Assembly (NCBI GenBank): GCA_049325335.1
Contig: JBMOMC010000006.1
Location: 64,001 to 128,000 of the forward strand
Direction: 5' to 3'
Length of the DNA stretch: 64,000 nucleotides
Origin: Nitrospirota bacterium
GTDB taxonomy: Bacteria; Nitrospirota; Nitrospiria; 2-01-FULL-66-17
The notes beneath the pieces were generated by a model. The model worked only from the letters and a program-made list of their open reading frames with translations, had not been told where the DNA came from and did not search any database. A program made the translations under genes and the position numbers. Within the stretch, counting starts at the first letter, position 1, and every line of letters begins with the position of its first letter. Shown in pieces: positions 1 through 64,000 of this stretch.

Positions 1-762
1 GTCTCTTCTGTCGACGGGCGGAAGAAAGACGACTCGATCTGCGATACCGGCAACAAGGGTAAGTTCTTTCCCCACAAGGCCAATACCTATCCATGGGCTA
101 TCGAATCCACCATTTGGACAGCGGGCTATGAACGGGCCCTCCAAGATTTGTTCCGTGGGTCTGGTGATCTGTTCTCTGAGTGGATTGAGATGTTTCTGAA
201 GCGCCCACGAATATCCCAGTTCCCGAAACCACAGAAGATATGCCGAGGTCAGAAAGCCAATCGCAATCAGCCGTTGTTTTTCCTCTTCCAGGATCGGAAT
301 CGGTACGGTAACGGTGAGGTGGCCAGGGCGAGCGGCTTGCAGTTCTTCTAGTCGTCTCAGCGAATCTGGAGAGGTCTTGTCTGCCCAAATAAGAAATTGG
401 AGGCCAGTCGCAGGCGTAAACTCGAAACTGCCACTAACCCGTATACCCGAGACTTCAAAATAGCCTCTTGTCAGTCTTGTGTTTAGGACAGACTGCTGAC
501 CGTCTCTTCGCAGTCTTAGGTACTCTCCGAACCATTTATCCTGCCGAGTTCCGAACGTACTGTTGCATCGTCTACAGATAAGGGTCTTCAGCGTCCCCCC
601 TGCGACGCGTGGGATGACGTGAGCCTCGCTAATTTCGTCAGGTTGATCACCCGGAATCGAATTGAGACAAGTCGGGCAGAGAAAATGGCCTGCGAATTGC
701 GGATGGAACAAAGCGAAGCTTCTTGCAAGCTCTGAAATGACTCTCTGTTTCGTCCGTTTCAT
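1..762 (-). CDS. HNH endonuclease family protein (3' end runs off the window start)
   Basis: Hand translation from ATG at 762 is open to position 1: MKRTKQRVISELARSFALFHPQFAGHFLCPTCLNSIP...EISEAHVIPRVAGGTLKTLICRRCNSTFGTRQDKW; CxxC, HxxP..GG and CxxCN pattern of Zn-binding HNH nucleases. Not in ORF track. Confidence 0.8.
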   Translation of the reverse strand, partial: MKRTKQRVISELARSFALFHPQFAGHFLCPTCLNSIPGDQPDEISEAHVIPRVAGGTLKTLICRRCNSTFGTRQDKWFGEYLRLRRDGQQSVLNTRLTRGYFEVSGIRVSGSFEFTPATGLQFLIWADKTSPDSLRRLEELQAARPGHLTVTVPIPILEEEKQRLIAIGFLTSAYLLWFRELGYSWALQKHLNPLREQITRPTEQILEGPFIARCPNGGFDSPWIGIGLVGKELTLVAGIADRVVFLPPVDRRD

Positions 763-1251
763 GTTGTCGAGAACAGACCCCGCTTACCAGAGTCCCACTT
801 GCGCGCTACATCTGAGCAGCTCGCGTAGATCGTCGAGCAAGGACACGCCAGCATAGACTCTAGCCGAGCTGACAGTCAAGAAATCGCCGAAGAACAGCGT
901 TACGAGGGCTCTCCCCCGGTGTATGCTGCTTCCGGATTAGAACGCTCATGCGGAAATCCCGAAGTTCCCATCGACGCTCATGGGCTCCAGCGCGTGTCCG
1001 TCGGGCGCGCGTCACGCCAAATCCGGATTCACGCTGGCCGGTTTCCTGCGTTCGAGCCCGCGTCTCTCCCGGTATGATCACTGCGAGCGCCTAGCGCCTT
1101 CCGCGCTTCGGGCCTTTCGAGAAGCGGTCAGAGGCGGCCTTTTCGCCGCACGGCGTGTCCGGCACTGTCCTCATCACGGCCGGAAGGCGTGAATTCTGGC
1201 CGCTCCGGGAGGCATGGTTCTGGCAGTTTCTCTCTGCGACCTGTTTGCGTC

Positions 1252-1758
1252 ATGGATGACGTGCCAACGCCGGGTGAGAAATACAAGGCCCTGAAGGAAC
1301 GGCTCTGGAACCAACCGCGTCCTCGCCAGATTCTGGAGCGACTCGAGCAGCACCGCGCCAGCCCCCCGATGTTGGAAACCGTGGCGCAGACCTTTGTGAA
1401 TGGGCGGCACGGGGAGGCGGAGATCAGATCGGCCATCTACAGCGAGCTGCTCCGCAATCGCGACCGGACCGCGGTTCTCAAACGAATCGGCGATCTCCGC
1501 CACTGCCTTATGAAGATTCAACAGGATCTGTCCCACGTCGCGCGCGAGTTGCATCAACTCAAGGTCTGGGAGGGACACCGCGTCTTGGGATACGAGTCCT
1601 GGGGCGACTGTCTCGAGAAGGAGTTGGAGTTGTCCGATCAGGTGGCGAGGATGCTGTTCTTGGCGGAGGAGCAGGGGGAGCGGGCCACGTTCGACGCGTT
1701 CGTGCGGACGCTCATCAAAGGCTACGCGGCGACCCGGCCGGCCGTGGCGGTGAAATGA
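1252..1758 (+). CDS. Hypothetical protein, helical, with GYESW..LEKELELS...ARM segment reminiscent of DUF3102-like DNA-binding proteins
   Basis: ORF 1189..1758; ATG 1252 preferred; stop overlaps next start (ATGA). Confidence 0.55.
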   Translation: MDDVPTPGEKYKALKERLWNQPRPRQILERLEQHRASPPMLETVAQTFVNGRHGEAEIRSAIYSELLRNRDRTAVLKRIGDLRHCLMKIQQDLSHVARELHQLKVWEGHRVLGYESWGDCLEKELELSDQVARMLFLAEEQGERATFDAFVRTLIKGYAATRPAVAVK

Positions 1759-2195
1759 ACGAGGAACTGCCCGAGGCTTGGTGCTGGGAACGGTTACGGA
1801 GTCTTCGCTGGCCGGCCCGTGTGGTCTGCCCCCACTGTCGCCGACCCGCAGGCCGGCATCATCGAAGGCGGCATGCGCTGTACTACCGGTGCGCGCGGTG
1901 CCAGCGAGTGTTCTCCGACCTCACCGGTACGCCATTCCAGGGCAGCCCGCTGCCGCTGGCGTGTTGGTTTCGAGCCATTGCGTGGCAAATGATGAGTGAG
2001 TCCGGCAGCGCCGCTGCGCTCGCTGAGGCGGTTGGTGTGGACCACCGAACCGCAAGGAAGATGCAGCATCGGCTTGCCATGCTTGACCGTGATCCGTTGT
2101 TGCGGGCCATCGGAACGAGCGTGCTCTGTCAGAGGCCGGAGTCACATGTGCACATCGGAGTGGGTTTTGACACCGTGTCAAAACCCACTCCGTAA
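1755..2195 (+). CDS. IS1595-type zinc-ribbon + HTH protein lacking the DDE transposase domain
   Basis: LRWP..VVCPHC...YRCARCQRVFSDLTGTPFQGSPLPL..WF.AI...AAALAEAVGVDHRTARKMQHRL matches the N-terminus of IS1595-family transposases; only 146 aa. Confidence 0.7.
   Translation: MNEELPEAWCWERLRSLRWPARVVCPHCRRPAGRHHRRRHALYYRCARCQRVFSDLTGTPFQGSPLPLACWFRAIAWQMMSESGSAAALAEAVGVDHRTARKMQHRLAMLDRDPLLRAIGTSVLCQRPESHVHIGVGFDTVSKPTP
2156..2192. repeat. Perfect 37-bp palindrome (18-bp arms, 1-nt centre), candidate operator/parS-like site
   Basis: cggagtgggttttgacac-c-gtgtcaaaacccactccg, ending 24 bp before the ParB-like start. Confidence 0.85.
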
Positions 2196-2216
2196 TGCTT
2201 CGCGCAGGAGAGTGAG

Positions 2217-3608
2217 ATGAGCATCGAGCAACAGAGTGAGCATCGCGAGATGGACCGGCTCATCGAACAATACGTCGCGGATCCGCAGAGCCTTTCGTTG
2301 GAGGAGCAGCGACGGATCTACGACCACTTTCTCAAACGCGTTGGGGCGGACGATACCGAATGCGAGCAATTGAAGCTCGCGCTGCAGGCGGTCGATCAGG
2401 CATTGGACAGGGCCAGGCAAGGGGATGCGGCCTATCGGGTCACGCCACGGGGGACGTACTGGCGTCGCGACGCGGAGATGAAACTGGTGCCGATCGACGC
2501 CCTGTTTCCTAGCGACGACAATCAGGACCTGTTTCGGGACATGGAGGGTGAGGACTTCGAGCAGCTCAAGGGCTCCATTCAAGAACTTGGCGTGATCGAG
2601 CCGTTGATCGTGGACGAAGATATGCGGCTCATCTGCGGGCACCAGCGACTGCGGGCGGCCAAGGCTGTGGGCCTGCCATCGGTCCCGGTGGTGATCCGGT
2701 CTGTGGGAGAAGCCGAGACCCGGGCCATGATCACGATCGAAGAGAACATCCGCCGGCGCCAACTCCAACCCTCCGAGATGGCTCGAGCGATCAAGAAATT
2801 GACGGAACTCAAGACCCGCGCCGGACAGGTGGCGGAAACCGTTGGGCTGTCCGACCGCCAGGTCCAGCGCTATCGCAGTCTCTCGGACCTCATCCCCGAG
2901 CTGTCGGTCCTGCTGGACGGCGGCACGCTGACGCAGCACGTGGCGATCCAATTGGCCCAGTTGGATGAGACGGCTCAGCGCGAGTTGTACCACGCCATGA
3001 AGGACCGGATGGCCAGGACCTTGGAGGGGCAAAAGGCGGTCGAGTTCGAAACGATGCACGCCGGGCTTTTGAAGGAACTGGACGGGCTGTCCGCCGAGGT
3101 GAAGAGTATCACGCAGCGCGACGGCGAGCTGACCGCGCATCTGACCGAATTGCAGCAGCGCCTCGATCGGGCGGAGGGTCAGGTCGGGGGCGAGATCAAG
3201 GCGAAGAAGCTCTTGGAGGAAGAGCTGGAAAAAGTCCGTGCCGAGATGTACCGGAAGGTCCAGGAGAAGCAGGCGCTGATCGACAAGCTGACGAAGAACA
3301 CGGAACCGACGGTCGTTCCGCCCGCTGATTACCAGGCCCTCAAGGCTGAGAACGTCAAACTCAAGGCTGCGCTGAAGGAACGCGGCGAGTCCGTCGCGAA
3401 AGCAACGCCACAGGCCGGCGCCGTCGTGGCCGAACTGGATGCCCTCATCGGCACCCGGTTATTGGCGATCGATCCCGAGGCCCTCACTCGGAATATCTCA
3501 CCCGCTGTAAAAGATCAGCTCCAATCCCTCCTGCGAAAACTGGAGGCCTGGATCGCAGGCGTCAAGCAGCGCCTCGGCGCTCCTCGAATCGCCAGCAAGA
3601 AGTCGTGA
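2217..3608 (+). CDS. ParB/Srx-domain protein with HTH and long C-terminal coiled coil
   Basis: LKGSIQELGVIEPLIVD..LICGHQRLRAAK, EENIRRRQL, HTH AGQVAETVGLSDRQVQRY, then E/K/Q-rich heptads. Confidence 0.8.
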   Translation: MSIEQQSEHREMDRLIEQYVADPQSLSLEEQRRIYDHFLKRVGADDTECEQLKLALQAVDQALDRARQGDAAYRVTPRGTYWRRDAEMKLVPIDALFPSDDNQDLFRDMEGEDFEQLKGSIQELGVIEPLIVDEDMRLICGHQRLRAAKAVGLPSVPVVIRSVGEAETRAMITIEENIRRRQLQPSEMARAIKKLTELKTRAGQVAETVGLSDRQVQRYRSLSDLIPELSVLLDGGTLTQHVAIQLAQLDETAQRELYHAMKDRMARTLEGQKAVEFETMHAGLLKELDGLSAEVKSITQRDGELTAHLTELQQRLDRAEGQVGGEIKAKKLLEEELEKVRAEMYRKVQEKQALIDKLTKNTEPTVVPPADYQALKAENVKLKAALKERGESVAKATPQAGAVVAELDALIGTRLLAIDPEALTRNISPAVKDQLQSLLRKLEAWIAGVKQRLGAPRIASKKS

Positions 3609-3615
3609 GGTCGTC

Positions 3616-4125
3616 GTGTCGCCGCTCGATCCCGACGACGAGCCGACCGACAAGGATTCAGCCCCGCAACTGTTCTCCGACGAAGAACGCGACCTCCTCG
3701 TGAAACGCCTGGCGCTCTGCGGCCTTCCCACGCGGGAAATCGTCCGCATCACGGCTGCGTCCGGCCGAACCGTGGCCCGTATCATCCAGCGGTGGGGGAT
3801 CCGGCGGCCCAGACCGGGGTACCGGTCAGTCGCGAGAATGCGACGAGCGCAACGCCTCACCGAGATCCTCACCGGTTATTACGCCCTGAACGAGGTCACG
3901 CTCGATTCGCTCGATCGCTTGGCCAGAGAGCACGGCCTCTCGGTCAAGGAGCTGTTCGATCTGATCCGCGAGAACGTGTCGCCATCCCGCTGGGCGATCC
4001 GCGCCTGCCTGGCCTGCGGGCAAGTGGCCCTGACGTCGTCGGCGGCTGATCGGTATTGCTTGGCGTGCAAGGGCACGGTGAAGAAAGCGCGGGGGAAAGT
4101 AGACGAGGCGGTTCTTTACGAGTAA
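3616..4125 (+). CDS. Hypothetical HTH protein with C-terminal Cys4 zinc finger
   Basis: GLPTREIVRITAASGRTVARII (HTH-like); CLACG...YCLACK; starts 7 bp after the ParB-like stop. Confidence 0.6.
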   Translation: MSPLDPDDEPTDKDSAPQLFSDEERDLLVKRLALCGLPTREIVRITAASGRTVARIIQRWGIRRPRPGYRSVARMRRAQRLTEILTGYYALNEVTLDSLDRLAREHGLSVKELFDLIRENVSPSRWAIRACLACGQVALTSSAADRYCLACKGTVKKARGKVDEAVLYE

Positions 4126-4275
4126 TCGGCGTCGTGGTTTGCATCAACAAATTTCCGGTGCAATTGTCGTCTTGCATCACTGAGCAGGCACATACTGACG
4201 TGTAAATCTTAGGGAAACGCTGCCCAGTTTTTGGGCGATGTGCTCGGGCCACGATCATCAGGGCTCTCCACTCGT

Positions 4276-4321
4276 GTTCCCACAAGCTGTCCACACGATT
4301 TTTCACAGCATCTGTGGAGGA
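4276..4321. promoter_or_regulatory. Cluster of DnaA-box-like 9-mers, candidate replication origin or DnaA-regulated site
   Basis: gttcccaca 4276, ctgtccaca 4287, tttttcaca 4299 (fits TTWTNCACA), inverted tgtggagga 4313; preceded by an AT-richer intergenic stretch. Confidence 0.4.
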
Positions 4322-4453
4322 GATTCTTGCGATCAAAGGGCACGGACGGGTGGTTTCCTTGACCCGTGGAGCCGCGACGGGCTATGCTGCGGTGCGGTTT
4401 TCGAGGGGCCTGCCTTGCCTGAACCCGGTTCCAGCGCCGTCGAGCGCGCATCG

Positions 4454-7303
4454 TTGTCCATCACGTCCTACCACGCCAAGTTTCTCGCCCATGAGCTGAC
4501 CAAACGCTGTGCCTCCGATACCATCGAGAAACTCGCCGGCGCGTTGGTGGACGCCCAGGTGGACCTCAATCCGCACCAGGTCGAAGCGGCCCTGTTCGCT
4601 TTCCGATCGCCGCTGTCCAAGGGCGCGCTGCTCGCCGACGAAGTCGGGTTGGGGAAGACGATCGAGGCCGGTCTGGTGCTCTCGCAGAAATGGGCGGAGC
4701 GAAAGCGGCGAGTCTTGGTGATCACGCCCTCCAATCTCCGCAAACAGTGGCATCAGGAGTTGACCGAGAAATTCTTCCTCCCGTGTCATATTTTGGAAAC
4801 CAAGTCGTACAAGGAAGCGATCAAACAGGGGCGGCCGCATCCGTTTCACGCCGACGCGATCATTATCTGCTCCTACCAATTCGCCCGCGGCAAGGCGGCT
4901 GACATCAGTTCGATCCCGTGGGACCTGGTTGTCATCGACGAGGCCCACCGACTGCGAAACGTCTACAAGCCGTCGAACATCATCGCGAATACGCTCAAAG
5001 AGGCGCTCAAACACGCTCCCAAGCTGCTGCTGACCGCCACGCCGCTCCAAAATTCCCTGCTGGAATTATTCGGCCTGGTGAGTTTCGTCGATGAACACGC
5101 GTTCGGGGATCTGAAGAGTTTTCGCGAACAATTTGCCTCGGTGAACGATCCCGCGGTCTTCGGCGCCCTCAGGGCGAGGCTCCGGCCGCTCTGCCATCGG
5201 ACGTTGCGGCGCCAGGTTCTTCCGTACGTGCGGTATACGAAGCGGCTGCCCATCGTCCAACCCTTTACGCCGGAGGAGGGCGAGGATCGGCTCTATCATT
5301 TGGTCTCCGACTACCTCCGTCGCGACAATCTGCAAGCCCTACCGTCAAGCCAGCGCACGCTCATGACGCTGGTGTTGCGGAAGCTGCTGGCCTCATCAAC
5401 GTTCGCGATCGCCGGGGCCCTTGAGACATTAAGCGGACGGCTTCAGGAGCGGTTGAAAGCGCAGGAGCCCGCGCAGCCCCTGGAAGACGAGTTGGACCAG
5501 GATTACGAAGCGCTCGACGAAACGGCCGAGGAGTGGTCCGAGAACGGAGGCCCTGAACCAATGTCAGCCGCCGATCGTGAAGCGATCGGGCGCGAGATCG
5601 CTGACTTGGACCGGTTCCGGGAACTGGCGGTCTCGATCACCCACAACGCCAAGGGCAAAGCCCTGCTCGTGGCGCTTGAGCGCGCCTTCACCGAGGCTGA
5701 CCGACTGAGAGCGCCGCGCAAAGCGATCATCTTCACCGAGTCGCGCCGCACGCAGGACTACTTGCTCCGAGTCCTGGCGGACGGGCCGTATCGCGACAAG
5801 ATCGTGCTCTTTAACGGCTCCAACACCGACGAAGGGTCTCGTCGCATCTATGCCGAGTGGGTCGAGCGGCATACCGGCACCGACCGCGTGACCGGCTCGC
5901 GCACCGCGGACATGCGCTCCGCGTTGGTCGACTATTTCAGAGAGCAAGGCCAGATCATGATTGCGACCGAGGCGGGGGCGGAGGGCATCAATCTCCAGTT
6001 CTGCGCGCTCGTGGTGAACTACGACCTGCCCTGGAACCCCCAGCGCATCGAACAGCGAATCGGCCGCTGCCATCGCTACGGCCAACAACACGACGTCGTG
6101 GTAGTTAACTTCCTGAATCAGACGAACGAGGCCGATCAACGCGTGTTCAGAATTCTGTCCGAAAAGTTCCGGCTCTTCGATGGCGTATTCGGCGCGAGCG
6201 ACGAAGTGCTCGGCGCCATCGAATCGGGCGTGGATTTCGAAAAGCGCATCGCGGACATCTACCAGCGCTGCCGGAAGCCGGAAGAGATCAACAATGCCTT
6301 CGACCAGCTTCAACTCGACCTGAGCACCCAGATCAACGACGCCATCACGAAAACGCGTCAACAACTGCTGGAGCACTTCGACGACGAAGTGCGGGAAAAA
6401 CTCCGCGTGAGCGACGAGAGTTCGCGCCAGTACCTGAATTATTTTGAGCGGATGTTGATGCGTCTCACCCGGTACGAACTCACTGGTCACACTGAGTTCC
6501 TCAGCGATTCGGCATTCCGCCTGAACGCCTGTCCGTTCGAAGGCGACATCCCGCTCGGCCTCTATGAACTCCCGCGTCGGTCGGGTGAAGCCCATTTCTA
6601 CCGCATGGGCCATCCACTGGCACAACGGATCCTTGACCAAGCCAAGAACCGCCCGCTGGCGCCCGCTCAAGTGGTCTTCGACCTGAGCCAATACGATGGG
6701 AAGGTCAGCGTCTTAGAACCGTTCCTCGGTCAGTCGGGCAGTCTCATGCTCGCTTTGCTCACGGTCGAATCCCTCGACCAGGCGGAAGATTATCTGCTCG
6801 TCGGCGCGGTGACTGATGACGGAAGAACGTTGGATGAGGACGCCGCACGCCGGTTGTTCGCCTTGCCGGGGCGCGTAGTCAAAGAGCTTGCTGGCGAGGG
6901 AGGCGACGCGGGATTGGAGGAGATCCTCCATCGGCGGCAAGAAACCATTCAGCGGACAATCGCGCAGCGCAATGCGGCGTTTTTCGAGGTGGAGGCGGAA
7001 AAGTTAGACGGCTGGGCCGATGATCTCAAAGTGGGCCTTGAGCGGGAGATCAAGGAAATGGATCGCCAGATCAAGGACGCCCGGAGGGCTGCGGCCGCAT
7101 CGCTGACCCTGGAGGAAAAGCTGGCGGGGCAAAAGGACGTCAAGGCTTTGGAAGGCCAGCGCAGCGCCAAGCGGCGGGCATTGTTCGATGCGCAGGATGC
7201 TATTGATCAGAGGCGCGAGCAGTTGATCGCAGAGATCGAGGGAAAGTTGCAACAGCGCGTGACACGGACAGGACTCTTTTCCATTCAATGGGTCCTAACG
7301 TGA
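4454..7303 (+). CDS. SNF2-family (RapA-like) helicase associated with type III R-M
   Basis: LLADEVGLGKT, VIDEAH, LLTATP, ATEAGAEGINLQ, YDLPWNPQRIEQRIGRCHRYGQ; C-terminal coiled coil; TTG 4454 preferred over 4238. Confidence 0.9.
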   Translation: MSITSYHAKFLAHELTKRCASDTIEKLAGALVDAQVDLNPHQVEAALFAFRSPLSKGALLADEVGLGKTIEAGLVLSQKWAERKRRVLVITPSNLRKQWHQELTEKFFLPCHILETKSYKEAIKQGRPHPFHADAIIICSYQFARGKAADISSIPWDLVVIDEAHRLRNVYKPSNIIANTLKEALKHAPKLLLTATPLQNSLLELFGLVSFVDEHAFGDLKSFREQFASVNDPAVFGALRARLRPLCHRTLRRQVLPYVRYTKRLPIVQPFTPEEGEDRLYHLVSDYLRRDNLQALPSSQRTLMTLVLRKLLASSTFAIAGALETLSGRLQERLKAQEPAQPLEDELDQDYEALDETAEEWSENGGPEPMSAADREAIGREIADLDRFRELAVSITHNAKGKALLVALERAFTEADRLRAPRKAIIFTESRRTQDYLLRVLADGPYRDKIVLFNGSNTDEGSRRIYAEWVERHTGTDRVTGSRTADMRSALVDYFREQGQIMIATEAGAEGINLQFCALVVNYDLPWNPQRIEQRIGRCHRYGQQHDVVVVNFLNQTNEADQRVFRILSEKFRLFDGVFGASDEVLGAIESGVDFEKRIADIYQRCRKPEEINNAFDQLQLDLSTQINDAITKTRQQLLEHFDDEVREKLRVSDESSRQYLNYFERMLMRLTRYELTGHTEFLSDSAFRLNACPFEGDIPLGLYELPRRSGEAHFYRMGHPLAQRILDQAKNRPLAPAQVVFDLSQYDGKVSVLEPFLGQSGSLMLALLTVESLDQAEDYLLVGAVTDDGRTLDEDAARRLFALPGRVVKELAGEGGDAGLEEILHRRQETIQRTIAQRNAAFFEVEAEKLDGWADDLKVGLEREIKEMDRQIKDARRAAAASLTLEEKLAGQKDVKALEGQRSAKRRALFDAQDAIDQRREQLIAEIEGKLQQRVTRTGLFSIQWVLT

Positions 7304-7448
7304 TCATGATCTCTAAGTCCTTCAATCAGTCCGATTGATGCGATTGAACGGTGCTATTGAAACCGGTATGCTAGGCCCGTTTGGGACTCTGTAGAAAGGG
7401 TGCTGAGCGGCTTTGGCCAAACCGCCCAAGGAGCGCATCAGTCCGCAG

Positions 7449-8423
7449 ATGGCACGATCTGATCTTCTCATATCGCTGGTCAAGACAGGGCGGGACAGTT
7501 CTAATCCGCGTTTCCGTCGCGCGGTCGAAGCCCTGATCGCAGAGGAGCGCGCTAAGAAGCACAATATGCTTGCAGACCAACTCGCCGCCGCTTACACTGA
7601 CCAATCTACGAACGGTCCGCCACGGCCCCTAAGTGCGCCGTCGGGAACCGTAGCCGATTTGGTGTACGAGATTGCTTCCGACCGTAGGCTCGACAGCCTC
7701 GTCTTGCCTCAGATAGTGGCCCAAGAGTGTCGGAGTCTGATCGAGGAGCATCGGCGTGCCGACCTTCTGCGTTCCTTTGGTCTTGCGCCGCGCCATCGTG
7801 TCCTTCTCGTCGGCCCACCCGGCAATGGAAAAACGTCTCTTGCAGAGTCACTGGCTCACGAGTTGATGGTCCCATTGCTGGCCATTCGATACGAAGGCCT
7901 TATCGGCAGCTACCTGGGCGAGACAGCGGCACGTCTGCGGAAAGTCTTTGATTATGCCCGACAGCGAGCGTGTTTGCTGTTTTTTGACGAATTCGAGACG
8001 CTGGGCAAAGAACGCGGTGATGAACACGAAACTGGAGAGATCAAGCGCGTGGTCAGCACGCTTCTACTGCAAATTGATAGCCTTCCTCCGCATGTTGTGG
8101 TGGTTACCGCGACAAACCATCGCGAGTTGTTGGACCGTGCGGTCTGGCGTCGCTTTCAACTTCGTCTTGAGCTGCCTAGTCCGACGAAGAGACAGGTGAC
8201 GCAATTCCTCGATCGTTTGTTCGCACAATTGGAGTTCGCGCGTACTCTGCCGGTAAGTACTTTCGCGGAGTCATTCCGCAGCGCGAGCTATTCCGAAATC
8301 GAGGACTTTGTGCGTGATCTTGCTCGTCGCTATGTTCTTGCAATTCCGAATGGCGACGTACGAAAGATCGCACGGGATCTGCTCGCCGCGTGGAAAGCTC
8401 GAGCGGGTTCCGAATCTCGATAA
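7449..8423 (+). CDS. ietA: AAA+ ATPase, IetA-like
   Basis: GPPGNGKT Walker A, FFDEFE Walker B, ATNH.ELLDRAVWRRF SRH; directly upstream of S8 protease. Confidence 0.8.
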   Translation: MARSDLLISLVKTGRDSSNPRFRRAVEALIAEERAKKHNMLADQLAAAYTDQSTNGPPRPLSAPSGTVADLVYEIASDRRLDSLVLPQIVAQECRSLIEEHRRADLLRSFGLAPRHRVLLVGPPGNGKTSLAESLAHELMVPLLAIRYEGLIGSYLGETAARLRKVFDYARQRACLLFFDEFETLGKERGDEHETGEIKRVVSTLLLQIDSLPPHVVVVTATNHRELLDRAVWRRFQLRLELPSPTKRQVTQFLDRLFAQLEFARTLPVSTFAESFRSASYSEIEDFVRDLARRYVLAIPNGDVRKIARDLLAAWKARAGSESR

Positions 8424-8438
8424 TCCAGGGGCACCCCA

Positions 8439-11054
8439 TTGCCCGACAAGCCGATTCTCATATTTCCAGCCGCGACTGTCGAAGCGCGACGACCACTTCC
8501 ACAGGGTTTCACTCCACCTCGTACACGACCGACGCAAGCACAGCAACGTAGACGTCTGGCAGCTCGATTTCAGGCACTTTCACAGAGCTTTGGGGTCGTC
8601 CGTGCAGATACGACTGGCCTCGATCCCGAGCAGGTCGTTGTTTTCGAGGTCGCTGGCGCCATCGCTGACTTTCAGAATGTCGTTAGGCGACTCGGGGGAA
8701 TGGAGTGGCTTGGTGATTTTGAAGTCGAGATCGCCGAGCCACCTCCAGCATTTTTCGAACAGGGCGTGTCCGTAACGCCGCTGGCGGGTCGGCTGTTCGT
8801 TGTCGTCAGCAACCAAGCAAAGCTCAACGAGATCGTCCGGCTCTGGCGGCTCTGGTGCCGATCAAGCGACGAAAAGCTCCCTCGTAACTTTGGGAAGTTA
8901 GCCGAGGTCTTTAAGCACCTGAACGACGTGCGTCCATGGGGCGTACAAGATCGCCTTCGAGAGCGCCGCGCTCTCGATTGGTGGAGGGACTGCCTTGCAG
9001 CGAATAAGGCGACTATTCGCTTTGAGGTCGAACTCTGGTGCCGTCAGTCGGCGGAGAAACAAGCCGAGGCTTACCGACACCTTCAGGGTGTCGTTCAGGA
9101 GATTCATGGTCAGTGCGTCACGCAGGCTGCCATTTGGGAGATCGATTATCATGGTGTACTCGTCGATCTTCCAGCATCGGCGGTCCAGGCCACGATAGAT
9201 GCACTCAACGCTCAGGGAGATACCAAGCTTCTGCGTCTCACCGACATCAAGTATTTCTGTCCGATGGGGCAAGTCGTCATAGCCCATCCGACAGAGTCGG
9301 CACCAGGCGACTTCCCCCAACAGCCGCGACCAGGCGGTGATCCGATTGTTGGCCTGTTAGATGGCCTTCCCCTCGAAAACCATGCAGCACTCCAGGATCG
9401 TCTCATTATCGATGACCCAGATGGCTTTTCTTCTCGGTACGGCGCAGGGGAGCAACGTCACGGCACGGCGATGGCTTCTCTAATCGTGCACGGCGAACTG
9501 GATGGAAACGAGGATGCACTTCTCCGCCCCGTGTATACGCGACCAATCATGTATCCCGGCAGCCCCAATATTAACCACATCCGATGGGAGCAGTTACCCG
9601 AGGGCAACCTGCCAGTTGATCTCACTTTTCGCGCGGTACGACGGATGTTCGAGAGTGACGGGGTGACACCTGCAGTTGCGCCAACCGTCAAGGTCATCAA
9701 CTTCAGTATTGGTGACGCAAATCAGCTCTTCGATCGCGAAATGAGTCCATGGGCTCGCTTGCTGGATTGGCTGGCGTGGAAATATAAGGTGGTGTTTGTC
9801 GTCAGCGCGGGCAACCACCACGGGAACGTTACATTGGAAACGCCCGCAGATCAGTTGATGACACTCGGCGATGACACGCTGCGCGCCCAGACGCTGCGCG
9901 CGATGGCGCGGGATCAATTGCAGCGACGTCTGCTTGCTCCGTCGGAGTCCGTCAATGCGGTTACCGTGGGAGCCGTACATGCGGATCTTGGGCCGAATAG
10001 CCCGCCCCCGAGCCTTGTGGATCCTCTTCGGAATGCCCGCTATTGCAGCCCGATTTCCTCTGTCGCCGGTGGGTTCCGACGATCCGTCAAGCCGGATATC
10101 TTGGTTGCTGGAGGCCGTCAACATTATCGGATACAGATGACGACGCCGAGTGCGAATCCGGCCGTGCTTGAGGTGCCGGAAAATCACAGCCAGCTTGGCC
10201 AGCGCGTGGCCGCTCCGGGTGGCATAGCGATTCCCCCAAATCACACGACACGTGTATGCGGAACCAGCAACGCTGCGGCTTTGACCACGCGTCGAGGTGC
10301 CCAATTGTACGATCAGATTCACGCTCTGCGCACAGAGCCGGGCGGCGAAGTACTGACGGACGACCTCGTTTCGGTACTAATCAAAGCGCTGCTTGTTCAT
10401 GGAACATCATGGAACGACATGGAAGGCGTGATTGGTTCTGCTCTGGATCAAGGCGACAACGGAAATACCCGATGGAATCGGGTGAAGCGCGCCTGTACCC
10501 AGTTTCTTGGATATGGCGAGGCGGATTGGGTTCGAGGCAGCGTGTGTACCGATCAGCGAGTCATCATGCTTGGAGTCGGTCGTCTTGAGGCGGACCGAGC
10601 ACACGTTTACGAGGTGCCTCTTCCGCCAGCGCTGAGTGCCCAGCGTGTCGGCAGGCGCCTGACGGTCACCCTGGCTTGGCTGACGCCAATCAATACGCGT
10701 CATCGTTCATACCGCGTGGCCTCGCTATGGTTTGACCCGCCATGCGACGCATTACAGTTGGAGAGACGGGATGGTCACCACGACACAGTAAACCGGGGAA
10801 CCGTTCAACATGAGATCCTTGAAGGCGACCGAGCGGTGCCGATCACTGTCGGCGATACCGCTACGGTGCAGGTCAACTGCCGATCTGATGCTGGAACAAA
10901 GCTGCCTTCTCCGATTCCATACGCGCTCGCAGTAACCCTCGAGGTCTCACGTCCCCTCGCGGTGAGTGTGTACGACGAGGTGAGGGTCGCTCTGGATCGA
11001 ATCCGCACAGTATCACGTGTCCGTCCTCCCGTTCGCACAGGTGGTCGTGGGTAG
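8439..11054 (+). CDS. ietS: Cytoplasmic S8 (subtilisin-like) serine protease, IetS-like
   Basis: Triad LLDG / HGTAMASL / GTSNAAA, VSAGN oxyanion motif, no signal peptide; paired with AAA ATPase. Confidence 0.8.
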   Translation: MPDKPILIFPAATVEARRPLPQGFTPPRTRPTQAQQRRRLAARFQALSQSFGVVRADTTGLDPEQVVVFEVAGAIADFQNVVRRLGGMEWLGDFEVEIAEPPPAFFEQGVSVTPLAGRLFVVVSNQAKLNEIVRLWRLWCRSSDEKLPRNFGKLAEVFKHLNDVRPWGVQDRLRERRALDWWRDCLAANKATIRFEVELWCRQSAEKQAEAYRHLQGVVQEIHGQCVTQAAIWEIDYHGVLVDLPASAVQATIDALNAQGDTKLLRLTDIKYFCPMGQVVIAHPTESAPGDFPQQPRPGGDPIVGLLDGLPLENHAALQDRLIIDDPDGFSSRYGAGEQRHGTAMASLIVHGELDGNEDALLRPVYTRPIMYPGSPNINHIRWEQLPEGNLPVDLTFRAVRRMFESDGVTPAVAPTVKVINFSIGDANQLFDREMSPWARLLDWLAWKYKVVFVVSAGNHHGNVTLETPADQLMTLGDDTLRAQTLRAMARDQLQRRLLAPSESVNAVTVGAVHADLGPNSPPPSLVDPLRNARYCSPISSVAGGFRRSVKPDILVAGGRQHYRIQMTTPSANPAVLEVPENHSQLGQRVAAPGGIAIPPNHTTRVCGTSNAAALTTRRGAQLYDQIHALRTEPGGEVLTDDLVSVLIKALLVHGTSWNDMEGVIGSALDQGDNGNTRWNRVKRACTQFLGYGEADWVRGSVCTDQRVIMLGVGRLEADRAHVYEVPLPPALSAQRVGRRLTVTLAWLTPINTRHRSYRVASLWFDPPCDALQLERRDGHHDTVNRGTVQHEILEGDRAVPITVGDTATVQVNCRSDAGTKLPSPIPYALAVTLEVSRPLAVSVYDEVRVALDRIRTVSRVRPPVRTGGRG

Positions 11055-11117
11055 CAATGATTCGTCGCGTTGGTATTTGAGACGCTTGTTAATACTGCAC
11101 CAGTGACCTGCTAAGAC

Positions 11118-12752
11118 ATGGATAGACGCCAAAAACTCGAACTCACTTGGATCGGGAAGGAGAACCGGCCAAAACTGGAGCCGCGGATTCTGCTGGCGGA
11201 CCCGAAGACGTCTTACCACGCACCACACCGAGTCACCGACCGCGACTTGTTCGACAACCGCCTCATTTTCGGCGACAACCTGCTCGCCCTCAAAGCCCTC
11301 GAACAGGAATTTTCTGGCAAGATCAAGTGCATTTTTATTGACCCACCGTACAATACCGGTGCAGCGTTCGAGCACTATGATGACGGGGTGGAACATTCGA
11401 CCTGGCTGTCGCTGATGCGCGATCGGCTAGAAATCATCTGGCGGCTGTTGTCCGACGACGGTTCGCTGTGGATCACCATCGATGACAACGAGGCGCATTA
11501 CCTGAAGGTGTTGTGCGATGAGGTGTTTGGGCGGGCCAACTTCGTTGCCTCGATGGTTTGGGAAAAAGACAGCGGGCGCAAGAACGATACAGACGTTTCT
11601 TCGTCGCACGACTATGTACTACTTTTCGCTCGCAATAGAGAGATATGGCGTAAGACGCGGAATCTGTTGGAGCGCAGCGACGAGCAGCTTGACCGGTATC
11701 AGAATCCCGATAACGACCCTCGGGGGGCGTGGAGACAAGGAGCTGACGGTACGGCAAAGAGTGGGAGCGAAAGTCTGCGCTATCCCATTACATTACCTTC
11801 GGGTAGGGTAGTAACACCTCCCTCTGGTAATTTTTGGAGGTTCAGTCGAGAAACCTTTGAAACGGCGGTTGCGGAGAATCGCGTCTACTTTGGGAAGGAC
11901 GGCAATCGCCTGCCGATCATTAAGAAGTACCTCTCCGAGATTCAAACCGGTATTGTGCCCAAAACATGGTGGCCTGCCGACGAGGTCGGATCGAACCAAG
12001 AAGCCAGGCGAGATCATTTGAGGAAGCTGTTACCCGACATCGAACCCTTTGCCACGCCCAAGCCGGAGCGGCTGCTCAAACGAATCGTTGAGATTGCCAC
12101 CAATCCCGGTGACTTGGTCCTTGACTCATTCGCCGGTTCCGGCACCACCGGGGCCGTCGCCCACAAGATGGGTCGTCGCTGGATCATGGTGGAGCTTGGC
12201 GAGCACTGCCACACGCATATCATTCCGCGTCTGAAGAAGGTCATCGACGGAACCGACAAGGGGGGAATCACCGAGGCCGTGGGCTGGAAGGGCGGCGGTG
12301 GGTTTCGTTATTACCGGCTGGCGCCGTCGCTGCTGGAGCAGGACAAGTGGGGGAATTGGGTTATCAATAAGGCGTACAACTCGGCGATGCTGGCCGAGGC
12401 TGTCTGCAAGCTGGAGGGATTCACGTACGCGCCCAGCGACGCGGCCTACTGGCAGCACGGTCACTCCACCGAGTGCGATTTCATCTACGTCACCACGCAG
12501 AATCTGAACCACGACCAGCTCCAGCAGCTCAGCGACGAGGTCGGCCCCAATCGCACGCTGCTCGTGATGTGCACCGCCTTCCGCGCCAAGCCGGATCGGT
12601 TTCCCAACCTGACGATCAAGAAGATCCCCAAGACCGTGCTCTCCCGGTGTGAGTGGGGCAAGGACGATTACAGCCTGCGCGTGGAGAACCTGCCGAAGGC
12701 GCCGCCCCCGATGGGGCAGCAGGAGTTGGAATTGGACCGAGATAAGAGATAG
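11118..12752 (+). CDS. mod: Type III restriction-modification methyltransferase Mod
   Basis: KLELTWIGK N-terminus, IFIDPPYNTG, FATPKPE.LL, LDSFAGSGTTG. Confidence 0.92.
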   Translation: MDRRQKLELTWIGKENRPKLEPRILLADPKTSYHAPHRVTDRDLFDNRLIFGDNLLALKALEQEFSGKIKCIFIDPPYNTGAAFEHYDDGVEHSTWLSLMRDRLEIIWRLLSDDGSLWITIDDNEAHYLKVLCDEVFGRANFVASMVWEKDSGRKNDTDVSSSHDYVLLFARNREIWRKTRNLLERSDEQLDRYQNPDNDPRGAWRQGADGTAKSGSESLRYPITLPSGRVVTPPSGNFWRFSRETFETAVAENRVYFGKDGNRLPIIKKYLSEIQTGIVPKTWWPADEVGSNQEARRDHLRKLLPDIEPFATPKPERLLKRIVEIATNPGDLVLDSFAGSGTTGAVAHKMGRRWIMVELGEHCHTHIIPRLKKVIDGTDKGGITEAVGWKGGGGFRYYRLAPSLLEQDKWGNWVINKAYNSAMLAEAVCKLEGFTYAPSDAAYWQHGHSTECDFIYVTTQNLNHDQLQQLSDEVGPNRTLLVMCTAFRAKPDRFPNLTIKKIPKTVLSRCEWGKDDYSLRVENLPKAPPPMGQQELELDRDKR

Positions 12753-12759
12753 CGCGCGA

Positions 12760-12999
12760 ATGAAGCGACCTATGCGGGCGACGTTGTATCACCGGATTCG
12801 GGAGATTCTGGAATCGGCCCGGACCCGCGTGGCGCGGACGGTCAACACCACATCCTGGGACACGCCGACATCACAACAATCGGAGATCTGGTACGCACCG
12901 TGTACCGAATCCTGGAAGCCGGGCCGGCTTCACCCGAACTTCGTTTGGACCCATTTGGGCTGGCATCCGGCGCGCGCACCGCGAAAGCGCACGCCGTGA
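12760..12999 (+). pseudogene. Internally deleted DUF1016/YhcG-like remnant
   Basis: LYHRIREILESARTRVARTVNT resembles the DUF1016 N-terminus and WKPGRLHPNFVWTH a later LSWTH block; 79 aa, no nuclease domain; stop overlaps res start (GTGA). Confidence 0.6.
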
Positions 13000-15692
13000 A
13001 CCGCCACGTCAACGCCATTGCCGGTCGCTTGAGCCTGCGGCCCCCGCAGCGCCGTTCGCTGGAGATCCTCGACCGGATCACCGAGATCGCGCCGCCCAAG
13101 AAGGCCGTGGACCTGTCGTCGGCACTCGCCGCGATCCGCAGCGAGTTTCCGACCGTGACGGATTTCGAGCGGGAATTCCCGTCGCTCTGCTTCGCCCTGG
13201 CCACCGGCGTGGGCAAGACTCGGCTCATGGGCGCCTTCATCAGCTATTTGCACTTGGCGCATGGCATCAACCACTTCTTCGTGCTGGCGCCAAATCTCAC
13301 GATCTACAACAAGTTGATCACCGACTTTACGCCGAACACGCCCAAGTACGTGTTCAAAGGCATCGCCGAGTTCGCCACCGAACCGCCCCAGATCATCACC
13401 GGAGACAACTACGAGACCGGAATCGGCGTCCGTGAAGGACGACTGTTTGAGAGCGGCATCCACGTGAACATCTTCAACATCTCCAAGATCAATTCCGAGG
13501 TCCGCGGCGGCAAGTCCCCGCGCATCAAGCGCCTCTCGGAGTACATCGGCGAGAGCTACTTCGATTATCTCGCGGGCCTGGACGACCTGGTGCTGATCAT
13601 GGACGAATCGCATCGCTACCGGGCATCGGCCGGGGTGCGGGCGATCAACGAGCTGAAGCCGGTGTTGGGTCTGGAACTGACGGCCACGCCGGTCGTGGAA
13701 ACGGCCAAGGCCGCAGTGCGCTTCAAGAACGTGATCTATGACTACCCACTGGCGAACGCCATGGCCGACGGTTTCGTGAAAGAGCCGGCCGTGGTCACGC
13801 AGAAGAACTTCGACCCCAGACAGTTCACCCCACCGCAGATCGAGGAGATCAAGCTCCAGGACGGCGTGCGGCTGCACGAGAACACCAAGGTCGAACTGGA
13901 GACGTACGCCCGACAGACCGGGCAGCGGATCGTCAAGCCCTTCATGCTGATTATCGCGCGCGACACCACGCACGCCGGGCAACTGATGCAACTGATACAG
14001 TCCGCGAAATTCTTCGATGGGCGCTACAAGGACAAGGTCATCCAGGTGGACTCCAGCAGGACCGGCGCGGAAGAAGACGAGATGGTGCAGCGCCTGCTCG
14101 CGGTGGAGAGCCCTGATGAACCGACCGAGATCGTGATCCACGTCAACATGCTCAAGGAAGGGTGGGATGTCACGAACCTTTATACGATCGTCCCACTCCG
14201 GGCGGCCAATGCGCGCGTCCTGATCGAGCAGTCGATTGGTCGCGGATTGCGCCTGCCCTACGGCAAGCGAACCGGGGTGAGCGCGGTGGACCGGCTGAGC
14301 ATCGTGGCGCACGATCGCTTTCAGGAGATCATTGACGAGGCGAATCGGCCCGATTCAGTGATCCGTCTGGCGCAGGTGGTTCTGGATCCAGCGACGGATC
14401 TCCAGAAGACCCGAACCGTGATTGCGCAATCGAACGTGGCCGCGCAGATCGGCATGGCTCCGGCAACCCCGGGGGGTACGCTTCCCGCACCGGAAACAGT
14501 GGTCACTCCGCTGTTTACAACCGAGGCGGAGAAGAAGATCGCGCAGGCCGCGTATGAGGTGATCCGGCGATACGAACACCTTCCCGCGTCGACCGACCTG
14601 CTCAAACCGGACATCCAGGCAAGTCTCGTGAAAGAAGTCGCGGAGTACTTGACTCCCACCCAGCAGGCGCTGCCGGGCGTCACCGAGCCGGCCGATATTC
14701 CGGCCGTGGTCGCCAAGACCTTGCAGTTTGTCGTCCAGCAAACGATCGACATTCCTCGCATCCTCGTCGTCCCCAAGGGCGACGTGACCACGGGGTTTCA
14801 CCCGTTTACGCTGGGTTGCTCCGGCATCCGCTATCAGCCGGTTGAACGGGACTTGCTGATCCAGCATCTGCGAACGCACGCGCAGGAGACGTTAAGTTTC
14901 GGCGCCGGTCACCAACAGGAGCTGCGGCTCGAAGATTACCTGGTGCGAGGGCTCATCGACTTCGACGATGTCTCATACGACGAACACGCCGACCTGCTCT
15001 ACGACCTCGCCGGGCAACTGGTGGCACACCTGCGGTCGTATCTCTCGGAGGAGGACGCGCGAAACGTGTTGATCTACCATCAGCGGCAACTCGCCGCGTT
15101 CATCCACGCACAAATGCAGGCGCATCAGTGGGAGAAGGCGGCGGGATACGACGTCGTGGTGAGCAAAGGCTTTACCGAACTCAAACCCAGTGCCCATACG
15201 GTCCGGGACGGCGACCCGATTCATGATTTCCGCCAGACCGTGGAGGACAAGAGCCGGATCGCGCAATTGCTATTCGGCGGGTTCCAGCGCTGTCTGTATC
15301 GCGTCCAGAAGTTCCAATCCGACACCGAGCGCAAGCTCGCCGTGATCTTGGACCGTGAGGCGCTGAAGTGGTTCAGGCCTGTTCAAGGGCAGTTCCAGAT
15401 CATCTATAAACGGGGGGCGGACCAGCCCGAATACGTGCCGGATTTTGTGGCCGAAACGGCCACTGGAATCTATATGCTGGAGCCCAAAGCGCGGAGCGAA
15501 ATGACGGACGCCGATGTCCTGGCAAAAAGGGACGCCGCGGTCCAATGGTGCGCCCACGCATCGAATCACGCCCTCCAGAATGGCGGGAAGCCCTGGAAGT
15601 ACGCCCTCATTCCGCACGATGCGATTGCGGAGAACATGACGCTTGCGGGGTTGGTGAGCCAGTTCGCGATTATGCCTCAGGGGGCGATATAG
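12996..15692 (+). CDS. res: Type III restriction enzyme Res subunit (SF2 helicase + PD-(D/E)XK nuclease)
   Basis: LATGVGKT, MDESH, LTATP, LKEGWDV, EQSIGRGLR, C-terminal YVPDFV...LEPK. Confidence 0.92.
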   Translation: MNRHVNAIAGRLSLRPPQRRSLEILDRITEIAPPKKAVDLSSALAAIRSEFPTVTDFEREFPSLCFALATGVGKTRLMGAFISYLHLAHGINHFFVLAPNLTIYNKLITDFTPNTPKYVFKGIAEFATEPPQIITGDNYETGIGVREGRLFESGIHVNIFNISKINSEVRGGKSPRIKRLSEYIGESYFDYLAGLDDLVLIMDESHRYRASAGVRAINELKPVLGLELTATPVVETAKAAVRFKNVIYDYPLANAMADGFVKEPAVVTQKNFDPRQFTPPQIEEIKLQDGVRLHENTKVELETYARQTGQRIVKPFMLIIARDTTHAGQLMQLIQSAKFFDGRYKDKVIQVDSSRTGAEEDEMVQRLLAVESPDEPTEIVIHVNMLKEGWDVTNLYTIVPLRAANARVLIEQSIGRGLRLPYGKRTGVSAVDRLSIVAHDRFQEIIDEANRPDSVIRLAQVVLDPATDLQKTRTVIAQSNVAAQIGMAPATPGGTLPAPETVVTPLFTTEAEKKIAQAAYEVIRRYEHLPASTDLLKPDIQASLVKEVAEYLTPTQQALPGVTEPADIPAVVAKTLQFVVQQTIDIPRILVVPKGDVTTGFHPFTLGCSGIRYQPVERDLLIQHLRTHAQETLSFGAGHQQELRLEDYLVRGLIDFDDVSYDEHADLLYDLAGQLVAHLRSYLSEEDARNVLIYHQRQLAAFIHAQMQAHQWEKAAGYDVVVSKGFTELKPSAHTVRDGDPIHDFRQTVEDKSRIAQLLFGGFQRCLYRVQKFQSDTERKLAVILDREALKWFRPVQGQFQIIYKRGADQPEYVPDFVAETATGIYMLEPKARSEMTDADVLAKRDAAVQWCAHASNHALQNGGKPWKYALIPHDAIAENMTLAGLVSQFAIMPQGAI

Positions 15693-15727
15693 GCGGGTAG
15701 GGGCAGTATCCTCCAAGTTTGGTGATC

Positions 15728-16318
15728 TTAGCGGGGCCCCCGACGAAGGCTTATCCGCCGCCGTAATTGAAGTGCAACACCACTTAAATTCCGACGCGAT
15801 ACGAGCATTGGCAGAGAGACGCGATACTGCTCGCACGCCGCGTCATCGGGAATCTGATGTCTAGCGATATAGAGCAACGCTTCTCTGGGAAGTAGAAGGC
15901 ATCCTGAGAACCACGCTGCCTCATCTTCCTGTTTCTGGTCGTAGCTCCGCATCACCCAGGCTCCATCTTGCGAGATGACCAGCCGGCTTGCCTCATGGCC
16001 TATGAGAATATGTGCCAACTCGTGCATTTGATCGCTTGATTGTCGCCCGAAAGAATGTTTGGGATTGTAGACCACAATGTGTCGTCCAGCACTTTCAACC
16101 GTTACTGCTGACCAACCATCTGGATCTGCATTGAGAAGCTGGCGCTTGTGGGACGGTTCGAGCCCCTGGACATCATGTGGAGTAATCAGCTCAACTTTGA
16201 GGAATCGTGCCAGGTCCGGAGCAAACAATGGACCATGGGCCTGAACACCGAGTTCTCGCCGAACACCTACCGAGGTGCGCTCAGCCCAGATTTTGAATCC
16301 CCGGTCAAATGTCGCCAT
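15728..16318 (-). CDS. ImmA/IrrE (CapP-like) metallopeptidase
   Basis: HELAH zinc motif, QEDEAAWFSGCLLLP; overlaps the XRE gene end. Confidence 0.88.
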   Translation of the reverse strand: MATFDRGFKIWAERTSVGVRRELGVQAHGPLFAPDLARFLKVELITPHDVQGLEPSHKRQLLNADPDGWSAVTVESAGRHIVVYNPKHSFGRQSSDQMHELAHILIGHEASRLVISQDGAWVMRSYDQKQEDEAAWFSGCLLLPREALLYIARHQIPDDAACEQYRVSLPMLVSRRNLSGVALQLRRRISLRRGPR

Positions 16319-16691
16319 CTCGCAAATCTTGATCGGGTTGCGGCTGTGTCTCGGCAACCAGCGAAATCATCGAAACGAGGGCCTGCAGAGTCTCCTGCTT
16401 CGGCGCCCGGTCTGAACGAAGGTGTGCCGATACGTGGATTTTGGCCGGTCGACGTGCCTGCTCATCATGATGTTTGGCCTGTTCGACAGTAAATCCCATT
16501 AGTTCATTGGGATCAACTTGGAGCCACCTGCAGACCTTGGTGAAGGTGGCAATATCGGGCGTTCGGCCATTTTCAATCCGCATGAGCGTCGCCGGACTGA
16601 TCCCAATCTCGCCTGCGGTCTCGCGCAATCGTCGACTTCCCCGTTTTGCCTTGACGAAAGCCCCAAGGCCTTCCAACGTTCGTCTCGCCAT
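16305..16691 (-). CDS. XRE-family HTH transcriptional regulator (CapH/ImmR-like)
   Basis: LRETAGEIGISPATLMRIENGRTPDIATFTKVCRWL; ggagga RBS. Confidence 0.88.
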   Translation of the reverse strand: MARRTLEGLGAFVKAKRGSRRLRETAGEIGISPATLMRIENGRTPDIATFTKVCRWLQVDPNELMGFTVEQAKHHDEQARRPAKIHVSAHLRSDRAPKQETLQALVSMISLVAETQPQPDQDLRDGDI

Positions 16692-16727
16692 TACGCCATC
16701 CTCCTAGGCGTTTAACTAAAGAAACAT

Positions 16728-16782
16728 AACTCTACCTCTTGACAATCCGCAGTCTCCAACGGTAGAGTTTCACCTGTGAAAC
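16728..16782. promoter_or_regulatory. Promoter/operator region between divergent XRE and DUF2188 genes
   Basis: TTGACA 16739 - 18 nt - TAGAGT 16763; palindrome gtttcac-ct-gtgaaac 16767-16782; inverted repeat aactctacc 16728 / ggtagagtt 16761. Confidence 0.6.
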
Positions 16783-16867
16783 AGATCTCAATCAACAATA
16801 TACGTGATTCGGATGGTTTTGGGAAGGAATATTTTGGCGACCACGACCAGATGGAAAGGAGCACAAG

Positions 16868-17095
16868 ATGGCCAATCAGCACGTTGTGCGTCGGGGACAA
16901 GAGTGGGCGGTGAAAGGAGAGAAAACGAAACGGGACACATCGCACCATCAGACCCAAGCCGAGGCGATTGAGGCAGCGCGCGAAATCGCGAAACACCAAG
17001 GCGTGGAAGTAGTGATCCACGGCCGGGACGGGAAGATCCGCGATAAGGATTCCTATGGAAATGATCCCATGCCACCACGGGATCTGAAACACTAA
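16868..17095 (+). CDS. DUF2188 family small protein
   Basis: QHVV....WAVK.E......H.TQAEAI..AR.IA......VVIHGRDGKIR...SYGNDP.PP; aaggag RBS. Confidence 0.88.
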   Translation: MANQHVVRRGQEWAVKGEKTKRDTSHHQTQAEAIEAAREIAKHQGVEVVIHGRDGKIRDKDSYGNDPMPPRDLKH

Positions 17096-17134
17096 TCATG
17101 TCTGACTGCGGGATAAGCCACGGAGTGATCAAAG

Positions 17135-17554
17135 ATGCGATATAGCGACGAAGAATTAACCGCCATTTTTGATCGGGCGTCCGGTTATTGTCATCTCTGT
17201 CGAAAAAAGCTCGCATTCAAAAATTACGGCGTCCTGGGAGCAAGAGGCGCTTGGGAAGTTGATCACTCGCGGCCACGGGTTCGGGGAGGGTGTGACCTAG
17301 GAATCAATCTTTACCCAGCCTGCTGTGTATGTAATCGAAGCAAAGGGAGTGTTTCAACACGAACAGTGCGGGGTTGGAACGGGTACAGCAAGGCGCCTCT
17401 GTCGAACACCAGGCGCAAGCTCGAAAAAAGAAATAACGCAATTGTCGGTGGAGTCCTCGGAGGTCTTCTCGGATTAGTTGCCGGTCCCTTCGGGGCAGTT
17501 GCTGGTGCAGCAATCGGGGCAACACTTGGTCACGAGGCCAATCCCGACAGCTAA
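17135..17554 (+). CDS. HNH endonuclease with C-terminal glycine-zipper membrane segment
   Basis: CHLC...WEVDHSRP..RGG.D...NL.PAC..CNRSKG then GGVLGGLLGLVAGPFGAVAGAAIG. Confidence 0.8.
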   Translation: MRYSDEELTAIFDRASGYCHLCRKKLAFKNYGVLGARGAWEVDHSRPRVRGGCDLGINLYPACCVCNRSKGSVSTRTVRGWNGYSKAPLSNTRRKLEKRNNAIVGGVLGGLLGLVAGPFGAVAGAAIGATLGHEANPDS

Positions 17555-17566
17555 CGGAGGGGGACG

Positions 17567-17872
17567 ATGGCAAGGCAACCGAATACGAACGTACACGGGC
17601 AGCGATTTGATCAAACTGCGATAAATGCAGTTTGGGAGAAGGGGAATATCGTCCCTACGCATGACGTTTCGGTCTATCGGAAGGACGCCTGCGGAGCGTG
17701 GATTCAGAAATCGAGTTATGGGACGACGGGAGAGTATGGGTGGGAAATCGACCACATTCAGCCGGTTTCGAAAGACGGCGGGGATGCGTTGTCGAATCTT
17801 CAGCCGCTTCATTGGAAGAATAACCGGCATAAAGCTGACAATTACCCTAATTGGTCGTGTCTCGTCGGGTGA
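17567..17872 (+). CDS. Small HNH endonuclease
   Basis: RKDACGAWI....YG....GWEIDHIQPVSKDGGD.LSNLQPLHWKNNRHK. Confidence 0.85.
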   Translation: MARQPNTNVHGQRFDQTAINAVWEKGNIVPTHDVSVYRKDACGAWIQKSSYGTTGEYGWEIDHIQPVSKDGGDALSNLQPLHWKNNRHKADNYPNWSCLVG

Positions 17873-17877
17873 CTCCT

Positions 17878-18558
17878 ATGCGACCCTCCAAGCGTGTTTT
17901 GGTAAGCCCAATGTTTCGGGGAGCGGCAATCCTCGCCGTCCCCTTACTGGTCGCCTGCGCCTCCGTCCCCAAGGAGGTGGTGGAACTGTCCTACGTCGTG
18001 GGACACGATTTGGATGCTGTCCGCATCTCCTACCGAACGCTGATCCACACGCACTTCGACGACCTTCGCTCCCGCGCTAACGCCTTTCTTGAGGACCAGT
18101 GGGTACCCGCGTTTCTCTCGGACTTTGTCCAGCGTGGTCAGTTGGTCGAGAATGCAAGGGGGAGCGATCCAAGAGCCGTCTTAGAGGACGTCAGCATTTG
18201 GGCCGAGAGCGCAATGGAGGAAATCAACGACAAGCGACGGGTGCTGATCGAGCCCATCGATAGGGATGAGGCGTCATTGATGTCTTCGGTCGACGAAGCT
18301 TTTGATCGCCTGACGCGGGCTAATGCCACTATTACGGCGCACCTTAACAGTCTGCGCAAAGTCCAGGAGGTCCAAGACGAGGCCTTGAAGTCCCTACGCC
18401 TTCAGGACCTTCGTGAAGTGATCGATCAAAGGCTTGTGGCCGCGTCGGATGCAACTCAGAAAGCGATCGAGAAACTCGCCGAGGAACAGGAAGGTTTCGA
18501 GGGAGTGAAATCGCGTATCCAACGATCTCGGGGCACAGCCCCTGGAGGCGAGCAATGA
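17878..18558 (+). CDS. Putative lipoprotein, all-helical, unknown function
   Basis: Basic N-terminus, hydrophobic stretch and LLVAC lipobox-like motif; ATGA overlap with next gene. Confidence 0.6.
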   Translation: MRPSKRVLVSPMFRGAAILAVPLLVACASVPKEVVELSYVVGHDLDAVRISYRTLIHTHFDDLRSRANAFLEDQWVPAFLSDFVQRGQLVENARGSDPRAVLEDVSIWAESAMEEINDKRRVLIEPIDRDEASLMSSVDEAFDRLTRANATITAHLNSLRKVQEVQDEALKSLRLQDLREVIDQRLVAASDATQKAIEKLAEEQEGFEGVKSRIQRSRGTAPGGEQ

Positions 18559-18851
18559 GCAGCCGTGAGGAAAAGCGAAAACGAATGAAGGAGTTGGCCC
18601 GCGAGTCGGCCCGACGGACTGATGACTTATTAGAAAGTGATCTTGAAGCGCTCAAGAAGGCCACCCAGTCGGACCTCGACGCCCTGCGGCCAAAGGTAAC
18701 GGATTCTGAGACATACGACCGGCTTGTGGAAGCTGTGAACGAGTCCACGCGACGAAATGAGAGCTTGGCGGAGTTGAAGGCGCGTTTGGAGAAACTTGGC
18801 GGCAGCGCTTCACAGCTCGTGAAGGAGGCGGTCAGGCTACTTCGTCCGTAG
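18555..18851 (+). CDS. Small charged helical hypothetical protein
   Basis: 98-aa ORF coupled to upstream gene, ggagg RBS. Confidence 0.6.
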   Translation: MSSREEKRKRMKELARESARRTDDLLESDLEALKKATQSDLDALRPKVTDSETYDRLVEAVNESTRRNESLAELKARLEKLGGSASQLVKEAVRLLRP

Positions 18852-18887
18852 CGACAATCCAATCTGCTCTTGGGACCGTGAGAGGAT

Positions 18888-20462
18888 TCACCGAGGAGTG
18901 TCGCCAAGATCGCTATTTTGTGAAGCACGAGGAGACCCGACGGACCCCTTTCCCATCTCCTCCTGCAAATCCCGATAGATCCGCTGATTGATCCGTTGCC
19001 ACAAGCCGAGTGGCTGGGCTTCTTTCCGGCGAAAGCGTGGCAACACTTTTGCGTAGTCCCATCCGTGCTCGATTTCCGGCTCGACCCACGAGACGCGCGC
19101 TCTTCGAGGCTCGCCACGCCAGTTGATCATTGCTTCACCGACCGCCAGTTCGTGCAGCAACGCCTCCGGCCGCACGCGCTGATCGTACATCTGCCGATGC
19201 GTCAGTGATGACGTCCGGGAATCAGTTCGCCGTGGATTGACGTAACGACTGAGGCTGATCACCTGCTCCGCGTCCGATCGCGATTCTCCCGCCGAGACCT
19301 GCGCGAACCACCGTAATTCCTGCCCGAAGAACTCAGACGCCCAGAGCGCCGACTCCAGGCTCTTAAGGCGCATAAAGACCTTCGTCTCCGTGTTCCCCAT
19401 CACGGTCTCCAGAAACCCCGTCGACAGTCCCTTCTCTCGATCCGCGAGTTGCGACGTCAGTTGGAAGGCTGCCACCACGGCCACATTTGCCTCCCGCGCC
19501 TGCTCGAACACCACGGCGAAATCGGGGAGGGCGTACGAGCCGAATTCGTCCAGCACGACCAGGCACGGCATCAACGGCCGAAAATCCTTCTCGCTGTAGA
19601 CCGCACCGATCGATGATTGCAGGTCTGTCAGGATCACTTTGCCCAGCTTCTCCGACTTCTTCGTCTCCTGTAGCCGCGGGAGCGCGGCGTAGATGATCTG
19701 GCTCTTCTTGATCGCCTGGTAGAAATCCACGTCGCTCACCGGCCGGCACAGGAAGTCTCCCATAGGCGTGCTCGAGATCGCGCCCAGTTCCGAGATCAGA
19801 CCGGAGAGCAGGTCGCTGACTTGTGCCGTGCCCTTGAACTTCCGCACGAACTTTTCCACTTCGATCAGCGAGTCTGATGCGTTATCGTTATACAGGTCTT
19901 GCTTCAAGATCCGGAACGCTTGGTCCGGTGTCTCGAAGATCGCTAGGATGTCTCGGTATGAGAACCCCCGCTTGAGATGGTGGAGCGCTCGTACCATCTT
20001 GAGAATTGCCGTGTAGGCGAGATTGGAGTAGTACGAGGCGGGGTGGCCTTCGGGGACCGAGGGCAGGAGGCGGTGGATCTTGTTGGCGATGATCCCTGCT
20101 TCGCGCTCGGCGTCGCGCGCCATCAGCGGGTTGTAGGCGTGGGAGAGTGTTGGATCCTGGGGATCGATCACCCGCAGGTCGCTTGCGCGGCCGCAGGCCT
20201 GGGCGAGCCAGGCCACCTTCGCGAAGCCGCTGTAGCGGCGCTTGCCGTCCATGAAGATTACGGCCCCGCCGCGGCGCATCTGCTGGTAGATCAGCGAGAG
20301 CAGGAAGCTCGTCTTGCCCGCGCCCGAGGAGCCGACGACCGCCATGTGCTGGGTGAGCAGGCGGTCGGGCAGCACCAGCTCCTCGCCGGTCTCGGCGTCG
20401 TAGCCGAGTGTCAGGCCCGGTCTGGGCCCGACAAAAGACGTCGCTTCAGTCCGCATCTCCAT
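18888..20462 (-). CDS. traD: Type IV coupling protein TraD/VirD4-like, lacking N-terminal TM helices
   Basis: HMAVVGSSGAGKT, IFMDGK, AYNPL, VVLDEFGSY, EQAREANV..AFQ, GNTETKVFMR. Confidence 0.85.
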   Translation of the reverse strand: MEMRTEATSFVGPRPGLTLGYDAETGEELVLPDRLLTQHMAVVGSSGAGKTSFLLSLIYQQMRRGGAVIFMDGKRRYSGFAKVAWLAQACGRASDLRVIDPQDPTLSHAYNPLMARDAEREAGIIANKIHRLLPSVPEGHPASYYSNLAYTAILKMVRALHHLKRGFSYRDILAIFETPDQAFRILKQDLYNDNASDSLIEVEKFVRKFKGTAQVSDLLSGLISELGAISSTPMGDFLCRPVSDVDFYQAIKKSQIIYAALPRLQETKKSEKLGKVILTDLQSSIGAVYSEKDFRPLMPCLVVLDEFGSYALPDFAVVFEQAREANVAVVAAFQLTSQLADREKGLSTGFLETVMGNTETKVFMRLKSLESALWASEFFGQELRWFAQVSAGESRSDAEQVISLSRYVNPRRTDSRTSSLTHRQMYDQRVRPEALLHELAVGEAMINWRGEPRRARVSWVEPEIEHGWDYAKVLPRFRRKEAQPLGLWQRINQRIYRDLQEEMGKGSVGSPRASQNSDLGDTPR

Positions 20463-20718
20463 TTTGGTCTACAACGATCCTACTCCTGAGTTTGGCGACT
20501 CCTCTGAAGATCAGCAGCGCAGCGGCTGTTTCGTCGACCAGCACGAGTGCGATGACCCACCAAGGATCCACCCAGCCGGGGATCGGCACGACGGCGCGAA
20601 AGGGAAGAAAGAACACGGTGTGTATCAGAAACAGTGCCCCACCGCCCAGAAGCCAAGGCCAACGACGGCGTTTCTGTATACGCGGAGGGGATTCCACTGA
20701 CCGCGTCTCTTCACGCAC
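20446..20718 (-). CDS. Small two-TM membrane protein overlapping both the HD gene and traD
   Basis: Two hydrophobic segments; overlaps the upstream stop by 8 nt and traD start by 17 nt. Confidence 0.6.
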   Translation of the reverse strand: MREETRSVESPPRIQKRRRWPWLLGGGALFLIHTVFFLPFRAVVPIPGWVDPWWVIALVLVDETAAALLIFRGVAKLRSRIVVDQNGDAD

Positions 20719-22237
20719 GCCGCGCTCCGCTCAACTTCACCTCGTACGGCTGGCAGCGCGTCCAGGACCGGACCGCGTCTGGGGCGAGTGCTTCCAACGC
20801 GGGCAGGGACAGGGCGGCCACGCATTTGTACGTCACACCGCTCGCGTTGATATTGAACAGCGCCGACGGATTGGCCTTCCGGCCTTGCGTGGCCTCTGCC
20901 AGGACGCCGTGCTCGCGTAGCACGTCGACCAGGAGCGGCCAAGCGGGATGGAGTTTGCCGAGCGGTCGCTGGATCGGGAGCTTTTCTTTGAGTTGCGGCG
21001 GCAGACGGTCGAGTGTCTTCTCGCGCAGCGCGTGTTCGAGTACGAAGACGGTCTCTTCCGCCGTGAACCCATCGGGATACCCGCCGCGGTGCCGGTTGAT
21101 ATTGAGATCAGCCACCGCCGCGCAGAACGCCTCCCACAGATAGGGCTTGACCCCCTCGACCTGTTGTCGGCTCTGAGACGTTTCCTGCTCGTGCGCGATC
21201 GCGTCGGCCTTGTGCATCAGCTCGAACAGGACCGAGGTGAGCGGCGGGGCCGATGTCGGGATCTCTTCGGGGTTGTGGTAGTAGCGCACGGCGCACAGCA
21301 GCGCCTCGCGGTGAGCCGGGCTGCTCTCGGTATAGAGCGCCGGCAGGCTGGAGAGGATCAAGGCCGAGATTCGATCGTGGGGCAAGCGCCGATCGATCCA
21401 GCCGCCGTCTGATCTCTCGTAGGCCAGCAGTTTCCCCAGGTCGTGGGAGAGCGCCATCAGCAGGCACAGCCGACGCTCGTCATCGGGGCGACCCTGTGCG
21501 AGGGTGGCCATGATGTCGATCGTCCTCGCCGTGTGCTCGATCAGTCCGCCTGGCACGTTGAGGTGGTCGGCCAGTGAAGCCGGCTGTTCCGGCGATGCAG
21601 CGAAGCACGCGAGAATCTGCTCGGTTCCCGGCGAGAGGAAGCCCAGCTTCTCGGCCTGGGCAGACAGCGGCGTGGATCTGGCGTTCGCCTGCGGCACGCG
21701 CAAGTCCAGCGGCTGATCCGGAGTGACGATCATCCGCGACGTGTGAGGCAAGTCGTCCGCCGAAGGTCGGCGGCGAACGGTTCGTGTTATCACCAGCGCC
21801 GCTACGACTCCGAGCACCCCGTTCAGCGCACCCAAACCGAGTGCGGTGTCCCGCATGACGATCCACCGCAAACCGTTTTCGGCCGTCCAGAGATTCCAGG
21901 TCGATCGAGCCCCGCCGAGTACTGTGTGAAGTCCGTCTCCATTGGTCCCGTGACGGACCGTGATCGCTCCCTCCAGCGCGGTCTGGTAGGCGCTCCAGGC
22001 TCCGGAGGCGTTTTCCCGCGACATGATCCCTGCGATTGCTGCACCCGCATGCATCGGGAACCACCGTGTGCCGCGCCACAGCACCTCCGCTCTCTGAGCA
22101 CTTTCTTCGACCTGGGATCGAACGACATCGCCAAACGACGCGTGTGCCGACACCGGCGCAATCACGAGTGTCATCGCGAGGGTCACAGGAGCGAGTCCGG
22201 GAGCGAGGCGAACCAACCTTGAGGACGTTTCCACCAT
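20711..22237 (-). CDS. HD-domain protein resembling MobH (TraI_2) relaxases, with N-terminal signal peptide and TM
   Basis: PASLADHLNVPGGLIEHT...ALSHDLGK...PHD...YYH...HKAD; N-terminal AHA cleavage-like site and a hydrophobic helix near aa 133-150; in operon with traD. Confidence 0.6.
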   Translation of the reverse strand: MVETSSRLVRLAPGLAPVTLAMTLVIAPVSAHASFGDVVRSQVEESAQRAEVLWRGTRWFPMHAGAAIAGIMSRENASGAWSAYQTALEGAITVRHGTNGDGLHTVLGGARSTWNLWTAENGLRWIVMRDTALGLGALNGVLGVVAALVITRTVRRRPSADDLPHTSRMIVTPDQPLDLRVPQANARSTPLSAQAEKLGFLSPGTEQILACFAASPEQPASLADHLNVPGGLIEHTARTIDIMATLAQGRPDDERRLCLLMALSHDLGKLLAYERSDGGWIDRRLPHDRISALILSSLPALYTESSPAHREALLCAVRYYHNPEEIPTSAPPLTSVLFELMHKADAIAHEQETSQSRQQVEGVKPYLWEAFCAAVADLNINRHRGGYPDGFTAEETVFVLEHALREKTLDRLPPQLKEKLPIQRPLGKLHPAWPLLVDVLREHGVLAEATQGRKANPSALFNINASGVTYKCVAALSLPALEALAPDAVRSWTRCQPYEVKLSGARRA

Positions 22238-22432
22238 CAGATCCGCTGTAGTTCCGAAGAATCAACGGGGTCTCCCCACGATACCTGCCCCATCCAAGTT
22301 CTCCTGCTCTGAATCGCGCCAAAAGACGCCCTACGCCGTCCGGTTTGCGACATCAGCCGGTCACGCGTGGTTGCTACAGTCGCGCTCACACAACGGGGCG
22401 CTGCCCCGACAACCAAGGGAGGAGGGAGAGGA

Positions 22433-22735
22433 ATGGGAGAGACACGTGGGGTGGGGCAGGTCGTAGTGTTGGCGCTGTTGGTGCTGGCCGTACTCGCGCC
22501 GACCGTGGCGCTCGCAGGCACGGCGGACACCGAGTTCCAACCGCTGTACCAGAAGTTCATCGACTGGGTGAGCGGGTATCTGGGCAAGACGCTCGCCGTG
22601 GCCGCGCTGATCGGGGGGTTGTTCATCGGCATTGTCCGCCAGAGCCCGCTGGCCGCCGTGGCCGGGGTGGCCACGGCAATCTTCGCAGCCTACGGTCCCA
22701 CCGTCATCGAAGGCCTGGTCGGCGCCACGTTCTAA
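22433..22735 (+). CDS. traA: Conjugative pilin TraA-like
   Basis: Signal ..VALA, EFQPLY...DWVSGYLGK, two hydrophobic helices; first gene before traL. Confidence 0.8.
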   Translation: MGETRGVGQVVVLALLVLAVLAPTVALAGTADTEFQPLYQKFIDWVSGYLGKTLAVAALIGGLFIGIVRQSPLAAVAGVATAIFAAYGPTVIEGLVGATF

Positions 22736-22890
22736 GCCCGTCCATGAACGGCCACCTGCTGCGTTGCCGCTGCGCTTCCGGTCCTCACGTACGCATTCAG
22801 TACGCTCCGGTCCGGTGCTCGCGGCGCCTTGCATCTGGCGCGCTCCTGAACGGGCTCAATCACCGAATACAGGACAGGTAGCAGACGATT

Positions 22891-23157
22891 ATGGAAAGTC
22901 GAATTCCAAGGCATATCGATGATCCGCCGCAATTTCTGTGGTGGGAGCTGGACGAGCTGATGTTCGTCGTCGCTGGTTTTGGCCTCGGCATCTTTCTCGA
23001 CTATCCCACCATCGGCGGTGTGCTCGGGATCGTTCTGGCCAGATTGGCCGGGAAGCAGAAATCGGGAAGGGCCGATGGCTATCTCTGGCACGCCTTGTAC
23101 TGGGTCGGCGTCGTGGCGGGCCGACCGTCGGGACACATTCGGGAGATGGTGGAGTGA
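22891..23157 (+). CDS. traL: Pilus assembly protein TraL
   Basis: IPRHIDDPPQFLWWELDE...GYLWHALYWVG. Confidence 0.9.
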   Translation: MESRIPRHIDDPPQFLWWELDELMFVVAGFGLGIFLDYPTIGGVLGIVLARLAGKQKSGRADGYLWHALYWVGVVAGRPSGHIREMVE

Positions 23158-23729
23158 GGATCGAGCGGTATCTCGCGGGACAGCGGGAGCACGGCCTGCT
23201 CAAGCTCGCGGTCCTGGCGCTGGTCCTGGGGCTGCTCGCCGAGGGCGTGCTGGTGCTCCTGATGGCGAGATCACAGCGCATCGTGCTCGTCCCGCCCGTG
23301 CTCTCGGAGCAACGCGAGATCTGGGTGAGCGACGAGGCCGCGAGCGCCGCGTACTTGGAGGATCAGACGCGGTTTCTGCTGCCGTTGCTGGCCGACGTAC
23401 ACCCCCGCAACCTGGACGCGCAGTTTGCCCTCTTTCTGCGGTACGTGGCGCCCGAGTCGTACGGCGCGGTCAAGGCGCAGTTGCTCGCCCAGGCCGAGCG
23501 CGCGCGGCGCAACGACCTCGCGCAAGTCTTCTACATCCAGGATTTCGACGTGAAAGACCAGACCGTCCGAGCGACCGGCCTCTTGCGGCGTTTCGTCGGC
23601 AAGACATCCACATCGGAGGAGGTGGCGACCTATGAAGTGCGTTACGAGATGCGGCGTGGCCGCCCTGTGGTGGTGGGCGTTGCTGTCGGCGCCCCAGGCG
23701 TGGGCGCTCCAGAGCGTGTCGGGCCATGA
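23154..23729 (+). CDS. traE: Pilus assembly protein TraE
   Basis: N-terminal TM, IVLVPP, WVS...AS..YL, V.P.N; GTGA overlap with traL. Confidence 0.85.
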   Translation: MRIERYLAGQREHGLLKLAVLALVLGLLAEGVLVLLMARSQRIVLVPPVLSEQREIWVSDEAASAAYLEDQTRFLLPLLADVHPRNLDAQFALFLRYVAPESYGAVKAQLLAQAERARRNDLAQVFYIQDFDVKDQTVRATGLLRRFVGKTSTSEEVATYEVRYEMRRGRPVVVGVAVGAPGVGAPERVGP

Positions 23730-24318
23730 CGCGGCGGTGGTGAAGGTCAGCAATCGGGACCTCAATCGCATCGCGCTGCCGTCCAAGGTCCTCAAGGCCT
23801 ACACGACCAAGCCCATCGACGTGAAGGTCGAGGGCCGCGACGTGTACGTGAAGGTGCCCGCGACCGTCACCGGGCCGATCGAGCTGTACCTGCTCACCGA
23901 AGAGGACACCTACACGCTCATGCTGGTCCCGGTTCCCGCCCCGGCCGAGACCGTGGTGATCAAGGCCGGACCTGACACCGGGCCCAGCCTAGAGGGCGAG
24001 ACTTACGTGCGGCAGATCAAGGCCCTGCTGCGAGCGATCGCGTCGGGCGTGGTTCCGAAGGGCTATGACGGGAGCACGATCGCAGAGGGTAAGGAGGCTT
24101 GCACGGTCTCGCAGTGTTCCCTCACTTCGGTGCGACGTTACGTGGGCGCGCGCCTCTCCGTCACCGAATACCGACTCACCAACCCCGGAACGGAGCCGCG
24201 CACGTATGGAGAGGCGTCATTCGACCGGCCGGGCACGCGGGCGGTAGCCATCGAGCGCCAGCCGCTCGAAGCAGGCGGGGCGACGCGGCTGTTCCGGGTC
24301 GAGGAGGTCGGGCCGTGA
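23632..24318 (+). CDS. traK: F-type secretin-like TraK
   Basis: Signal peptide, VSNRDLNRI, YTLMLVP...PAET, YV.QIK.L; position between traE and traB. Confidence 0.85.
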   Translation: MKCVTRCGVAALWWWALLSAPQAWALQSVSGHDAAVVKVSNRDLNRIALPSKVLKAYTTKPIDVKVEGRDVYVKVPATVTGPIELYLLTEEDTYTLMLVPVPAPAETVVIKAGPDTGPSLEGETYVRQIKALLRAIASGVVPKGYDGSTIAEGKEACTVSQCSLTSVRRYVGARLSVTEYRLTNPGTEPRTYGEASFDRPGTRAVAIERQPLEAGGATRLFRVEEVGP

Positions 24319-25499
24319 CGCTGCAGGAACGCGTCCGCGCGCTCGGTCGCAAGCCCCTGGTCGTGATGGGCGTCATCGCGGTCGCGATCCTGATTGTGGT
24401 TGTGCTGATCATCGGACCCGGCACTCCGCCCAGGCCAACTCCATCCAAGAAGCCGGTGGAAGTCAACGTCCTTGGCAGCGCGGACCTGGAGAAAGAGCAC
24501 TGGCGCGCGACCGCCGAGAAGGATCTCGAAGCGATCAAGATCCAGCAACGCGCGATCGAGGAACAGCTCAAGGCGCTCGCCGAGAAGGGATCGGACCGGT
24601 CTTCACGAATGACGCCGTCCCCGACGACCGAATCGGTTCGGCGCGACCCGTTCGAGCCGAGGATCAAACCGGCGCCGATCCAGTCTCCGCCCCCGGTGGC
24701 CACGGCGATGCCGATACGACCTGAGATGGCCCCGATGCCCGCGCCGTTTCCCGCCCCCGAGCCGATCCGCATCTTCGGGCCGGAGTCCGGGGTCGGATCG
24801 GCGCTCACGGCGCCCCCCTCGAGACCGGTGGAAGCTGCGCACGCCACCGGGACGGGCGAGGAGTCGGCGTACCTGCCATCCGGCAGCTTTGTCCAAGGCA
24901 TCCTGCTGTCCGGGCTCGACGCGCCAGCGGGCGTCACGGCCTCCAAGGAGCCGCACCCGGTGTTGATCAAGCTCTCGGACCTCGCCGTGTTGCCCAACCG
25001 CGCGCGTCTGGACATCAAGGACTGCTTCATCGTGGGCGAGGGGTACGGAGACCTCTCCTCCGAGCGCGCCTACGTCAGGACAACCACGCTCTCGTGCGTG
25101 AAGGCGAACGGCCGGAGCCTGGATACGCCGCTCAAGGGGTTCGTCGCGGGCGAGGACGGCAAGGTCGGGCTCCGCGGCCGCGTGGTATCAAAGCAGGGGC
25201 AGTTCCTGGCCAAGGCGCTGGTCGCCGGGTTCGCCGAGGGACTGTCGGACGTCTTCAGGCTCTCGGCCACGACCGTGAGCGTCTCGCCGCTGGGGTCCAC
25301 CCAGTCGATCGACCCCGAGCGCGCCCTGGAGGCGGGCGCGCTCTCCGGCACGGGCAGGGCCCTCGACCGTTTGGCGCAGCACTACATCAACATGGCGGAG
25401 CGGCTGTTCCCCGTGATCGAGATCGACGCGGGCCGCAAGGCCGAGGTGGTCGTCCTGCAAGGGCGTCCGCTCGAATCCATGGAGGCCAAGACCCGATGA
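24315..25499 (+). CDS. traB: TraB/VirB10-like pilus assembly protein
   Basis: TM, coiled coil, Pro-rich linker, YLPSGSF...LLSGLDA, GDLSSERAY, GEDGKVGLRG. Confidence 0.92.
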   Translation: MTLQERVRALGRKPLVVMGVIAVAILIVVVLIIGPGTPPRPTPSKKPVEVNVLGSADLEKEHWRATAEKDLEAIKIQQRAIEEQLKALAEKGSDRSSRMTPSPTTESVRRDPFEPRIKPAPIQSPPPVATAMPIRPEMAPMPAPFPAPEPIRIFGPESGVGSALTAPPSRPVEAAHATGTGEESAYLPSGSFVQGILLSGLDAPAGVTASKEPHPVLIKLSDLAVLPNRARLDIKDCFIVGEGYGDLSSERAYVRTTTLSCVKANGRSLDTPLKGFVAGEDGKVGLRGRVVSKQGQFLAKALVAGFAEGLSDVFRLSATTVSVSPLGSTQSIDPERALEAGALSGTGRALDRLAQHYINMAERLFPVIEIDAGRKAEVVVLQGRPLESMEAKTR

Positions 25500-26218
25500 A
25501 GATCGTCCAGCACGTGTTCGCACTCGTGGTGTTCACCGCGGCGGCCACACCGGCCCTCGCAGCGGAGGAGATTCCGGCCGCGGTGCGCCAGGCGCTGCCA
25601 CAGGTCGACATCGAGCGCGTCGAGGCGCGCGAGCTGGCCTCGCCACTCTACACCGTGGTGACGGCACAAGGCGTCTTCTATCTGGATGGCAGCGGCCGCT
25701 ATCTCTTCACCGGCGACCTGTACGACCTGAAGACCCAAGAGAATCTGACCCAGGCCACGCTCTCGGCGCGGCGTCGCATCACCTTCAACGATCTGCCGCT
25801 TGGAGACGCGATTCTCTACAAGAAGGGGCCGCGCCGCCTGGCGATCTTCGTGGATCCTGACTGCCCGTACTGCCGCAAGCTGCATCAAGAGCTGGGACAG
25901 CTCGACGCCACCGTATACGTCTTCCTGTATCCCCTCGCCGAACTGCATCCCCTGGCCTATCGCAAGTCCGTGTCGATCTGGTGCAGCGAGAACCGGATCG
26001 TTGCGCTCGATGCCGCGCTGGGCGGACAGGTGATCCCCGCGCGCGATTGCGAACATCCGATTGACCGTACCGTCAGCCTGGGGACGCGGCTTGGGGTCCG
26101 GGCCACGCCGACCATCGTGCTCGATGACGGGCGTTGGATTGAGGGCTACCGCTCCGCCGCCGAGCTGGCCCGGCTGCTGGGCACGGCGTCTTCAGGAGTT
26201 CCCAACACCAATCGCTGA
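25496..26218 (+). CDS. dsbC: DsbC-family thiol:disulfide isomerase
   Basis: Signal peptide, FVDPDCPYCRKLH, GVRATPT; ATGA overlap with traB. Confidence 0.9.
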   Translation: MKIVQHVFALVVFTAAATPALAAEEIPAAVRQALPQVDIERVEARELASPLYTVVTAQGVFYLDGSGRYLFTGDLYDLKTQENLTQATLSARRRITFNDLPLGDAILYKKGPRRLAIFVDPDCPYCRKLHQELGQLDATVYVFLYPLAELHPLAYRKSVSIWCSENRIVALDAALGGQVIPARDCEHPIDRTVSLGTRLGVRATPTIVLDDGRWIEGYRSAAELARLLGTASSGVPNTNR

Positions 26219-26255
26219 GGGATTCATCCACCATCTACCAAGGAGCTGTGACGCG

Positions 26256-26378
26256 ATGACCCACGATCTGTTGTATTTCGTCTTACTCCTGCTGCCTATC
26301 GCGGGACCGACCTGGTACCTGCACGTCGAAGCCAGGCAAGAGGCCGCTCGCCTTGCAAGGGAGGAACGATCGTCATGA
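26256..26378 (+). CDS. 40-aa single-TM small protein
   Basis: aggag RBS, MTHDLLYFVLLLLPIAGPTWYLH..., ATGA overlap with traV. Confidence 0.5.
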   Translation: MTHDLLYFVLLLLPIAGPTWYLHVEARQEAARLAREERSS

Positions 26379-26773
26379 GGTTCGCGGCGGCGTGCGCGTC
26401 AATCCTTGCTGCGGCGGTCCTTGCGGGTTGCGCCGCCCGCTATAGCTGTCCCGCACCCAAAGGCGTGTCGTGCAAGCCGATCTCGGAGGTGTACCGGTCC
26501 ACGCTCGGCAGCGCCACAACACCGAAGGCGGCGAAGAATGCGACGGCTCCGTCGATCCCAGCCAAGCCTCCTGCTACGCCCTCGCTCGCCGAGAGCCAGC
26601 CGCCGATCCGCTCGGCCCCCAAGATCCTGCGGGTGTGGATCGCGCCCTGGATCGATGACGAGGGCGACCTGCACCAGGAGGGGTACGTGTACGTGGTGGT
26701 CGATCACGGAGCCTGGGCGTTCGGGGTGCCTGCGACGACTCAAGAGGCGGGGAGCCGCGATGAGGCGAAGTGA
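26375..26773 (+). CDS. traV: Conjugative lipoprotein TraV
   Basis: LAGC lipobox, YSCP...GVSC, LRVWIAPWIDDEGDLH. Confidence 0.92.
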   Translation: MRFAAACASILAAAVLAGCAARYSCPAPKGVSCKPISEVYRSTLGSATTPKAAKNATAPSIPAKPPATPSLAESQPPIRSAPKILRVWIAPWIDDEGDLHQEGYVYVVVDHGAWAFGVPATTQEAGSRDEAK

Positions 26774-29153
26774 ACGACTGCAGGAGCTCTTCGAGCGCGA
26801 GGGGCTCTCCTCGTTCCTGCCGTACGAGGCCTATGACCCGGAGACCGGAGTCTTTCTGGTCGAGCACGGCGCCGGGGTGGTCTTTGAGTGCCTGCCGCGC
26901 TGCGGCGTGGGGATGGAGACGATCCAGGTGCTGGAGGCGCTCTATGCCGCGACCTTCCTACCGCCGGGCACCGCCATTCAGGTGATGCTCTACGCCTCGC
27001 CCTCGGTGGGGTCGTTGCTCGCGCTCTGGAGCCAGGCGCGCGGGACCGGTCCCTTGTTCGCGCGTATGGCGCAGCAGCGGATCGATCTCCTGCGTGGCCG
27101 GTCCTCGGGGGAGGGCGATGCGGGGCTCGGGCCCGCGCCGGTCCGCGACTTCCGGCTCCTGGTGAGCGTGACCGTGCCGGCGAATCACAACGGATCGGGC
27201 TCGTTGACCGATCGAGCCGGCGAACTGTTCACCAAGGTCGAGGGCCTCCTTCAGTCCATGCACCTCTTTCCCCGCAAGCTCTCGGCGCACGGCCTGATCG
27301 GCCTGGTCTTCGAGCTGCTCAATCCTTGCCATCCGGTCGAGCGGCTTCCGGTGTGGGACGAGTCGGCTCCGCTGGGCGAGCAGATGGTGTTCGCGGACAG
27401 CCCGCTGCGACTGGAGCCCGCGCATCTCGCGCTCGACGGCCGGGTCATCAAGAGCCTGTCGGTCAAGCAGTACCCCCAGGAGGCGAGCCTGGCCACCATG
27501 AACCAGGTGATCGGCGACGGCTTGAAAGGGATGGACCAGATCCCCACGCCGTTCTGCCTGACACTGAACGCCCTGGTCCTGGATCTCGACAAGGACGTGA
27601 AGGCCATCGAGGCCAAGGCTGGCCTGGTGACTTACCAATCGCTCGGCGTGCTGGCGCGCATTCTGCCCAAGATCCATGAAAAGAAGGAGCACTTCGACGT
27701 GCTGCTGAAAGGCCTCGGCAACGGTCGCCGGCTGATCAAGGCCTACCTGCACCTGGCCCTGTATGGAAGCGAGGTGCAGAGCCTCGATCAGGTCGCCCAG
27801 CAGGTAGTGGGCCTGTTTCGCAAGCAGGGGTTCATCCTGCAGGAGGATCACTTCATCACATTGCCCCTCCTGCTCGCGAGCCTGCCGATGGGCCTCGGCG
27901 CCGAGCACGAGAAGAAACTGCTCAAGCGCGCCAAGACCGTTCTGTCGTCCAACGCCGCGTTCCTCTCGCCGGTCTGCGCAGACTGGAAAGGCACTGGCTC
28001 GCCCGCGCTGCTGCTGATCTCCCGGCGCGGCCAGGTCATGCTGCTCGACCTGTTCGACTCGCCCGGCAACTACAACGCGGTGGTGGCGGCCAGTTCCGGA
28101 TCGGGCAAGAGCTTTCTGGTCAACGAGCTCTGCCTGTCCTACCTGGCCGCGGGCGGGCAGGTCTGGGTGATCGACATTGGCCGGAGCTACGCCAAGCTCT
28201 GTCGCCTGTTGGATGGCGACTTCATCGAGTTCCGGCCGGACAACCCGCCGGGCCTGAACCCGTTCTCGCGGGTGAAGGACCTGGACGGCGAGGACACGGA
28301 CCTCGATCTCTTGATCCCGATCATCGGCCAGATGGCCTCGCCCTCCAAGCCGCTCTCGGACTTGGAGCGTTCCTTCATCGAACGGGCGATCCGCAAAGCG
28401 TTCGCCCAGCACCAGCACAAGACCACGATCACGGCGGTGGCCGAGGCGCTGGCAGGAACCGACGATGCCCGAGCCAAGGACCTGGCCACCATGCTCTTCC
28501 CCTACACGCGCCGTGGGCGTTACGGCCGGTTCTTCGAGGGCGAGATGACGCTCCGATCGAAGAACCCGTTCGTGGTCCTGGAGCTGGAGGAACTGCGGGG
28601 CAAGGGCGATCTGCGAAGCGTGGTGCTTCTGCTGCTGATCTACTACATCCAGACCGAGATGTACCTGGGCGAGCGCAAGCGCAAAAAGCTCGTGGTGATC
28701 GACGAAGCGTGGGACCTGCTGGGCGAAGGAAACACCGCGAAGTTCATCGAGCACGGCTACCGGCGCTTTCGCAAGTACAACGGAGGCATTGTGACGATCA
28801 CGCAGGGGATCAACGATCTGGCCAAGACCGACGCCGGCCGCGCGGCCTTGGAGAACAGCGACTTTCTGTTCCTGCTACGACAGAAGGCAGAGAGCCTGAT
28901 GGCGCTCAAGGAGACGGGCCGACTCTTGATGGATCAGGCGTTGTTCGAGTTGCTCTCCAGCGTCCACACGGTGCCGGGGCGCTACTCGGAGGTCTTCGTG
29001 CGCACACCGATCGGCGCAGGGATCGGGCGGCTGATGGTGGATCCGTTCACGCACCTGGTCTACACGACCAACCCAGCCGAGTACGCGCGTGTGGAGGCGT
29101 TTCAGAAAGAGGGATTGAGTCTGGTGGAGGCGATCGAGCGATGTCTCGATTGA
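26760..29153 (+). CDS. traC: TraC/VirB4 ATPase
   Basis: FLPYEAYD, NYNAVVAASSGSGKSF, IDIGRSY, IDEAWDLL, RRFRKYNG. Confidence 0.95.
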   Translation: MRRSERLQELFEREGLSSFLPYEAYDPETGVFLVEHGAGVVFECLPRCGVGMETIQVLEALYAATFLPPGTAIQVMLYASPSVGSLLALWSQARGTGPLFARMAQQRIDLLRGRSSGEGDAGLGPAPVRDFRLLVSVTVPANHNGSGSLTDRAGELFTKVEGLLQSMHLFPRKLSAHGLIGLVFELLNPCHPVERLPVWDESAPLGEQMVFADSPLRLEPAHLALDGRVIKSLSVKQYPQEASLATMNQVIGDGLKGMDQIPTPFCLTLNALVLDLDKDVKAIEAKAGLVTYQSLGVLARILPKIHEKKEHFDVLLKGLGNGRRLIKAYLHLALYGSEVQSLDQVAQQVVGLFRKQGFILQEDHFITLPLLLASLPMGLGAEHEKKLLKRAKTVLSSNAAFLSPVCADWKGTGSPALLLISRRGQVMLLDLFDSPGNYNAVVAASSGSGKSFLVNELCLSYLAAGGQVWVIDIGRSYAKLCRLLDGDFIEFRPDNPPGLNPFSRVKDLDGEDTDLDLLIPIIGQMASPSKPLSDLERSFIERAIRKAFAQHQHKTTITAVAEALAGTDDARAKDLATMLFPYTRRGRYGRFFEGEMTLRSKNPFVVLELEELRGKGDLRSVVLLLLIYYIQTEMYLGERKRKKLVVIDEAWDLLGEGNTAKFIEHGYRRFRKYNGGIVTITQGINDLAKTDAGRAALENSDFLFLLRQKAESLMALKETGRLLMDQALFELLSSVHTVPGRYSEVFVRTPIGAGIGRLMVDPFTHLVYTTNPAEYARVEAFQKEGLSLVEAIERCLD

Positions 29154-29509
29154 TCGCCGTTGCGTTATTGAGCGCTGTGCTGGGTGCCGGTGCAGCGGCC
29201 GCTCTTCTCCGATGGGACGTGCCCAGTGCGAAGCAGGACCCAGGGGCTTTTCTAGCCGTTGTGGATTTGGCGAGCATCGTCGAGCGGCAGAGGGCGGCGG
29301 TGATTCGCGTGGCCCGTGATCCTGACTCGGCCGAGTCGATGATGGCCGAGCGGCTGGTGCGCCTCGCGTCCGTCCTCGCCGAGGCAGGCCAGACGCGCGT
29401 GATCTTGAACAAGCCGGCAGTGGTCAGTGGGACCCTGATCGATCTAACTGGGGAGATCGAGGAGCGACTCAAGCGAGAGGGGATCGATGCGCGTGAGCCG
29501 TCGCGTTGA
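29141..29509 (+). CDS. TrbI/TrhZ-like small membrane-anchored transfer protein
   Basis: N-terminal TM, AVVDL, AVVSG..IDLT; located between traC and peptidase. Confidence 0.55.
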   Translation: MSRLIAVALLSAVLGAGAAAALLRWDVPSAKQDPGAFLAVVDLASIVERQRAAVIRVARDPDSAESMMAERLVRLASVLAEAGQTRVILNKPAVVSGTLIDLTGEIEERLKREGIDAREPSR

Positions 29510-29978
29510 GAGGTGGACGGTGCTCGTGTGGACGGTGGTGCTGGTGGTGATCGGGAGCCAAGCCGCTCTGGCGCTGTCCGCGGTCTCACTAGGCATCAAC
29601 CCGACGGCGTCGCAGCCGTATCGCGTGTTCGTGGTGCTGCACGGACGGTCGTTCGGTCGCGATGACCTGGTCGCGTTTCGGTTCGGGGGAAGCCGCTACT
29701 ACCCCGAGGGAACGCTTTTCGTGAAAGTAGTCAAAGGACTGCCGGGCGATCGCCTGGAAATCCGCGAGGACCGGACGGTCTGGCTCGATGGCGTGCGGCT
29801 GGATTCCGTTCGCGCGACCGATAGCAAAGGCCGCACGGTCGAGCCATTTCGGTTCGAGGGCGTGATCCCGGAGGACACGTACTTTCTCTACTCTCCCGCG
29901 CCAAACTCCTACGACAGCCGCTACTACGGTCTGATCGCCAAAAGCCAAATCATAGGGCGAGTCGTGCCGCTCTTGTGA
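29487..29978 (+). CDS. trhF: S26 conjugative signal peptidase (TrhF-like pilin maturase)
   Basis: N.TASQP, FVKVVKGLPGD, NSYDSRYYG. Confidence 0.85.
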   Translation: MRVSRRVERWTVLVWTVVLVVIGSQAALALSAVSLGINPTASQPYRVFVVLHGRSFGRDDLVAFRFGGSRYYPEGTLFVKVVKGLPGDRLEIREDRTVWLDGVRLDSVRATDSKGRTVEPFRFEGVIPEDTYFLYSPAPNSYDSRYYGLIAKSQIIGRVVPLL

Positions 29979-29988
29979 GGTCTAAGCG

Positions 29989-30636
29989 ATGAGCCGAAAT
30001 GGGAAGAAGGTTGCGGCTCGGCTAGGGATCGTGGCGGCGAGCCTTCTAGCGCTACTGATCGCAGGCAGTTCGCTGAGGGATGTGGGCGCAGGCTCCGCTG
30101 GATACGCTGACCGCCTCGGTCCCACATACCCGATTCTGGAACCGGACTGGAGCACTTGGCTGCCCGCGCAGATGCAGAAGCGCTTAGAAAAGCAGTCCCT
30201 GGGCCTCCCGCGGGACCGAGTCCGTTCCGCCCTTCGCCGGCAGGACCGCGACCTTGATCTGCCAGAGGCGATGACGCCAAGGACCTATACCGTCGATCCC
30301 ACCGTTAGAGTGCCGCGCCCAGCGACGGATCTCGTCGGTCGTAACCTTGCTGCTGGCGAGGCCCTCAATCCGATGAGCTACTTGGCGGGTTTCCGGCCGA
30401 TCCTAATCATTGACGGCGGCAAGGACCGACACGTCCAGTGGGCCAAGCGAATCCTGGCCAGGACGAACTCGATCGTGCTCGCTCTCTCCGGCGATGTGCC
30501 TGCCCTAAGCGCGCGTCTCGGGGCTCCGGTCTACTTCGCTCCTCCGCTGTTGCTTGAACGGCTGTCAATCACAAGAGCGCCGGTGGTCGTCTCAGGGGAG
30601 GGCGGCCTTGTGCGAGTTGATGAGGTCGTTCCGTGA
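29989..30636 (+). CDS. traW: TraW-like pilus assembly protein
   Basis: LGPTYPILEPD, RTY.VDPT, G..LNP, IDG....V.WA. Confidence 0.8.
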   Translation: MSRNGKKVAARLGIVAASLLALLIAGSSLRDVGAGSAGYADRLGPTYPILEPDWSTWLPAQMQKRLEKQSLGLPRDRVRSALRRQDRDLDLPEAMTPRTYTVDPTVRVPRPATDLVGRNLAAGEALNPMSYLAGFRPILIIDGGKDRHVQWAKRILARTNSIVLALSGDVPALSARLGAPVYFAPPLLLERLSITRAPVVVSGEGGLVRVDEVVP

Positions 30637-30995
30637 TGGACGGAGATTTACTCCTTGCGACCGTCGATCAACTCGACGGCTATCGGGTCGATTCCTATCA
30701 CGGCGTCATCTCGGTCCACGTGTCCTGCGGGATCAACTTCGTGCGCGGTTGGTTCGTGGCGTTACGTGATCTCGTGGGTGGGAAAGTGGGTACATTCGAG
30801 AACGAAGCCGTCCGCCTCGAGGAACGCGCCAAACGAGAACTCTGGGAGAGGATTCGCCAGATGCCGGACGTCAACGCTGTGATCGGCCTGCAGTTCACCT
30901 ACCACCACATTGGCCAGCAGCGGAAATCCATGCTTGCACTGACTGTGAGTGGGACCGCCTGCCACATTCGAGCTGCAGGTTCTCAGCATCATTGA
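30633..30995 (+). CDS. YbjQ/UPF0145-like (putative heavy-metal-binding) protein
   Basis: T.DQLDGYRV..Y.GVI, LRDLVGG, NAVIGL, ML..VSGTA. Confidence 0.8.
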   Translation: MMDGDLLLATVDQLDGYRVDSYHGVISVHVSCGINFVRGWFVALRDLVGGKVGTFENEAVRLEERAKRELWERIRQMPDVNAVIGLQFTYHHIGQQRKSMLALTVSGTACHIRAAGSQHH

Positions 30996-30997
30996 AT

Positions 30998-32206
30998 TCA
31001 GTACGCCAACACCACTCCCAAGACACCGGTGTGCGTCTTTTCCGGGTGAGTGGCATCGCGAGGCTGCAGGTCGTGGGTGTACTCAGCGAGGAACTTCAGA
31101 TTTCGTAGGTGGTAGTACGTCACGTTGGCGGTCAGGGTGCGACTGTCGAGCGTGGGAAGGTCATTCGACGAGACCTGATTGTACAGCAGCACGCCTGTCC
31201 ACCGGTCGTTGAAGTGGACATCGGCTTCCACGAACCCGCCGTTGTGGGCAACGGCGGGTTCGCCCGGCGTGAACGTAGGGTGATCGTCGTGCCCGAAGAT
31301 CCAGTTGGCCCTCAGGTCGGCCCGTTTTCCGAGTGGTGCATAGAGGTCGGGCCCGTAGCGGACGAATCGATTCGACTGGCCGTTCAGGAGGTCCTCGTCT
31401 TTGCCGTGGTAACCGAACATGCCGACCGTCATCCACGGTATGTCCACGGCGATTCGTGCCATCTGATTCTTGTAGGCGTTGCTATCGAAGTGACCATTGT
31501 TCAACTCCCCGAGTCCATTGCCGTTGGTAACACCCACCATCAAGAATCCGGGGCCCGCCGACCACGTCGTCAGCACCCCCCGGTCGTAGGCGAGTTTAAA
31601 TCCCGGGTCGGTGCCTCCGGAGGCGGTGTTCACGACGTTGGCCGTGTAGATCGAGATGTCCTGAAACGTCAGACGTTGCTCCCGAGGGTAAAACGTGTCC
31701 ATCACCTGGAATTGACCGACCACCGCGTCCCAGTCGTGTCCGCCGAGATTGTTGAAGTACAGGAACGCGTCTTCCAGCCCGACGACTTCGCCACCCTCGG
31801 AGGCGAGAAAGTAAAAGTAGTACGTAAGATCCTTGGCGAGATAGCCGGTGCTGAACAGTTTGAGGGTCAGTGGAGATTCGAAGTCCGTGGTCACCGCGGT
31901 GTCGTTTCGCGCGCGAAAGAACCCGTCCGCGCGGATCGCAAAGGTGGGGCTGGTCGGAAGATTGAGGAGCGGATCACCGGTTTCGACCGCGCGACCCTTC
32001 GGATCCTCACCGGGGAACTGGTAGCCGTTGCCCGCGTAGTCACGACCGAATTCATTGAGCTTGGGGAACGCTACGTGACAGACTGCGCAACTGACGTTAT
32101 ATCGGCGCGCGAAGCCAGGGTTGGCTTCGGCCAGTTCCACACACGCCCCCAGAGATGCGACCAAGATCAGGGCACAGTGGGCGAACCGCCGAAAACCATG
32201 CATCAT
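30998..32206 (-). CDS. Cyc2-like monoheme cytochrome c-porin fusion
   Basis: Signal ..AEA then NPGFARRYNVSCAVCHVAFPKLNEFGRDYAGNGY; amphipathic beta-strand body; C-terminal aromatic residue (LGVVLAY). Confidence 0.8.
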   Translation of the reverse strand: MMHGFRRFAHCALILVASLGACVELAEANPGFARRYNVSCAVCHVAFPKLNEFGRDYAGNGYQFPGEDPKGRAVETGDPLLNLPTSPTFAIRADGFFRARNDTAVTTDFESPLTLKLFSTGYLAKDLTYYFYFLASEGGEVVGLEDAFLYFNNLGGHDWDAVVGQFQVMDTFYPREQRLTFQDISIYTANVVNTASGGTDPGFKLAYDRGVLTTWSAGPGFLMVGVTNGNGLGELNNGHFDSNAYKNQMARIAVDIPWMTVGMFGYHGKDEDLLNGQSNRFVRYGPDLYAPLGKRADLRANWIFGHDDHPTFTPGEPAVAHNGGFVEADVHFNDRWTGVLLYNQVSSNDLPTLDSRTLTANVTYYHLRNLKFLAEYTHDLQPRDATHPEKTHTGVLGVVLAY

Positions 32207-32345
32207 GTGTTCATCACATACGGTGGGATGATTCACGTGCGCAGCATCATAGGTATCGGTTTCGATCCGTGTCAAGGCGCATCTGTCACCCCGCGACCCG
32301 TCGTCTCGGTTGACACGTCGCACGGTTTGCTGTAAAAACGATCGC

Positions 32346-32708
32346 ATGCGACTCTCGCATACGAGGCTTCGGAAAGCTCCCGTCATCCTGCTCTCGTGTC
32401 TTTTGTTTTTCCAGCTCAGTGGTTTGACCTGCATTCAAGACGCCTCGGCTTCTCCCTTCAACGGGAACGCCTTCGACGTGGTGGCCGCGGTCGGCAATCC
32501 GTCTCCGGAATCCGCGCCCGCTTCGGGCAATGATTTAAATGATTCAGAGGGGAGTCTCCACCACGACTGTCCCTGTCACCATCTCAGTTCTCTTTCGACG
32601 GTGACGATCGAATCCGTGGTGTCTCCGGGTGCGCCCATCGCTCCGGTCTCCTTCTCCACTCCAGAGGATCTTCCGCAAATCCTGTTTCACCCCCCGCTTC
32701 TTCTGTAG
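32346..32708 (+). CDS. CzcI/DUF2946-like leader protein
   Basis: Signal-like N-terminus, HHDCPCHH, C-terminal LFHPP; precedes czcC-like gene. Confidence 0.65.
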   Translation: MRLSHTRLRKAPVILLSCLLFFQLSGLTCIQDASASPFNGNAFDVVAAVGNPSPESAPASGNDLNDSEGSLHHDCPCHHLSSLSTVTIESVVSPGAPIAPVSFSTPEDLPQILFHPPLLL

Positions 32709-32794
32709 TTCTCCCGATTCCGTAGTCGATTCCTAGCTCCGAAGACTTACTCAACGGCGGTCTGCGTGTCGTGCCGCCAAGGAGGCGTGTTGCA

Positions 32795-34048
32795 GTGCCT
32801 ATTCCACGAGTGATGTTCTGCGCGCTCATCGCGCTGATCGTTTCAAGTATCTTCATCAGATTGTCCACCGCAGAGGAGGGTGGCAAGCGCTATTCCCTGG
32901 AAGAGATCTTGTCCCTTGCCGAACAGCGCAATCCGTCCCTTTCGGTCTTTCAATCGAATGTCGAGGCCGCTCGCGGTGCATTGACTTCCGCGCGCGCGTA
33001 TCCCAATCCCGAAGCCATGGTCGAACTCGGCACCGCCAAGCCACTGGACCCACCAAACGCCGACAGTGGGCGCGAACATCGTCTGGAACTGAGCCAATCC
33101 TTAGAGTGGCCCGGGAAACGAGCGTCTCGCAGACGGGCGGCGGAAGCGCAGGTGGGGGTGGCTCGCGGGAGCCTAGACGACTTCCGGCTGGAACTGCGGG
33201 CTCGGGTCAAGGAAGCTTTTTTTCAGACCGTGCTCGCCCAACACACCGCACAGGTCGCGGCGCAAAATCTGGCAACGGCCCGGAGTCTGGTGGAGTCCGC
33301 CACATTGCGGGTCGAATCGGGTGAAGCGCCTGAGCTGGAATTGATCCGGGCACGAGTGGAAGTCTTCAACGTGACGAGGGAGGCGCGCCGCGCCCACAAT
33401 CGTCTCCTCACCGCCCAAGCTGCGCTCAACAGCTTGCTGGCCGGAGCCTTGGGGGAGATTTTCTATGTGGTTGACGCTCCACCTCGTCTTGATGCCGCGT
33501 ACGAGTTGCCCGCTCTGATCGAACGCGCCCTCGCCGCGCACCCGCTCATCACCCGTCAGGAACATGCCTTGAAGGCGGCCGGGTACACGCTGTCCGAGCA
33601 ACGACTGGCCCGCGTTCCCGATCTCACCGTGACCGGATCGACCGGGGAGGAGATCGACAAACGCTCCTCAGCGATCGGATTGGCACTGGCCGTGCCGCTC
33701 TTCAATCAACGACGCGGTGACATTGCGGTCGCGAGGGCCGAACAGACAAAGGCCCAAGCGGAACTGGCGCAAACGCGCCTCGATCTCACGAAGGAGATTA
33801 CACAAGAGTACGAGAACTATCGCTTGGCAATGGATCAACTCGCCACGTTCGAAGAGGGCTTGCTCAAGCAGGCGGACGAGGCCTTACGCATCGCGCAATT
33901 GAGTTATGAACAAGGCGAACTGGACTTGCTGAACCTGCTGGATGCCCAGCGGGTCCAGCGCGCCACCTTACTCGAATATTACGACGCGCAGTTCGAACTC
34001 CAGACATCCCTCGCACGACTGGAACGCGTGACAGGAGGTTTGCAATGA
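32795..34048 (+). CDS. czcC: TolC/CzcC-family outer membrane factor
   Basis: A...NP.L, YPNPE, VPLFNQRRG, SYEQGE..LL.LLDAQR; ggagg RBS before GTG 32795. Confidence 0.88.
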   Translation: MPIPRVMFCALIALIVSSIFIRLSTAEEGGKRYSLEEILSLAEQRNPSLSVFQSNVEAARGALTSARAYPNPEAMVELGTAKPLDPPNADSGREHRLELSQSLEWPGKRASRRRAAEAQVGVARGSLDDFRLELRARVKEAFFQTVLAQHTAQVAAQNLATARSLVESATLRVESGEAPELELIRARVEVFNVTREARRAHNRLLTAQAALNSLLAGALGEIFYVVDAPPRLDAAYELPALIERALAAHPLITRQEHALKAAGYTLSEQRLARVPDLTVTGSTGEEIDKRSSAIGLALAVPLFNQRRGDIAVARAEQTKAQAELAQTRLDLTKEITQEYENYRLAMDQLATFEEGLLKQADEALRIAQLSYEQGELDLLNLLDAQRVQRATLLEYYDAQFELQTSLARLERVTGGLQ

Positions 34049-35263
34049 AGTTGGCAAGAGGAGCAGGAGGAACAGTCGCAGTGGCTCTGGTGTGGTTGGT
34101 GTTGGGGTGTCAGTCGCCTGCTTCCCAACCGGAGGCCGGGAAACAGGCCGAGCAAGCCGCGTCCCATCAGGACGAGCATGCTGAGGACGGGCATGCGGAG
34201 TCTGAGGAACGGGGAGGGCTCATCACGTTGAGCCCTCAAGCCCAACAGCTCGCCGGGATCACGGTTGAAGAGGTCGCCCGGCGGTCCTTACAGCGCGAGG
34301 TGCGATTGCCGGGCACGATCCAGGCTAACCAGAACCGACTTGCGCATGTCGGCCCCCGGATTCAAGGCCGTGTCGTGGTGGTGTCGGCGGGATTGGGCGA
34401 CCGCGTGGAATCGGGCGCAACGCTGGCGATGATCGACAGCCCTGAATTGGGCCAAGCCGAATCCGACTTCGTGACCGCCCGAGCGAAGTTCGTCGTTGCC
34501 GAGAAGGCGTACGAACGGGCCAAGACCCTGCTCGATGGCAAAGTGATCGGCACGGGCGAATTTCAGCGACGCGAGGGCGACTATCTGGCGAGCAAGGCCG
34601 AAGCGCAGGCCGCGGAAGACCGACTGCGGCTGTTGGGCTTGGAGGATCCGGAGATCGCCGATGTGAGCGGCACCCGATCGGTGCGATCCCAGGTCGCGAT
34701 CACCGCACCGCTGACCGGAACCGTCGTTGACCGGGACGTCACGCTGGGGGAGGTGGTCGAGCCGGCGAAAACGCTGTTTACCATCGCTGATCTGTCGGCG
34801 CTCTGGGGCGTGGCGGATATTTCGGAACGAGATCTGCCCACCGTCAAGAAGGGCTTGCCCGCCAAGGTCTCGGTCTCCGCGTATCCCCGTGAAGTGTTTT
34901 CGGGGAAGGTCACGTACATCTCCGATATCCTCGACCCCTCGTCGCGTACGGCGAAAGTCCGGGTCGAGATCGACAATGCGCGTGGGAAACTCAAACCCGA
35001 GATGTTTGCCACGTTTGTGATCCTGACCGAGGAAACCGAGGGCGTCCTCAGCGTCCCCGAACACGCGGTCCAACGGGACGGAGGCAACACGATCGTCTTT
35101 GTCTCCCAGGACGCGGGTTTTGAAAAACGCCTGGTTGAACTCGGGCCCGAACAACAAGGGTACTACCCGATCCAGTCGGGCCTCAAAGCGGGAGAGATCG
35201 TCGTCACAAAAGGCGCTTTCGTCCTCAAGTCCGAATCCGAGCGCGGGCAGATGGAGGAGGGCC

Positions 35264-35274
<11 letters not shown>
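34045..35274 (+). CDS. czcB: CzcB-family RND periplasmic adaptor with His-rich ends
   Basis: LGC lipobox, HQDEHAEDGH, IDSPELG.A, LKPEMF, C-terminal GHGH. Confidence 0.88.
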
Positions 35275-38433
<3,159 letters not shown>

Positions 38434-38437
<4 letters not shown>

Positions 38438-38802
38438 AAGAGGTCAAAGCCTATATTCGCCACCACATGGTGAACCGGGTCATCGAGGCCTTGGAGGGCG
38501 CCGGGTTTGCAGACATGACTTTGATCGACGTCCAGCGGATCGCCAAAGGGGTCTCCACTCCCGAGGACAGGTATTCGCTTGAACTGGCGGAACAATACAT
38601 GGATGTCCTGCGCCTGGAACTGGTGTGCCGCGATCAGGACGCAGTCACGGTGGTTGACATCATCGAACGGACGGCTCGAACCGGACGGCGAGGGGACGGG
38701 CTGATCGCCGTAATCCCGGTGGAGACGGTCGTCCGAATCAGTACCGGCGAGCGCGGTGACGCGGCGCTCAGACCGGACGCGAGTCATGAATCGGATGCGT
38801 AA
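38434..38802 (+). CDS. P-II family protein associated with czc operon
   Basis: MKEVKAYIR, ARTGRRGDGLI, VRISTGERGDAAL; ATGA overlap. Confidence 0.85.
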
Positions 38803-39342
38803 ATGCGGCTCATAAACGGCCGACACCTGTTGAGATCGATTGGCATTTTGGTGTTCTCGATGGCAATCGGCCCCGCTGTCCTGGCGTTCGCCGTCGTCTA
38901 TTACGAGTGGACCGATGACGCCGGGGTGATTCACCTGACGGACGACGTGTCAAAGATCCCTTCAAAGTATCGAGGGCGCGTTCAAGAAGTCACCGTCCCC
39001 GACACGCAACCCTCCCCTGAGACCCAACCCTCTGATCCGCCGCAACCGTCCAGTCCACCGTCTACTCGCACCGAGGATCTCGATTCGAATGGACACAACA
39101 GGCAGTGGTGGCAGCAACGCGTCCAGGAATGGCGCGGTCGAAAAGCGACCGCGGAACAGAACCTCGCCGAGGCCCGAAACCGATATAACCGTCTCTATTC
39201 AAGACATGAACCCCTTGGCGGCGTCCGACAAGAGATCAGGCAGTATGAAATGGACATTCGTGAGGCGGACCGCATGATCGACGACGTCATTCCGGAAGAA
39301 GCGCGCAAGGCCGGGGCGCCGCCCGGATGGTTACGGGACTGA
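38803..39342 (+). CDS. DUF4124-like exported protein
   Basis: Signal, YEWTDDAGVIHLTDD...IP.KY, C-terminal EEARKAGAPPGWLR. Confidence 0.7.
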   Translation: MRLINGRHLLRSIGILVFSMAIGPAVLAFAVVYYEWTDDAGVIHLTDDVSKIPSKYRGRVQEVTVPDTQPSPETQPSDPPQPSSPPSTRTEDLDSNGHNRQWWQQRVQEWRGRKATAEQNLAEARNRYNRLYSRHEPLGGVRQEIRQYEMDIREADRMIDDVIPEEARKAGAPPGWLRD

Positions 39343-39370
39343 GCAGTTTGGGAAGAGGAGCCGGTGCGCG

Positions 39371-41281
39371 ATGAGTAAGCAGAACGATCTCGAAGCGGTT
39401 CGCGCGGGTTTCGAAGGACCGTGGTGGCGGTTTCCGGTACTGCGTAACGCGCTGGCCGCCGGCCTGATTGCCGGCGCTGGGTTTCTCCTCGCGCACCTCG
39501 GGCTGATCCCGGCCACCGTTGAGAACGTGTTCTATTGGATCGCGATCCCGCTTGGGGGCTGGCACTGGACTCGTGAGGGGATTGAGAACCTGCTTGTGAG
39601 GCGGGAAGTCGGGATTGAGATCTTGATGCTTGGCGCGACCCTGGGTGCCGGCGCTTTGGGGCTCTGGGACGAGGCCGCGGCATTGGTCTTTCTCTACGGC
39701 GCCGCCGAAGGTACCGAGGAGTACACCTATGCGCGCACACGCCATGCGATTCGCGCGCTCCTCGACCTCGCGCCCAAAGAGGCGCGCGTGCTGCGCGACG
39801 GCAGGGAAATCACGGTTGCCGGGGAAAGTTTGAAGCCAGGGGACATCTTTGTTGTGCGGCCCGGCGAGGCTATCCCCACGGATGGCCTCATCCGGTCAGG
39901 CACCTCTAGTCTGGATGAATCGCCCGTCACGGGCGAGTCCATCCCGGTGGACAAGGAACCGGGCATGCAGGTGTTCGCCGCGTCGATCAACAAACAGGGC
40001 GCGCTGGAGGTCGAGGCCACGGCCGCGTTCGCCGACAACACGTTGTCCAAGATCATTCACCTGGTGGAACAGGCCCAGGAGCGGAAGGGCCGGGCCCAGC
40101 AGTGGATTGAGCGCTTCGGCCGCCGGTACAGCCCTGTCGTGTTAGGCGTCGCCGCGTTGTTGCTCGTGGTTCCCTGGGCCATGGGCCTGCCGTTGCAGGA
40201 ATGGTCGCTGCGGGCCGTGGTGTTACTGGTCGCTGCGGCGCCCTGCGCGCTCATCATGTCCACGCCCGTCGCCGCGGCGGCCGGCATCGGTGCCGCCGGT
40301 CGCCGCGGCATTCTGATCAAAGGCGGGGTCCACCTCGAGCACCTCGGCCAGATCCGAGTGGTGGCTTTCGACAAGACCGGGACGCTCACGCGCGGCGAGC
40401 CGGTCGTGACCGACGTGATTCCGGTCCGAAGCTCCACCGCGGAGCTGCTCGCGATCGCGGCGGGACTGGAGCATCGGTCCGAGCACCCACTGGCCCAGGC
40501 CATCCTCCGCCACGCGAGGGCACAGGGTATCGAGCCACTCACGGCCGAGGAGTTCGAGGCGCTTGCCGGGTCCGGCGCCAAGGGCACCATCAACGATACG
40601 ATCTGGTACATCGGCAACCCCGACCTGTTTGAGCGCCTGGGCGTGGGCCTCGCGGCGGTCCAAGCGCAGATCGCGAGCCTGCAGGGAGAGGGCAAGACCG
40701 TGGTGCTCGTGGGCCACGGCAGGCGGCTGCTCGGGGTCATCGCCCTGCAGGATCAAATCCGACCCGGCATGAAGGATGTGATCGCGGCGCTGCACGCGGA
40801 GGGGGTGCGCGTCGTGATGCTCACCGGCGACAACGCCCGTAACGCCGGCGCCGTCGCCCGGCAGCTTGGCATCGACGACGTGCGCGCCGAGTTGAAGCCG
40901 GAGGACAAGGTCGCGGCCGTGCGCCTACTGGATAAACAGGACGGCGCAGTACTCATGGTGGGCGACGGCGTGAACGACGCCCCGGCCCTCGCCGGCGCGA
41001 CGTGCGGCGTGGCCATGGGCGCCGCCGGCAGCGATGCCGCCATTGAAGCGGCGGATGTCGCGCTCATGGCCGATGATCTCGCCAAGGTGGTGGAGGCGAT
41101 CCGCCTCGGCCGCAAGGCCCGTCGCATCAGCGCGCAGAACATCGTGTTCTCCGTCCTGCTTCTTGCCGTGCTCATTCCCACGGCGCTCGCCGGTTATCTG
41201 AGTGTGGCCGTCACGGTGTTCATCCATGAGACCAGCGAACTGCTTGCAGTGGCGAACGGACTACGAGTGGCGAGATGGTGA
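39371..41281 (+). CDS. Heavy-metal P1B-type ATPase (no N-terminal HMA; P1B-4-like motifs)
   Basis: TGES, APCAL, FDKTGTLT, SEHPLA, GDGVNDAP, last-TM HETSE. Confidence 0.92.
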   Translation: MSKQNDLEAVRAGFEGPWWRFPVLRNALAAGLIAGAGFLLAHLGLIPATVENVFYWIAIPLGGWHWTREGIENLLVRREVGIEILMLGATLGAGALGLWDEAAALVFLYGAAEGTEEYTYARTRHAIRALLDLAPKEARVLRDGREITVAGESLKPGDIFVVRPGEAIPTDGLIRSGTSSLDESPVTGESIPVDKEPGMQVFAASINKQGALEVEATAAFADNTLSKIIHLVEQAQERKGRAQQWIERFGRRYSPVVLGVAALLLVVPWAMGLPLQEWSLRAVVLLVAAAPCALIMSTPVAAAAGIGAAGRRGILIKGGVHLEHLGQIRVVAFDKTGTLTRGEPVVTDVIPVRSSTAELLAIAAGLEHRSEHPLAQAILRHARAQGIEPLTAEEFEALAGSGAKGTINDTIWYIGNPDLFERLGVGLAAVQAQIASLQGEGKTVVLVGHGRRLLGVIALQDQIRPGMKDVIAALHAEGVRVVMLTGDNARNAGAVARQLGIDDVRAELKPEDKVAAVRLLDKQDGAVLMVGDGVNDAPALAGATCGVAMGAAGSDAAIEAADVALMADDLAKVVEAIRLGRKARRISAQNIVFSVLLLAVLIPTALAGYLSVAVTVFIHETSELLAVANGLRVARW

Positions 41282-41343
41282 ACCGAGGGGGAGAGGCGGG
41301 GCGGATACACCCAGAGGAATTCCTACTCACGCGGAGGTCAGCT

Positions 41344-41982
41344 ATGAGCAAGCACAACACCGATTCCCCTCATGAACAGCGAATGGGGATGGACCGCCGT
41401 CTCTTGAAAATCTCGCTGGTCATTTCTTTCGCGCTGATCGCGTCGGGATGCGCTGTGCTCAGTCCTCGTACGGCTCCCCACACGATTACAAAGGCCGATG
41501 CGACGCTCGTTATTCCTCGAGGTGGTCAATACCATTTCCGCCAGCAACGGTTGACTGAGGAAGAAAGCAAGAGGATCAACGACCGCCTGGGCCGTCAGGC
41601 GGTCCAAGCGGGGGAGACGATCAGCTACTATGCGGTCACCCGCCATCGAAAACGGATGACAGGGGACTCGGGACTCGTGTTTGTTGAAATGATTGACGGG
41701 CCACAGGGCCCTTTGCGGCTCGTGCTTTCACTCCGCCATCAAGTGGTCCAAAATCTTGCTGTGAAAGACGGTTCGGCGGTCACAATAATCCGGCATGAGT
41801 TTCTCGATCAATTTATCGGGAGAGACTGGGAGCATTCATTCAAGGTCGAGACAGACCCGGCGGCGTTTCACCGGATTCCGGTCCCGATCGCGCCGCTTGC
41901 CGGACACGTTGAGTTATCCCAACGCATTGCCGATGCGGTATTGAAAGTGGTCGTGCTCGTTTCGGTTCTGAAGCTGGGATGA
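41344..41982 (+). CDS. Putative lipoprotein, possibly FMN-binding-domain-like
   Basis: IASGC lipobox, EFLDQFIG, SQRIADAV; start uncertain. Confidence 0.5.
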   Translation: MSKHNTDSPHEQRMGMDRRLLKISLVISFALIASGCAVLSPRTAPHTITKADATLVIPRGGQYHFRQQRLTEEESKRINDRLGRQAVQAGETISYYAVTRHRKRMTGDSGLVFVEMIDGPQGPLRLVLSLRHQVVQNLAVKDGSAVTIIRHEFLDQFIGRDWEHSFKVETDPAAFHRIPVPIAPLAGHVELSQRIADAVLKVVVLVSVLKLG

Positions 41983-42143
41983 CTGGATGCAGGTGGTCGG
42001 CATCGCTGCCCGGAGCGCCGTCCCAAAGCAAGGGCACCCTGGTGAGGTGGTGCGGCCCGGTCCGCTGCGTTCGTTCTCATCCCAACTGCTTGGAAGAAAA
42101 TGCTTGACCTCGTGGTTTATAGAGTGTTACGTTTTTAAAACAA

Positions 42144-42596
42144 ATGCTACCACTGGTTGGATATATAAGAAGTGCTCAGGCGGCGTTGTGGATCGTCCTG
42201 CTGGCATTCGGGCTTGACGGCCTGGTCTGGGATGGCGGCCTCGTCAATCACGCCCACACCGATGGAGAGCGATTTCATACACACCGGGACCTGCACAGGG
42301 CGGGTTTGGAGTCTCACGTCCACGCCCGTGATCATGGGCACGACCACGGTCCGACCGCTGTTCCTCACGATGCTGACGCGCTGTCCGGTATGTATTGGAC
42401 GGCGGCGGCCGGTCCCAACGACGGATTCCTTCACAGTCACGACGACGACCATGCGAGCGGCAAGTTTTTCCCGCCAAAGAAGGGCGAGGTATTCCACACG
42501 CCGCTTGGGGCGCTAGAAAACCCACCGCCAGCGTCATCCGACCCCGCGAAGCCTGAGGCTCCGCACTCGCGCGGCCCGCCTTTCCTGCTCGTCTAG
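42144..42596 (+). CDS. His-rich leader protein with C-terminal RGPP (candidate ribosome-arrest peptide)
   Basis: Hydrophobic N-terminus, many HxH repeats, ends HSRGPPFLLV; TTGACC at 42104 upstream. Confidence 0.65.
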   Translation: MLPLVGYIRSAQAALWIVLLAFGLDGLVWDGGLVNHAHTDGERFHTHRDLHRAGLESHVHARDHGHDHGPTAVPHDADALSGMYWTAAAGPNDGFLHSHDDDHASGKFFPPKKGEVFHTPLGALENPPPASSDPAKPEAPHSRGPPFLLV

Positions 42597-42680
42597 CCTG
42601 ACGTTTTTTTACCCCTTGAATGCAAGCCCGGCCGCGCGATCGGCTTGGAGAAGCCGGTCCGGGCCGACGAGACAAAGGAG
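42579..42680 (+). promoter_or_regulatory. Putative SD-sequestering RNA structure
   Basis: CCTTT 42579 / AAAGG 42674, CTCGTC 42588 / GACGAG 42666, gcccgg 42626 / ccgggc 42659, inner hairpin atcggctt-ggag-aagccggt. Confidence 0.55.
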
Positions 42681-42685
42681 AGCCT

Positions 42686-43876
42686 ATGGAGCGCGTGATG
42701 CATGCCATCACGAGAGGAACGTGTGCGTTCGTGATGGCCCTGTTGGGCGCAAGCGTGGTGGGCGTGCCGGCCGCCAGCGCCCACACCAAAGGGATCAGCC
42801 TCAGTCGGTATGGCTTGATCGATATGTCGTGGACGGGCAACGTCTTGTACTCCAGCTACAGCGACTACGTGAACGCCTATCCCCAGCTCCGGCCGTACAT
42901 CGGCGGGGCGTTGCGCCAGGGGTTGGTGCTCAAGAGCTTTGACGTCTCGGTTACGCAGGATCTGTATCAATATCCCGCCAAAGCCGCGGTGTTCCTCGCG
43001 TTCGGCCAAGATTCGGCCGCGATCGAGGAGGCGTTCTTTCTCTTCCATAAGATGCCGTATCAGACCCAACTGAAGGTCGGGCAATTCCGCGCCCAGTTCG
43101 GCAAGTTGAACCAGTACCATGACCACGAATGGATCTTTGCCAACCCTCCAATGATCACCACCGTGCTCGCCAGCGACGATGGGTTCAAGATCCTGGGCGG
43201 CGAACTGACATGGCAACCGCCCTTGGGGCAGTTCGTGGAACTTGCAGTGGACGTCGGCCGCCGGGACACGCTGGGCGTCTTTCAGGCCAAGCCCGATCCG
43301 GTTGATCCGACCGAGCCGGACGCGACCGACATGTTTGTCATTACCAAATTTACGCACTACGTGGACCTCACGGACGCGTCGAGCTGGGAGTGGGGCGCCA
43401 CGTACGCCCAAGGGGGCAACAATTCGGATCCCGGCAACGACGATCAGGATCGCATCTACGGCTTAGATTTCACGTACAAATACAAACCAGCCCCGTTTAG
43501 TCCGTACGTGCGCTGGACCACCGAGTTGTTCCACGATACGAAGGAACTGACGCGCGTCGGGCTTCCGAATGAGATCGTCAAAGGCGTCTACTCTGAGGTC
43601 GACTATCGAGTGACCTACAATTGGGCACTTGGCGCCCGGTTCGACGCAGTCGCAGGCGACGTGGACCCGATCGATGCCGCGCTGGGTGACGTGACCCGCA
43701 CGCGTTATTCCGGCGGTATCCGCTATTTCTTCAACCCGGTGTCGCGTTTGAACCTTCAATTTGATCATATTCCGTCGGCTGACTCGGCGCCGGCGTCTAA
43801 CGTCGTCATCCTCCAGCTCAACGTGGGAGGAGGCACCGTAACCCCTGGTGTCGGGAAATTCTACACGCTATGGTAA
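42686..43876 (+). CDS. Outer-membrane beta-barrel of the type found with metal ABC uptake operons
   Basis: Signal ..ASA, IEEAF, LKVGQFRAQFGKLNQYHDHEW, YGLDF.YK, alternating strands. Confidence 0.7.
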   Translation: MERVMHAITRGTCAFVMALLGASVVGVPAASAHTKGISLSRYGLIDMSWTGNVLYSSYSDYVNAYPQLRPYIGGALRQGLVLKSFDVSVTQDLYQYPAKAAVFLAFGQDSAAIEEAFFLFHKMPYQTQLKVGQFRAQFGKLNQYHDHEWIFANPPMITTVLASDDGFKILGGELTWQPPLGQFVELAVDVGRRDTLGVFQAKPDPVDPTEPDATDMFVITKFTHYVDLTDASSWEWGATYAQGGNNSDPGNDDQDRIYGLDFTYKYKPAPFSPYVRWTTELFHDTKELTRVGLPNEIVKGVYSEVDYRVTYNWALGARFDAVAGDVDPIDAALGDVTRTRYSGGIRYFFNPVSRLNLQFDHIPSADSAPASNVVILQLNVGGGTVTPGVGKFYTLW

Positions 43877-43911
43877 CCTCTTCGGTCGACGACCAACGAA
43901 GGAGAACGTCC

Positions 43912-44871
43912 ATGCTGTCATCTCGGATCATCGCAATCGCCGCGGTGGTCGGCCTTCTGGCCTCAACGGCCGGCTCCGCCTCCGCAGCACTCAAGATCGT
44001 CACCTCGTTTCCGCAGGATGCCTCGATCGCCAAGGCGATCGGCGGGGAGCGTGTCGAGGTGGTAAGCCTCACGACGGGCGTCCAGAACCCTCACGCGGTG
44101 GATCCCAAACCGTCCTTTGCGATTCACCTGAACAAGGCCGACCTGCTGATCGTCAACGGCCAGAACATGGAGATGGCGTGGTTACCCATCGCCCTCACAA
44201 CCAGCCGGAACCCCAAGATTCTTGAAGGCGCGGACGGCTACCTGGATCCGTCACAAGGGATTACGTTCATCCCCTACTCGCAGGACGAACTCCAGGCCAC
44301 GCCGTTTTTTTCACTGAACCTGATCGTCGGCGATCCGACCAAGACGGGGAATCACCACTACTGGCTGGATCCGGAAAATGGCTTGGTTGTGGCGAAGAAC
44401 ATTCATGACAAGTTGGTCGCAATGGACCCAGACGGCGCCGAGATCTACACCGCGAATTACGAAGCGTTCACGGCAAAGCTCAAGGCGAAGATCACCGAAT
44501 GGGATCGGATGATGGCGCCGTTCAAGGGAATGAAAATTGTGAGCTATCACCGTGACTGGATCTACCTCACGAAGCGCCACGGATTGGCTCTGTTCGCATA
44601 CATCGAGCCGCGCGAGACGATTCCGCCGAGCGCGGGTGAGGTCGCGGCGCTGATCAAAAAGATGAAAGACAAGCACGTCCCCGTCGTCCTGGTGTCGCCG
44701 TGGCAGCCCCAGAAGATCTCGAAGGAGATCGCTCAACAGACGGGAGCCCACTTCGTGTCGCTGCCATCCACGGTCGATGAGCGGTTTGGCGCGAAGGATT
44801 ACATCGGGCTGTTCGACGTGATCTACGGCGACCTGACCAAGGCGCTCACCGATGCGAACCCTGGGCGTTGA
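43912..44871 (+). CDS. Zn/Mn ABC transporter substrate-binding protein (ZnuA/TroA-like)
   Basis: NPH, ADLLIVNG..ME..W, GNHHYWLDPEN, SYHRDW, IEP. Confidence 0.88.
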   Translation: MLSSRIIAIAAVVGLLASTAGSASAALKIVTSFPQDASIAKAIGGERVEVVSLTTGVQNPHAVDPKPSFAIHLNKADLLIVNGQNMEMAWLPIALTTSRNPKILEGADGYLDPSQGITFIPYSQDELQATPFFSLNLIVGDPTKTGNHHYWLDPENGLVVAKNIHDKLVAMDPDGAEIYTANYEAFTAKLKAKITEWDRMMAPFKGMKIVSYHRDWIYLTKRHGLALFAYIEPRETIPPSAGEVAALIKKMKDKHVPVVLVSPWQPQKISKEIAQQTGAHFVSLPSTVDERFGAKDYIGLFDVIYGDLTKALTDANPGR

Positions 44872-44900
44872 TCTGCCCCCTCGGCTCTGAAGCCACGAGT

Positions 44901-45677
44901 ATGACGACGCAGATCCAAGCCGAACATCTGGCGATCGGCTATCACGGGAGAGCGATCCTCACGGACATTTCCCTGAAGATCGCTCCGGGCTCGTTCTGGG
45001 GCATCGTCGGCCCGAACGGGTCGGGCAAGACTACGTTGGTGAAGACGCTGGCCGGCATCTTGCCTTCTATTGGCGGACGGCTTGATCGCTCGCCGGAGCT
45101 CCGTTTTGGCTACGTGCCACAGCGCAACAATCTGGACGATATCTTTCCGCTCACGGTCTTGGACGTCGTGCTCATGGGGCGGTTCCCCAGGCTCGGCGTG
45201 GGGCGGCGGGTCAGGAAGGCCGACCGCGACCTGGCGCTGGATTACATGCGCCAAGTCGCGGTCGATCACCTCTCCGACCGACCGTTCCGGATCTTGTCCG
45301 GCGGCCAAAAACAGCGCGCACTGATCGCACGAGCCCTCACGTTCGAACCTGACGTCTTGGTGTTCGACGAACCCACGACTGGGATGGACCTGTCGGGTGA
45401 GCTGGAGATGATGCAATTGATCCTTGAACTGCATCAGCGGTCGGGGCGCACCGTGTTGATGATCACGCACGATTTGAATCTGATTGCCAACTATGCCGAA
45501 TCATTGATCGTGGTCCACGAGGAGCAGGTGATGACGGGGGAGGTCTCGCAGATCATGCGCGACGAGACGTTGGGGCGGATCTATCGCCAGAACATCCACG
45601 TCCACAGCATCCACGGCCGCACGCACGTCTTCGTGCATGGTCACGGCCGACACGACCGTTCGCGAGGGCGCGGGTGA
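44901..45677 (+). CDS. Metal ABC transporter ATPase (ZnuC-like)
   Basis: GPNGSGKT, GYVPQ, LSGGQKQR, FDEPTTG, His-rich tail. Confidence 0.9.
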   Translation: MTTQIQAEHLAIGYHGRAILTDISLKIAPGSFWGIVGPNGSGKTTLVKTLAGILPSIGGRLDRSPELRFGYVPQRNNLDDIFPLTVLDVVLMGRFPRLGVGRRVRKADRDLALDYMRQVAVDHLSDRPFRILSGGQKQRALIARALTFEPDVLVFDEPTTGMDLSGELEMMQLILELHQRSGRTVLMITHDLNLIANYAESLIVVHEEQVMTGEVSQIMRDETLGRIYRQNIHVHSIHGRTHVFVHGHGRHDRSRGRG

Positions 45678-46516
45678 GTATTTGGGAGGCCCTGCCGATC
45701 CTCCAGAATGGTCTGGCGGCGTGTGTGATCACCGCGCTGGTCTGCTCGTTCCTCGGCGTATACGTGGTGTTGAAGCGCGTGGTGTTCGTGACAGCCGCCC
45801 TGTCGCAGACCGCCTCTTTGGGAATCGCGGGCGCGATGTTCCTGGGAGCGATGATCGGCGGCACCGGGCCAGACCACATCGGTTCGGTTTGGCCAATCGT
45901 CGCCGCGGTGGCCGCGAGTTGCGGACTGGCCGCCGTCCTGGCGTTCCAGCACGCCGAGCGTCGCCTCACGCGCGAGAGTCTGTTGGGCGTGGGCTATATC
46001 GTGCCCTCGGGCATTGCCTTACTGTTACTGGACTACGTCGGGGGCGCGACGCACGACATCGAGAACCTGCTGTTCGGGAACGCGGTGTTTGTCTCGACGG
46101 CACAGGTGCTGGTATTGGCGCTCGTGGCCGCGGTGGTCCTGGGTGTACACGCGTTGTTGTACAAAGAGTTTGTGTTTGTGGCGTTCGACCTGGAGACGGC
46201 GAAGGCGTCAGGAATGCGCACGGGGGCGCTCAACCAGGCGCTGTTTGCGTCGATCGGGCTGACGATCGCGGTGACGATCAGCTCGGTGGGCGCGTTGCCG
46301 GTGTTCGCGTTTATGGTCGTCCCGTCCGCCGCGGCGCTGCTGCTGACCCGCCGGCTCGCGCAAACCTTCGTGCTGTCCGCGGCCATCGGGGTGGCCGCCG
46401 CGCTGATCGGATTTTATGCCTCATTTCAATGGAGGCTGCCCACTGGCCCCGCGATGATCGCCGTCGCGTCCGCGTTTCTCGTACCCGGCGTGCTGGCGAG
46501 GAGGCGCAGCGGATGA
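45674..46516 (+). CDS. Metal ABC transporter permease (ZnuB-like)
   Basis: LGVYVVLKR..F...ALSQ, LLFGN, AFD...A, VP.AAA. Confidence 0.9.
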   Translation: MSIWEALPILQNGLAACVITALVCSFLGVYVVLKRVVFVTAALSQTASLGIAGAMFLGAMIGGTGPDHIGSVWPIVAAVAASCGLAAVLAFQHAERRLTRESLLGVGYIVPSGIALLLLDYVGGATHDIENLLFGNAVFVSTAQVLVLALVAAVVLGVHALLYKEFVFVAFDLETAKASGMRTGALNQALFASIGLTIAVTISSVGALPVFAFMVVPSAAALLLTRRLAQTFVLSAAIGVAAALIGFYASFQWRLPTGPAMIAVASAFLVPGVLARRRSG

Positions 46517-46817
46517 AAGAGCGAAATCCACATGTTTGGTATACAGCCATCACGGTGTTCATCCACAGACCAGGAGCTTCTTGCGACGGCCTTGCGAGTG
46601 AGCCGATTGTGTAGTGGCTCTCTCTGACGTATCGGCGCGATCGCTGCGGCATGACGACTGGCTCGCCCCTGAGAACGCTCACCCGTCTTTTCCCCACGTC
46701 GCCACCTAAACGCCCCTGTTCTAAGTCGCCAGAATCAGCGACTCCTTGACCGTATCCGGTGCCTCGGTGGAGGTCCGCTGAAGCGTAGGCTTGCTTCCAA
46801 AACAGGGGAGGCACCGT

Positions 46818-47819
46818 ATGGGAAGGGGCACCGTCTGGCTGTTCGCCGGGGCGGCGATCGTCTTGCTACTCATGGTCGAGGCTGGCAGTGTGATGGCCTG
46901 CCCTGGCCGCGTCTTCAATCCTGTCACCGACGTGGACTGGATGGGCGTGTTCCCGATCAAGATCGGCGGGATGACGGTTGCGAGCTTTGATGCCGAGGAC
47001 ACCGAGACGGTCGGCACGTCTCCCATCTGTTTCTGCTCCGACCGCCCCCCTCCGCTCAACGCGCTCCCCGGGATTCCCGTCTCCTTCTGGGAGCCGGTCC
47101 GCCTGATCGAAGTCGTGCGCGATCCATACTGCTTTCCCTCGCTCGGCGGCATGGACCTCTCGCCCACGATCCAAGGTTTCGGCGCCAACTCCGGGACGCA
47201 GGCGACCGACGAGCACCACGCGTTCTATCAGGTGCACTACTACACGTACCCCTTATTTGCGCTCCTGGAACTCGTGCTCGATTTCGGCTGCCTGGAGAAC
47301 ACCGCGTTCGATCTCGCGTACGTCACCGAGTTGGATCCGCTCTGGAACGTCCCGGAACTCGCCGCGCTGCTGACGCCCGAGACGTTTCTCTTCGCCAGTC
47401 CCGCCTCGATCGCAGCGTGTGCGGCCGACTGCGCCGCGGCTACCGCGGGCTTTCCACTCGATGGCCTCTTCTGGTGCGAGGGGTGCTGGGGCGGGGTGTA
47501 TCCACTCAACGGTGCGCTCTCGGCCGGGAATGTGAGTCCACAGCAGGCCTCGGTCCTCGTTGCGAGCCGGATGTTGTTCAAGCTCCATCGGGAGGGCTTG
47601 CTTTGGGGCACGGTCGGGGCTGATGGGCTTTGCCGGAAGTACCCCATGCCGATCATGCGCAAGAGCCAGTACAAGCTGCAGCTCGCGTACCCCAAGCGGG
47701 GGCGGGTGTTTCCCCTCGGACGAAGCGATCTGGCGTGGGGCGTGGGGGCGTCGTTTCCGGTCGCGGGGGAGGATTTTGTGTACGTGGTGTGGAGGAAGCG
47801 TGACTGCTGCGTGTTGTAG
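46818..47819 (+). CDS. traU: TraU
   Basis: FNPVTDV.W..VFPI.IG, FWEPVRL.EV.R.PYCF, FYQVHYY, TELDPLWN, WRKRDCC. Confidence 0.95.
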   Translation: MGRGTVWLFAGAAIVLLLMVEAGSVMACPGRVFNPVTDVDWMGVFPIKIGGMTVASFDAEDTETVGTSPICFCSDRPPPLNALPGIPVSFWEPVRLIEVVRDPYCFPSLGGMDLSPTIQGFGANSGTQATDEHHAFYQVHYYTYPLFALLELVLDFGCLENTAFDLAYVTELDPLWNVPELAALLTPETFLFASPASIAACAADCAAATAGFPLDGLFWCEGCWGGVYPLNGALSAGNVSPQQASVLVASRMLFKLHREGLLWGTVGADGLCRKYPMPIMRKSQYKLQLAYPKRGRVFPLGRSDLAWGVGASFPVAGEDFVYVVWRKRDCCVL

Positions 47820-48276
47820 GGTGGGGCTCGCGCTCTGGGCTTCGGTCCTCATCGCACCATCTTCCGCACTGGCTGCGGAGCGGCTTTATTACTTCTGGTC
47901 GTTCTCGATGCCGGAGGCGAGTCTCAAGTCCGCCTTGGCGGACGGGGATAAGGTCGGGCTAATCGCCGTGCTGCGCGGGCTCCCAGAAGGGTCGGCCAAG
48001 ACCTCGCTCGGCCGCCTCAAGCGCCTGTTAGGGAATCATAAGACCGAGGTCCTCATCGAGCCGCGTCTCTTCACGCTGTACGGCATCACCGGGGTTCCGT
48101 CTCTTGTCTACGCCGAAGGCGTCGATGCCTTGTGTGAGTCCTGCGCGCCGGTACCGCACCACGCGATCGTGACCGGAGACGTACCGCTCGGCACAGCCCT
48201 CGAATATTTGGCCCGTGAGGCACCTTCGGTCGAGCGATTTCTCGCCAAGCTCCGCGAGGGATTCTATGCGCGGTGA
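47800..48276 (+). CDS. trbC: F-type pilus assembly protein TrbC
   Basis: FWSFSMP..SL, VLRG, IEPRLF..YGI..VP, GDVPL..AL. Confidence 0.85.
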   Translation: MTAACCRVGLALWASVLIAPSSALAAERLYYFWSFSMPEASLKSALADGDKVGLIAVLRGLPEGSAKTSLGRLKRLLGNHKTEVLIEPRLFTLYGITGVPSLVYAEGVDALCESCAPVPHHAIVTGDVPLGTALEYLAREAPSVERFLAKLREGFYAR

Positions 48277-50164
48277 CGTGCGTGTCATTATGAGGTGGAT
48301 CGCAGCCGTCGTGCTGCTGTGTCTTCCACTTCCGGCCTGGGCGCAAAGCACGACATTCGACCAGGCGATTCAAGAAGGCCAGGCCTTCGGTCACGCCCAG
48401 CCGCAAGGCCAGGACGCCGCAAGCGGGCTGATCGATAGCGCGATCCAGAACCAGACGATTCCCGGCCTCACACCGCAAAGTCAATCCGACGCGGCCGCGC
48501 AGGGCAGCTTCTACCTCGACAATCCGAGCCAGCTCGACCTCCAGGGGCAGGGCGCGCTGTCCACGACCGAAGGTGGCTTGTTCCTCGGCCAGTCGTACAA
48601 CCTCCGGTCGCGGTCGGTGATCGTGCCGGACGATCCCATCATCACGGGCAGCCAGCAGGCCGCGAGCGGCACAGGGGGCTGCATTACGCAGCGCGTCTGC
48701 ACGGAGCCCACGAGTGAGGTGGTGAGCACCACGCAGCCGGTGACGTGCTCGATCGAGTACGCGGAGACGGGCGGCCAGTGTACCTATCCGCTTCCTCAGC
48801 CGGGGATCGTATCCGGAAGTGGGAACTCGGCGGTTTGCACCGATCACTATCTCTATGGGCGGGTGTTTCAGCCCGATGCCAGCACGGTCAACGTCCAGGT
48901 TCTGGACACCTCACCAAGCGGGTCCCCGCACTGGAACTGCGGTGGATCTGGATCGGGCCGCGGGGCCGGTGACTGGCACACGCTTGGCACGATGACGCTG
49001 CCGGTTCCGGCGGTTGGGATGGAGGTGTGTTTCTCCACGGTGGGTTCCGGGTGCAGCGGCACCAGCAACGTCTGTGTGTCGGGCGTCGGACAGACCGTGA
49101 ACCTTGCCTCGTGCCCTCCGAGCGGGGCACAGTCCGTCCGCGTCTCGTACACCGCAACGATCAGCACCACGCCGCCACCCCTCGACCCCGCGACGGTGCA
49201 GGCTGCATGCGGCGCGTATCTCAATGACCGCTGTGCCCAGGTCAACGAGCAGTGCACTGCGGCCGATTGCACGCGCTCGTACGTCTGTGTCGATACGAGC
49301 CAGGTAGTCGACGGCTGTGCGACGTACCGGAGCCAGGGCTGCACGCTGCAATCCAGCGCTTGCTCACTGACCAGTACCTACGGCCTATGCCTTGCGCAAC
49401 AAGAGACTTACGCCTGCACGACGCAGACGATCCAGGAAGGGTGCGCGCAGGAGAGCGTGCAGGTGATGTGTCCGGGCAGTCCGACTGGGATCAGATGTCT
49501 GGATCCGAACGACTGTGCGGATACGACCTCCGTCCCCAGCACCGACATGGCGCTGGCGACAAGCCACATGGCCAGCCTCAACGCGATCGAGGACGACCAT
49601 ACCGCCGATCCCCTCGTCATCTTTTCCGGCAGCGGGGAGAGTTGCCGGCGAACGATCGGAAGCGGGATCACGCGCGACTGCTGCGCGCTGGACACCGCCT
49701 TGCTGGGATGCAACGCCAACGAGGAGTTGCTGCAGACCCATCGGCAGAACGGCCAGTGCGTGCAGATCGGCACCTACTGCAGCCGCGACGTCAGTCTGCT
49801 CTTCGGGAGCGTGTGCGTCGAGCACACCACGAGCTTCTGCTGCTTCTCCTCGAAGCTTACGCGGATCATCCAGGAGCAGGGGCGGCCACAGCTCGGGATC
49901 AGGTGGGGGAGCGCCCAGAGTCCGGATTGCCGTGGGTTCACGCCCGAGGAGCTGCAACGGATCAACTTCCAGGCCATCGACTTCAGCGAGTACTCGTCCA
50001 CGATCGTCGCCAATCCCCCGGATCCCGCGCAGTTGAGTAGCCAAGCGCAGGGCTCTCCCGCACTCACACCTGATCCGAGCGCTGTGCCGGCACCATCGAG
50101 CGGCATCAGCAACACGCAGGTCCAGCAGGACCTCGACCAGTTCTTCCAGACGCACACGCCATGA
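48266..50164 (+). CDS. traN: Mating-pair stabilisation protein TraN
   Basis: Cys-rich; IFSG..ESC, DCC, IGTYCS, FCCFSSKL.RIIQEQGRPQL, PDCRGFTPEELQ. Confidence 0.92.
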   Translation: MRGDVRVIMRWIAAVVLLCLPLPAWAQSTTFDQAIQEGQAFGHAQPQGQDAASGLIDSAIQNQTIPGLTPQSQSDAAAQGSFYLDNPSQLDLQGQGALSTTEGGLFLGQSYNLRSRSVIVPDDPIITGSQQAASGTGGCITQRVCTEPTSEVVSTTQPVTCSIEYAETGGQCTYPLPQPGIVSGSGNSAVCTDHYLYGRVFQPDASTVNVQVLDTSPSGSPHWNCGGSGSGRGAGDWHTLGTMTLPVPAVGMEVCFSTVGSGCSGTSNVCVSGVGQTVNLASCPPSGAQSVRVSYTATISTTPPPLDPATVQAACGAYLNDRCAQVNEQCTAADCTRSYVCVDTSQVVDGCATYRSQGCTLQSSACSLTSTYGLCLAQQETYACTTQTIQEGCAQESVQVMCPGSPTGIRCLDPNDCADTTSVPSTDMALATSHMASLNAIEDDHTADPLVIFSGSGESCRRTIGSGITRDCCALDTALLGCNANEELLQTHRQNGQCVQIGTYCSRDVSLLFGSVCVEHTTSFCCFSSKLTRIIQEQGRPQLGIRWGSAQSPDCRGFTPEELQRINFQAIDFSEYSSTIVANPPDPAQLSSQAQGSPALTPDPSAVPAPSSGISNTQVQQDLDQFFQTHTP

Positions 50165-51012
50165 GAACCGTGATGCTCGGCGTCGCAGTTGTGATGGCAA
50201 TGTCGCAGCCGGTCAAGGCCGAGTCCGGCGTGTTCTTCGACGGCAGCCGCGATGGTTGGTTCTGGTATCTGGAGCATCGCTCGGTTCCACCATCGAAGAA
50301 GCCGGCGCAGCCGCCGTTACCTCCGACCGTGAAAGCGATGCGGGAGCGCGCCGAGGAACTGCTCGCCCGGGCGATCGAGACGCCGACCGAGGCGCGGGTG
50401 GCGGCCTACATGGCCTATCAGCAGCAACTCACGCGCCGGTCGGAAGAGTTCGCGCGGGTGTGGCAGCGCGTGCTGTGGCAGCAGCCGGAACTGGACCCCA
50501 CCGTGGCCGATCCCGTCACCGCGGCCGCATTGTCGCCGATCCAAGCGGATCGCGTCAGGCGGCAAGACGCCGCGCTCGCGGACCTCGCCCGGACCGCGGG
50601 GCTGTTCTATTTCTTCTCCGGGAGCTGCTCGCTCTGCGAGGTCCAGTCGCCGATCCTGGCGGCCTTTGCGGAGGCGTATGGCTTTCGCGTGATCGCGGTC
50701 AGTCTGGACGGCGCGCCGGATCCGTTGTTCGCGCAGGCCAAGGTGGACCGTGGGGCGGCGGAGAAGCTCGGGGTGACGCAGGTCCCGGCGGTCTTTCTGG
50801 CCAGACCGCCGTCCGAGGTGCGGCGCGTGGGGACCGGCCTGCTGACCATGGAGGAACTGAGTCGGCGCATTGTGCGCCTGAGCGAAGCGAGTGAGGAGAA
50901 CAATGAAGAGGACATCGATGACGCGCTGGCTGCAATGGCCGATGATCGGGATGCTCTGCGGGCTTCTGTGGAGCGCGCCGGCGTGGGCCGATCTGCAGCA
51001 GCAACTGAATGA
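50161..51012 (+). CDS. traF: Thioredoxin-like TraF
   Basis: GWFWY, A...PT..V.AY, QPELD, CSLC..Q.PIL, VSLDG. Confidence 0.9.
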   Translation: MRTVMLGVAVVMAMSQPVKAESGVFFDGSRDGWFWYLEHRSVPPSKKPAQPPLPPTVKAMRERAEELLARAIETPTEARVAAYMAYQQQLTRRSEEFARVWQRVLWQQPELDPTVADPVTAAALSPIQADRVRRQDAALADLARTAGLFYFFSGSCSLCEVQSPILAAFAEAYGFRVIAVSLDGAPDPLFAQAKVDRGAAEKLGVTQVPAVFLARPPSEVRRVGTGLLTMEELSRRIVRLSEASEENNEEDIDDALAAMADDRDALRASVERAGVGRSAAATE

Positions 51013-52267
51013 CCTTGCGGATTCGCTGGGCGTGATGACCGCAACCACGACGCCGGGGGCGTACGAGGGCCAGACCCGCGGCTATCTCACGGGTGGCGGT
51101 ATGTCGCTGCGGTTTCCGCAAGCGTCGCTGGATCTAGCCTCGATCAATCTTCCGAAAGTGCGGGCCGGTTGCGAAGGGATCGATCTCTATCTGGGCGCGT
51201 TCTCGTATATCAATACCGACCAACTCATCGCCAAGCTCAGGGCGATCGGGAGCGCATCGCTGGGCTATGCCTTCCAGCTCGCCCTGGAGGCGATCTCGCC
51301 GCAGATCTCGGGGATCATCAAGCACTTCGAGAACGTGACCGAACGGATCAATAACCTCAATCTCTCGTCGTGCCAGGCCGCCCGGGCGCTGGTGGATGCC
51401 ACGGGCTTGCCGGAGAAGATCCGTTCTTCACAGATCGGACGATGCACCGGGTCGCGCACGGCCTCTGGGGCGAGCCCGGACTACAGTGCCGCTCGCCAGG
51501 CGTGCGCCGCCGACCCGAGCACCGGTGTGGTGGGCGATGCCGAGGACCAGGCCCAGGGCAGGCGGGATCGTAACTACCTCTGGGAGGCGCTGAGTAACCT
51601 CAGTGGCGTGGATGAGCCGTCGCGAGAATTGATCCTCTCGACACTGGGTACTGTGGTCGCCGTGAATGACCAGGTCATCTCGTGGCAGCCGATCGTCTCC
51701 TTCGATCAGTTCGTCGATGGCGGGAACATCACGCGCTACGACTGCACCGGCGACTGCCTCGTGCAGGCGACCGTTTCCGAGCCAACTGCCACGGGCCTGA
51801 CGGAACTGGTTCGCCAGCGCATGGAAGGCATCCTGGACCAGGTGCGCACAAGACAGGCGTTGAGCGCGGCCAATATCAACTTCGTCTCAGCGGCTCCCTT
51901 GCCGCTCTATCGGATGGTCAACGCGCTCTCGACCCTCACGCCCGCGGTGGCGGACAGCTACCTCGCGCAATGGGCCGAGCCGTTGGCCCTACTCATGGCC
52001 CAACACTGGGTGGACACCACGGCGCGGCAGGCCCGGCGCGCGCTTTCCGTCGCGAAGGTCGAGAGCGCGGTGCAGGAGGCGATCGAGCGGCAGATCGCTG
52101 AGACGCAGGAGGACATCCGGACGCGCGTTCAGCGCACGCGCTTTGTGATGGACTCGATCCGCGTGGAAGTCGAGATGCTCGAGCGGGTGGAGCGGGCGAT
52201 GATGCGCAATCTGTCCGCGCATGGACTCGAAGCAGCTTACCAATTCAGCCGCACGCCAGGGCCTTAA
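50903..52267 (+). CDS. traH: TraH
   Basis: PGAYEGQTRGY.TGG, P..RAGC.GIDL.LGAFSYIN, AFQLALE; alternative starts 50891/50918. Confidence 0.92.
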   Translation: MKRTSMTRWLQWPMIGMLCGLLWSAPAWADLQQQLNDLADSLGVMTATTTPGAYEGQTRGYLTGGGMSLRFPQASLDLASINLPKVRAGCEGIDLYLGAFSYINTDQLIAKLRAIGSASLGYAFQLALEAISPQISGIIKHFENVTERINNLNLSSCQAARALVDATGLPEKIRSSQIGRCTGSRTASGASPDYSAARQACAADPSTGVVGDAEDQAQGRRDRNYLWEALSNLSGVDEPSRELILSTLGTVVAVNDQVISWQPIVSFDQFVDGGNITRYDCTGDCLVQATVSEPTATGLTELVRQRMEGILDQVRTRQALSAANINFVSAAPLPLYRMVNALSTLTPAVADSYLAQWAEPLALLMAQHWVDTTARQARRALSVAKVESAVQEAIERQIAETQEDIRTRVQRTRFVMDSIRVEVEMLERVERAMMRNLSAHGLEAAYQFSRTPGP

Positions 52268-52268
52268 G

Positions 52269-55238
52269 ATGGTCTATGAAATCCACACCTATGGCGGCGG
52301 CGAGTTTCTCGTCACGATTCTGACCGCGATCAAGCTGCTCCTCGGTGGGAGTGCCTATCTCACGCTGATTAAGGCCATGGCCGTGCTCGGCCTGATCATC
52401 TTCATCGGCTGGATCGTGTTCTCGTTCCGGTTTCAGCTTTCTTGGTTGCTCTGGTTTGCGCTGGCGTATCTGGGGTTTTTTGTGCCCAAGGTGGACGTAT
52501 CCGTGATCGACCACCTCCGGCCGGCCGACACCCAGGTCGTCACGGGCGTCCCGGCCCTGCTCGGCTATGCGGGCCATTTGTCGTCGGCGCTCGGGGACGG
52601 CCTCACGCGGCTGATGGAGCAGGCGTTCTCGTTGCCGACGGATATCGAGTTCCGAACAACGGGCTATGCGACCTCGCTTCACGCGGTGCGGGCGGGCTTG
52701 CTGGAGCAGATCCCCGAGCCGTACGTGGCGGGCAGCGCGTCGCGCTACATCCGCGATTGCGTGCTGTACGATCTGCTCGACGGCACCAAGGCGGTCAACG
52801 CGGTGCTCGCCAGCCCGGATCTCCTGGCGGTCTTTGCGTCCGATCATCCGAGCCGCTTCACCGAGACGCACATCGCAGGAGATGGAACTGAGATCCAGGG
52901 CACGCCGGAGGTGGTGACGTGCGCGGAGGGGTACAGCCGGCTGACCGCGGGGCTGAACGCCATCTACACCGGCTGGTGGGGGCGGTTCGTCCAGGCCCTG
53001 GCCGGGGCCAGAGGCCTACAGCCGACCGCGGTCGACTCGGTCATCACGACGTCGTATCAGCACCTGATGAACGTGGCCGCGACGCCGCAGGCCATTCTTT
53101 TTCAGTCGGCCATGATCCACAGCTTCGACGAAGCGATCCAGCTTCAAGCAAAGCTGACCGGATCTGACGCGTATCTCATAGGCCTCACGCTGGCGCAGGC
53201 CCAGTACCAGCAGCGCTCCGCACTGTTCACCATGGGGCAACTCGCCCAACGGCTGCTGCCGGTGTTGCGCAGCGCGGTGGAGGGACTCCTCTACGGTCTC
53301 TTCCCGCTCTTGATGCTGCTCCTCTTCACCCCACTGGGCCCGATGGTGCTGAAGACGTACGGAATCGGGTTTCTGTGGCTGCAGTGCTGGGGGCCGCTCT
53401 TTGCGATCCTGAACCTGTTGACCGCGGTGCAGGCCGAGCGAATGCTGGCGGCGTATACGTCTGCGGGCATCACGCTGGCGTCGTATCGGACGCTCGAAGC
53501 GTTGACCGCCGACGGCTTGGCGATCGCCGGCGCCCTGTCCCTGACGGTGCCGGTCATCGCATGGGCGCTGGCGTCCGGCACGTTCGCGGGTTTGTCCCAG
53601 GCTGTAGGGACGGTGACGGGTTCGGCCCAATCCGCGGCCGGGAGCGCGGCGGCCTCGGCCGGGATGGGCAACCTCAGTGCCGGGAACGTGAGTCTCTCGA
53701 ACCTGTCGGCGAACAAATTCAGCCCGGCGGCGGAATCGACGACCGGCGTCGCATTTCGAGACTACGGGACCGCGGTCGATGGCGGGTACGCGCCAGCCCG
53801 CTACGGATACGTGACGCCATCAGGCGGGGCGACGCAACTCGCGGTGAGCAGCTTGGGAGGCGCGCTCAGCGTGCAGACGGGACGCCAGGCGAGCCAGGAA
53901 CTCCGGCAGGCGTACCAGGACACGTATCAGCGCGCGCAGGAGGCGTTTCACTCCGAGTCGGCGCAATTCCATGCCGGGCTGACGCAGCAGGCGGAGCGCC
54001 ACACCGCGGCGCAGAGCGAGCATAGCGTCGGACGCATGGCCGAGACGGGGCGGTCGGCGGAGGCGCAACGGACGGTGGCGGCGGTGGACCGGGCAGCCAA
54101 CCAATTATCGGAGAAGTTCGGCTTCTCAGCCGATCAGGCGCGAACCATTGCGGAGCGGGCGCTACTCGCGAAAACAGTGGACCTAAAGGGCGGCGCAAAC
54201 CTATCGAGTTCGCTCGGTTTGGGAGGCCGAGGGATGGGATTCAATGCGGGATTGTCGGTCTCCGCCACCGGCGTCAAGAACCAGCATGAAGATGTCGGTG
54301 TCACCGCTAAAGAGCAGCAGGCCTTCGAGCATGCGTACTCAGCGGTCACGGACCAAGAAGCGCGGGACGCGTATGCGGTAAACGAACAGGCGAGGACGAG
54401 CGCCCAGGGCCGACACGGCCATACGGCGACAACGGGGAGCCGATCCGGTATCAGCGCGAGCTCGGGGCAGGAGAGCCAGAGAAGCCAGGGGCTGCGCGAT
54501 CTGATCTCCCAGCTCGCATCACTCTCCATTCAAATGAGAGAAAGCGAAGGCAGGTCCGTGGCGCTCAATCAGGACCAGACCGCTGCGCTGGTCCGCCACA
54601 TCAGCCGCGAGACAGGTAAGAGCGAGTCCTACGTCGCGACGAAGATCGGGGACGCGATGATCTCCAATTCGGCTGATCGGACCGCGATCGGTGATCGCAG
54701 TGTCGCGCAGTGGGCTCAGAGTTGGTATGACGAAAGCCGTCCGACGGAACAACTATCCGGGCGAAGCGGCTTCCAGAAGGAGATTGGCGGAAGGCTCGAT
54801 ACCGATCGAAGCGCGGTTCGCGATACGGCGGGTCGAACGGAAGGCGCGGTCGGTCACGAGCAAGACCGCATTAAGAATGGGGTAGCCTCAGAAGGTATAT
54901 CGACGAGACGACAGGCGCAGGAAATCCAGACACAGGCAGATCATCAGGCAGCCAGCACTACGGCGCGTGTGGATGCGGGCGAAACGAACGCGGAACAGGC
55001 TCGCGCTTCGGTAGGGCAGCATGGTGGGCAACTGGTGGGACGCGTCCAGGGATTTCAGCGCGGCGCAGCCAGCCTGGCAGAGACCACTGCGGAGGGAATC
55101 AAAGACCTCAATCCGTTTCGAGACGAAGACCGCACGCGGGTTTCGGCCAGCCGGGAACGTCTATTCGAAGAGACCGCTCCGCACCCAAACTTCTATCCAG
55201 AATCGCGGTTGAAAGCGCTGGAGCAGGCCGGACGCTAA
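52269..55238 (+). CDS. traG: TraG (polytopic N-terminus, long hydrophilic C-terminus)
   Basis: YEIHTYGGG, Y...CV.YD, WLQ.W.PLFAILN; Ser/Gln/Ala-rich C-half. Confidence 0.92.
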   Translation: MVYEIHTYGGGEFLVTILTAIKLLLGGSAYLTLIKAMAVLGLIIFIGWIVFSFRFQLSWLLWFALAYLGFFVPKVDVSVIDHLRPADTQVVTGVPALLGYAGHLSSALGDGLTRLMEQAFSLPTDIEFRTTGYATSLHAVRAGLLEQIPEPYVAGSASRYIRDCVLYDLLDGTKAVNAVLASPDLLAVFASDHPSRFTETHIAGDGTEIQGTPEVVTCAEGYSRLTAGLNAIYTGWWGRFVQALAGARGLQPTAVDSVITTSYQHLMNVAATPQAILFQSAMIHSFDEAIQLQAKLTGSDAYLIGLTLAQAQYQQRSALFTMGQLAQRLLPVLRSAVEGLLYGLFPLLMLLLFTPLGPMVLKTYGIGFLWLQCWGPLFAILNLLTAVQAERMLAAYTSAGITLASYRTLEALTADGLAIAGALSLTVPVIAWALASGTFAGLSQAVGTVTGSAQSAAGSAAASAGMGNLSAGNVSLSNLSANKFSPAAESTTGVAFRDYGTAVDGGYAPARYGYVTPSGGATQLAVSSLGGALSVQTGRQASQELRQAYQDTYQRAQEAFHSESAQFHAGLTQQAERHTAAQSEHSVGRMAETGRSAEAQRTVAAVDRAANQLSEKFGFSADQARTIAERALLAKTVDLKGGANLSSSLGLGGRGMGFNAGLSVSATGVKNQHEDVGVTAKEQQAFEHAYSAVTDQEARDAYAVNEQARTSAQGRHGHTATTGSRSGISASSGQESQRSQGLRDLISQLASLSIQMRESEGRSVALNQDQTAALVRHISRETGKSESYVATKIGDAMISNSADRTAIGDRSVAQWAQSWYDESRPTEQLSGRSGFQKEIGGRLDTDRSAVRDTAGRTEGAVGHEQDRIKNGVASEGISTRRQAQEIQTQADHQAASTTARVDAGETNAEQARASVGQHGGQLVGRVQGFQRGAASLAETTAEGIKDLNPFRDEDRTRVSASRERLFEETAPHPNFYPESRLKALEQAGR

Positions 55239-55585
55239 TCGTTCTTTTCCGAATCGAGGAGTTCCTGACCGTAATTCCAGTAGGCCTTGGTTCCGGGGAT
55301 AGAAGGATTCCGCTCGCGCGCCTCGTCCCAGTCGACAAAGCGGGCCCACGCCTCCTGGGTTGGGCGCTCGCGTGCGAGCAGTCTGGCGATTGTCAGGATA
55401 AAGGAACCAGCTACGACTATCGCTGCGACCACCAACAGCCCGGCGAGAAAATCATAGTGGAACAGCCCACCGGCTACCAACCCTGCGACGATTAGCAGAC
55501 CGAACGTCGCAGCGAGCCTGCCCGCGCGGCGTCGAAGGGCCCGACGAGGGCGAGCGATTGAGGATGCGGTGGTCAGTTTGCCCAT
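55235..55585 (-). CDS. Small two-TM protein convergent with traG; entry-exclusion (Eex-like) candidate
   Basis: Two TM helices, stop overlaps traG stop; position mirrors eex in SXT/R391 and IncC elements. Confidence 0.55.
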   Translation of the reverse strand: MGKLTTASSIARPRRALRRRAGRLAATFGLLIVAGLVAGGLFHYDFLAGLLVVAAIVVAGSFILTIARLLARERPTQEAWARFVDWDEARERNPSIPGTKAYWNYGQELLDSEKND

Positions 55586-55662
55586 CGTTGTGCACCGCCG
55601 AATACCTTACGGTCGGTCGGACAAGGAAATCAACGCTAGGACCAACAGCCGGTTAAGGCGCA

Positions 55663-55938
55663 TCATCCAGCCCGTTGTTTCTGGGCTTCCATGTAAGCAC
55701 GCAGGAGCGCGTTGATTCGCGTTTGGTACCCGCGGCCTTGTCGTTTGAACCAGTTGAGGACGTCGCGATCCAACCGAATTGTCACGGACTCCTTCGGCTC
55801 CGGCATGCGCAACACGGCTTTTCGGAAAAACTCGTCGCCCAACTCAGGGATTTCCGAGTAATCGATCTCGGAGTCCTTCGTCGCGTCAACGCGCGCCCAG
55901 TCGGTCTTGGAGGGCTTTTTTGAACTTGGCTTGCTCAC
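55663..55938 (-). CDS. brnA: BrnA antitoxin
   Basis: TDW.RV, IDYSEIPEL, VTIRLDRDVL.WFK.QG.GYQTRINALLR. Confidence 0.9.
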   Translation of the reverse strand: MSKPSSKKPSKTDWARVDATKDSEIDYSEIPELGDEFFRKAVLRMPEPKESVTIRLDRDVLNWFKRQGRGYQTRINALLRAYMEAQKQRAG

Positions 55939-56179
55939 GAGTGTTCGCCTTTCGCAGCGAAATGATGCGAATTGTCTCCGGATTTCGTTCCGTAAACACT
56001 ACCACCATGAGCCGGCCGCGGACCAGACCCATTCCGATCTGCCGCGATTCGTCATAATCTCTCCGAGTGTCCGGCGCCACGAGCATCGGGCCGTCGAACA
56101 TCTCGGCCGCATCCGCGAAGTCGAGGCCGCGCTCGCGGATGTTACGCTCGTTCTTTCGGTGGTCCCACTCAAATTTCAT
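55886..56179 (-). CDS. brnT: BrnT toxin
   Basis: FEWD..KN..N....GLDF.DA, D.R.DY.E.R, RIISLRKAN.RE. Confidence 0.92.
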   Translation of the reverse strand: MKFEWDHRKNERNIRERGLDFADAAEMFDGPMLVAPDTRRDYDESRQIGMGLVRGRLMVVVFTERNPETIRIISLRKANTREQAKFKKALQDRLGAR

Positions 56180-56303
56180 AATAGATTGTGTACATACGCT
56201 ATGTCAATACAGGTGCCACGACCCTGAGCAGTATAGGGAGGCCGTGAGCCACTGGTCAATTCTCTTGGCTGCAGGACCATGTTCAGATCGAGAATACGCG
56301 CAC

Positions 56304-56546
56304 TCAAGCTCGTCGCTTTGGAAGCGACCCCAATAGTTTTGAAGCGAGCCGGCCAGCATCGGGACGAGTCGGCGCGCGGTCGGCTCTGTCGCCCGGCACG
56401 CCGCCCTGAATGTGGCGCGACAGAATGTCTTTGACTCGCTGCGAGCGCTGAAAGCGCGGGATCTTCGCCAGCCACGAGATGATCGCCTGGTCCCGCTGAT
56501 CCTTTGGGTTCAGGTACATCTGGAAGAAGACGCCGCGCCTAGCCAT
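56304..56546 (-). CDS. ParR/StbB-like centromere-binding adaptor
   Basis: 80 aa, overlaps end of ParM-like gene; FQMYLNP.D..D..I..WL..IP...RS..VK..L. Confidence 0.6.
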   Translation of the reverse strand: MARRGVFFQMYLNPKDQRDQAIISWLAKIPRFQRSQRVKDILSRHIQGGVPGDRADRAPTRPDAGRLASKLLGSLPKRRA

Positions 56547-57543
56547 GGTAGAACCACGCCGCTTTGTGGTAGCCGCGCACGTTCGCGAGTTGCGGGTCGC
56601 CAATAAACACCATCTGGGGAAACGCCTTCAGCAGGAGGGGTTTCAGCAAGAGGCTACCGCCGCCGCTGCTGATCAGGTAGTCGATCGGCTGGCTGCTCCA
56701 GCGTCCCTGAATCCACGCAACGATCTCCCCCGCGAGCCCGGTCAGTTCAGCATCGATTAACGCCGCATCGAACTCGAGTCGGTTGCCCAACACATTGATC
56801 GCGCCGTCCCGCAGGGCCGTTTCGATCCCGGGCGCGTCCCAGTTGCCCGGGTACCGGCTGGTGAACTTCGGGATCGCGGCCTGGTAGACCGCGCTCATAG
56901 CAGCTTTGAGGCTACCTGAGCCCTTCTGCACGAACTCGCCCTGGTGCATTAGCACGAAGTCCGTGGTCTTGAAGCCAATATCGACAATCCCCACCCGCGC
57001 CTTGGCGTACCGCTCGTCCACGTTCCCCAAGGTGTCTTTGAAGATTAGGTCCATCAGCGCTCCGTAGGGCTGGGGGACGACCGTCAGATGCCGAACGAAT
57101 AGATCTAATGTTCTGCCGCCCACGGTGATGTGGAAGCGCCCCGAGAGCGTGTCCTCGATCACCGCGCGGTCGTCGAAATCGTCGACCGGCAGGCCGGTCA
57201 CCACCGCGTACTCCTCAGATGACGATTCCGCGAGCAGGGCGAGCGCGGTCAGGAATAGCACGCGATATTCTTGGCTCTGCGTTCGGACCCGATCGAGCGT
57301 CGCCCTGGCAAACTGGCCTTGGCGTCGGGCCAGCGTGCCCACGAAGTAGGAGGCGCCGTCGAGTATGACCGCCAGGTGATCGAGGCTGCCTGTCTGACCG
57401 TCTAGGCCTGACCGGAACGCCAGATCAACGGCGGGGCTGACGATCGACGGGAACAACACCGCATTTGCAGCATTTCCCTGACCTGACAGCACCGGCATCG
57501 CTTTGGTGTAGCCGAAGCCCACATCGAGTCCCACGTACCGCAT
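56539..57543 (-). CDS. parM: ParM/StbA actin-like partition ATPase
   Basis: GLDVGFGYTKA, VVTGLP, VPQPYGA, IVDIGFKTTD, SGGG, PQLANVRGY; ggaggc RBS before ATG 57543. Confidence 0.88.
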   Translation of the reverse strand: MRYVGLDVGFGYTKAMPVLSGQGNAANAVLFPSIVSPAVDLAFRSGLDGQTGSLDHLAVILDGASYFVGTLARRQGQFARATLDRVRTQSQEYRVLFLTALALLAESSSEEYAVVTGLPVDDFDDRAVIEDTLSGRFHITVGGRTLDLFVRHLTVVPQPYGALMDLIFKDTLGNVDERYAKARVGIVDIGFKTTDFVLMHQGEFVQKGSGSLKAAMSAVYQAAIPKFTSRYPGNWDAPGIETALRDGAINVLGNRLEFDAALIDAELTGLAGEIVAWIQGRWSSQPIDYLISSGGGSLLLKPLLLKAFPQMVFIGDPQLANVRGYHKAAWFYHG

Positions 57544-57557
57544 CGTCGCCTCCGCCG

Positions 57558-57637
57558 CCACGTTCATGAACATGTTCATGAACAAATCACCCGAATTGTC
57601 CCTTTCCCGCCCCACGTTCATGAACATGTTCATGAAC
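57558..57637. repeat. Two exact 26-bp direct repeats each holding a 22-bp palindrome; parC-like centromere candidate
   Basis: ccacgttcatgaacatgttcatgaac at 57558-57583 and 57612-57637, just upstream of parM. Confidence 0.85.
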
Positions 57638-58168
57638 CTGCCACGGACAGCTCGCGATCGAGGCTCCCGCGAGTTCGATCATGCGCTCGATGGCCGCATT
57701 GGGGATCGAGTGAAAGCGCGCGTAGTACTCCACGACCACCGGTTCTCCCTGTCTGAGCCGGCTGCGAACTTCCAAGTAACTGAAATACAGGGACTGGTAC
57801 TCGCGCCCGTTCTCTTCTGCCAGCGCCCGTAGCTCTTCCAACCGCAGGCGCTCGTGGTGGGCGAACCAGGATCGCCAGGCCTTCCACGAGGCCGATGTCA
57901 CGCGCGCCGCGGTGCGCAGCTTCAGATTGAAGCGATGCGCCACCCTGGTCTTGCCGAAGAGCGTCGAGAAGGTCTTTCGTGACGAGGGCTCAATGGCGAA
58001 GGTGACGCCTCGCCGCTCGTAGTCCGCCTCGATTTCCGCGAGCAGACGCGGGACGTGCTGGCTGACCAGCGTGTGCCCGGCTTGTTGCGGGAAGTAGACA
58101 CGCTTCCCGGCCAGGCCGTATCGGTCGGCCAGCGCACGCAGATCCTCCGGGAGCTTCGATTTCCTCAT
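57587..58168 (-). CDS. Hypothetical protein upstream of parM
   Basis: ATG 58168 within ORF 57587..58420; LADRYGLAGKRVYFP is faintly Mor-activator-like. Confidence 0.55.
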   Translation of the reverse strand: MRKSKLPEDLRALADRYGLAGKRVYFPQQAGHTLVSQHVPRLLAEIEADYERRGVTFAIEPSSRKTFSTLFGKTRVAHRFNLKLRTAARVTSASWKAWRSWFAHHERLRLEELRALAEENGREYQSLYFSYLEVRSRLRQGEPVVVEYYARFHSIPNAAIERMIELAGASIASCPWQVHEHVHERGAGKGQFG

Positions 58169-58668
58169 CCTTGTCGCTCCCGGCGGTGCCACGTTGCCGG
58201 CTGCTTCCGTCCTTGAACTATAAGTGCCCACGCCCTCATCCCAGGTCCCTTGTCTGGTGCCGGTTTCCGGCTGGTCGTGGATGGTGTGGCATCGCTCTGT
58301 TCCTCCCCGCACGAAGGCTTCGTTCGGCCTGTCGCCACTGTAGCGGGACGCCGGCACCTGGTATCGCGCCGTTGTCGCCACATCCGTCGTCCATCTGGCC
58401 CGATCTGCCGCATCGCACATAGCCCGCAGTGGGCTACCGTGAGCGCGTGGGAAAACCCAAACCCCGAAAAATGAATTGGCCCCTGCGGGGTGGAGCGAGC
58501 CCCAGGCCCCTCCATCCCTCCCCGGAAGGGGAAGCGATCCCGCAGGCCTCGGCTGTCGTGGGACGTGACTCCCGGCCGTCGCCCTGCTCCCGGAAAAACG
58601 ATTCGGCTTCCGTCGGGACGGAGGGGTGGCGACGTCCCGCGACCAGGGACACGAAAGGAGGTGGAGCC

Positions 58669-58974
58669 ATGGCGACCGTGATCTATGAGCGCGCGTTCGA
58701 GGTGGAGGGAGCAGAGGCCCGGGCCGTGATCGTGGACCATTCGCAGCCGGACCGGCTGGAGCTGCACTTTGGGATCACCGAGCGATCCTGCTCGGGGAGT
58801 CCCGAGGTGGTGACCTACCGGAACCAGGTGCAGCAGGCCTGTGCCGATGTCTCGCGGAGCGTGCGGCGGGCCCTCTGGCAGGACCTGTTTCAGGAGGCGA
58901 AGGCTGAACTGGACCGCGAAGTCCGCATCGCGACCGATCCGCACCACGAACTGGCGGAGATAGAGCGGTACTGA
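58669..58974 (+). CDS. Hypothetical protein
   Basis: Strong aaaggaggt RBS, GC3-rich codons. Confidence 0.65.
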   Translation: MATVIYERAFEVEGAEARAVIVDHSQPDRLELHFGITERSCSGSPEVVTYRNQVQQACADVSRSVRRALWQDLFQEAKAELDREVRIATDPHHELAEIERY

Positions 58975-59047
58975 GGGACGAAAAAGGAGTGGAGATGAGC
59001 GTGACCAAGGGCACGGTGCCCTTGGATCCCCTCAGAGGAGGACGCGA

Positions 59048-59317
59048 ATGGACGTAGTGGCTGGGTTGCTGGCGATGGATCGGTGCTTGAGGGCGGTGAC
59101 GTTCCAGCGTGGAGATCGCGTCCACGACGGACAGGCTCGTACTGGAACCGTGCTGGCTGGGCGGCTGGGGATCGATGGCGAGCTGGTGGAGAACGAGTTC
59201 CAGGTCCGCTGGGATGATGGCGACATCAGTTGGGTTGCAGAGAGGAGGCTATCGTGGAGGATCGAGGGTTACGAGACCGAACCGTGTGCGTCAGCGATGA
59301 TCTCGTCGATCGGTTAG
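59048..59317 (+). CDS. Hypothetical small beta-rich (SH3-like) protein
   Basis: gaggag RBS; FQRGDRV....TGTV...QVRWDDGDISWV. Confidence 0.5.
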   Translation: MDVVAGLLAMDRCLRAVTFQRGDRVHDGQARTGTVLAGRLGIDGELVENEFQVRWDDGDISWVAERRLSWRIEGYETEPCASAMISSIG

Positions 59318-59542
59318 GCGATCTCTACCAGAAGTACCGGTTCGAGATGACGTTCGTGGAATTTCTGGAGATGGTCGTTGCCCGCATGGAAGCACGGTAT
59401 GGGCCATCCCGGGCCCGCGGCGGAGCGCGGCCGTGCGTGGTGCGCGCCGGCATGTCCGACCCCGCAGCCCCAGAAAGACGAACGCCAGATGCTGTGGAGA
59501 AGGCGTCCGCCTTCTGATTCCCACCAGCAGGAGGAGCACGAG

Positions 59543-59896
59543 GTGATTCGCACGCGTTCGATCCATCGGGCGCGACCCGGCAGCCTGGCGACGTACCGAT
59601 GGGGCTCGCTGCGAACGTTCGAGAATGGGCGGGTATTTGCGCCGTCCGAGGGGCTGCTCGCGGCGTACAAGGCGGGGAGGCTGTCGTGGGAAGCCTACGA
59701 GCGGCAGTACCTCGCGGAGATGGACTCGCTTTACCGACGCTCGGCGGATCTCTTCCTGGCGCTGCTTCGACGCCCCGAGGTCACCCTGGTCTGTTACGAG
59801 GCCACTCCCGCCCGATGCCATCGCCGGTTGCTGGCCGACCTGCTGGCTCGCATCGGGGGCGAACACGGCATCCAGGTCGCGCTGGATGTTCAGTAG
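59543..59896 (+). CDS. DUF488-family protein
   Basis: APS..LL, W..Y...YL.EM, TLVCYE....CHRRLLA; ggagga RBS. Confidence 0.75.
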   Translation: MIRTRSIHRARPGSLATYRWGSLRTFENGRVFAPSEGLLAAYKAGRLSWEAYERQYLAEMDSLYRRSADLFLALLRRPEVTLVCYEATPARCHRRLLADLLARIGGEHGIQVALDVQ

Positions 59897-59929
59897 GTCG
59901 AACACTTACCAATCATAGGAGGATCTGTC

Positions 59930-60328
59930 ATGGACTACTGTCGAATCACGATGCTGGGCCGGTTGACCCAGGACCCGGAGGTGCGAGCCACGCCAGGGGG
60001 GATGGCCGTGGCTGGCTTCTCCGTCGCCATCAATCGCAAGTACCGCAAAGCCGAGACCGAGGAGATGGTCGAGGCCGTTACCTTTGTGGCGGTCCGGGCC
60101 TTCGGCAAGCACGCCGAGCACGCAGGCCAGTACCTGCACAAGGGACGGCAGGTGCTGATCGACGGCGAACTGCGGCAGGACGAGTGGATGGATAAGGAGA
60201 GCGGAGAGAAACGCCAGCGGTTGTACGTGGTGGCGCAGCGAATCATCTATCTGGGGAAGTCCAACGGCAATGGCCAGACCGCCACCCCTGAAAGTCCCGA
60301 TCCGGGCGAGGCTGATATCCCGTTCTAA
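59930..60328 (+). CDS. ssb: Single-stranded DNA-binding protein
   Basis: LGRLTQDPEVR.TPGG, YLHKGRQVLIDGEL, C-terminal DIPF. Confidence 0.95.
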   Translation: MDYCRITMLGRLTQDPEVRATPGGMAVAGFSVAINRKYRKAETEEMVEAVTFVAVRAFGKHAEHAGQYLHKGRQVLIDGELRQDEWMDKESGEKRQRLYVVAQRIIYLGKSNGNGQTATPESPDPGEADIPF

Positions 60329-60455
60329 ACCTCGAACGATCCTTTGGTGTTCCTGTTGTTGATCCCATCCTTGGCGCATGGTATAACCGCTTGCTCTTCA
60401 CCCTGAAGTGAGCCAACCAAGCCGAGGAGTCGGTCAGCGATAGGAGGATGTCCCC

Positions 60456-60764
60456 ATGCCGAAGCTGTCAGCAGCAGCCAGAAAGAAGATCTCAGAGTCG
60501 ATGCGCAAAGCCTGGGCCGCGCGGCGTGCCAAGCAGGCTGGAGGTGGTTTGGTGACTCGGACATCTTCAATGGCGAAGTCAGCGGCGTCAAGTACCCATG
60601 CAGGTCAAGCGATTGCTGGAGCCGTTTCGGCGATCAAGAGGCTGACACTGGGAGACATTCAGGGGTTAGCCCACCGCAGAGGGTCTGTCGACCAGGTCGC
60701 AGAGTTAGTGAGCCTGGCAACCGAGCTGAAGGGGCTCCTCACGCCCACCGCGAAGACGCGCTGA
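60456..60764 (+). CDS. Small basic hypothetical protein with its own promoter
   Basis: LSAAARKKISESMRKAWAARR; TTGATC 60359 - 17 nt - TATAAC 60382; aggagga RBS. Confidence 0.6.
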   Translation: MPKLSAAARKKISESMRKAWAARRAKQAGGGLVTRTSSMAKSAASSTHAGQAIAGAVSAIKRLTLGDIQGLAHRRGSVDQVAELVSLATELKGLLTPTAKTR

Positions 60765-60980
60765 TCCTCTCAATGATCGAGTAACGATCACGCTCGATTC
60801 CTGATACTCGGCCTATCTTCCTGGAACCTGGAAGATGGGCCGTATTGTTTCTCCGTGCTGTAGCGACCCGCCGCACCGCAATCGGTTCTCGGTAGTTCAA
60901 CCCGAAAGACGACTTCCAAGTTTGTACGGCAGGGGCACCGGCCCCTGGACCCCACCCCCAGTGACCAGGAGGTTCACGCC

Positions 60981-61493
60981 GTGCCAGACGCTGATGGAGA
61001 GTCTTGTCTTGATCGATCAGAGCTTCGACCACGTCGCCGTGCGATCGCGGTGGTCCGCATCCAGATGGTCCGGGAGGGGCGCTTTCCCTACGGGGCGACC
61101 GGCGTGAGTCAATCCTCGGACGCGGCCACGATCCTCCGGGCCTATCTCGCGGGAGCTGACCGGGAATTCTTCGTACTCCTGTTGCTCGACGGCAAGCACC
61201 GGGTCAACGCGCTCAACGTGGTGGCGATCGGCTCATTGACCGCGGCGCTGGTCCATCCGCGGGAAGTGTTCAAGCCCGCGATCTTGGCCAATGCCGCAGC
61301 CGTCATCCTGGGACACAACCACCCCAGCGGGGATATCGAGCCCAGTCGGGAGGATCGGGAGCTGACCGAGCGATTGGTCAAGGCGGGTCGGCTCCTGGGC
61401 ATCACCGTGCTCGACCACGTGATCGTGGGCGAGGAGCGCTTTTTCAGCTTCGCGGATCACCATCTGATTCCAGCGAATGGAGGGGCCCTGTGA
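60981..61493 (+). CDS. radC: RadC-like JAB domain protein (UPF0758)
   Basis: REFF..LLLD, VHPREVFK.AI, HNHPSGD..PS.ED, LDHVIVG. Confidence 0.92.
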   Translation: MPDADGESCLDRSELRPRRRAIAVVRIQMVREGRFPYGATGVSQSSDAATILRAYLAGADREFFVLLLLDGKHRVNALNVVAIGSLTAALVHPREVFKPAILANAAAVILGHNHPSGDIEPSREDRELTERLVKAGRLLGITVLDHVIVGEERFFSFADHHLIPANGGAL

Positions 61494-63517
61494 GCGCCAA
61501 GACGGTGCAAGTCACGCTGCCTTGGCTGGAACTGCCCGACGCGCCTGCGGAGCCGATTCGCGCGGAGACGCTCCTCGCGGGCCTCAATCCCGAGCAACGC
61601 GAGGTGGTCCAACACGGCGAGGGACCGGTGCTGGTCCTGGCGGTGGCCGGTTCGGGCAAGACCCGCGCGATCACCCACCGGGCGGCGTATCTCGTCGCGG
61701 TCCGGGGCGTGCCGGCCTCGCGCATTCTGTGCCTGACGTTCACCAACAAGGCCGCGGCTCACATGCGCGAGCGGATCGCGCAGCTTCTGGGCGGCCAACT
61801 CGGGGGCATGACGGTCGCCACGTTCCACAGCCTCTGCGTGCGGTTGCTGCGCATGTACCACGCGTTCGTTCCTCGCAGTAACCGTTTCACCATCTACGAT
61901 GCGGATGATACGAGCGAGGTGGTGCGGCGCGTGGCCAAGGATCTGGAGGCCGAGGGCTACGAAGCCTCGCTGCGATCCGACCTCGATCGCCTCAAGCACC
62001 TGGGCGTCCCTCCGGATGGCGATCTGACTGGGGCGCTCGAATGCGGGGAGGGTCAGCGCGAGTATGTGGAGCTCCTGCACCGGGCGTATGCGCGCTACGA
62101 GCGGATGCTCGCGCGCTGCGATGCCCTGGACTTTACGGATCTGCTGTTCGCCACGGTCCGCGTGCTGGAACAGCACCCGCAGGTCTTAGGCCGCGTGCGG
62201 AGCCGCTACCAGCACCTCTTGGTCGACGAGTATCAGGACTCCTGCCCCTTGCAGGAGCGCTTGCTCAGGCTGCTGGCAGCGCCTGGCTACAACCTGTGCA
62301 CGGTGGGGGATGACGATCAGGCCATCTACGCCTTCCGGCACGCGGACGCGAGCGGGCTGCTCACCTTCGCACAGCGCTATCCGGGCAGCCGGATCCTGCG
62401 CATGGAGGAGAACTACCGCTCCACCGGAGCGATCATCGAGGCGGCGCGCCGCGCGATCGTGCCCAACACGCAGCGCCAGCCCAAGACGATCCGCACGGCG
62501 AATGCCGATGGCGAGCCCGTGCGCGTGGTGGGCTTTCCCTGGGAAGACGTGGAAGCTGGGTGGATCGTGGAGCAGATCCAACAAGCCCGGGCGCAGGGCG
62601 TGCCGTTCGGGGAGATCGCGGTGCTGTGCCGGGTGGCCTCGCTCTTTCGGCCGATCGAGCGCGAGCTGGCGCGGGCGCTGATCCCGTACCACCTGGTGGA
62701 TGGGCTGGCCTTCTGGGACCGCCGGGAGATCAAGGACCTGCTGGCCTACCTGCGGTGGATCCACAACCCGCACGATCTCGTGAGTTTCCTGCGGATCGCA
62801 AACGTGCCGCCACGGGGCATCGGCAAGAAGGTACTCGCGCAGATCGAGGAGCGTCTGCAGTCCGACCCGGCGCGATTGCTCCCGGAGGTCCTGCAAGCCG
62901 TGAGTCAGTCCTCGCGGCCGCTGCGTGCCTTGCGGTTCCAAGTCGATGCGCTCCGCGAGGAAGCCCGCTCGGTCCCGGCGCTCATCGCCGCGGTCCTCAC
63001 CCGATTGGGCTACGAAGCCCACCTGCTCAAGGCCTTTCCCGATGGCGCCCGGCGGCTCACGCACATCGAGCAACTGCAGACTATCGCGGCGCGCGACGGG
63101 CAGACCTCCGAGGACTCGCTGGGAGAGTTTCTCGCGCAAGCCGGCCTGGGACAGGGTGCGGATGGGAGCCCGGTCGAGGGTGTGCGGCTGATGACAATCC
63201 ACGCGGCCAAGGGCCTGGAGTTTCATACGGTCTTTCTCATCGGCCTGGAAGAGGGCATCCTCCCACATGCGCGCTGCCGCGAGACGATTGAAGAAGAGCG
63301 ACGGTTGCTCTACGTGGCGATCACCCGCGCCAAGTCGCGGCTTGTGCTCTCGTGGTGCCGACGGCGCCTGCTCCAAGGGCGGGACATCAGCCACCAGCCC
63401 TCGTCGTTTCTGGACGATATCCGTCCGGGATCGCGGCTCGGGTCGGTGGTCTGGGCAAAGCCGGGTCCCCGACGTGACGGTCTCTTGGCTGGGAGGGCAC
63501 GGCATGCAGATCGCTGA
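61490..63517 (+). CDS. UvrD/PcrA/Rep-family helicase
   Basis: LNPEQ, AVAGSGKT, LVDEYQD, VGDDDQAIY.FR, NYRS, MTIHAAKGLEF, EEERRLLYVAITRA. Confidence 0.95.
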   Translation: MSAKTVQVTLPWLELPDAPAEPIRAETLLAGLNPEQREVVQHGEGPVLVLAVAGSGKTRAITHRAAYLVAVRGVPASRILCLTFTNKAAAHMRERIAQLLGGQLGGMTVATFHSLCVRLLRMYHAFVPRSNRFTIYDADDTSEVVRRVAKDLEAEGYEASLRSDLDRLKHLGVPPDGDLTGALECGEGQREYVELLHRAYARYERMLARCDALDFTDLLFATVRVLEQHPQVLGRVRSRYQHLLVDEYQDSCPLQERLLRLLAAPGYNLCTVGDDDQAIYAFRHADASGLLTFAQRYPGSRILRMEENYRSTGAIIEAARRAIVPNTQRQPKTIRTANADGEPVRVVGFPWEDVEAGWIVEQIQQARAQGVPFGEIAVLCRVASLFRPIERELARALIPYHLVDGLAFWDRREIKDLLAYLRWIHNPHDLVSFLRIANVPPRGIGKKVLAQIEERLQSDPARLLPEVLQAVSQSSRPLRALRFQVDALREEARSVPALIAAVLTRLGYEAHLLKAFPDGARRLTHIEQLQTIAARDGQTSEDSLGEFLAQAGLGQGADGSPVEGVRLMTIHAAKGLEFHTVFLIGLEEGILPHARCRETIEEERRLLYVAITRAKSRLVLSWCRRRLLQGRDISHQPSSFLDDIRPGSRLGSVVWAKPGPRRDGLLAGRARHADR

Positions 63518-64000
63518 GGGGATCAGGATGTCCCACAGCAAGGTCACGCGCTACGACTTCTGCCCGCGCGCGTATCGCCATTACTACGTGGAGGGCTGGC
63601 GGCCGATCGCCAAACGGCCGTCGCTGCTTTTCGGGGATGCCATCGATCGGTCGCTGTCAGCCTTGTTCCAGCAGGACGCCGATCCGCAGATCGTGTTCGG
63701 CCAGGCCTGGGAGGCGCTCAAGGACATCCCGGTGGCATGGGGCAAGCGGCACACGTGGGCAGCGCTCGGCGACATCGGCCGCGCACTGCTCGCGCGCTTC
63801 GTGAAGGAAGAGCGACCACGATTCACGGATGTCCATGCCGAGAATGTACAGCGCCACGTCTCGGCCGAACTCGGCGGCGTGACCTTTGTCGGCTACCCCG
63901 ATCTCTACGCCCGAGTGGATGGCTTGCGGACGCTGGTGGACTTCAAGACCGCGCAGGCGTCCTACGACGCCGAGGAAGTCCGGCTCAACGAGCAACTGAC
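63504..64000 (+). CDS. PD-(D/E)XK RecB-like nuclease (runs off the window end)
   Basis: Hand translation: MQIAEGIRMSHSKVTRYDFCPRAYRHYYVEG...LLFGDAID...FVGYPDLYARVDGLRTLVDFKT; not in ORF track. Confidence 0.85.
   Translation, partial: MQIAEGIRMSHSKVTRYDFCPRAYRHYYVEGWRPIAKRPSLLFGDAIDRSLSALFQQDADPQIVFGQAWEALKDIPVAWGKRHTWAALGDIGRALLARFVKEERPRFTDVHAENVQRHVSAELGGVTFVGYPDLYARVDGLRTLVDFKTAQASYDAEEVRLNEQL

Follow-up and report, generated by a model that had tools for sequence, protein, structure and literature searches.

A His-rich leader peptide encoded in the 64,000-nucleotide stretch of Nitrospirota DNA analyzed here (the window) is predicted to act as a nickel-sensing arrest switch that keeps predicted nickel-uptake genes translated only under metal scarcity, a reading to which we assign a probability of roughly 0.55. 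The leader looks like a member of the CruR/CutF type, judging by a conserved R[AG]PP motif, a fixed distance between metal motif and arrest motif, and its position as the first gene of a metal-import operon. The fuller scheme, in which a six-His sensor on a 44-residue ruler, together with NikR, gates nickel import through a porin of 16 strands paired with a ZnuA-family ABC transporter, is offered tentatively, at slightly less than even odds. What is new here is the metal: a predicted NikR operator, and nikR and DUF4198 genes in related operons, make nickel more likely than zinc.

The leader and its family

The initial annotation described a 150-residue ORF with dense HxH repeats and RGPP at 42570-42581, all confirmed in the sequence. 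Its start at 42104 falls on a -35-like hexamer, not an ATG, and the true ORF begins at 42144. The features of the leader are as follows.

42144-42596, + strand: leader ORF, 150 aa, His-rich, Cys-free, with RGPP plus four residues at its end; homologues found
42174-42230, + strand: hydrophobic N-terminal segment, residues 11-29 (signal peptide or signal anchor), from hydropathy and a modelled helix
42249-42284, + strand: two conserved HxH motifs (His36, His38, His45, His47) around Gly41, from the alignment
42432-42440, + strand: third conserved HxH motif (His97, His99), with His99 44 residues before the arrest Arg
42570-42581, + strand: RGPP arrest-type motif, residues 143-146; R, P and P invariant in the alignment

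The peptide contains 16 His residues, six HxH motifs and no Cys, and only four residues separate RGPP from the stop codon. An export-like N-terminus had been proposed; the segment is moderately hydrophobic (best 19-residue Kyte-Doolittle mean 1.7) and helical at residues 4-27 in a low-confidence model (pLDDT 62, pTM 0.30), which is compatible with either a cleaved signal peptide or an uncleaved anchor.

Neither Pfam nor NCBIfam matched the leader. PF11162 (DUF2946) matched none of 42 family rows (E up to 0.5), and by this sequence criterion the family is not DUF2946. In the family alignment, His36, His38 and His45 are invariant in all 42 rows and His47 is present in 40; P0027, P0029, P0034, P0036 and P0044 were excluded from alignment A4. 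Conservation of RGPP at homologous loci, on which the earlier proposal depended, was borne out: R-x-P-P is invariant in the alignment, and RAPP or RGPP ends 37 of 40 leader-profile matches, although the profile search is itself biased toward matches with the motif and spacing. CxxC is absent from 39 of these 40 matches, many of which have scattered Cys residues, and the tail after R[AG]PP measures 3-9 residues in 39/42 family rows. RGPP has been shown to be an arrest core in other peptides (PMC12992588). In the host genome, 121 of 45,139 stop-to-stop frames of at least 40 aa carry RAPP or RGPP within their last 15 residues; RGPP alone is thus not beyond chance, and conservation of the motif carries the weight. 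The motif is kept in at least two phyla, and a search of 201 genomes from the phylum to which G451 belongs yielded no further leader. The host genome also encodes a sister leader of a His/Cys class, which has no NikR box; this class is unrelated to the His leader outside RGPP (probability 1.5%).

In 10 of 10 genomic loci the arrest Arg follows the second His of the last HxH motif at a distance of 44 residues; five of these loci (L002, L031, L032, L034 and L040) were reached via the porin and not via the leader. Among family proteins the spacing is 44 in 41 of 44 and 45 in the other three. Unlike this fixed interval, the separation of His47 and His97 ranges between 38 and 71. In CruR, 45 residues separate CxxC from RAPP, and regulation is lost after five are added (PMC9426467); the same number of residues intervenes before the Arg after Cys93 in CruR and after His97 here.

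The downstream operon

The earlier description of a porin and ZnuACB-like operon was upheld by structure modelling and family assignments.

42686-43876, + strand: predicted 16-stranded outer-membrane porin (model pLDDT 78; TM 0.62 to OprP)
43912-44871, + strand: cluster A-I (ZnuA/TroA family) solute-binding protein, PF01297, with three His at metal-ligand positions
44901-45677, + strand: ABC ATPase, ZnuC/AztA-like, ABC_tran family
45674-46516, + strand: ABC-3 permease, ZnuB/AztB-like, ABC-3 family

The porin has no match in Pfam or NCBIfam; its look-alikes include a cluster named 'zinc-regulated' receptor, and His33, directly after the presumed signal peptide, is invariant in 11/11 close orthologues. 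In the solute-binding protein the ligands are conserved, and His213 aligns with a Glu of MntC. All the ABC importer proteins score below the NCBIfam cut-offs for ZnuA, ZnuB, ZnuC and Azt. Genes of CzcCBA- and ZntA-type efflux systems adjoin upstream, and the host genome contains two Fur-family genes and a Rho gene.

At the family loci the leader comes first, on the same strand, followed by the porin or a barrel gene and a ZnuA-family ABC system; the exceptions are L032, where the leader stands behind another cluster, and L040, where the sequence ends after the porin. The leader-to-porin spacer is 89 nt here and 71-155 nt across 9 loci. One His leader heads an unrelated barrel gene, which suggests that the leader travels with function. 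Such a leader is missing from most close porin orthologues, and leaderless orthologous operons often place a small His-rich protein without RAPP in its position (L003, L006, L007, L038 and L042). Because the operon is carried by an F-type conjugative element, the module can spread.

Predicted occlusion of the porin Shine-Dalgarno sequence

Three RNA elements are predicted to link the leader to the porin gene.

42580-42593, + strand: anti-Shine-Dalgarno (anti-SD) strand in the last leader codons, from pair probabilities and controls; identical in a same-genus relative
42630-42665, + strand: stable intergenic hairpin juxtaposing anti-SD and SD, pair probabilities 0.95-1.0; kept in the same-genus relative
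42674-42682, + strand: porin-gene SD, from sequence and fold

The complementarity between leader tail and SD noted earlier is confirmed; in the predicted fold, however, the register is shifted and buries the GGAG core more fully: 42580-42585 pairs with 42677-42682 (probability 0.85-0.96) and 42588-42593 with 42666-42671 (0.84-0.98). Of the nested stems also proposed, the same-genus relative retains the 42630-42665 hairpin but lacks the 42596-42627 stem. When the fold was checked, the 181-nt region gave z = -1.96, a value matched by 4 of 200 shuffles. At -20.6 kcal/mol, the tail/SD duplex is more stable than synonymous recodings of the tail (mean -14.2; p = 0.025) and than every one of the 72 in-frame windows farther upstream in the leader, and the helix ranks first of 27 SD regions. 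A swap test that set tails against the SD regions of other loci (p = 0.0003) was given no weight, since sequences of one genome share their G+C content. The initial proposal that a stalled ribosome unmasks the SD fits the predicted geometry at the window locus: masking by such a ribosome lowers the predicted SD opening cost from 12.5 to 5.5 kcal/mol, with a weak local hairpin predicted to pair part of the SD still.

The tail/SD helix is identical in the same-genus relative while flanking bases vary, and no compensatory changes within it were seen against that relative. Strong as it is at the window locus, the pairing clearly exceeds chance (p <= 0.05) at only 2 of the 9 His-class loci, and the opening cost drops by at least 2.5 kcal/mol in 4 of the 9; L013, whose start codon is uncertain, was removed before these counts, and L023 and L020 come without upstream DNA. 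The low count weakens the earlier proposal. CCT encodes the first Pro in 19 of 27 leaders when both classes are counted (4.5 expected), although related leaders are not independent. Rfam searches detected no riboswitch at the window locus or, across the 29 loci scanned, directly upstream of the porin; L046 has one cobalamin aptamer, at a distance of 2.8 kb upstream. The + strand showed no intrinsic terminator, and the same-genus relative lacks the U-run that follows the leader stop.

Promoter and candidate NikR operator

42104-42133, + strand: putative sigma-70 promoter (-35-like hexamer 42104-42109; TG-extended -10-like element ending at 42133), kept in the same-genus relative
42124-42150, + strand: predicted NikR operator of 7-13-7 layout, over the -10 region, start site and leader start codon, from matrix rank and consensus

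A promoter consensus scan gave no passing match, so the promoter is an inferred one. From its position the leader mRNA would be nearly leaderless, its ATG having no preceding SD.

The candidate NikR box ranks first of 6,497,928 positions genome-wide by its arms and second by the full matrix, which was built from 16 nikR-promoter sites of another family, a set picked after the sites were seen. Against the published NikR consensus its left arm, which overlaps the extended -10, agrees at 7/7 positions and its right arm, which departs from the symmetric consensus, at 3/7. An arms-only matrix of the seven most symmetric sites places the box just 93rd; that training set included one leader-operon hairpin (L132), which the 16-site matrix leaves out. 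The loose consensus is met by 136 sites in the host genome. The same palindrome stands upstream of nikR in 16 of 28 nikR loci examined, two of which have the exact right arm of the window's box. Matrix scores reach at least 17 in 5/8 His-class promoters, whereas none of 18 His/Cys-class promoters scores above 7. NikR-type boxes also occur at 8 of 25 other porin orthologues scored, and L095 has a further candidate. nikR is present in the host genome (G000) and in 5/5 genomes of a set checked for it, and the host protein retains the His/His/His/Cys region known from solved NikR structures.

Identity of the metal

The initial annotation had named Zn, Ni and Co together as possible His-bound metals. 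Nickel is favored by the NikR operator and by gene content, while the resemblance to the ZnuACB zinc system stands against it; from these sequence features, the sensed metal is more likely nickel than zinc. nikR lies within the gene run behind the His leader in G059, G081, G083 and G089, and DUF4198 follows in the leader operons of G059, G081 and G089; one DUF4198 protein binds Ni with a Kd of 18 nM. The L032 leader stands behind a CbiM/NikM-like gene (recognized by eye) that is headed by a NikR box matching the consensus at 7/7 and 7/7 positions. nikR also adjoins His/Cys-class operons, in G043 and in the host genome.

The same arrest switch could instead respond to zinc or cobalt, the NikR-like site being a remnant or a secondary control, which we consider unlikely. 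His-only sites bind Zn well, and zinc would suit the ZnuA-family binding protein with its three His ligands, the 'zinc-regulated' name among porin look-alikes and the neighboring Zn/Cd-type efflux genes. In addition, no [NiFe]-hydrogenase motifs, urease, ARD, LarA, CODH/prismane or NiSOD were found in G000 (99% complete); elsewhere, nickel enzymes occur as a hydrogenase-like match in G003, urease in G059, LarA-family proteins in G451, G452 and G455, and NiSOD in G452. Against zinc or cobalt stand the NikR-type boxes, present at His-class promoters and other porin orthologues and lacking from His/Cys-class promoters, and the nikR and DUF4198 genes of related operons; in addition, no Zur-type palindrome was noticed on inspection.

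Proposed mechanism and alternatives

In the preferred, nickel-sensing reading, the N-terminal segment would direct the nascent chain to the Sec translocon, and the ribosome would stall at RGPP holding Pro145 in its P site, as has been demonstrated for CruR. The stalled ribosome would cover the anti-SD and allow translation of the porin and the ABC importer, i.e., predicted nickel uptake. With about 46 residues from His99 to the P site, the His cluster would be just clear of the tunnel or translocon, where folding of the three HxH motifs, driven by Ni(II), may pull the chain free and release the stall. After termination the anti-SD helix would re-form and turn the porin gene off, and Ni-loaded NikR would additionally block the promoter. 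Nickel would then restrain the operon at two levels: transcription, through a cytoplasmic brake, and translation, through a probably extracytoplasmic one.

Since SD occlusion exceeds chance in just 2/9 loci, control of the Rho type is a live alternative. The stall might act mainly on transcription, as in CruR, with the ribosome shielding a C-rich site from Rho until stall release allows termination ahead of the porin; in that case the SD helix would be secondary, though such control can coexist with SD unmasking. The CruR precedent, the Rho gene of the host, the weak SD pairing of most family loci and the excess of C over G across 42500-42640 (24/18, 27/16, 21/13) speak for it, and the pyrimidine-rich leader tail suits either role. 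The window helix, first among the SD regions and unchanged in the relative amid varying flanks, and a spacer as short as in CutF-type loci speak against it, and we regard Rho as the improbable main route.

The leader product might also serve mainly as an exported His-rich metal chaperone or as a monitor of Sec activity, with a stall that metal does not control. Its 16 His residues exceed the needs of one site, and leaderless orthologous operons often place the RAPP-less His-rich protein at the same position; yet a fixed His-to-Arg spacing with a variable middle would be purposeless in a free chaperone, and the motif persists across phyla, which makes this role quite improbable. Least credible is the polarity of CutF, i.e., metal binding that strengthens the stall and turns the downstream genes on. 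CutF does combine the same SD-unmasking output with copper-induced stalling, but the downstream genes here are of import type and under a predicted repressor site, and RGPP is a strong, EF-P-resistant arrest core that suits a default-on stall.

Significance

In the literature surveyed, nascent-chain metal sensing has been shown for copper only, and with cysteine ligands only. The leader family provides a concrete His-only test case with an exact spacing rule and independent NikR evidence on the metal. If the nickel-sensing reading is true, nascent-chain metal sensing extends beyond copper, and the His leader and its sister His/Cys leader form a natural pair, within one genome, for metal discrimination by nascent chains. 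ZnuA-family transporters and an unannotated porin in Nitrospirota and Methylomirabilota are also marked as likely to import nickel, a reading that would correct the present annotation as zinc uptake.

Comparison with known systems

A literature search, with thin coverage of subscription journals, retrieved no publication on a nickel- or zinc-sensing arrest leader or on a NikR-controlled cluster A-I importer. The NikR regulon of delta-proteobacteria (PMC545781) shares the operator layout and consensus and likewise places nickel import under control; its known targets are of the ECF type (NikMNQO/NikKL), not a porin and ZnuA-family ABC system, and no arrest leader is described there.

The initial annotation regarded a Cys-free, His-based leader for an ABC uptake operon as new. 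His-only CutF-like leaders are already in print (PMC9973294), so the Cys-free type is not wholly new. As far as the accessible parts of that report go, clusters 14 and 17 lie upstream of HupE/UreJ, are known from bioinformatics only, were proposed to sense Ni or Co, and share with our family a His-only metal motif and a proline-type tail. Their downstream genes differ, the HupE/UreJ neighbor being absent from the family loci examined. HupE-linked leaders in another data set (PMC12992588, file 8) look different by eye, unaligned, with no HxH 44 residues before the Arg in those counted. Published RAPP leaders before a gene for a barrel of ~400 aa, probably of the porin's superfamily, show the same order of leader and barrel; in the accessible part of that source, these rows are mostly of CxxC type, have no NikR link and are listed without discussion.

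The parallel with CruR (Bp2923, DUF2946/PF11162, Bordetella pertussis; PMC9426467; arrest, PMC12992588), drawn in the initial annotation, holds for the arrest-leader features and not for the DUF2946 domain. Both leaders are the first gene of a metal-import operon, have an export-type N-terminus (putative here) and a RAPP-type motif a few residues before the stop, and are predicted to release on metal. The present family differs in its lack of a DUF2946 match (42/42 members) and of CxxC, in place of which it has three HxH motifs. A porin and cluster A-I ABC system follow it, in contrast to the TonB receptor of CruR, and nickel with NikR co-control and SD occlusion are predicted here, whereas Rho termination was shown for CruR. 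CutF of Rhodobacter capsulatus (PMC9973294; bioRxiv 10.1101/2025.02.05.636593) is an exported nascent sensor whose stall melts a stem hiding the next gene's SD, as is predicted here, and the spacer is short in both. CutF, however, has Cys ligands, a PPP motif and EF-P dependence, and copper causes its stall, inducing a detoxifying oxidase, whereas the target here is an importer and the anti-SD lies within the leader's own last codons.

Leader ORF and its operon

The His-rich, Cys-free ORF of 150 residues described in the initial annotation is present as stated, RGPP included, ahead of a porin gene and ABC transporter genes. The window lies at C6:64001-128000 of the host genome (G000). The features of the region are as follows.

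42124-42150, + strand: predicted site of the nickel repressor NikR, overlapping both the -10 region and the start codon; consensus matches are 7/7 in the left arm and 3/7 in the right
42144-42596, + strand: leader ORF (150 residues, 16 His, six HxH motifs, no Cys)
42570-42581, + strand: RGPP, residues 143-146, four residues ahead of the stop
42630-42665, + strand: stable closing hairpin in the predicted fold
42674-42682, + strand: porin Shine-Dalgarno (SD) sequence, from sequence
42686, + strand: porin start, from sequence

The porin is modelled as a 16-stranded barrel (pLDDT 78; TM 0.62 to OprP). Further genes of the operon encode a binding protein of the ZnuA family whose three ligand positions are all His, including the one that is Glu in MntC, together with an ATPase and a permease of the ABC-3 family. 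F-type tra genes lie on either side of the operon and a CzcCBA/ZntA-type efflux block; a same-genus genome (hereafter the relative) has the block too, at 87% DNA identity.

The F-type conjugative element (window 18891-55235; TraD-like, TraE, TrbI, TraC, TraU, TraN, TraF, TraH and TraG) is split by metal cargo consisting of CzcCBA-like efflux genes, a P-II-like protein, a ZntA-like ATPase and the leader operon. Window 1-16357 is a defence-like cluster with an HNH nuclease, an SNF2 helicase, an AAA ATPase and subtilase pair, type III restriction-modification genes and an IrrE-like protein. In exported operon proteins (the porin, an alternative barrel and DUF4198), His directly follows the presumed signal-peptide end (window 42782-42784; comparison locus L104:10293-12128), an arrangement as in the DUF4198 Ni site.

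Conservation of the leader

RAPP or RGPP occurs near the C-terminus in 121 of 45,139 random frames of the G+C-rich host genome, G000; such chance occurrence is frequent, so the case for the leader depends on conservation. Four other homologues were found, followed by three leaders upstream of porin orthologues and one further leader; a close homologue is labelled Nitrospirota by its source. An eight-leader profile gave 40 matches in a representative library, of which 37 end in RAPP/RGPP, 39 lack CxxC and 12 are entirely Cys-free, counts that are inflated because the profile itself includes the motif. When rescored on the His domain only, the motif was kept in 10/10 proteins at E < 0.001, although six of these belong to the training set or are nearly identical to it. 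Alignment of 42 rows showed no variation at His36, His38, His45, His97, His99, Arg143, Pro145 or Pro146 and very little at His47; none of the 42 rows matches DUF2946.

The distance from the last HxH to the Arg is 44 residues in 10/10 loci by an alignment-free count, and in 41 of 44 members of the protein set (45 in three), while the second and third HxH are separated by anything from 38 to 71 residues. Nothing else points as strongly as this fixed ruler to a coupling between the His cluster and a stall. RGPP is reported to arrest most robustly in several contexts, and in the stalled state of CruR, a copper-linked arrest leader of Bordetella pertussis, two prolines occupy the P and A sites (PMC12992588). 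We put the probability of a metal-coupled arrest leader at roughly 0.8.

The leader and this porin are paired at only five distinct loci besides the window, and the leader is absent in most close orthologues. At five comparison loci (L003, L006, L007, L038 and L042), a His-rich protein of 80-115 amino acids, with neither signal segment nor RAPP, replaces it upstream of the porin behind a NikR-type box; this is possibly a nickel storage protein.

Pairing over the porin start

The proposed complementarity between the last leader codons and the SD was borne out in the predicted fold, where base pairs between 42580-42593 and 42666-42682 have probabilities of 0.82-0.98; the folding z-score of the region is -1.96. 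When the bases under a ribosome holding Pro145 in its P site are masked, opening the porin start region is predicted to cost 5.5 instead of 12.5 kcal/mol, a weak local hairpin persisting. The duplex exceeds synonymous recodings (p = 0.025), 72/72 windows from further upstream and the duplexes with 26 foreign SD regions. The relative has exactly the same duplex bases, whereas nearby spacer bases differ, and no compensatory change was seen. The initial annotation had named conservation of both RGPP and the pairing as a check: the motif held, its Arg and two Pro being invariant, and the pairing signal is weaker across the family, lying above the null mean at 7/9 loci with p <= 0.05 at 2/9. The mask gain is at least 2.5 kcal/mol at 4/9 family loci.

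CCT is the first Pro codon in 19 of 27 leaders, counting both this family (His-class) and an unrelated RGPP/RAPP class (His/Cys-class), against 4.5 expected; genome-wide, CCT encodes 14% of the prolines that come first in a Pro-Pro pair. This preference is compatible with an anti-SD role but would also suit a C-rich Rho site. The genome has Rho, and around the motif C outnumbers G.

Some 100-300 nt ahead of the porin, loci L004 and L009 share a leaderless element that contains a hairpin resembling a terminator and a pair of similar short repeats; it has neither an Rfam match nor a NikR box.

Nickel or zinc

Classic substrates of this transporter family are Zn and Mn, and one porin look-alike cluster is named zinc-regulated. 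Leaderless orthologues carry at their promoters a 7-13-7 palindrome matching the NikR consensus (PMC545781). By loose consensus the window site is one of 136 in the genome, and an extended -10 occupies the same bases as its left arm. The palindrome also lies upstream of nikR in 16 of 28 nikR loci, with the window's exact right arm in two. A matrix of these 16 sites, chosen after inspection and none of them taken from porin or leader loci, put the window site at rank 1 among 6.5 million positions when only the arms were scored and at rank 2 with the spacer, alongside a site that closely follows nikR in the host; a stricter seven-site matrix ranked it 93rd and second, respectively. Scores of 17 or more were obtained at 5/8 His-class promoters (L034 partial) and of 14 or more at 8/25 other porin orthologues; L095, another His-leader locus, also has a box. 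The scan found no NikR site at the L040 and L032 leaders; a perfect box heads a CbiM/NikM-like gene (recognised by eye) ahead of the latter.

The same leader family heads the alternative barrel gene in four genomes (G059, G081, G065 and G089). In G059, G081 and G089 the next genes are those for DUF4198, a binding protein with three His, NikR, an ATPase and, where sequence reaches, a permease; in G083 nikR comes after the leader, porin and ABC genes. A DUF4198 protein with nikR as neighbour binds Ni with a Kd of 18 nM (PMC12537917). nikR is, however, common in the class (75/121 genomes) and also adjoins His/Cys-class operons. Among the zinc, nickel and cobalt initially suggested, nickel is favoured by the NikR site and by nikR and DUF4198 in related operons; against it, searches of G000 for hydrogenase motifs, urease, ARD, LarA, CODH/prismane and NiSOD found none. 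Leader-bearing relatives have a hydrogenase-like match (G003), urease (G059), LarA family members (three) and NiSOD (one). We consider nickel the probable sensed metal.

The second leader class has a membrane segment, an RGPP/RAPP end and, counting from the Arg, His at about -61/-50/-40 and a single Cys at -48. In the host it stands first in a paralogous operon for a porin, a binding protein and a permease (L111:3785-5534; G000:C1, about 128,100-131,570, minus strand), and it does likewise at 19 of 21 loci (L010-L030), upstream DNA being missing in two. None of 18 His/Cys-class promoters scored above 7 with the NikR matrix, so these operons are possibly a zinc counterpart. A further His-rich leader with a RAPP end and two or three Cys (G000:C2:214,381-214,746, minus strand) precedes a barrel gene as well as ApbE-like and thioredoxin-like genes, the last two identified by eye.

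At L111:12309-15226 (G000:C1:138,300-141,230) nikR is followed by a near-perfect NikR box and then by genes for a porin of the OprB family and a ZnuA-family binding protein with three His, an order recurring in many Nitrospiria; in a Nitrospira-like family nikR instead precedes a TonB-receptor-like gene. His-containing exported-type genes without RAPP (L111:11719-12249, L103:814-1326) directly precede CzcC/CusB-like efflux genes and are CzcI-like by position. G+C-rich orthologues lacking leader and NikR box (L050-L078) have a recurring short palindrome upstream of the porin, possibly another regulator's site, and two binding proteins in tandem.

Proposed mechanism and comparison with known systems

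We lean slightly towards the following complete nickel mechanism. At low nickel, NikR would be off the DNA and the lead ribosome would stall at RGPP, covering the anti-SD, so that porin and ABC genes are translated. As nickel rises, three HxH motifs just past the tunnel/translocon would wrap the ion and tug the chain through; the freed ribosome would complete the leader, the helix would shut over the SD and Ni-NikR would close the promoter.

Our literature search found no nickel- or zinc-sensing arrest leader and no NikR-controlled cluster A-I importer. RAPP leaders ahead of metal genes are reported, including nine rows before 'zinc-regulated' receptors (PMC12992588). A signal sequence is required by CutF, the copper-linked leader of Rhodobacter capsulatus (bioRxiv 10.1101/2025.02.05.636593), and dispensable for CruR (PMC9426467). 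We judge the leader to be genuine, conserved and regulatory, similar in kind to CruR and CutF and with a sensor that uses His alone; the evidence for nickel is independent. It probably works as those two do, although DUF2946 membership failed; His97 is followed by 45 residues, the number that separates CxxC from RAPP in CruR, where adding five costs regulation (PMC9426467). The Cys-free, His-based design is less novel than first supposed, since two His-only CutF-like clusters are described in PMC9973294; those adjoin HupE/UreJ, Ni/Co sensing is suggested for them, and, compared by description, they may overlap with the present family.
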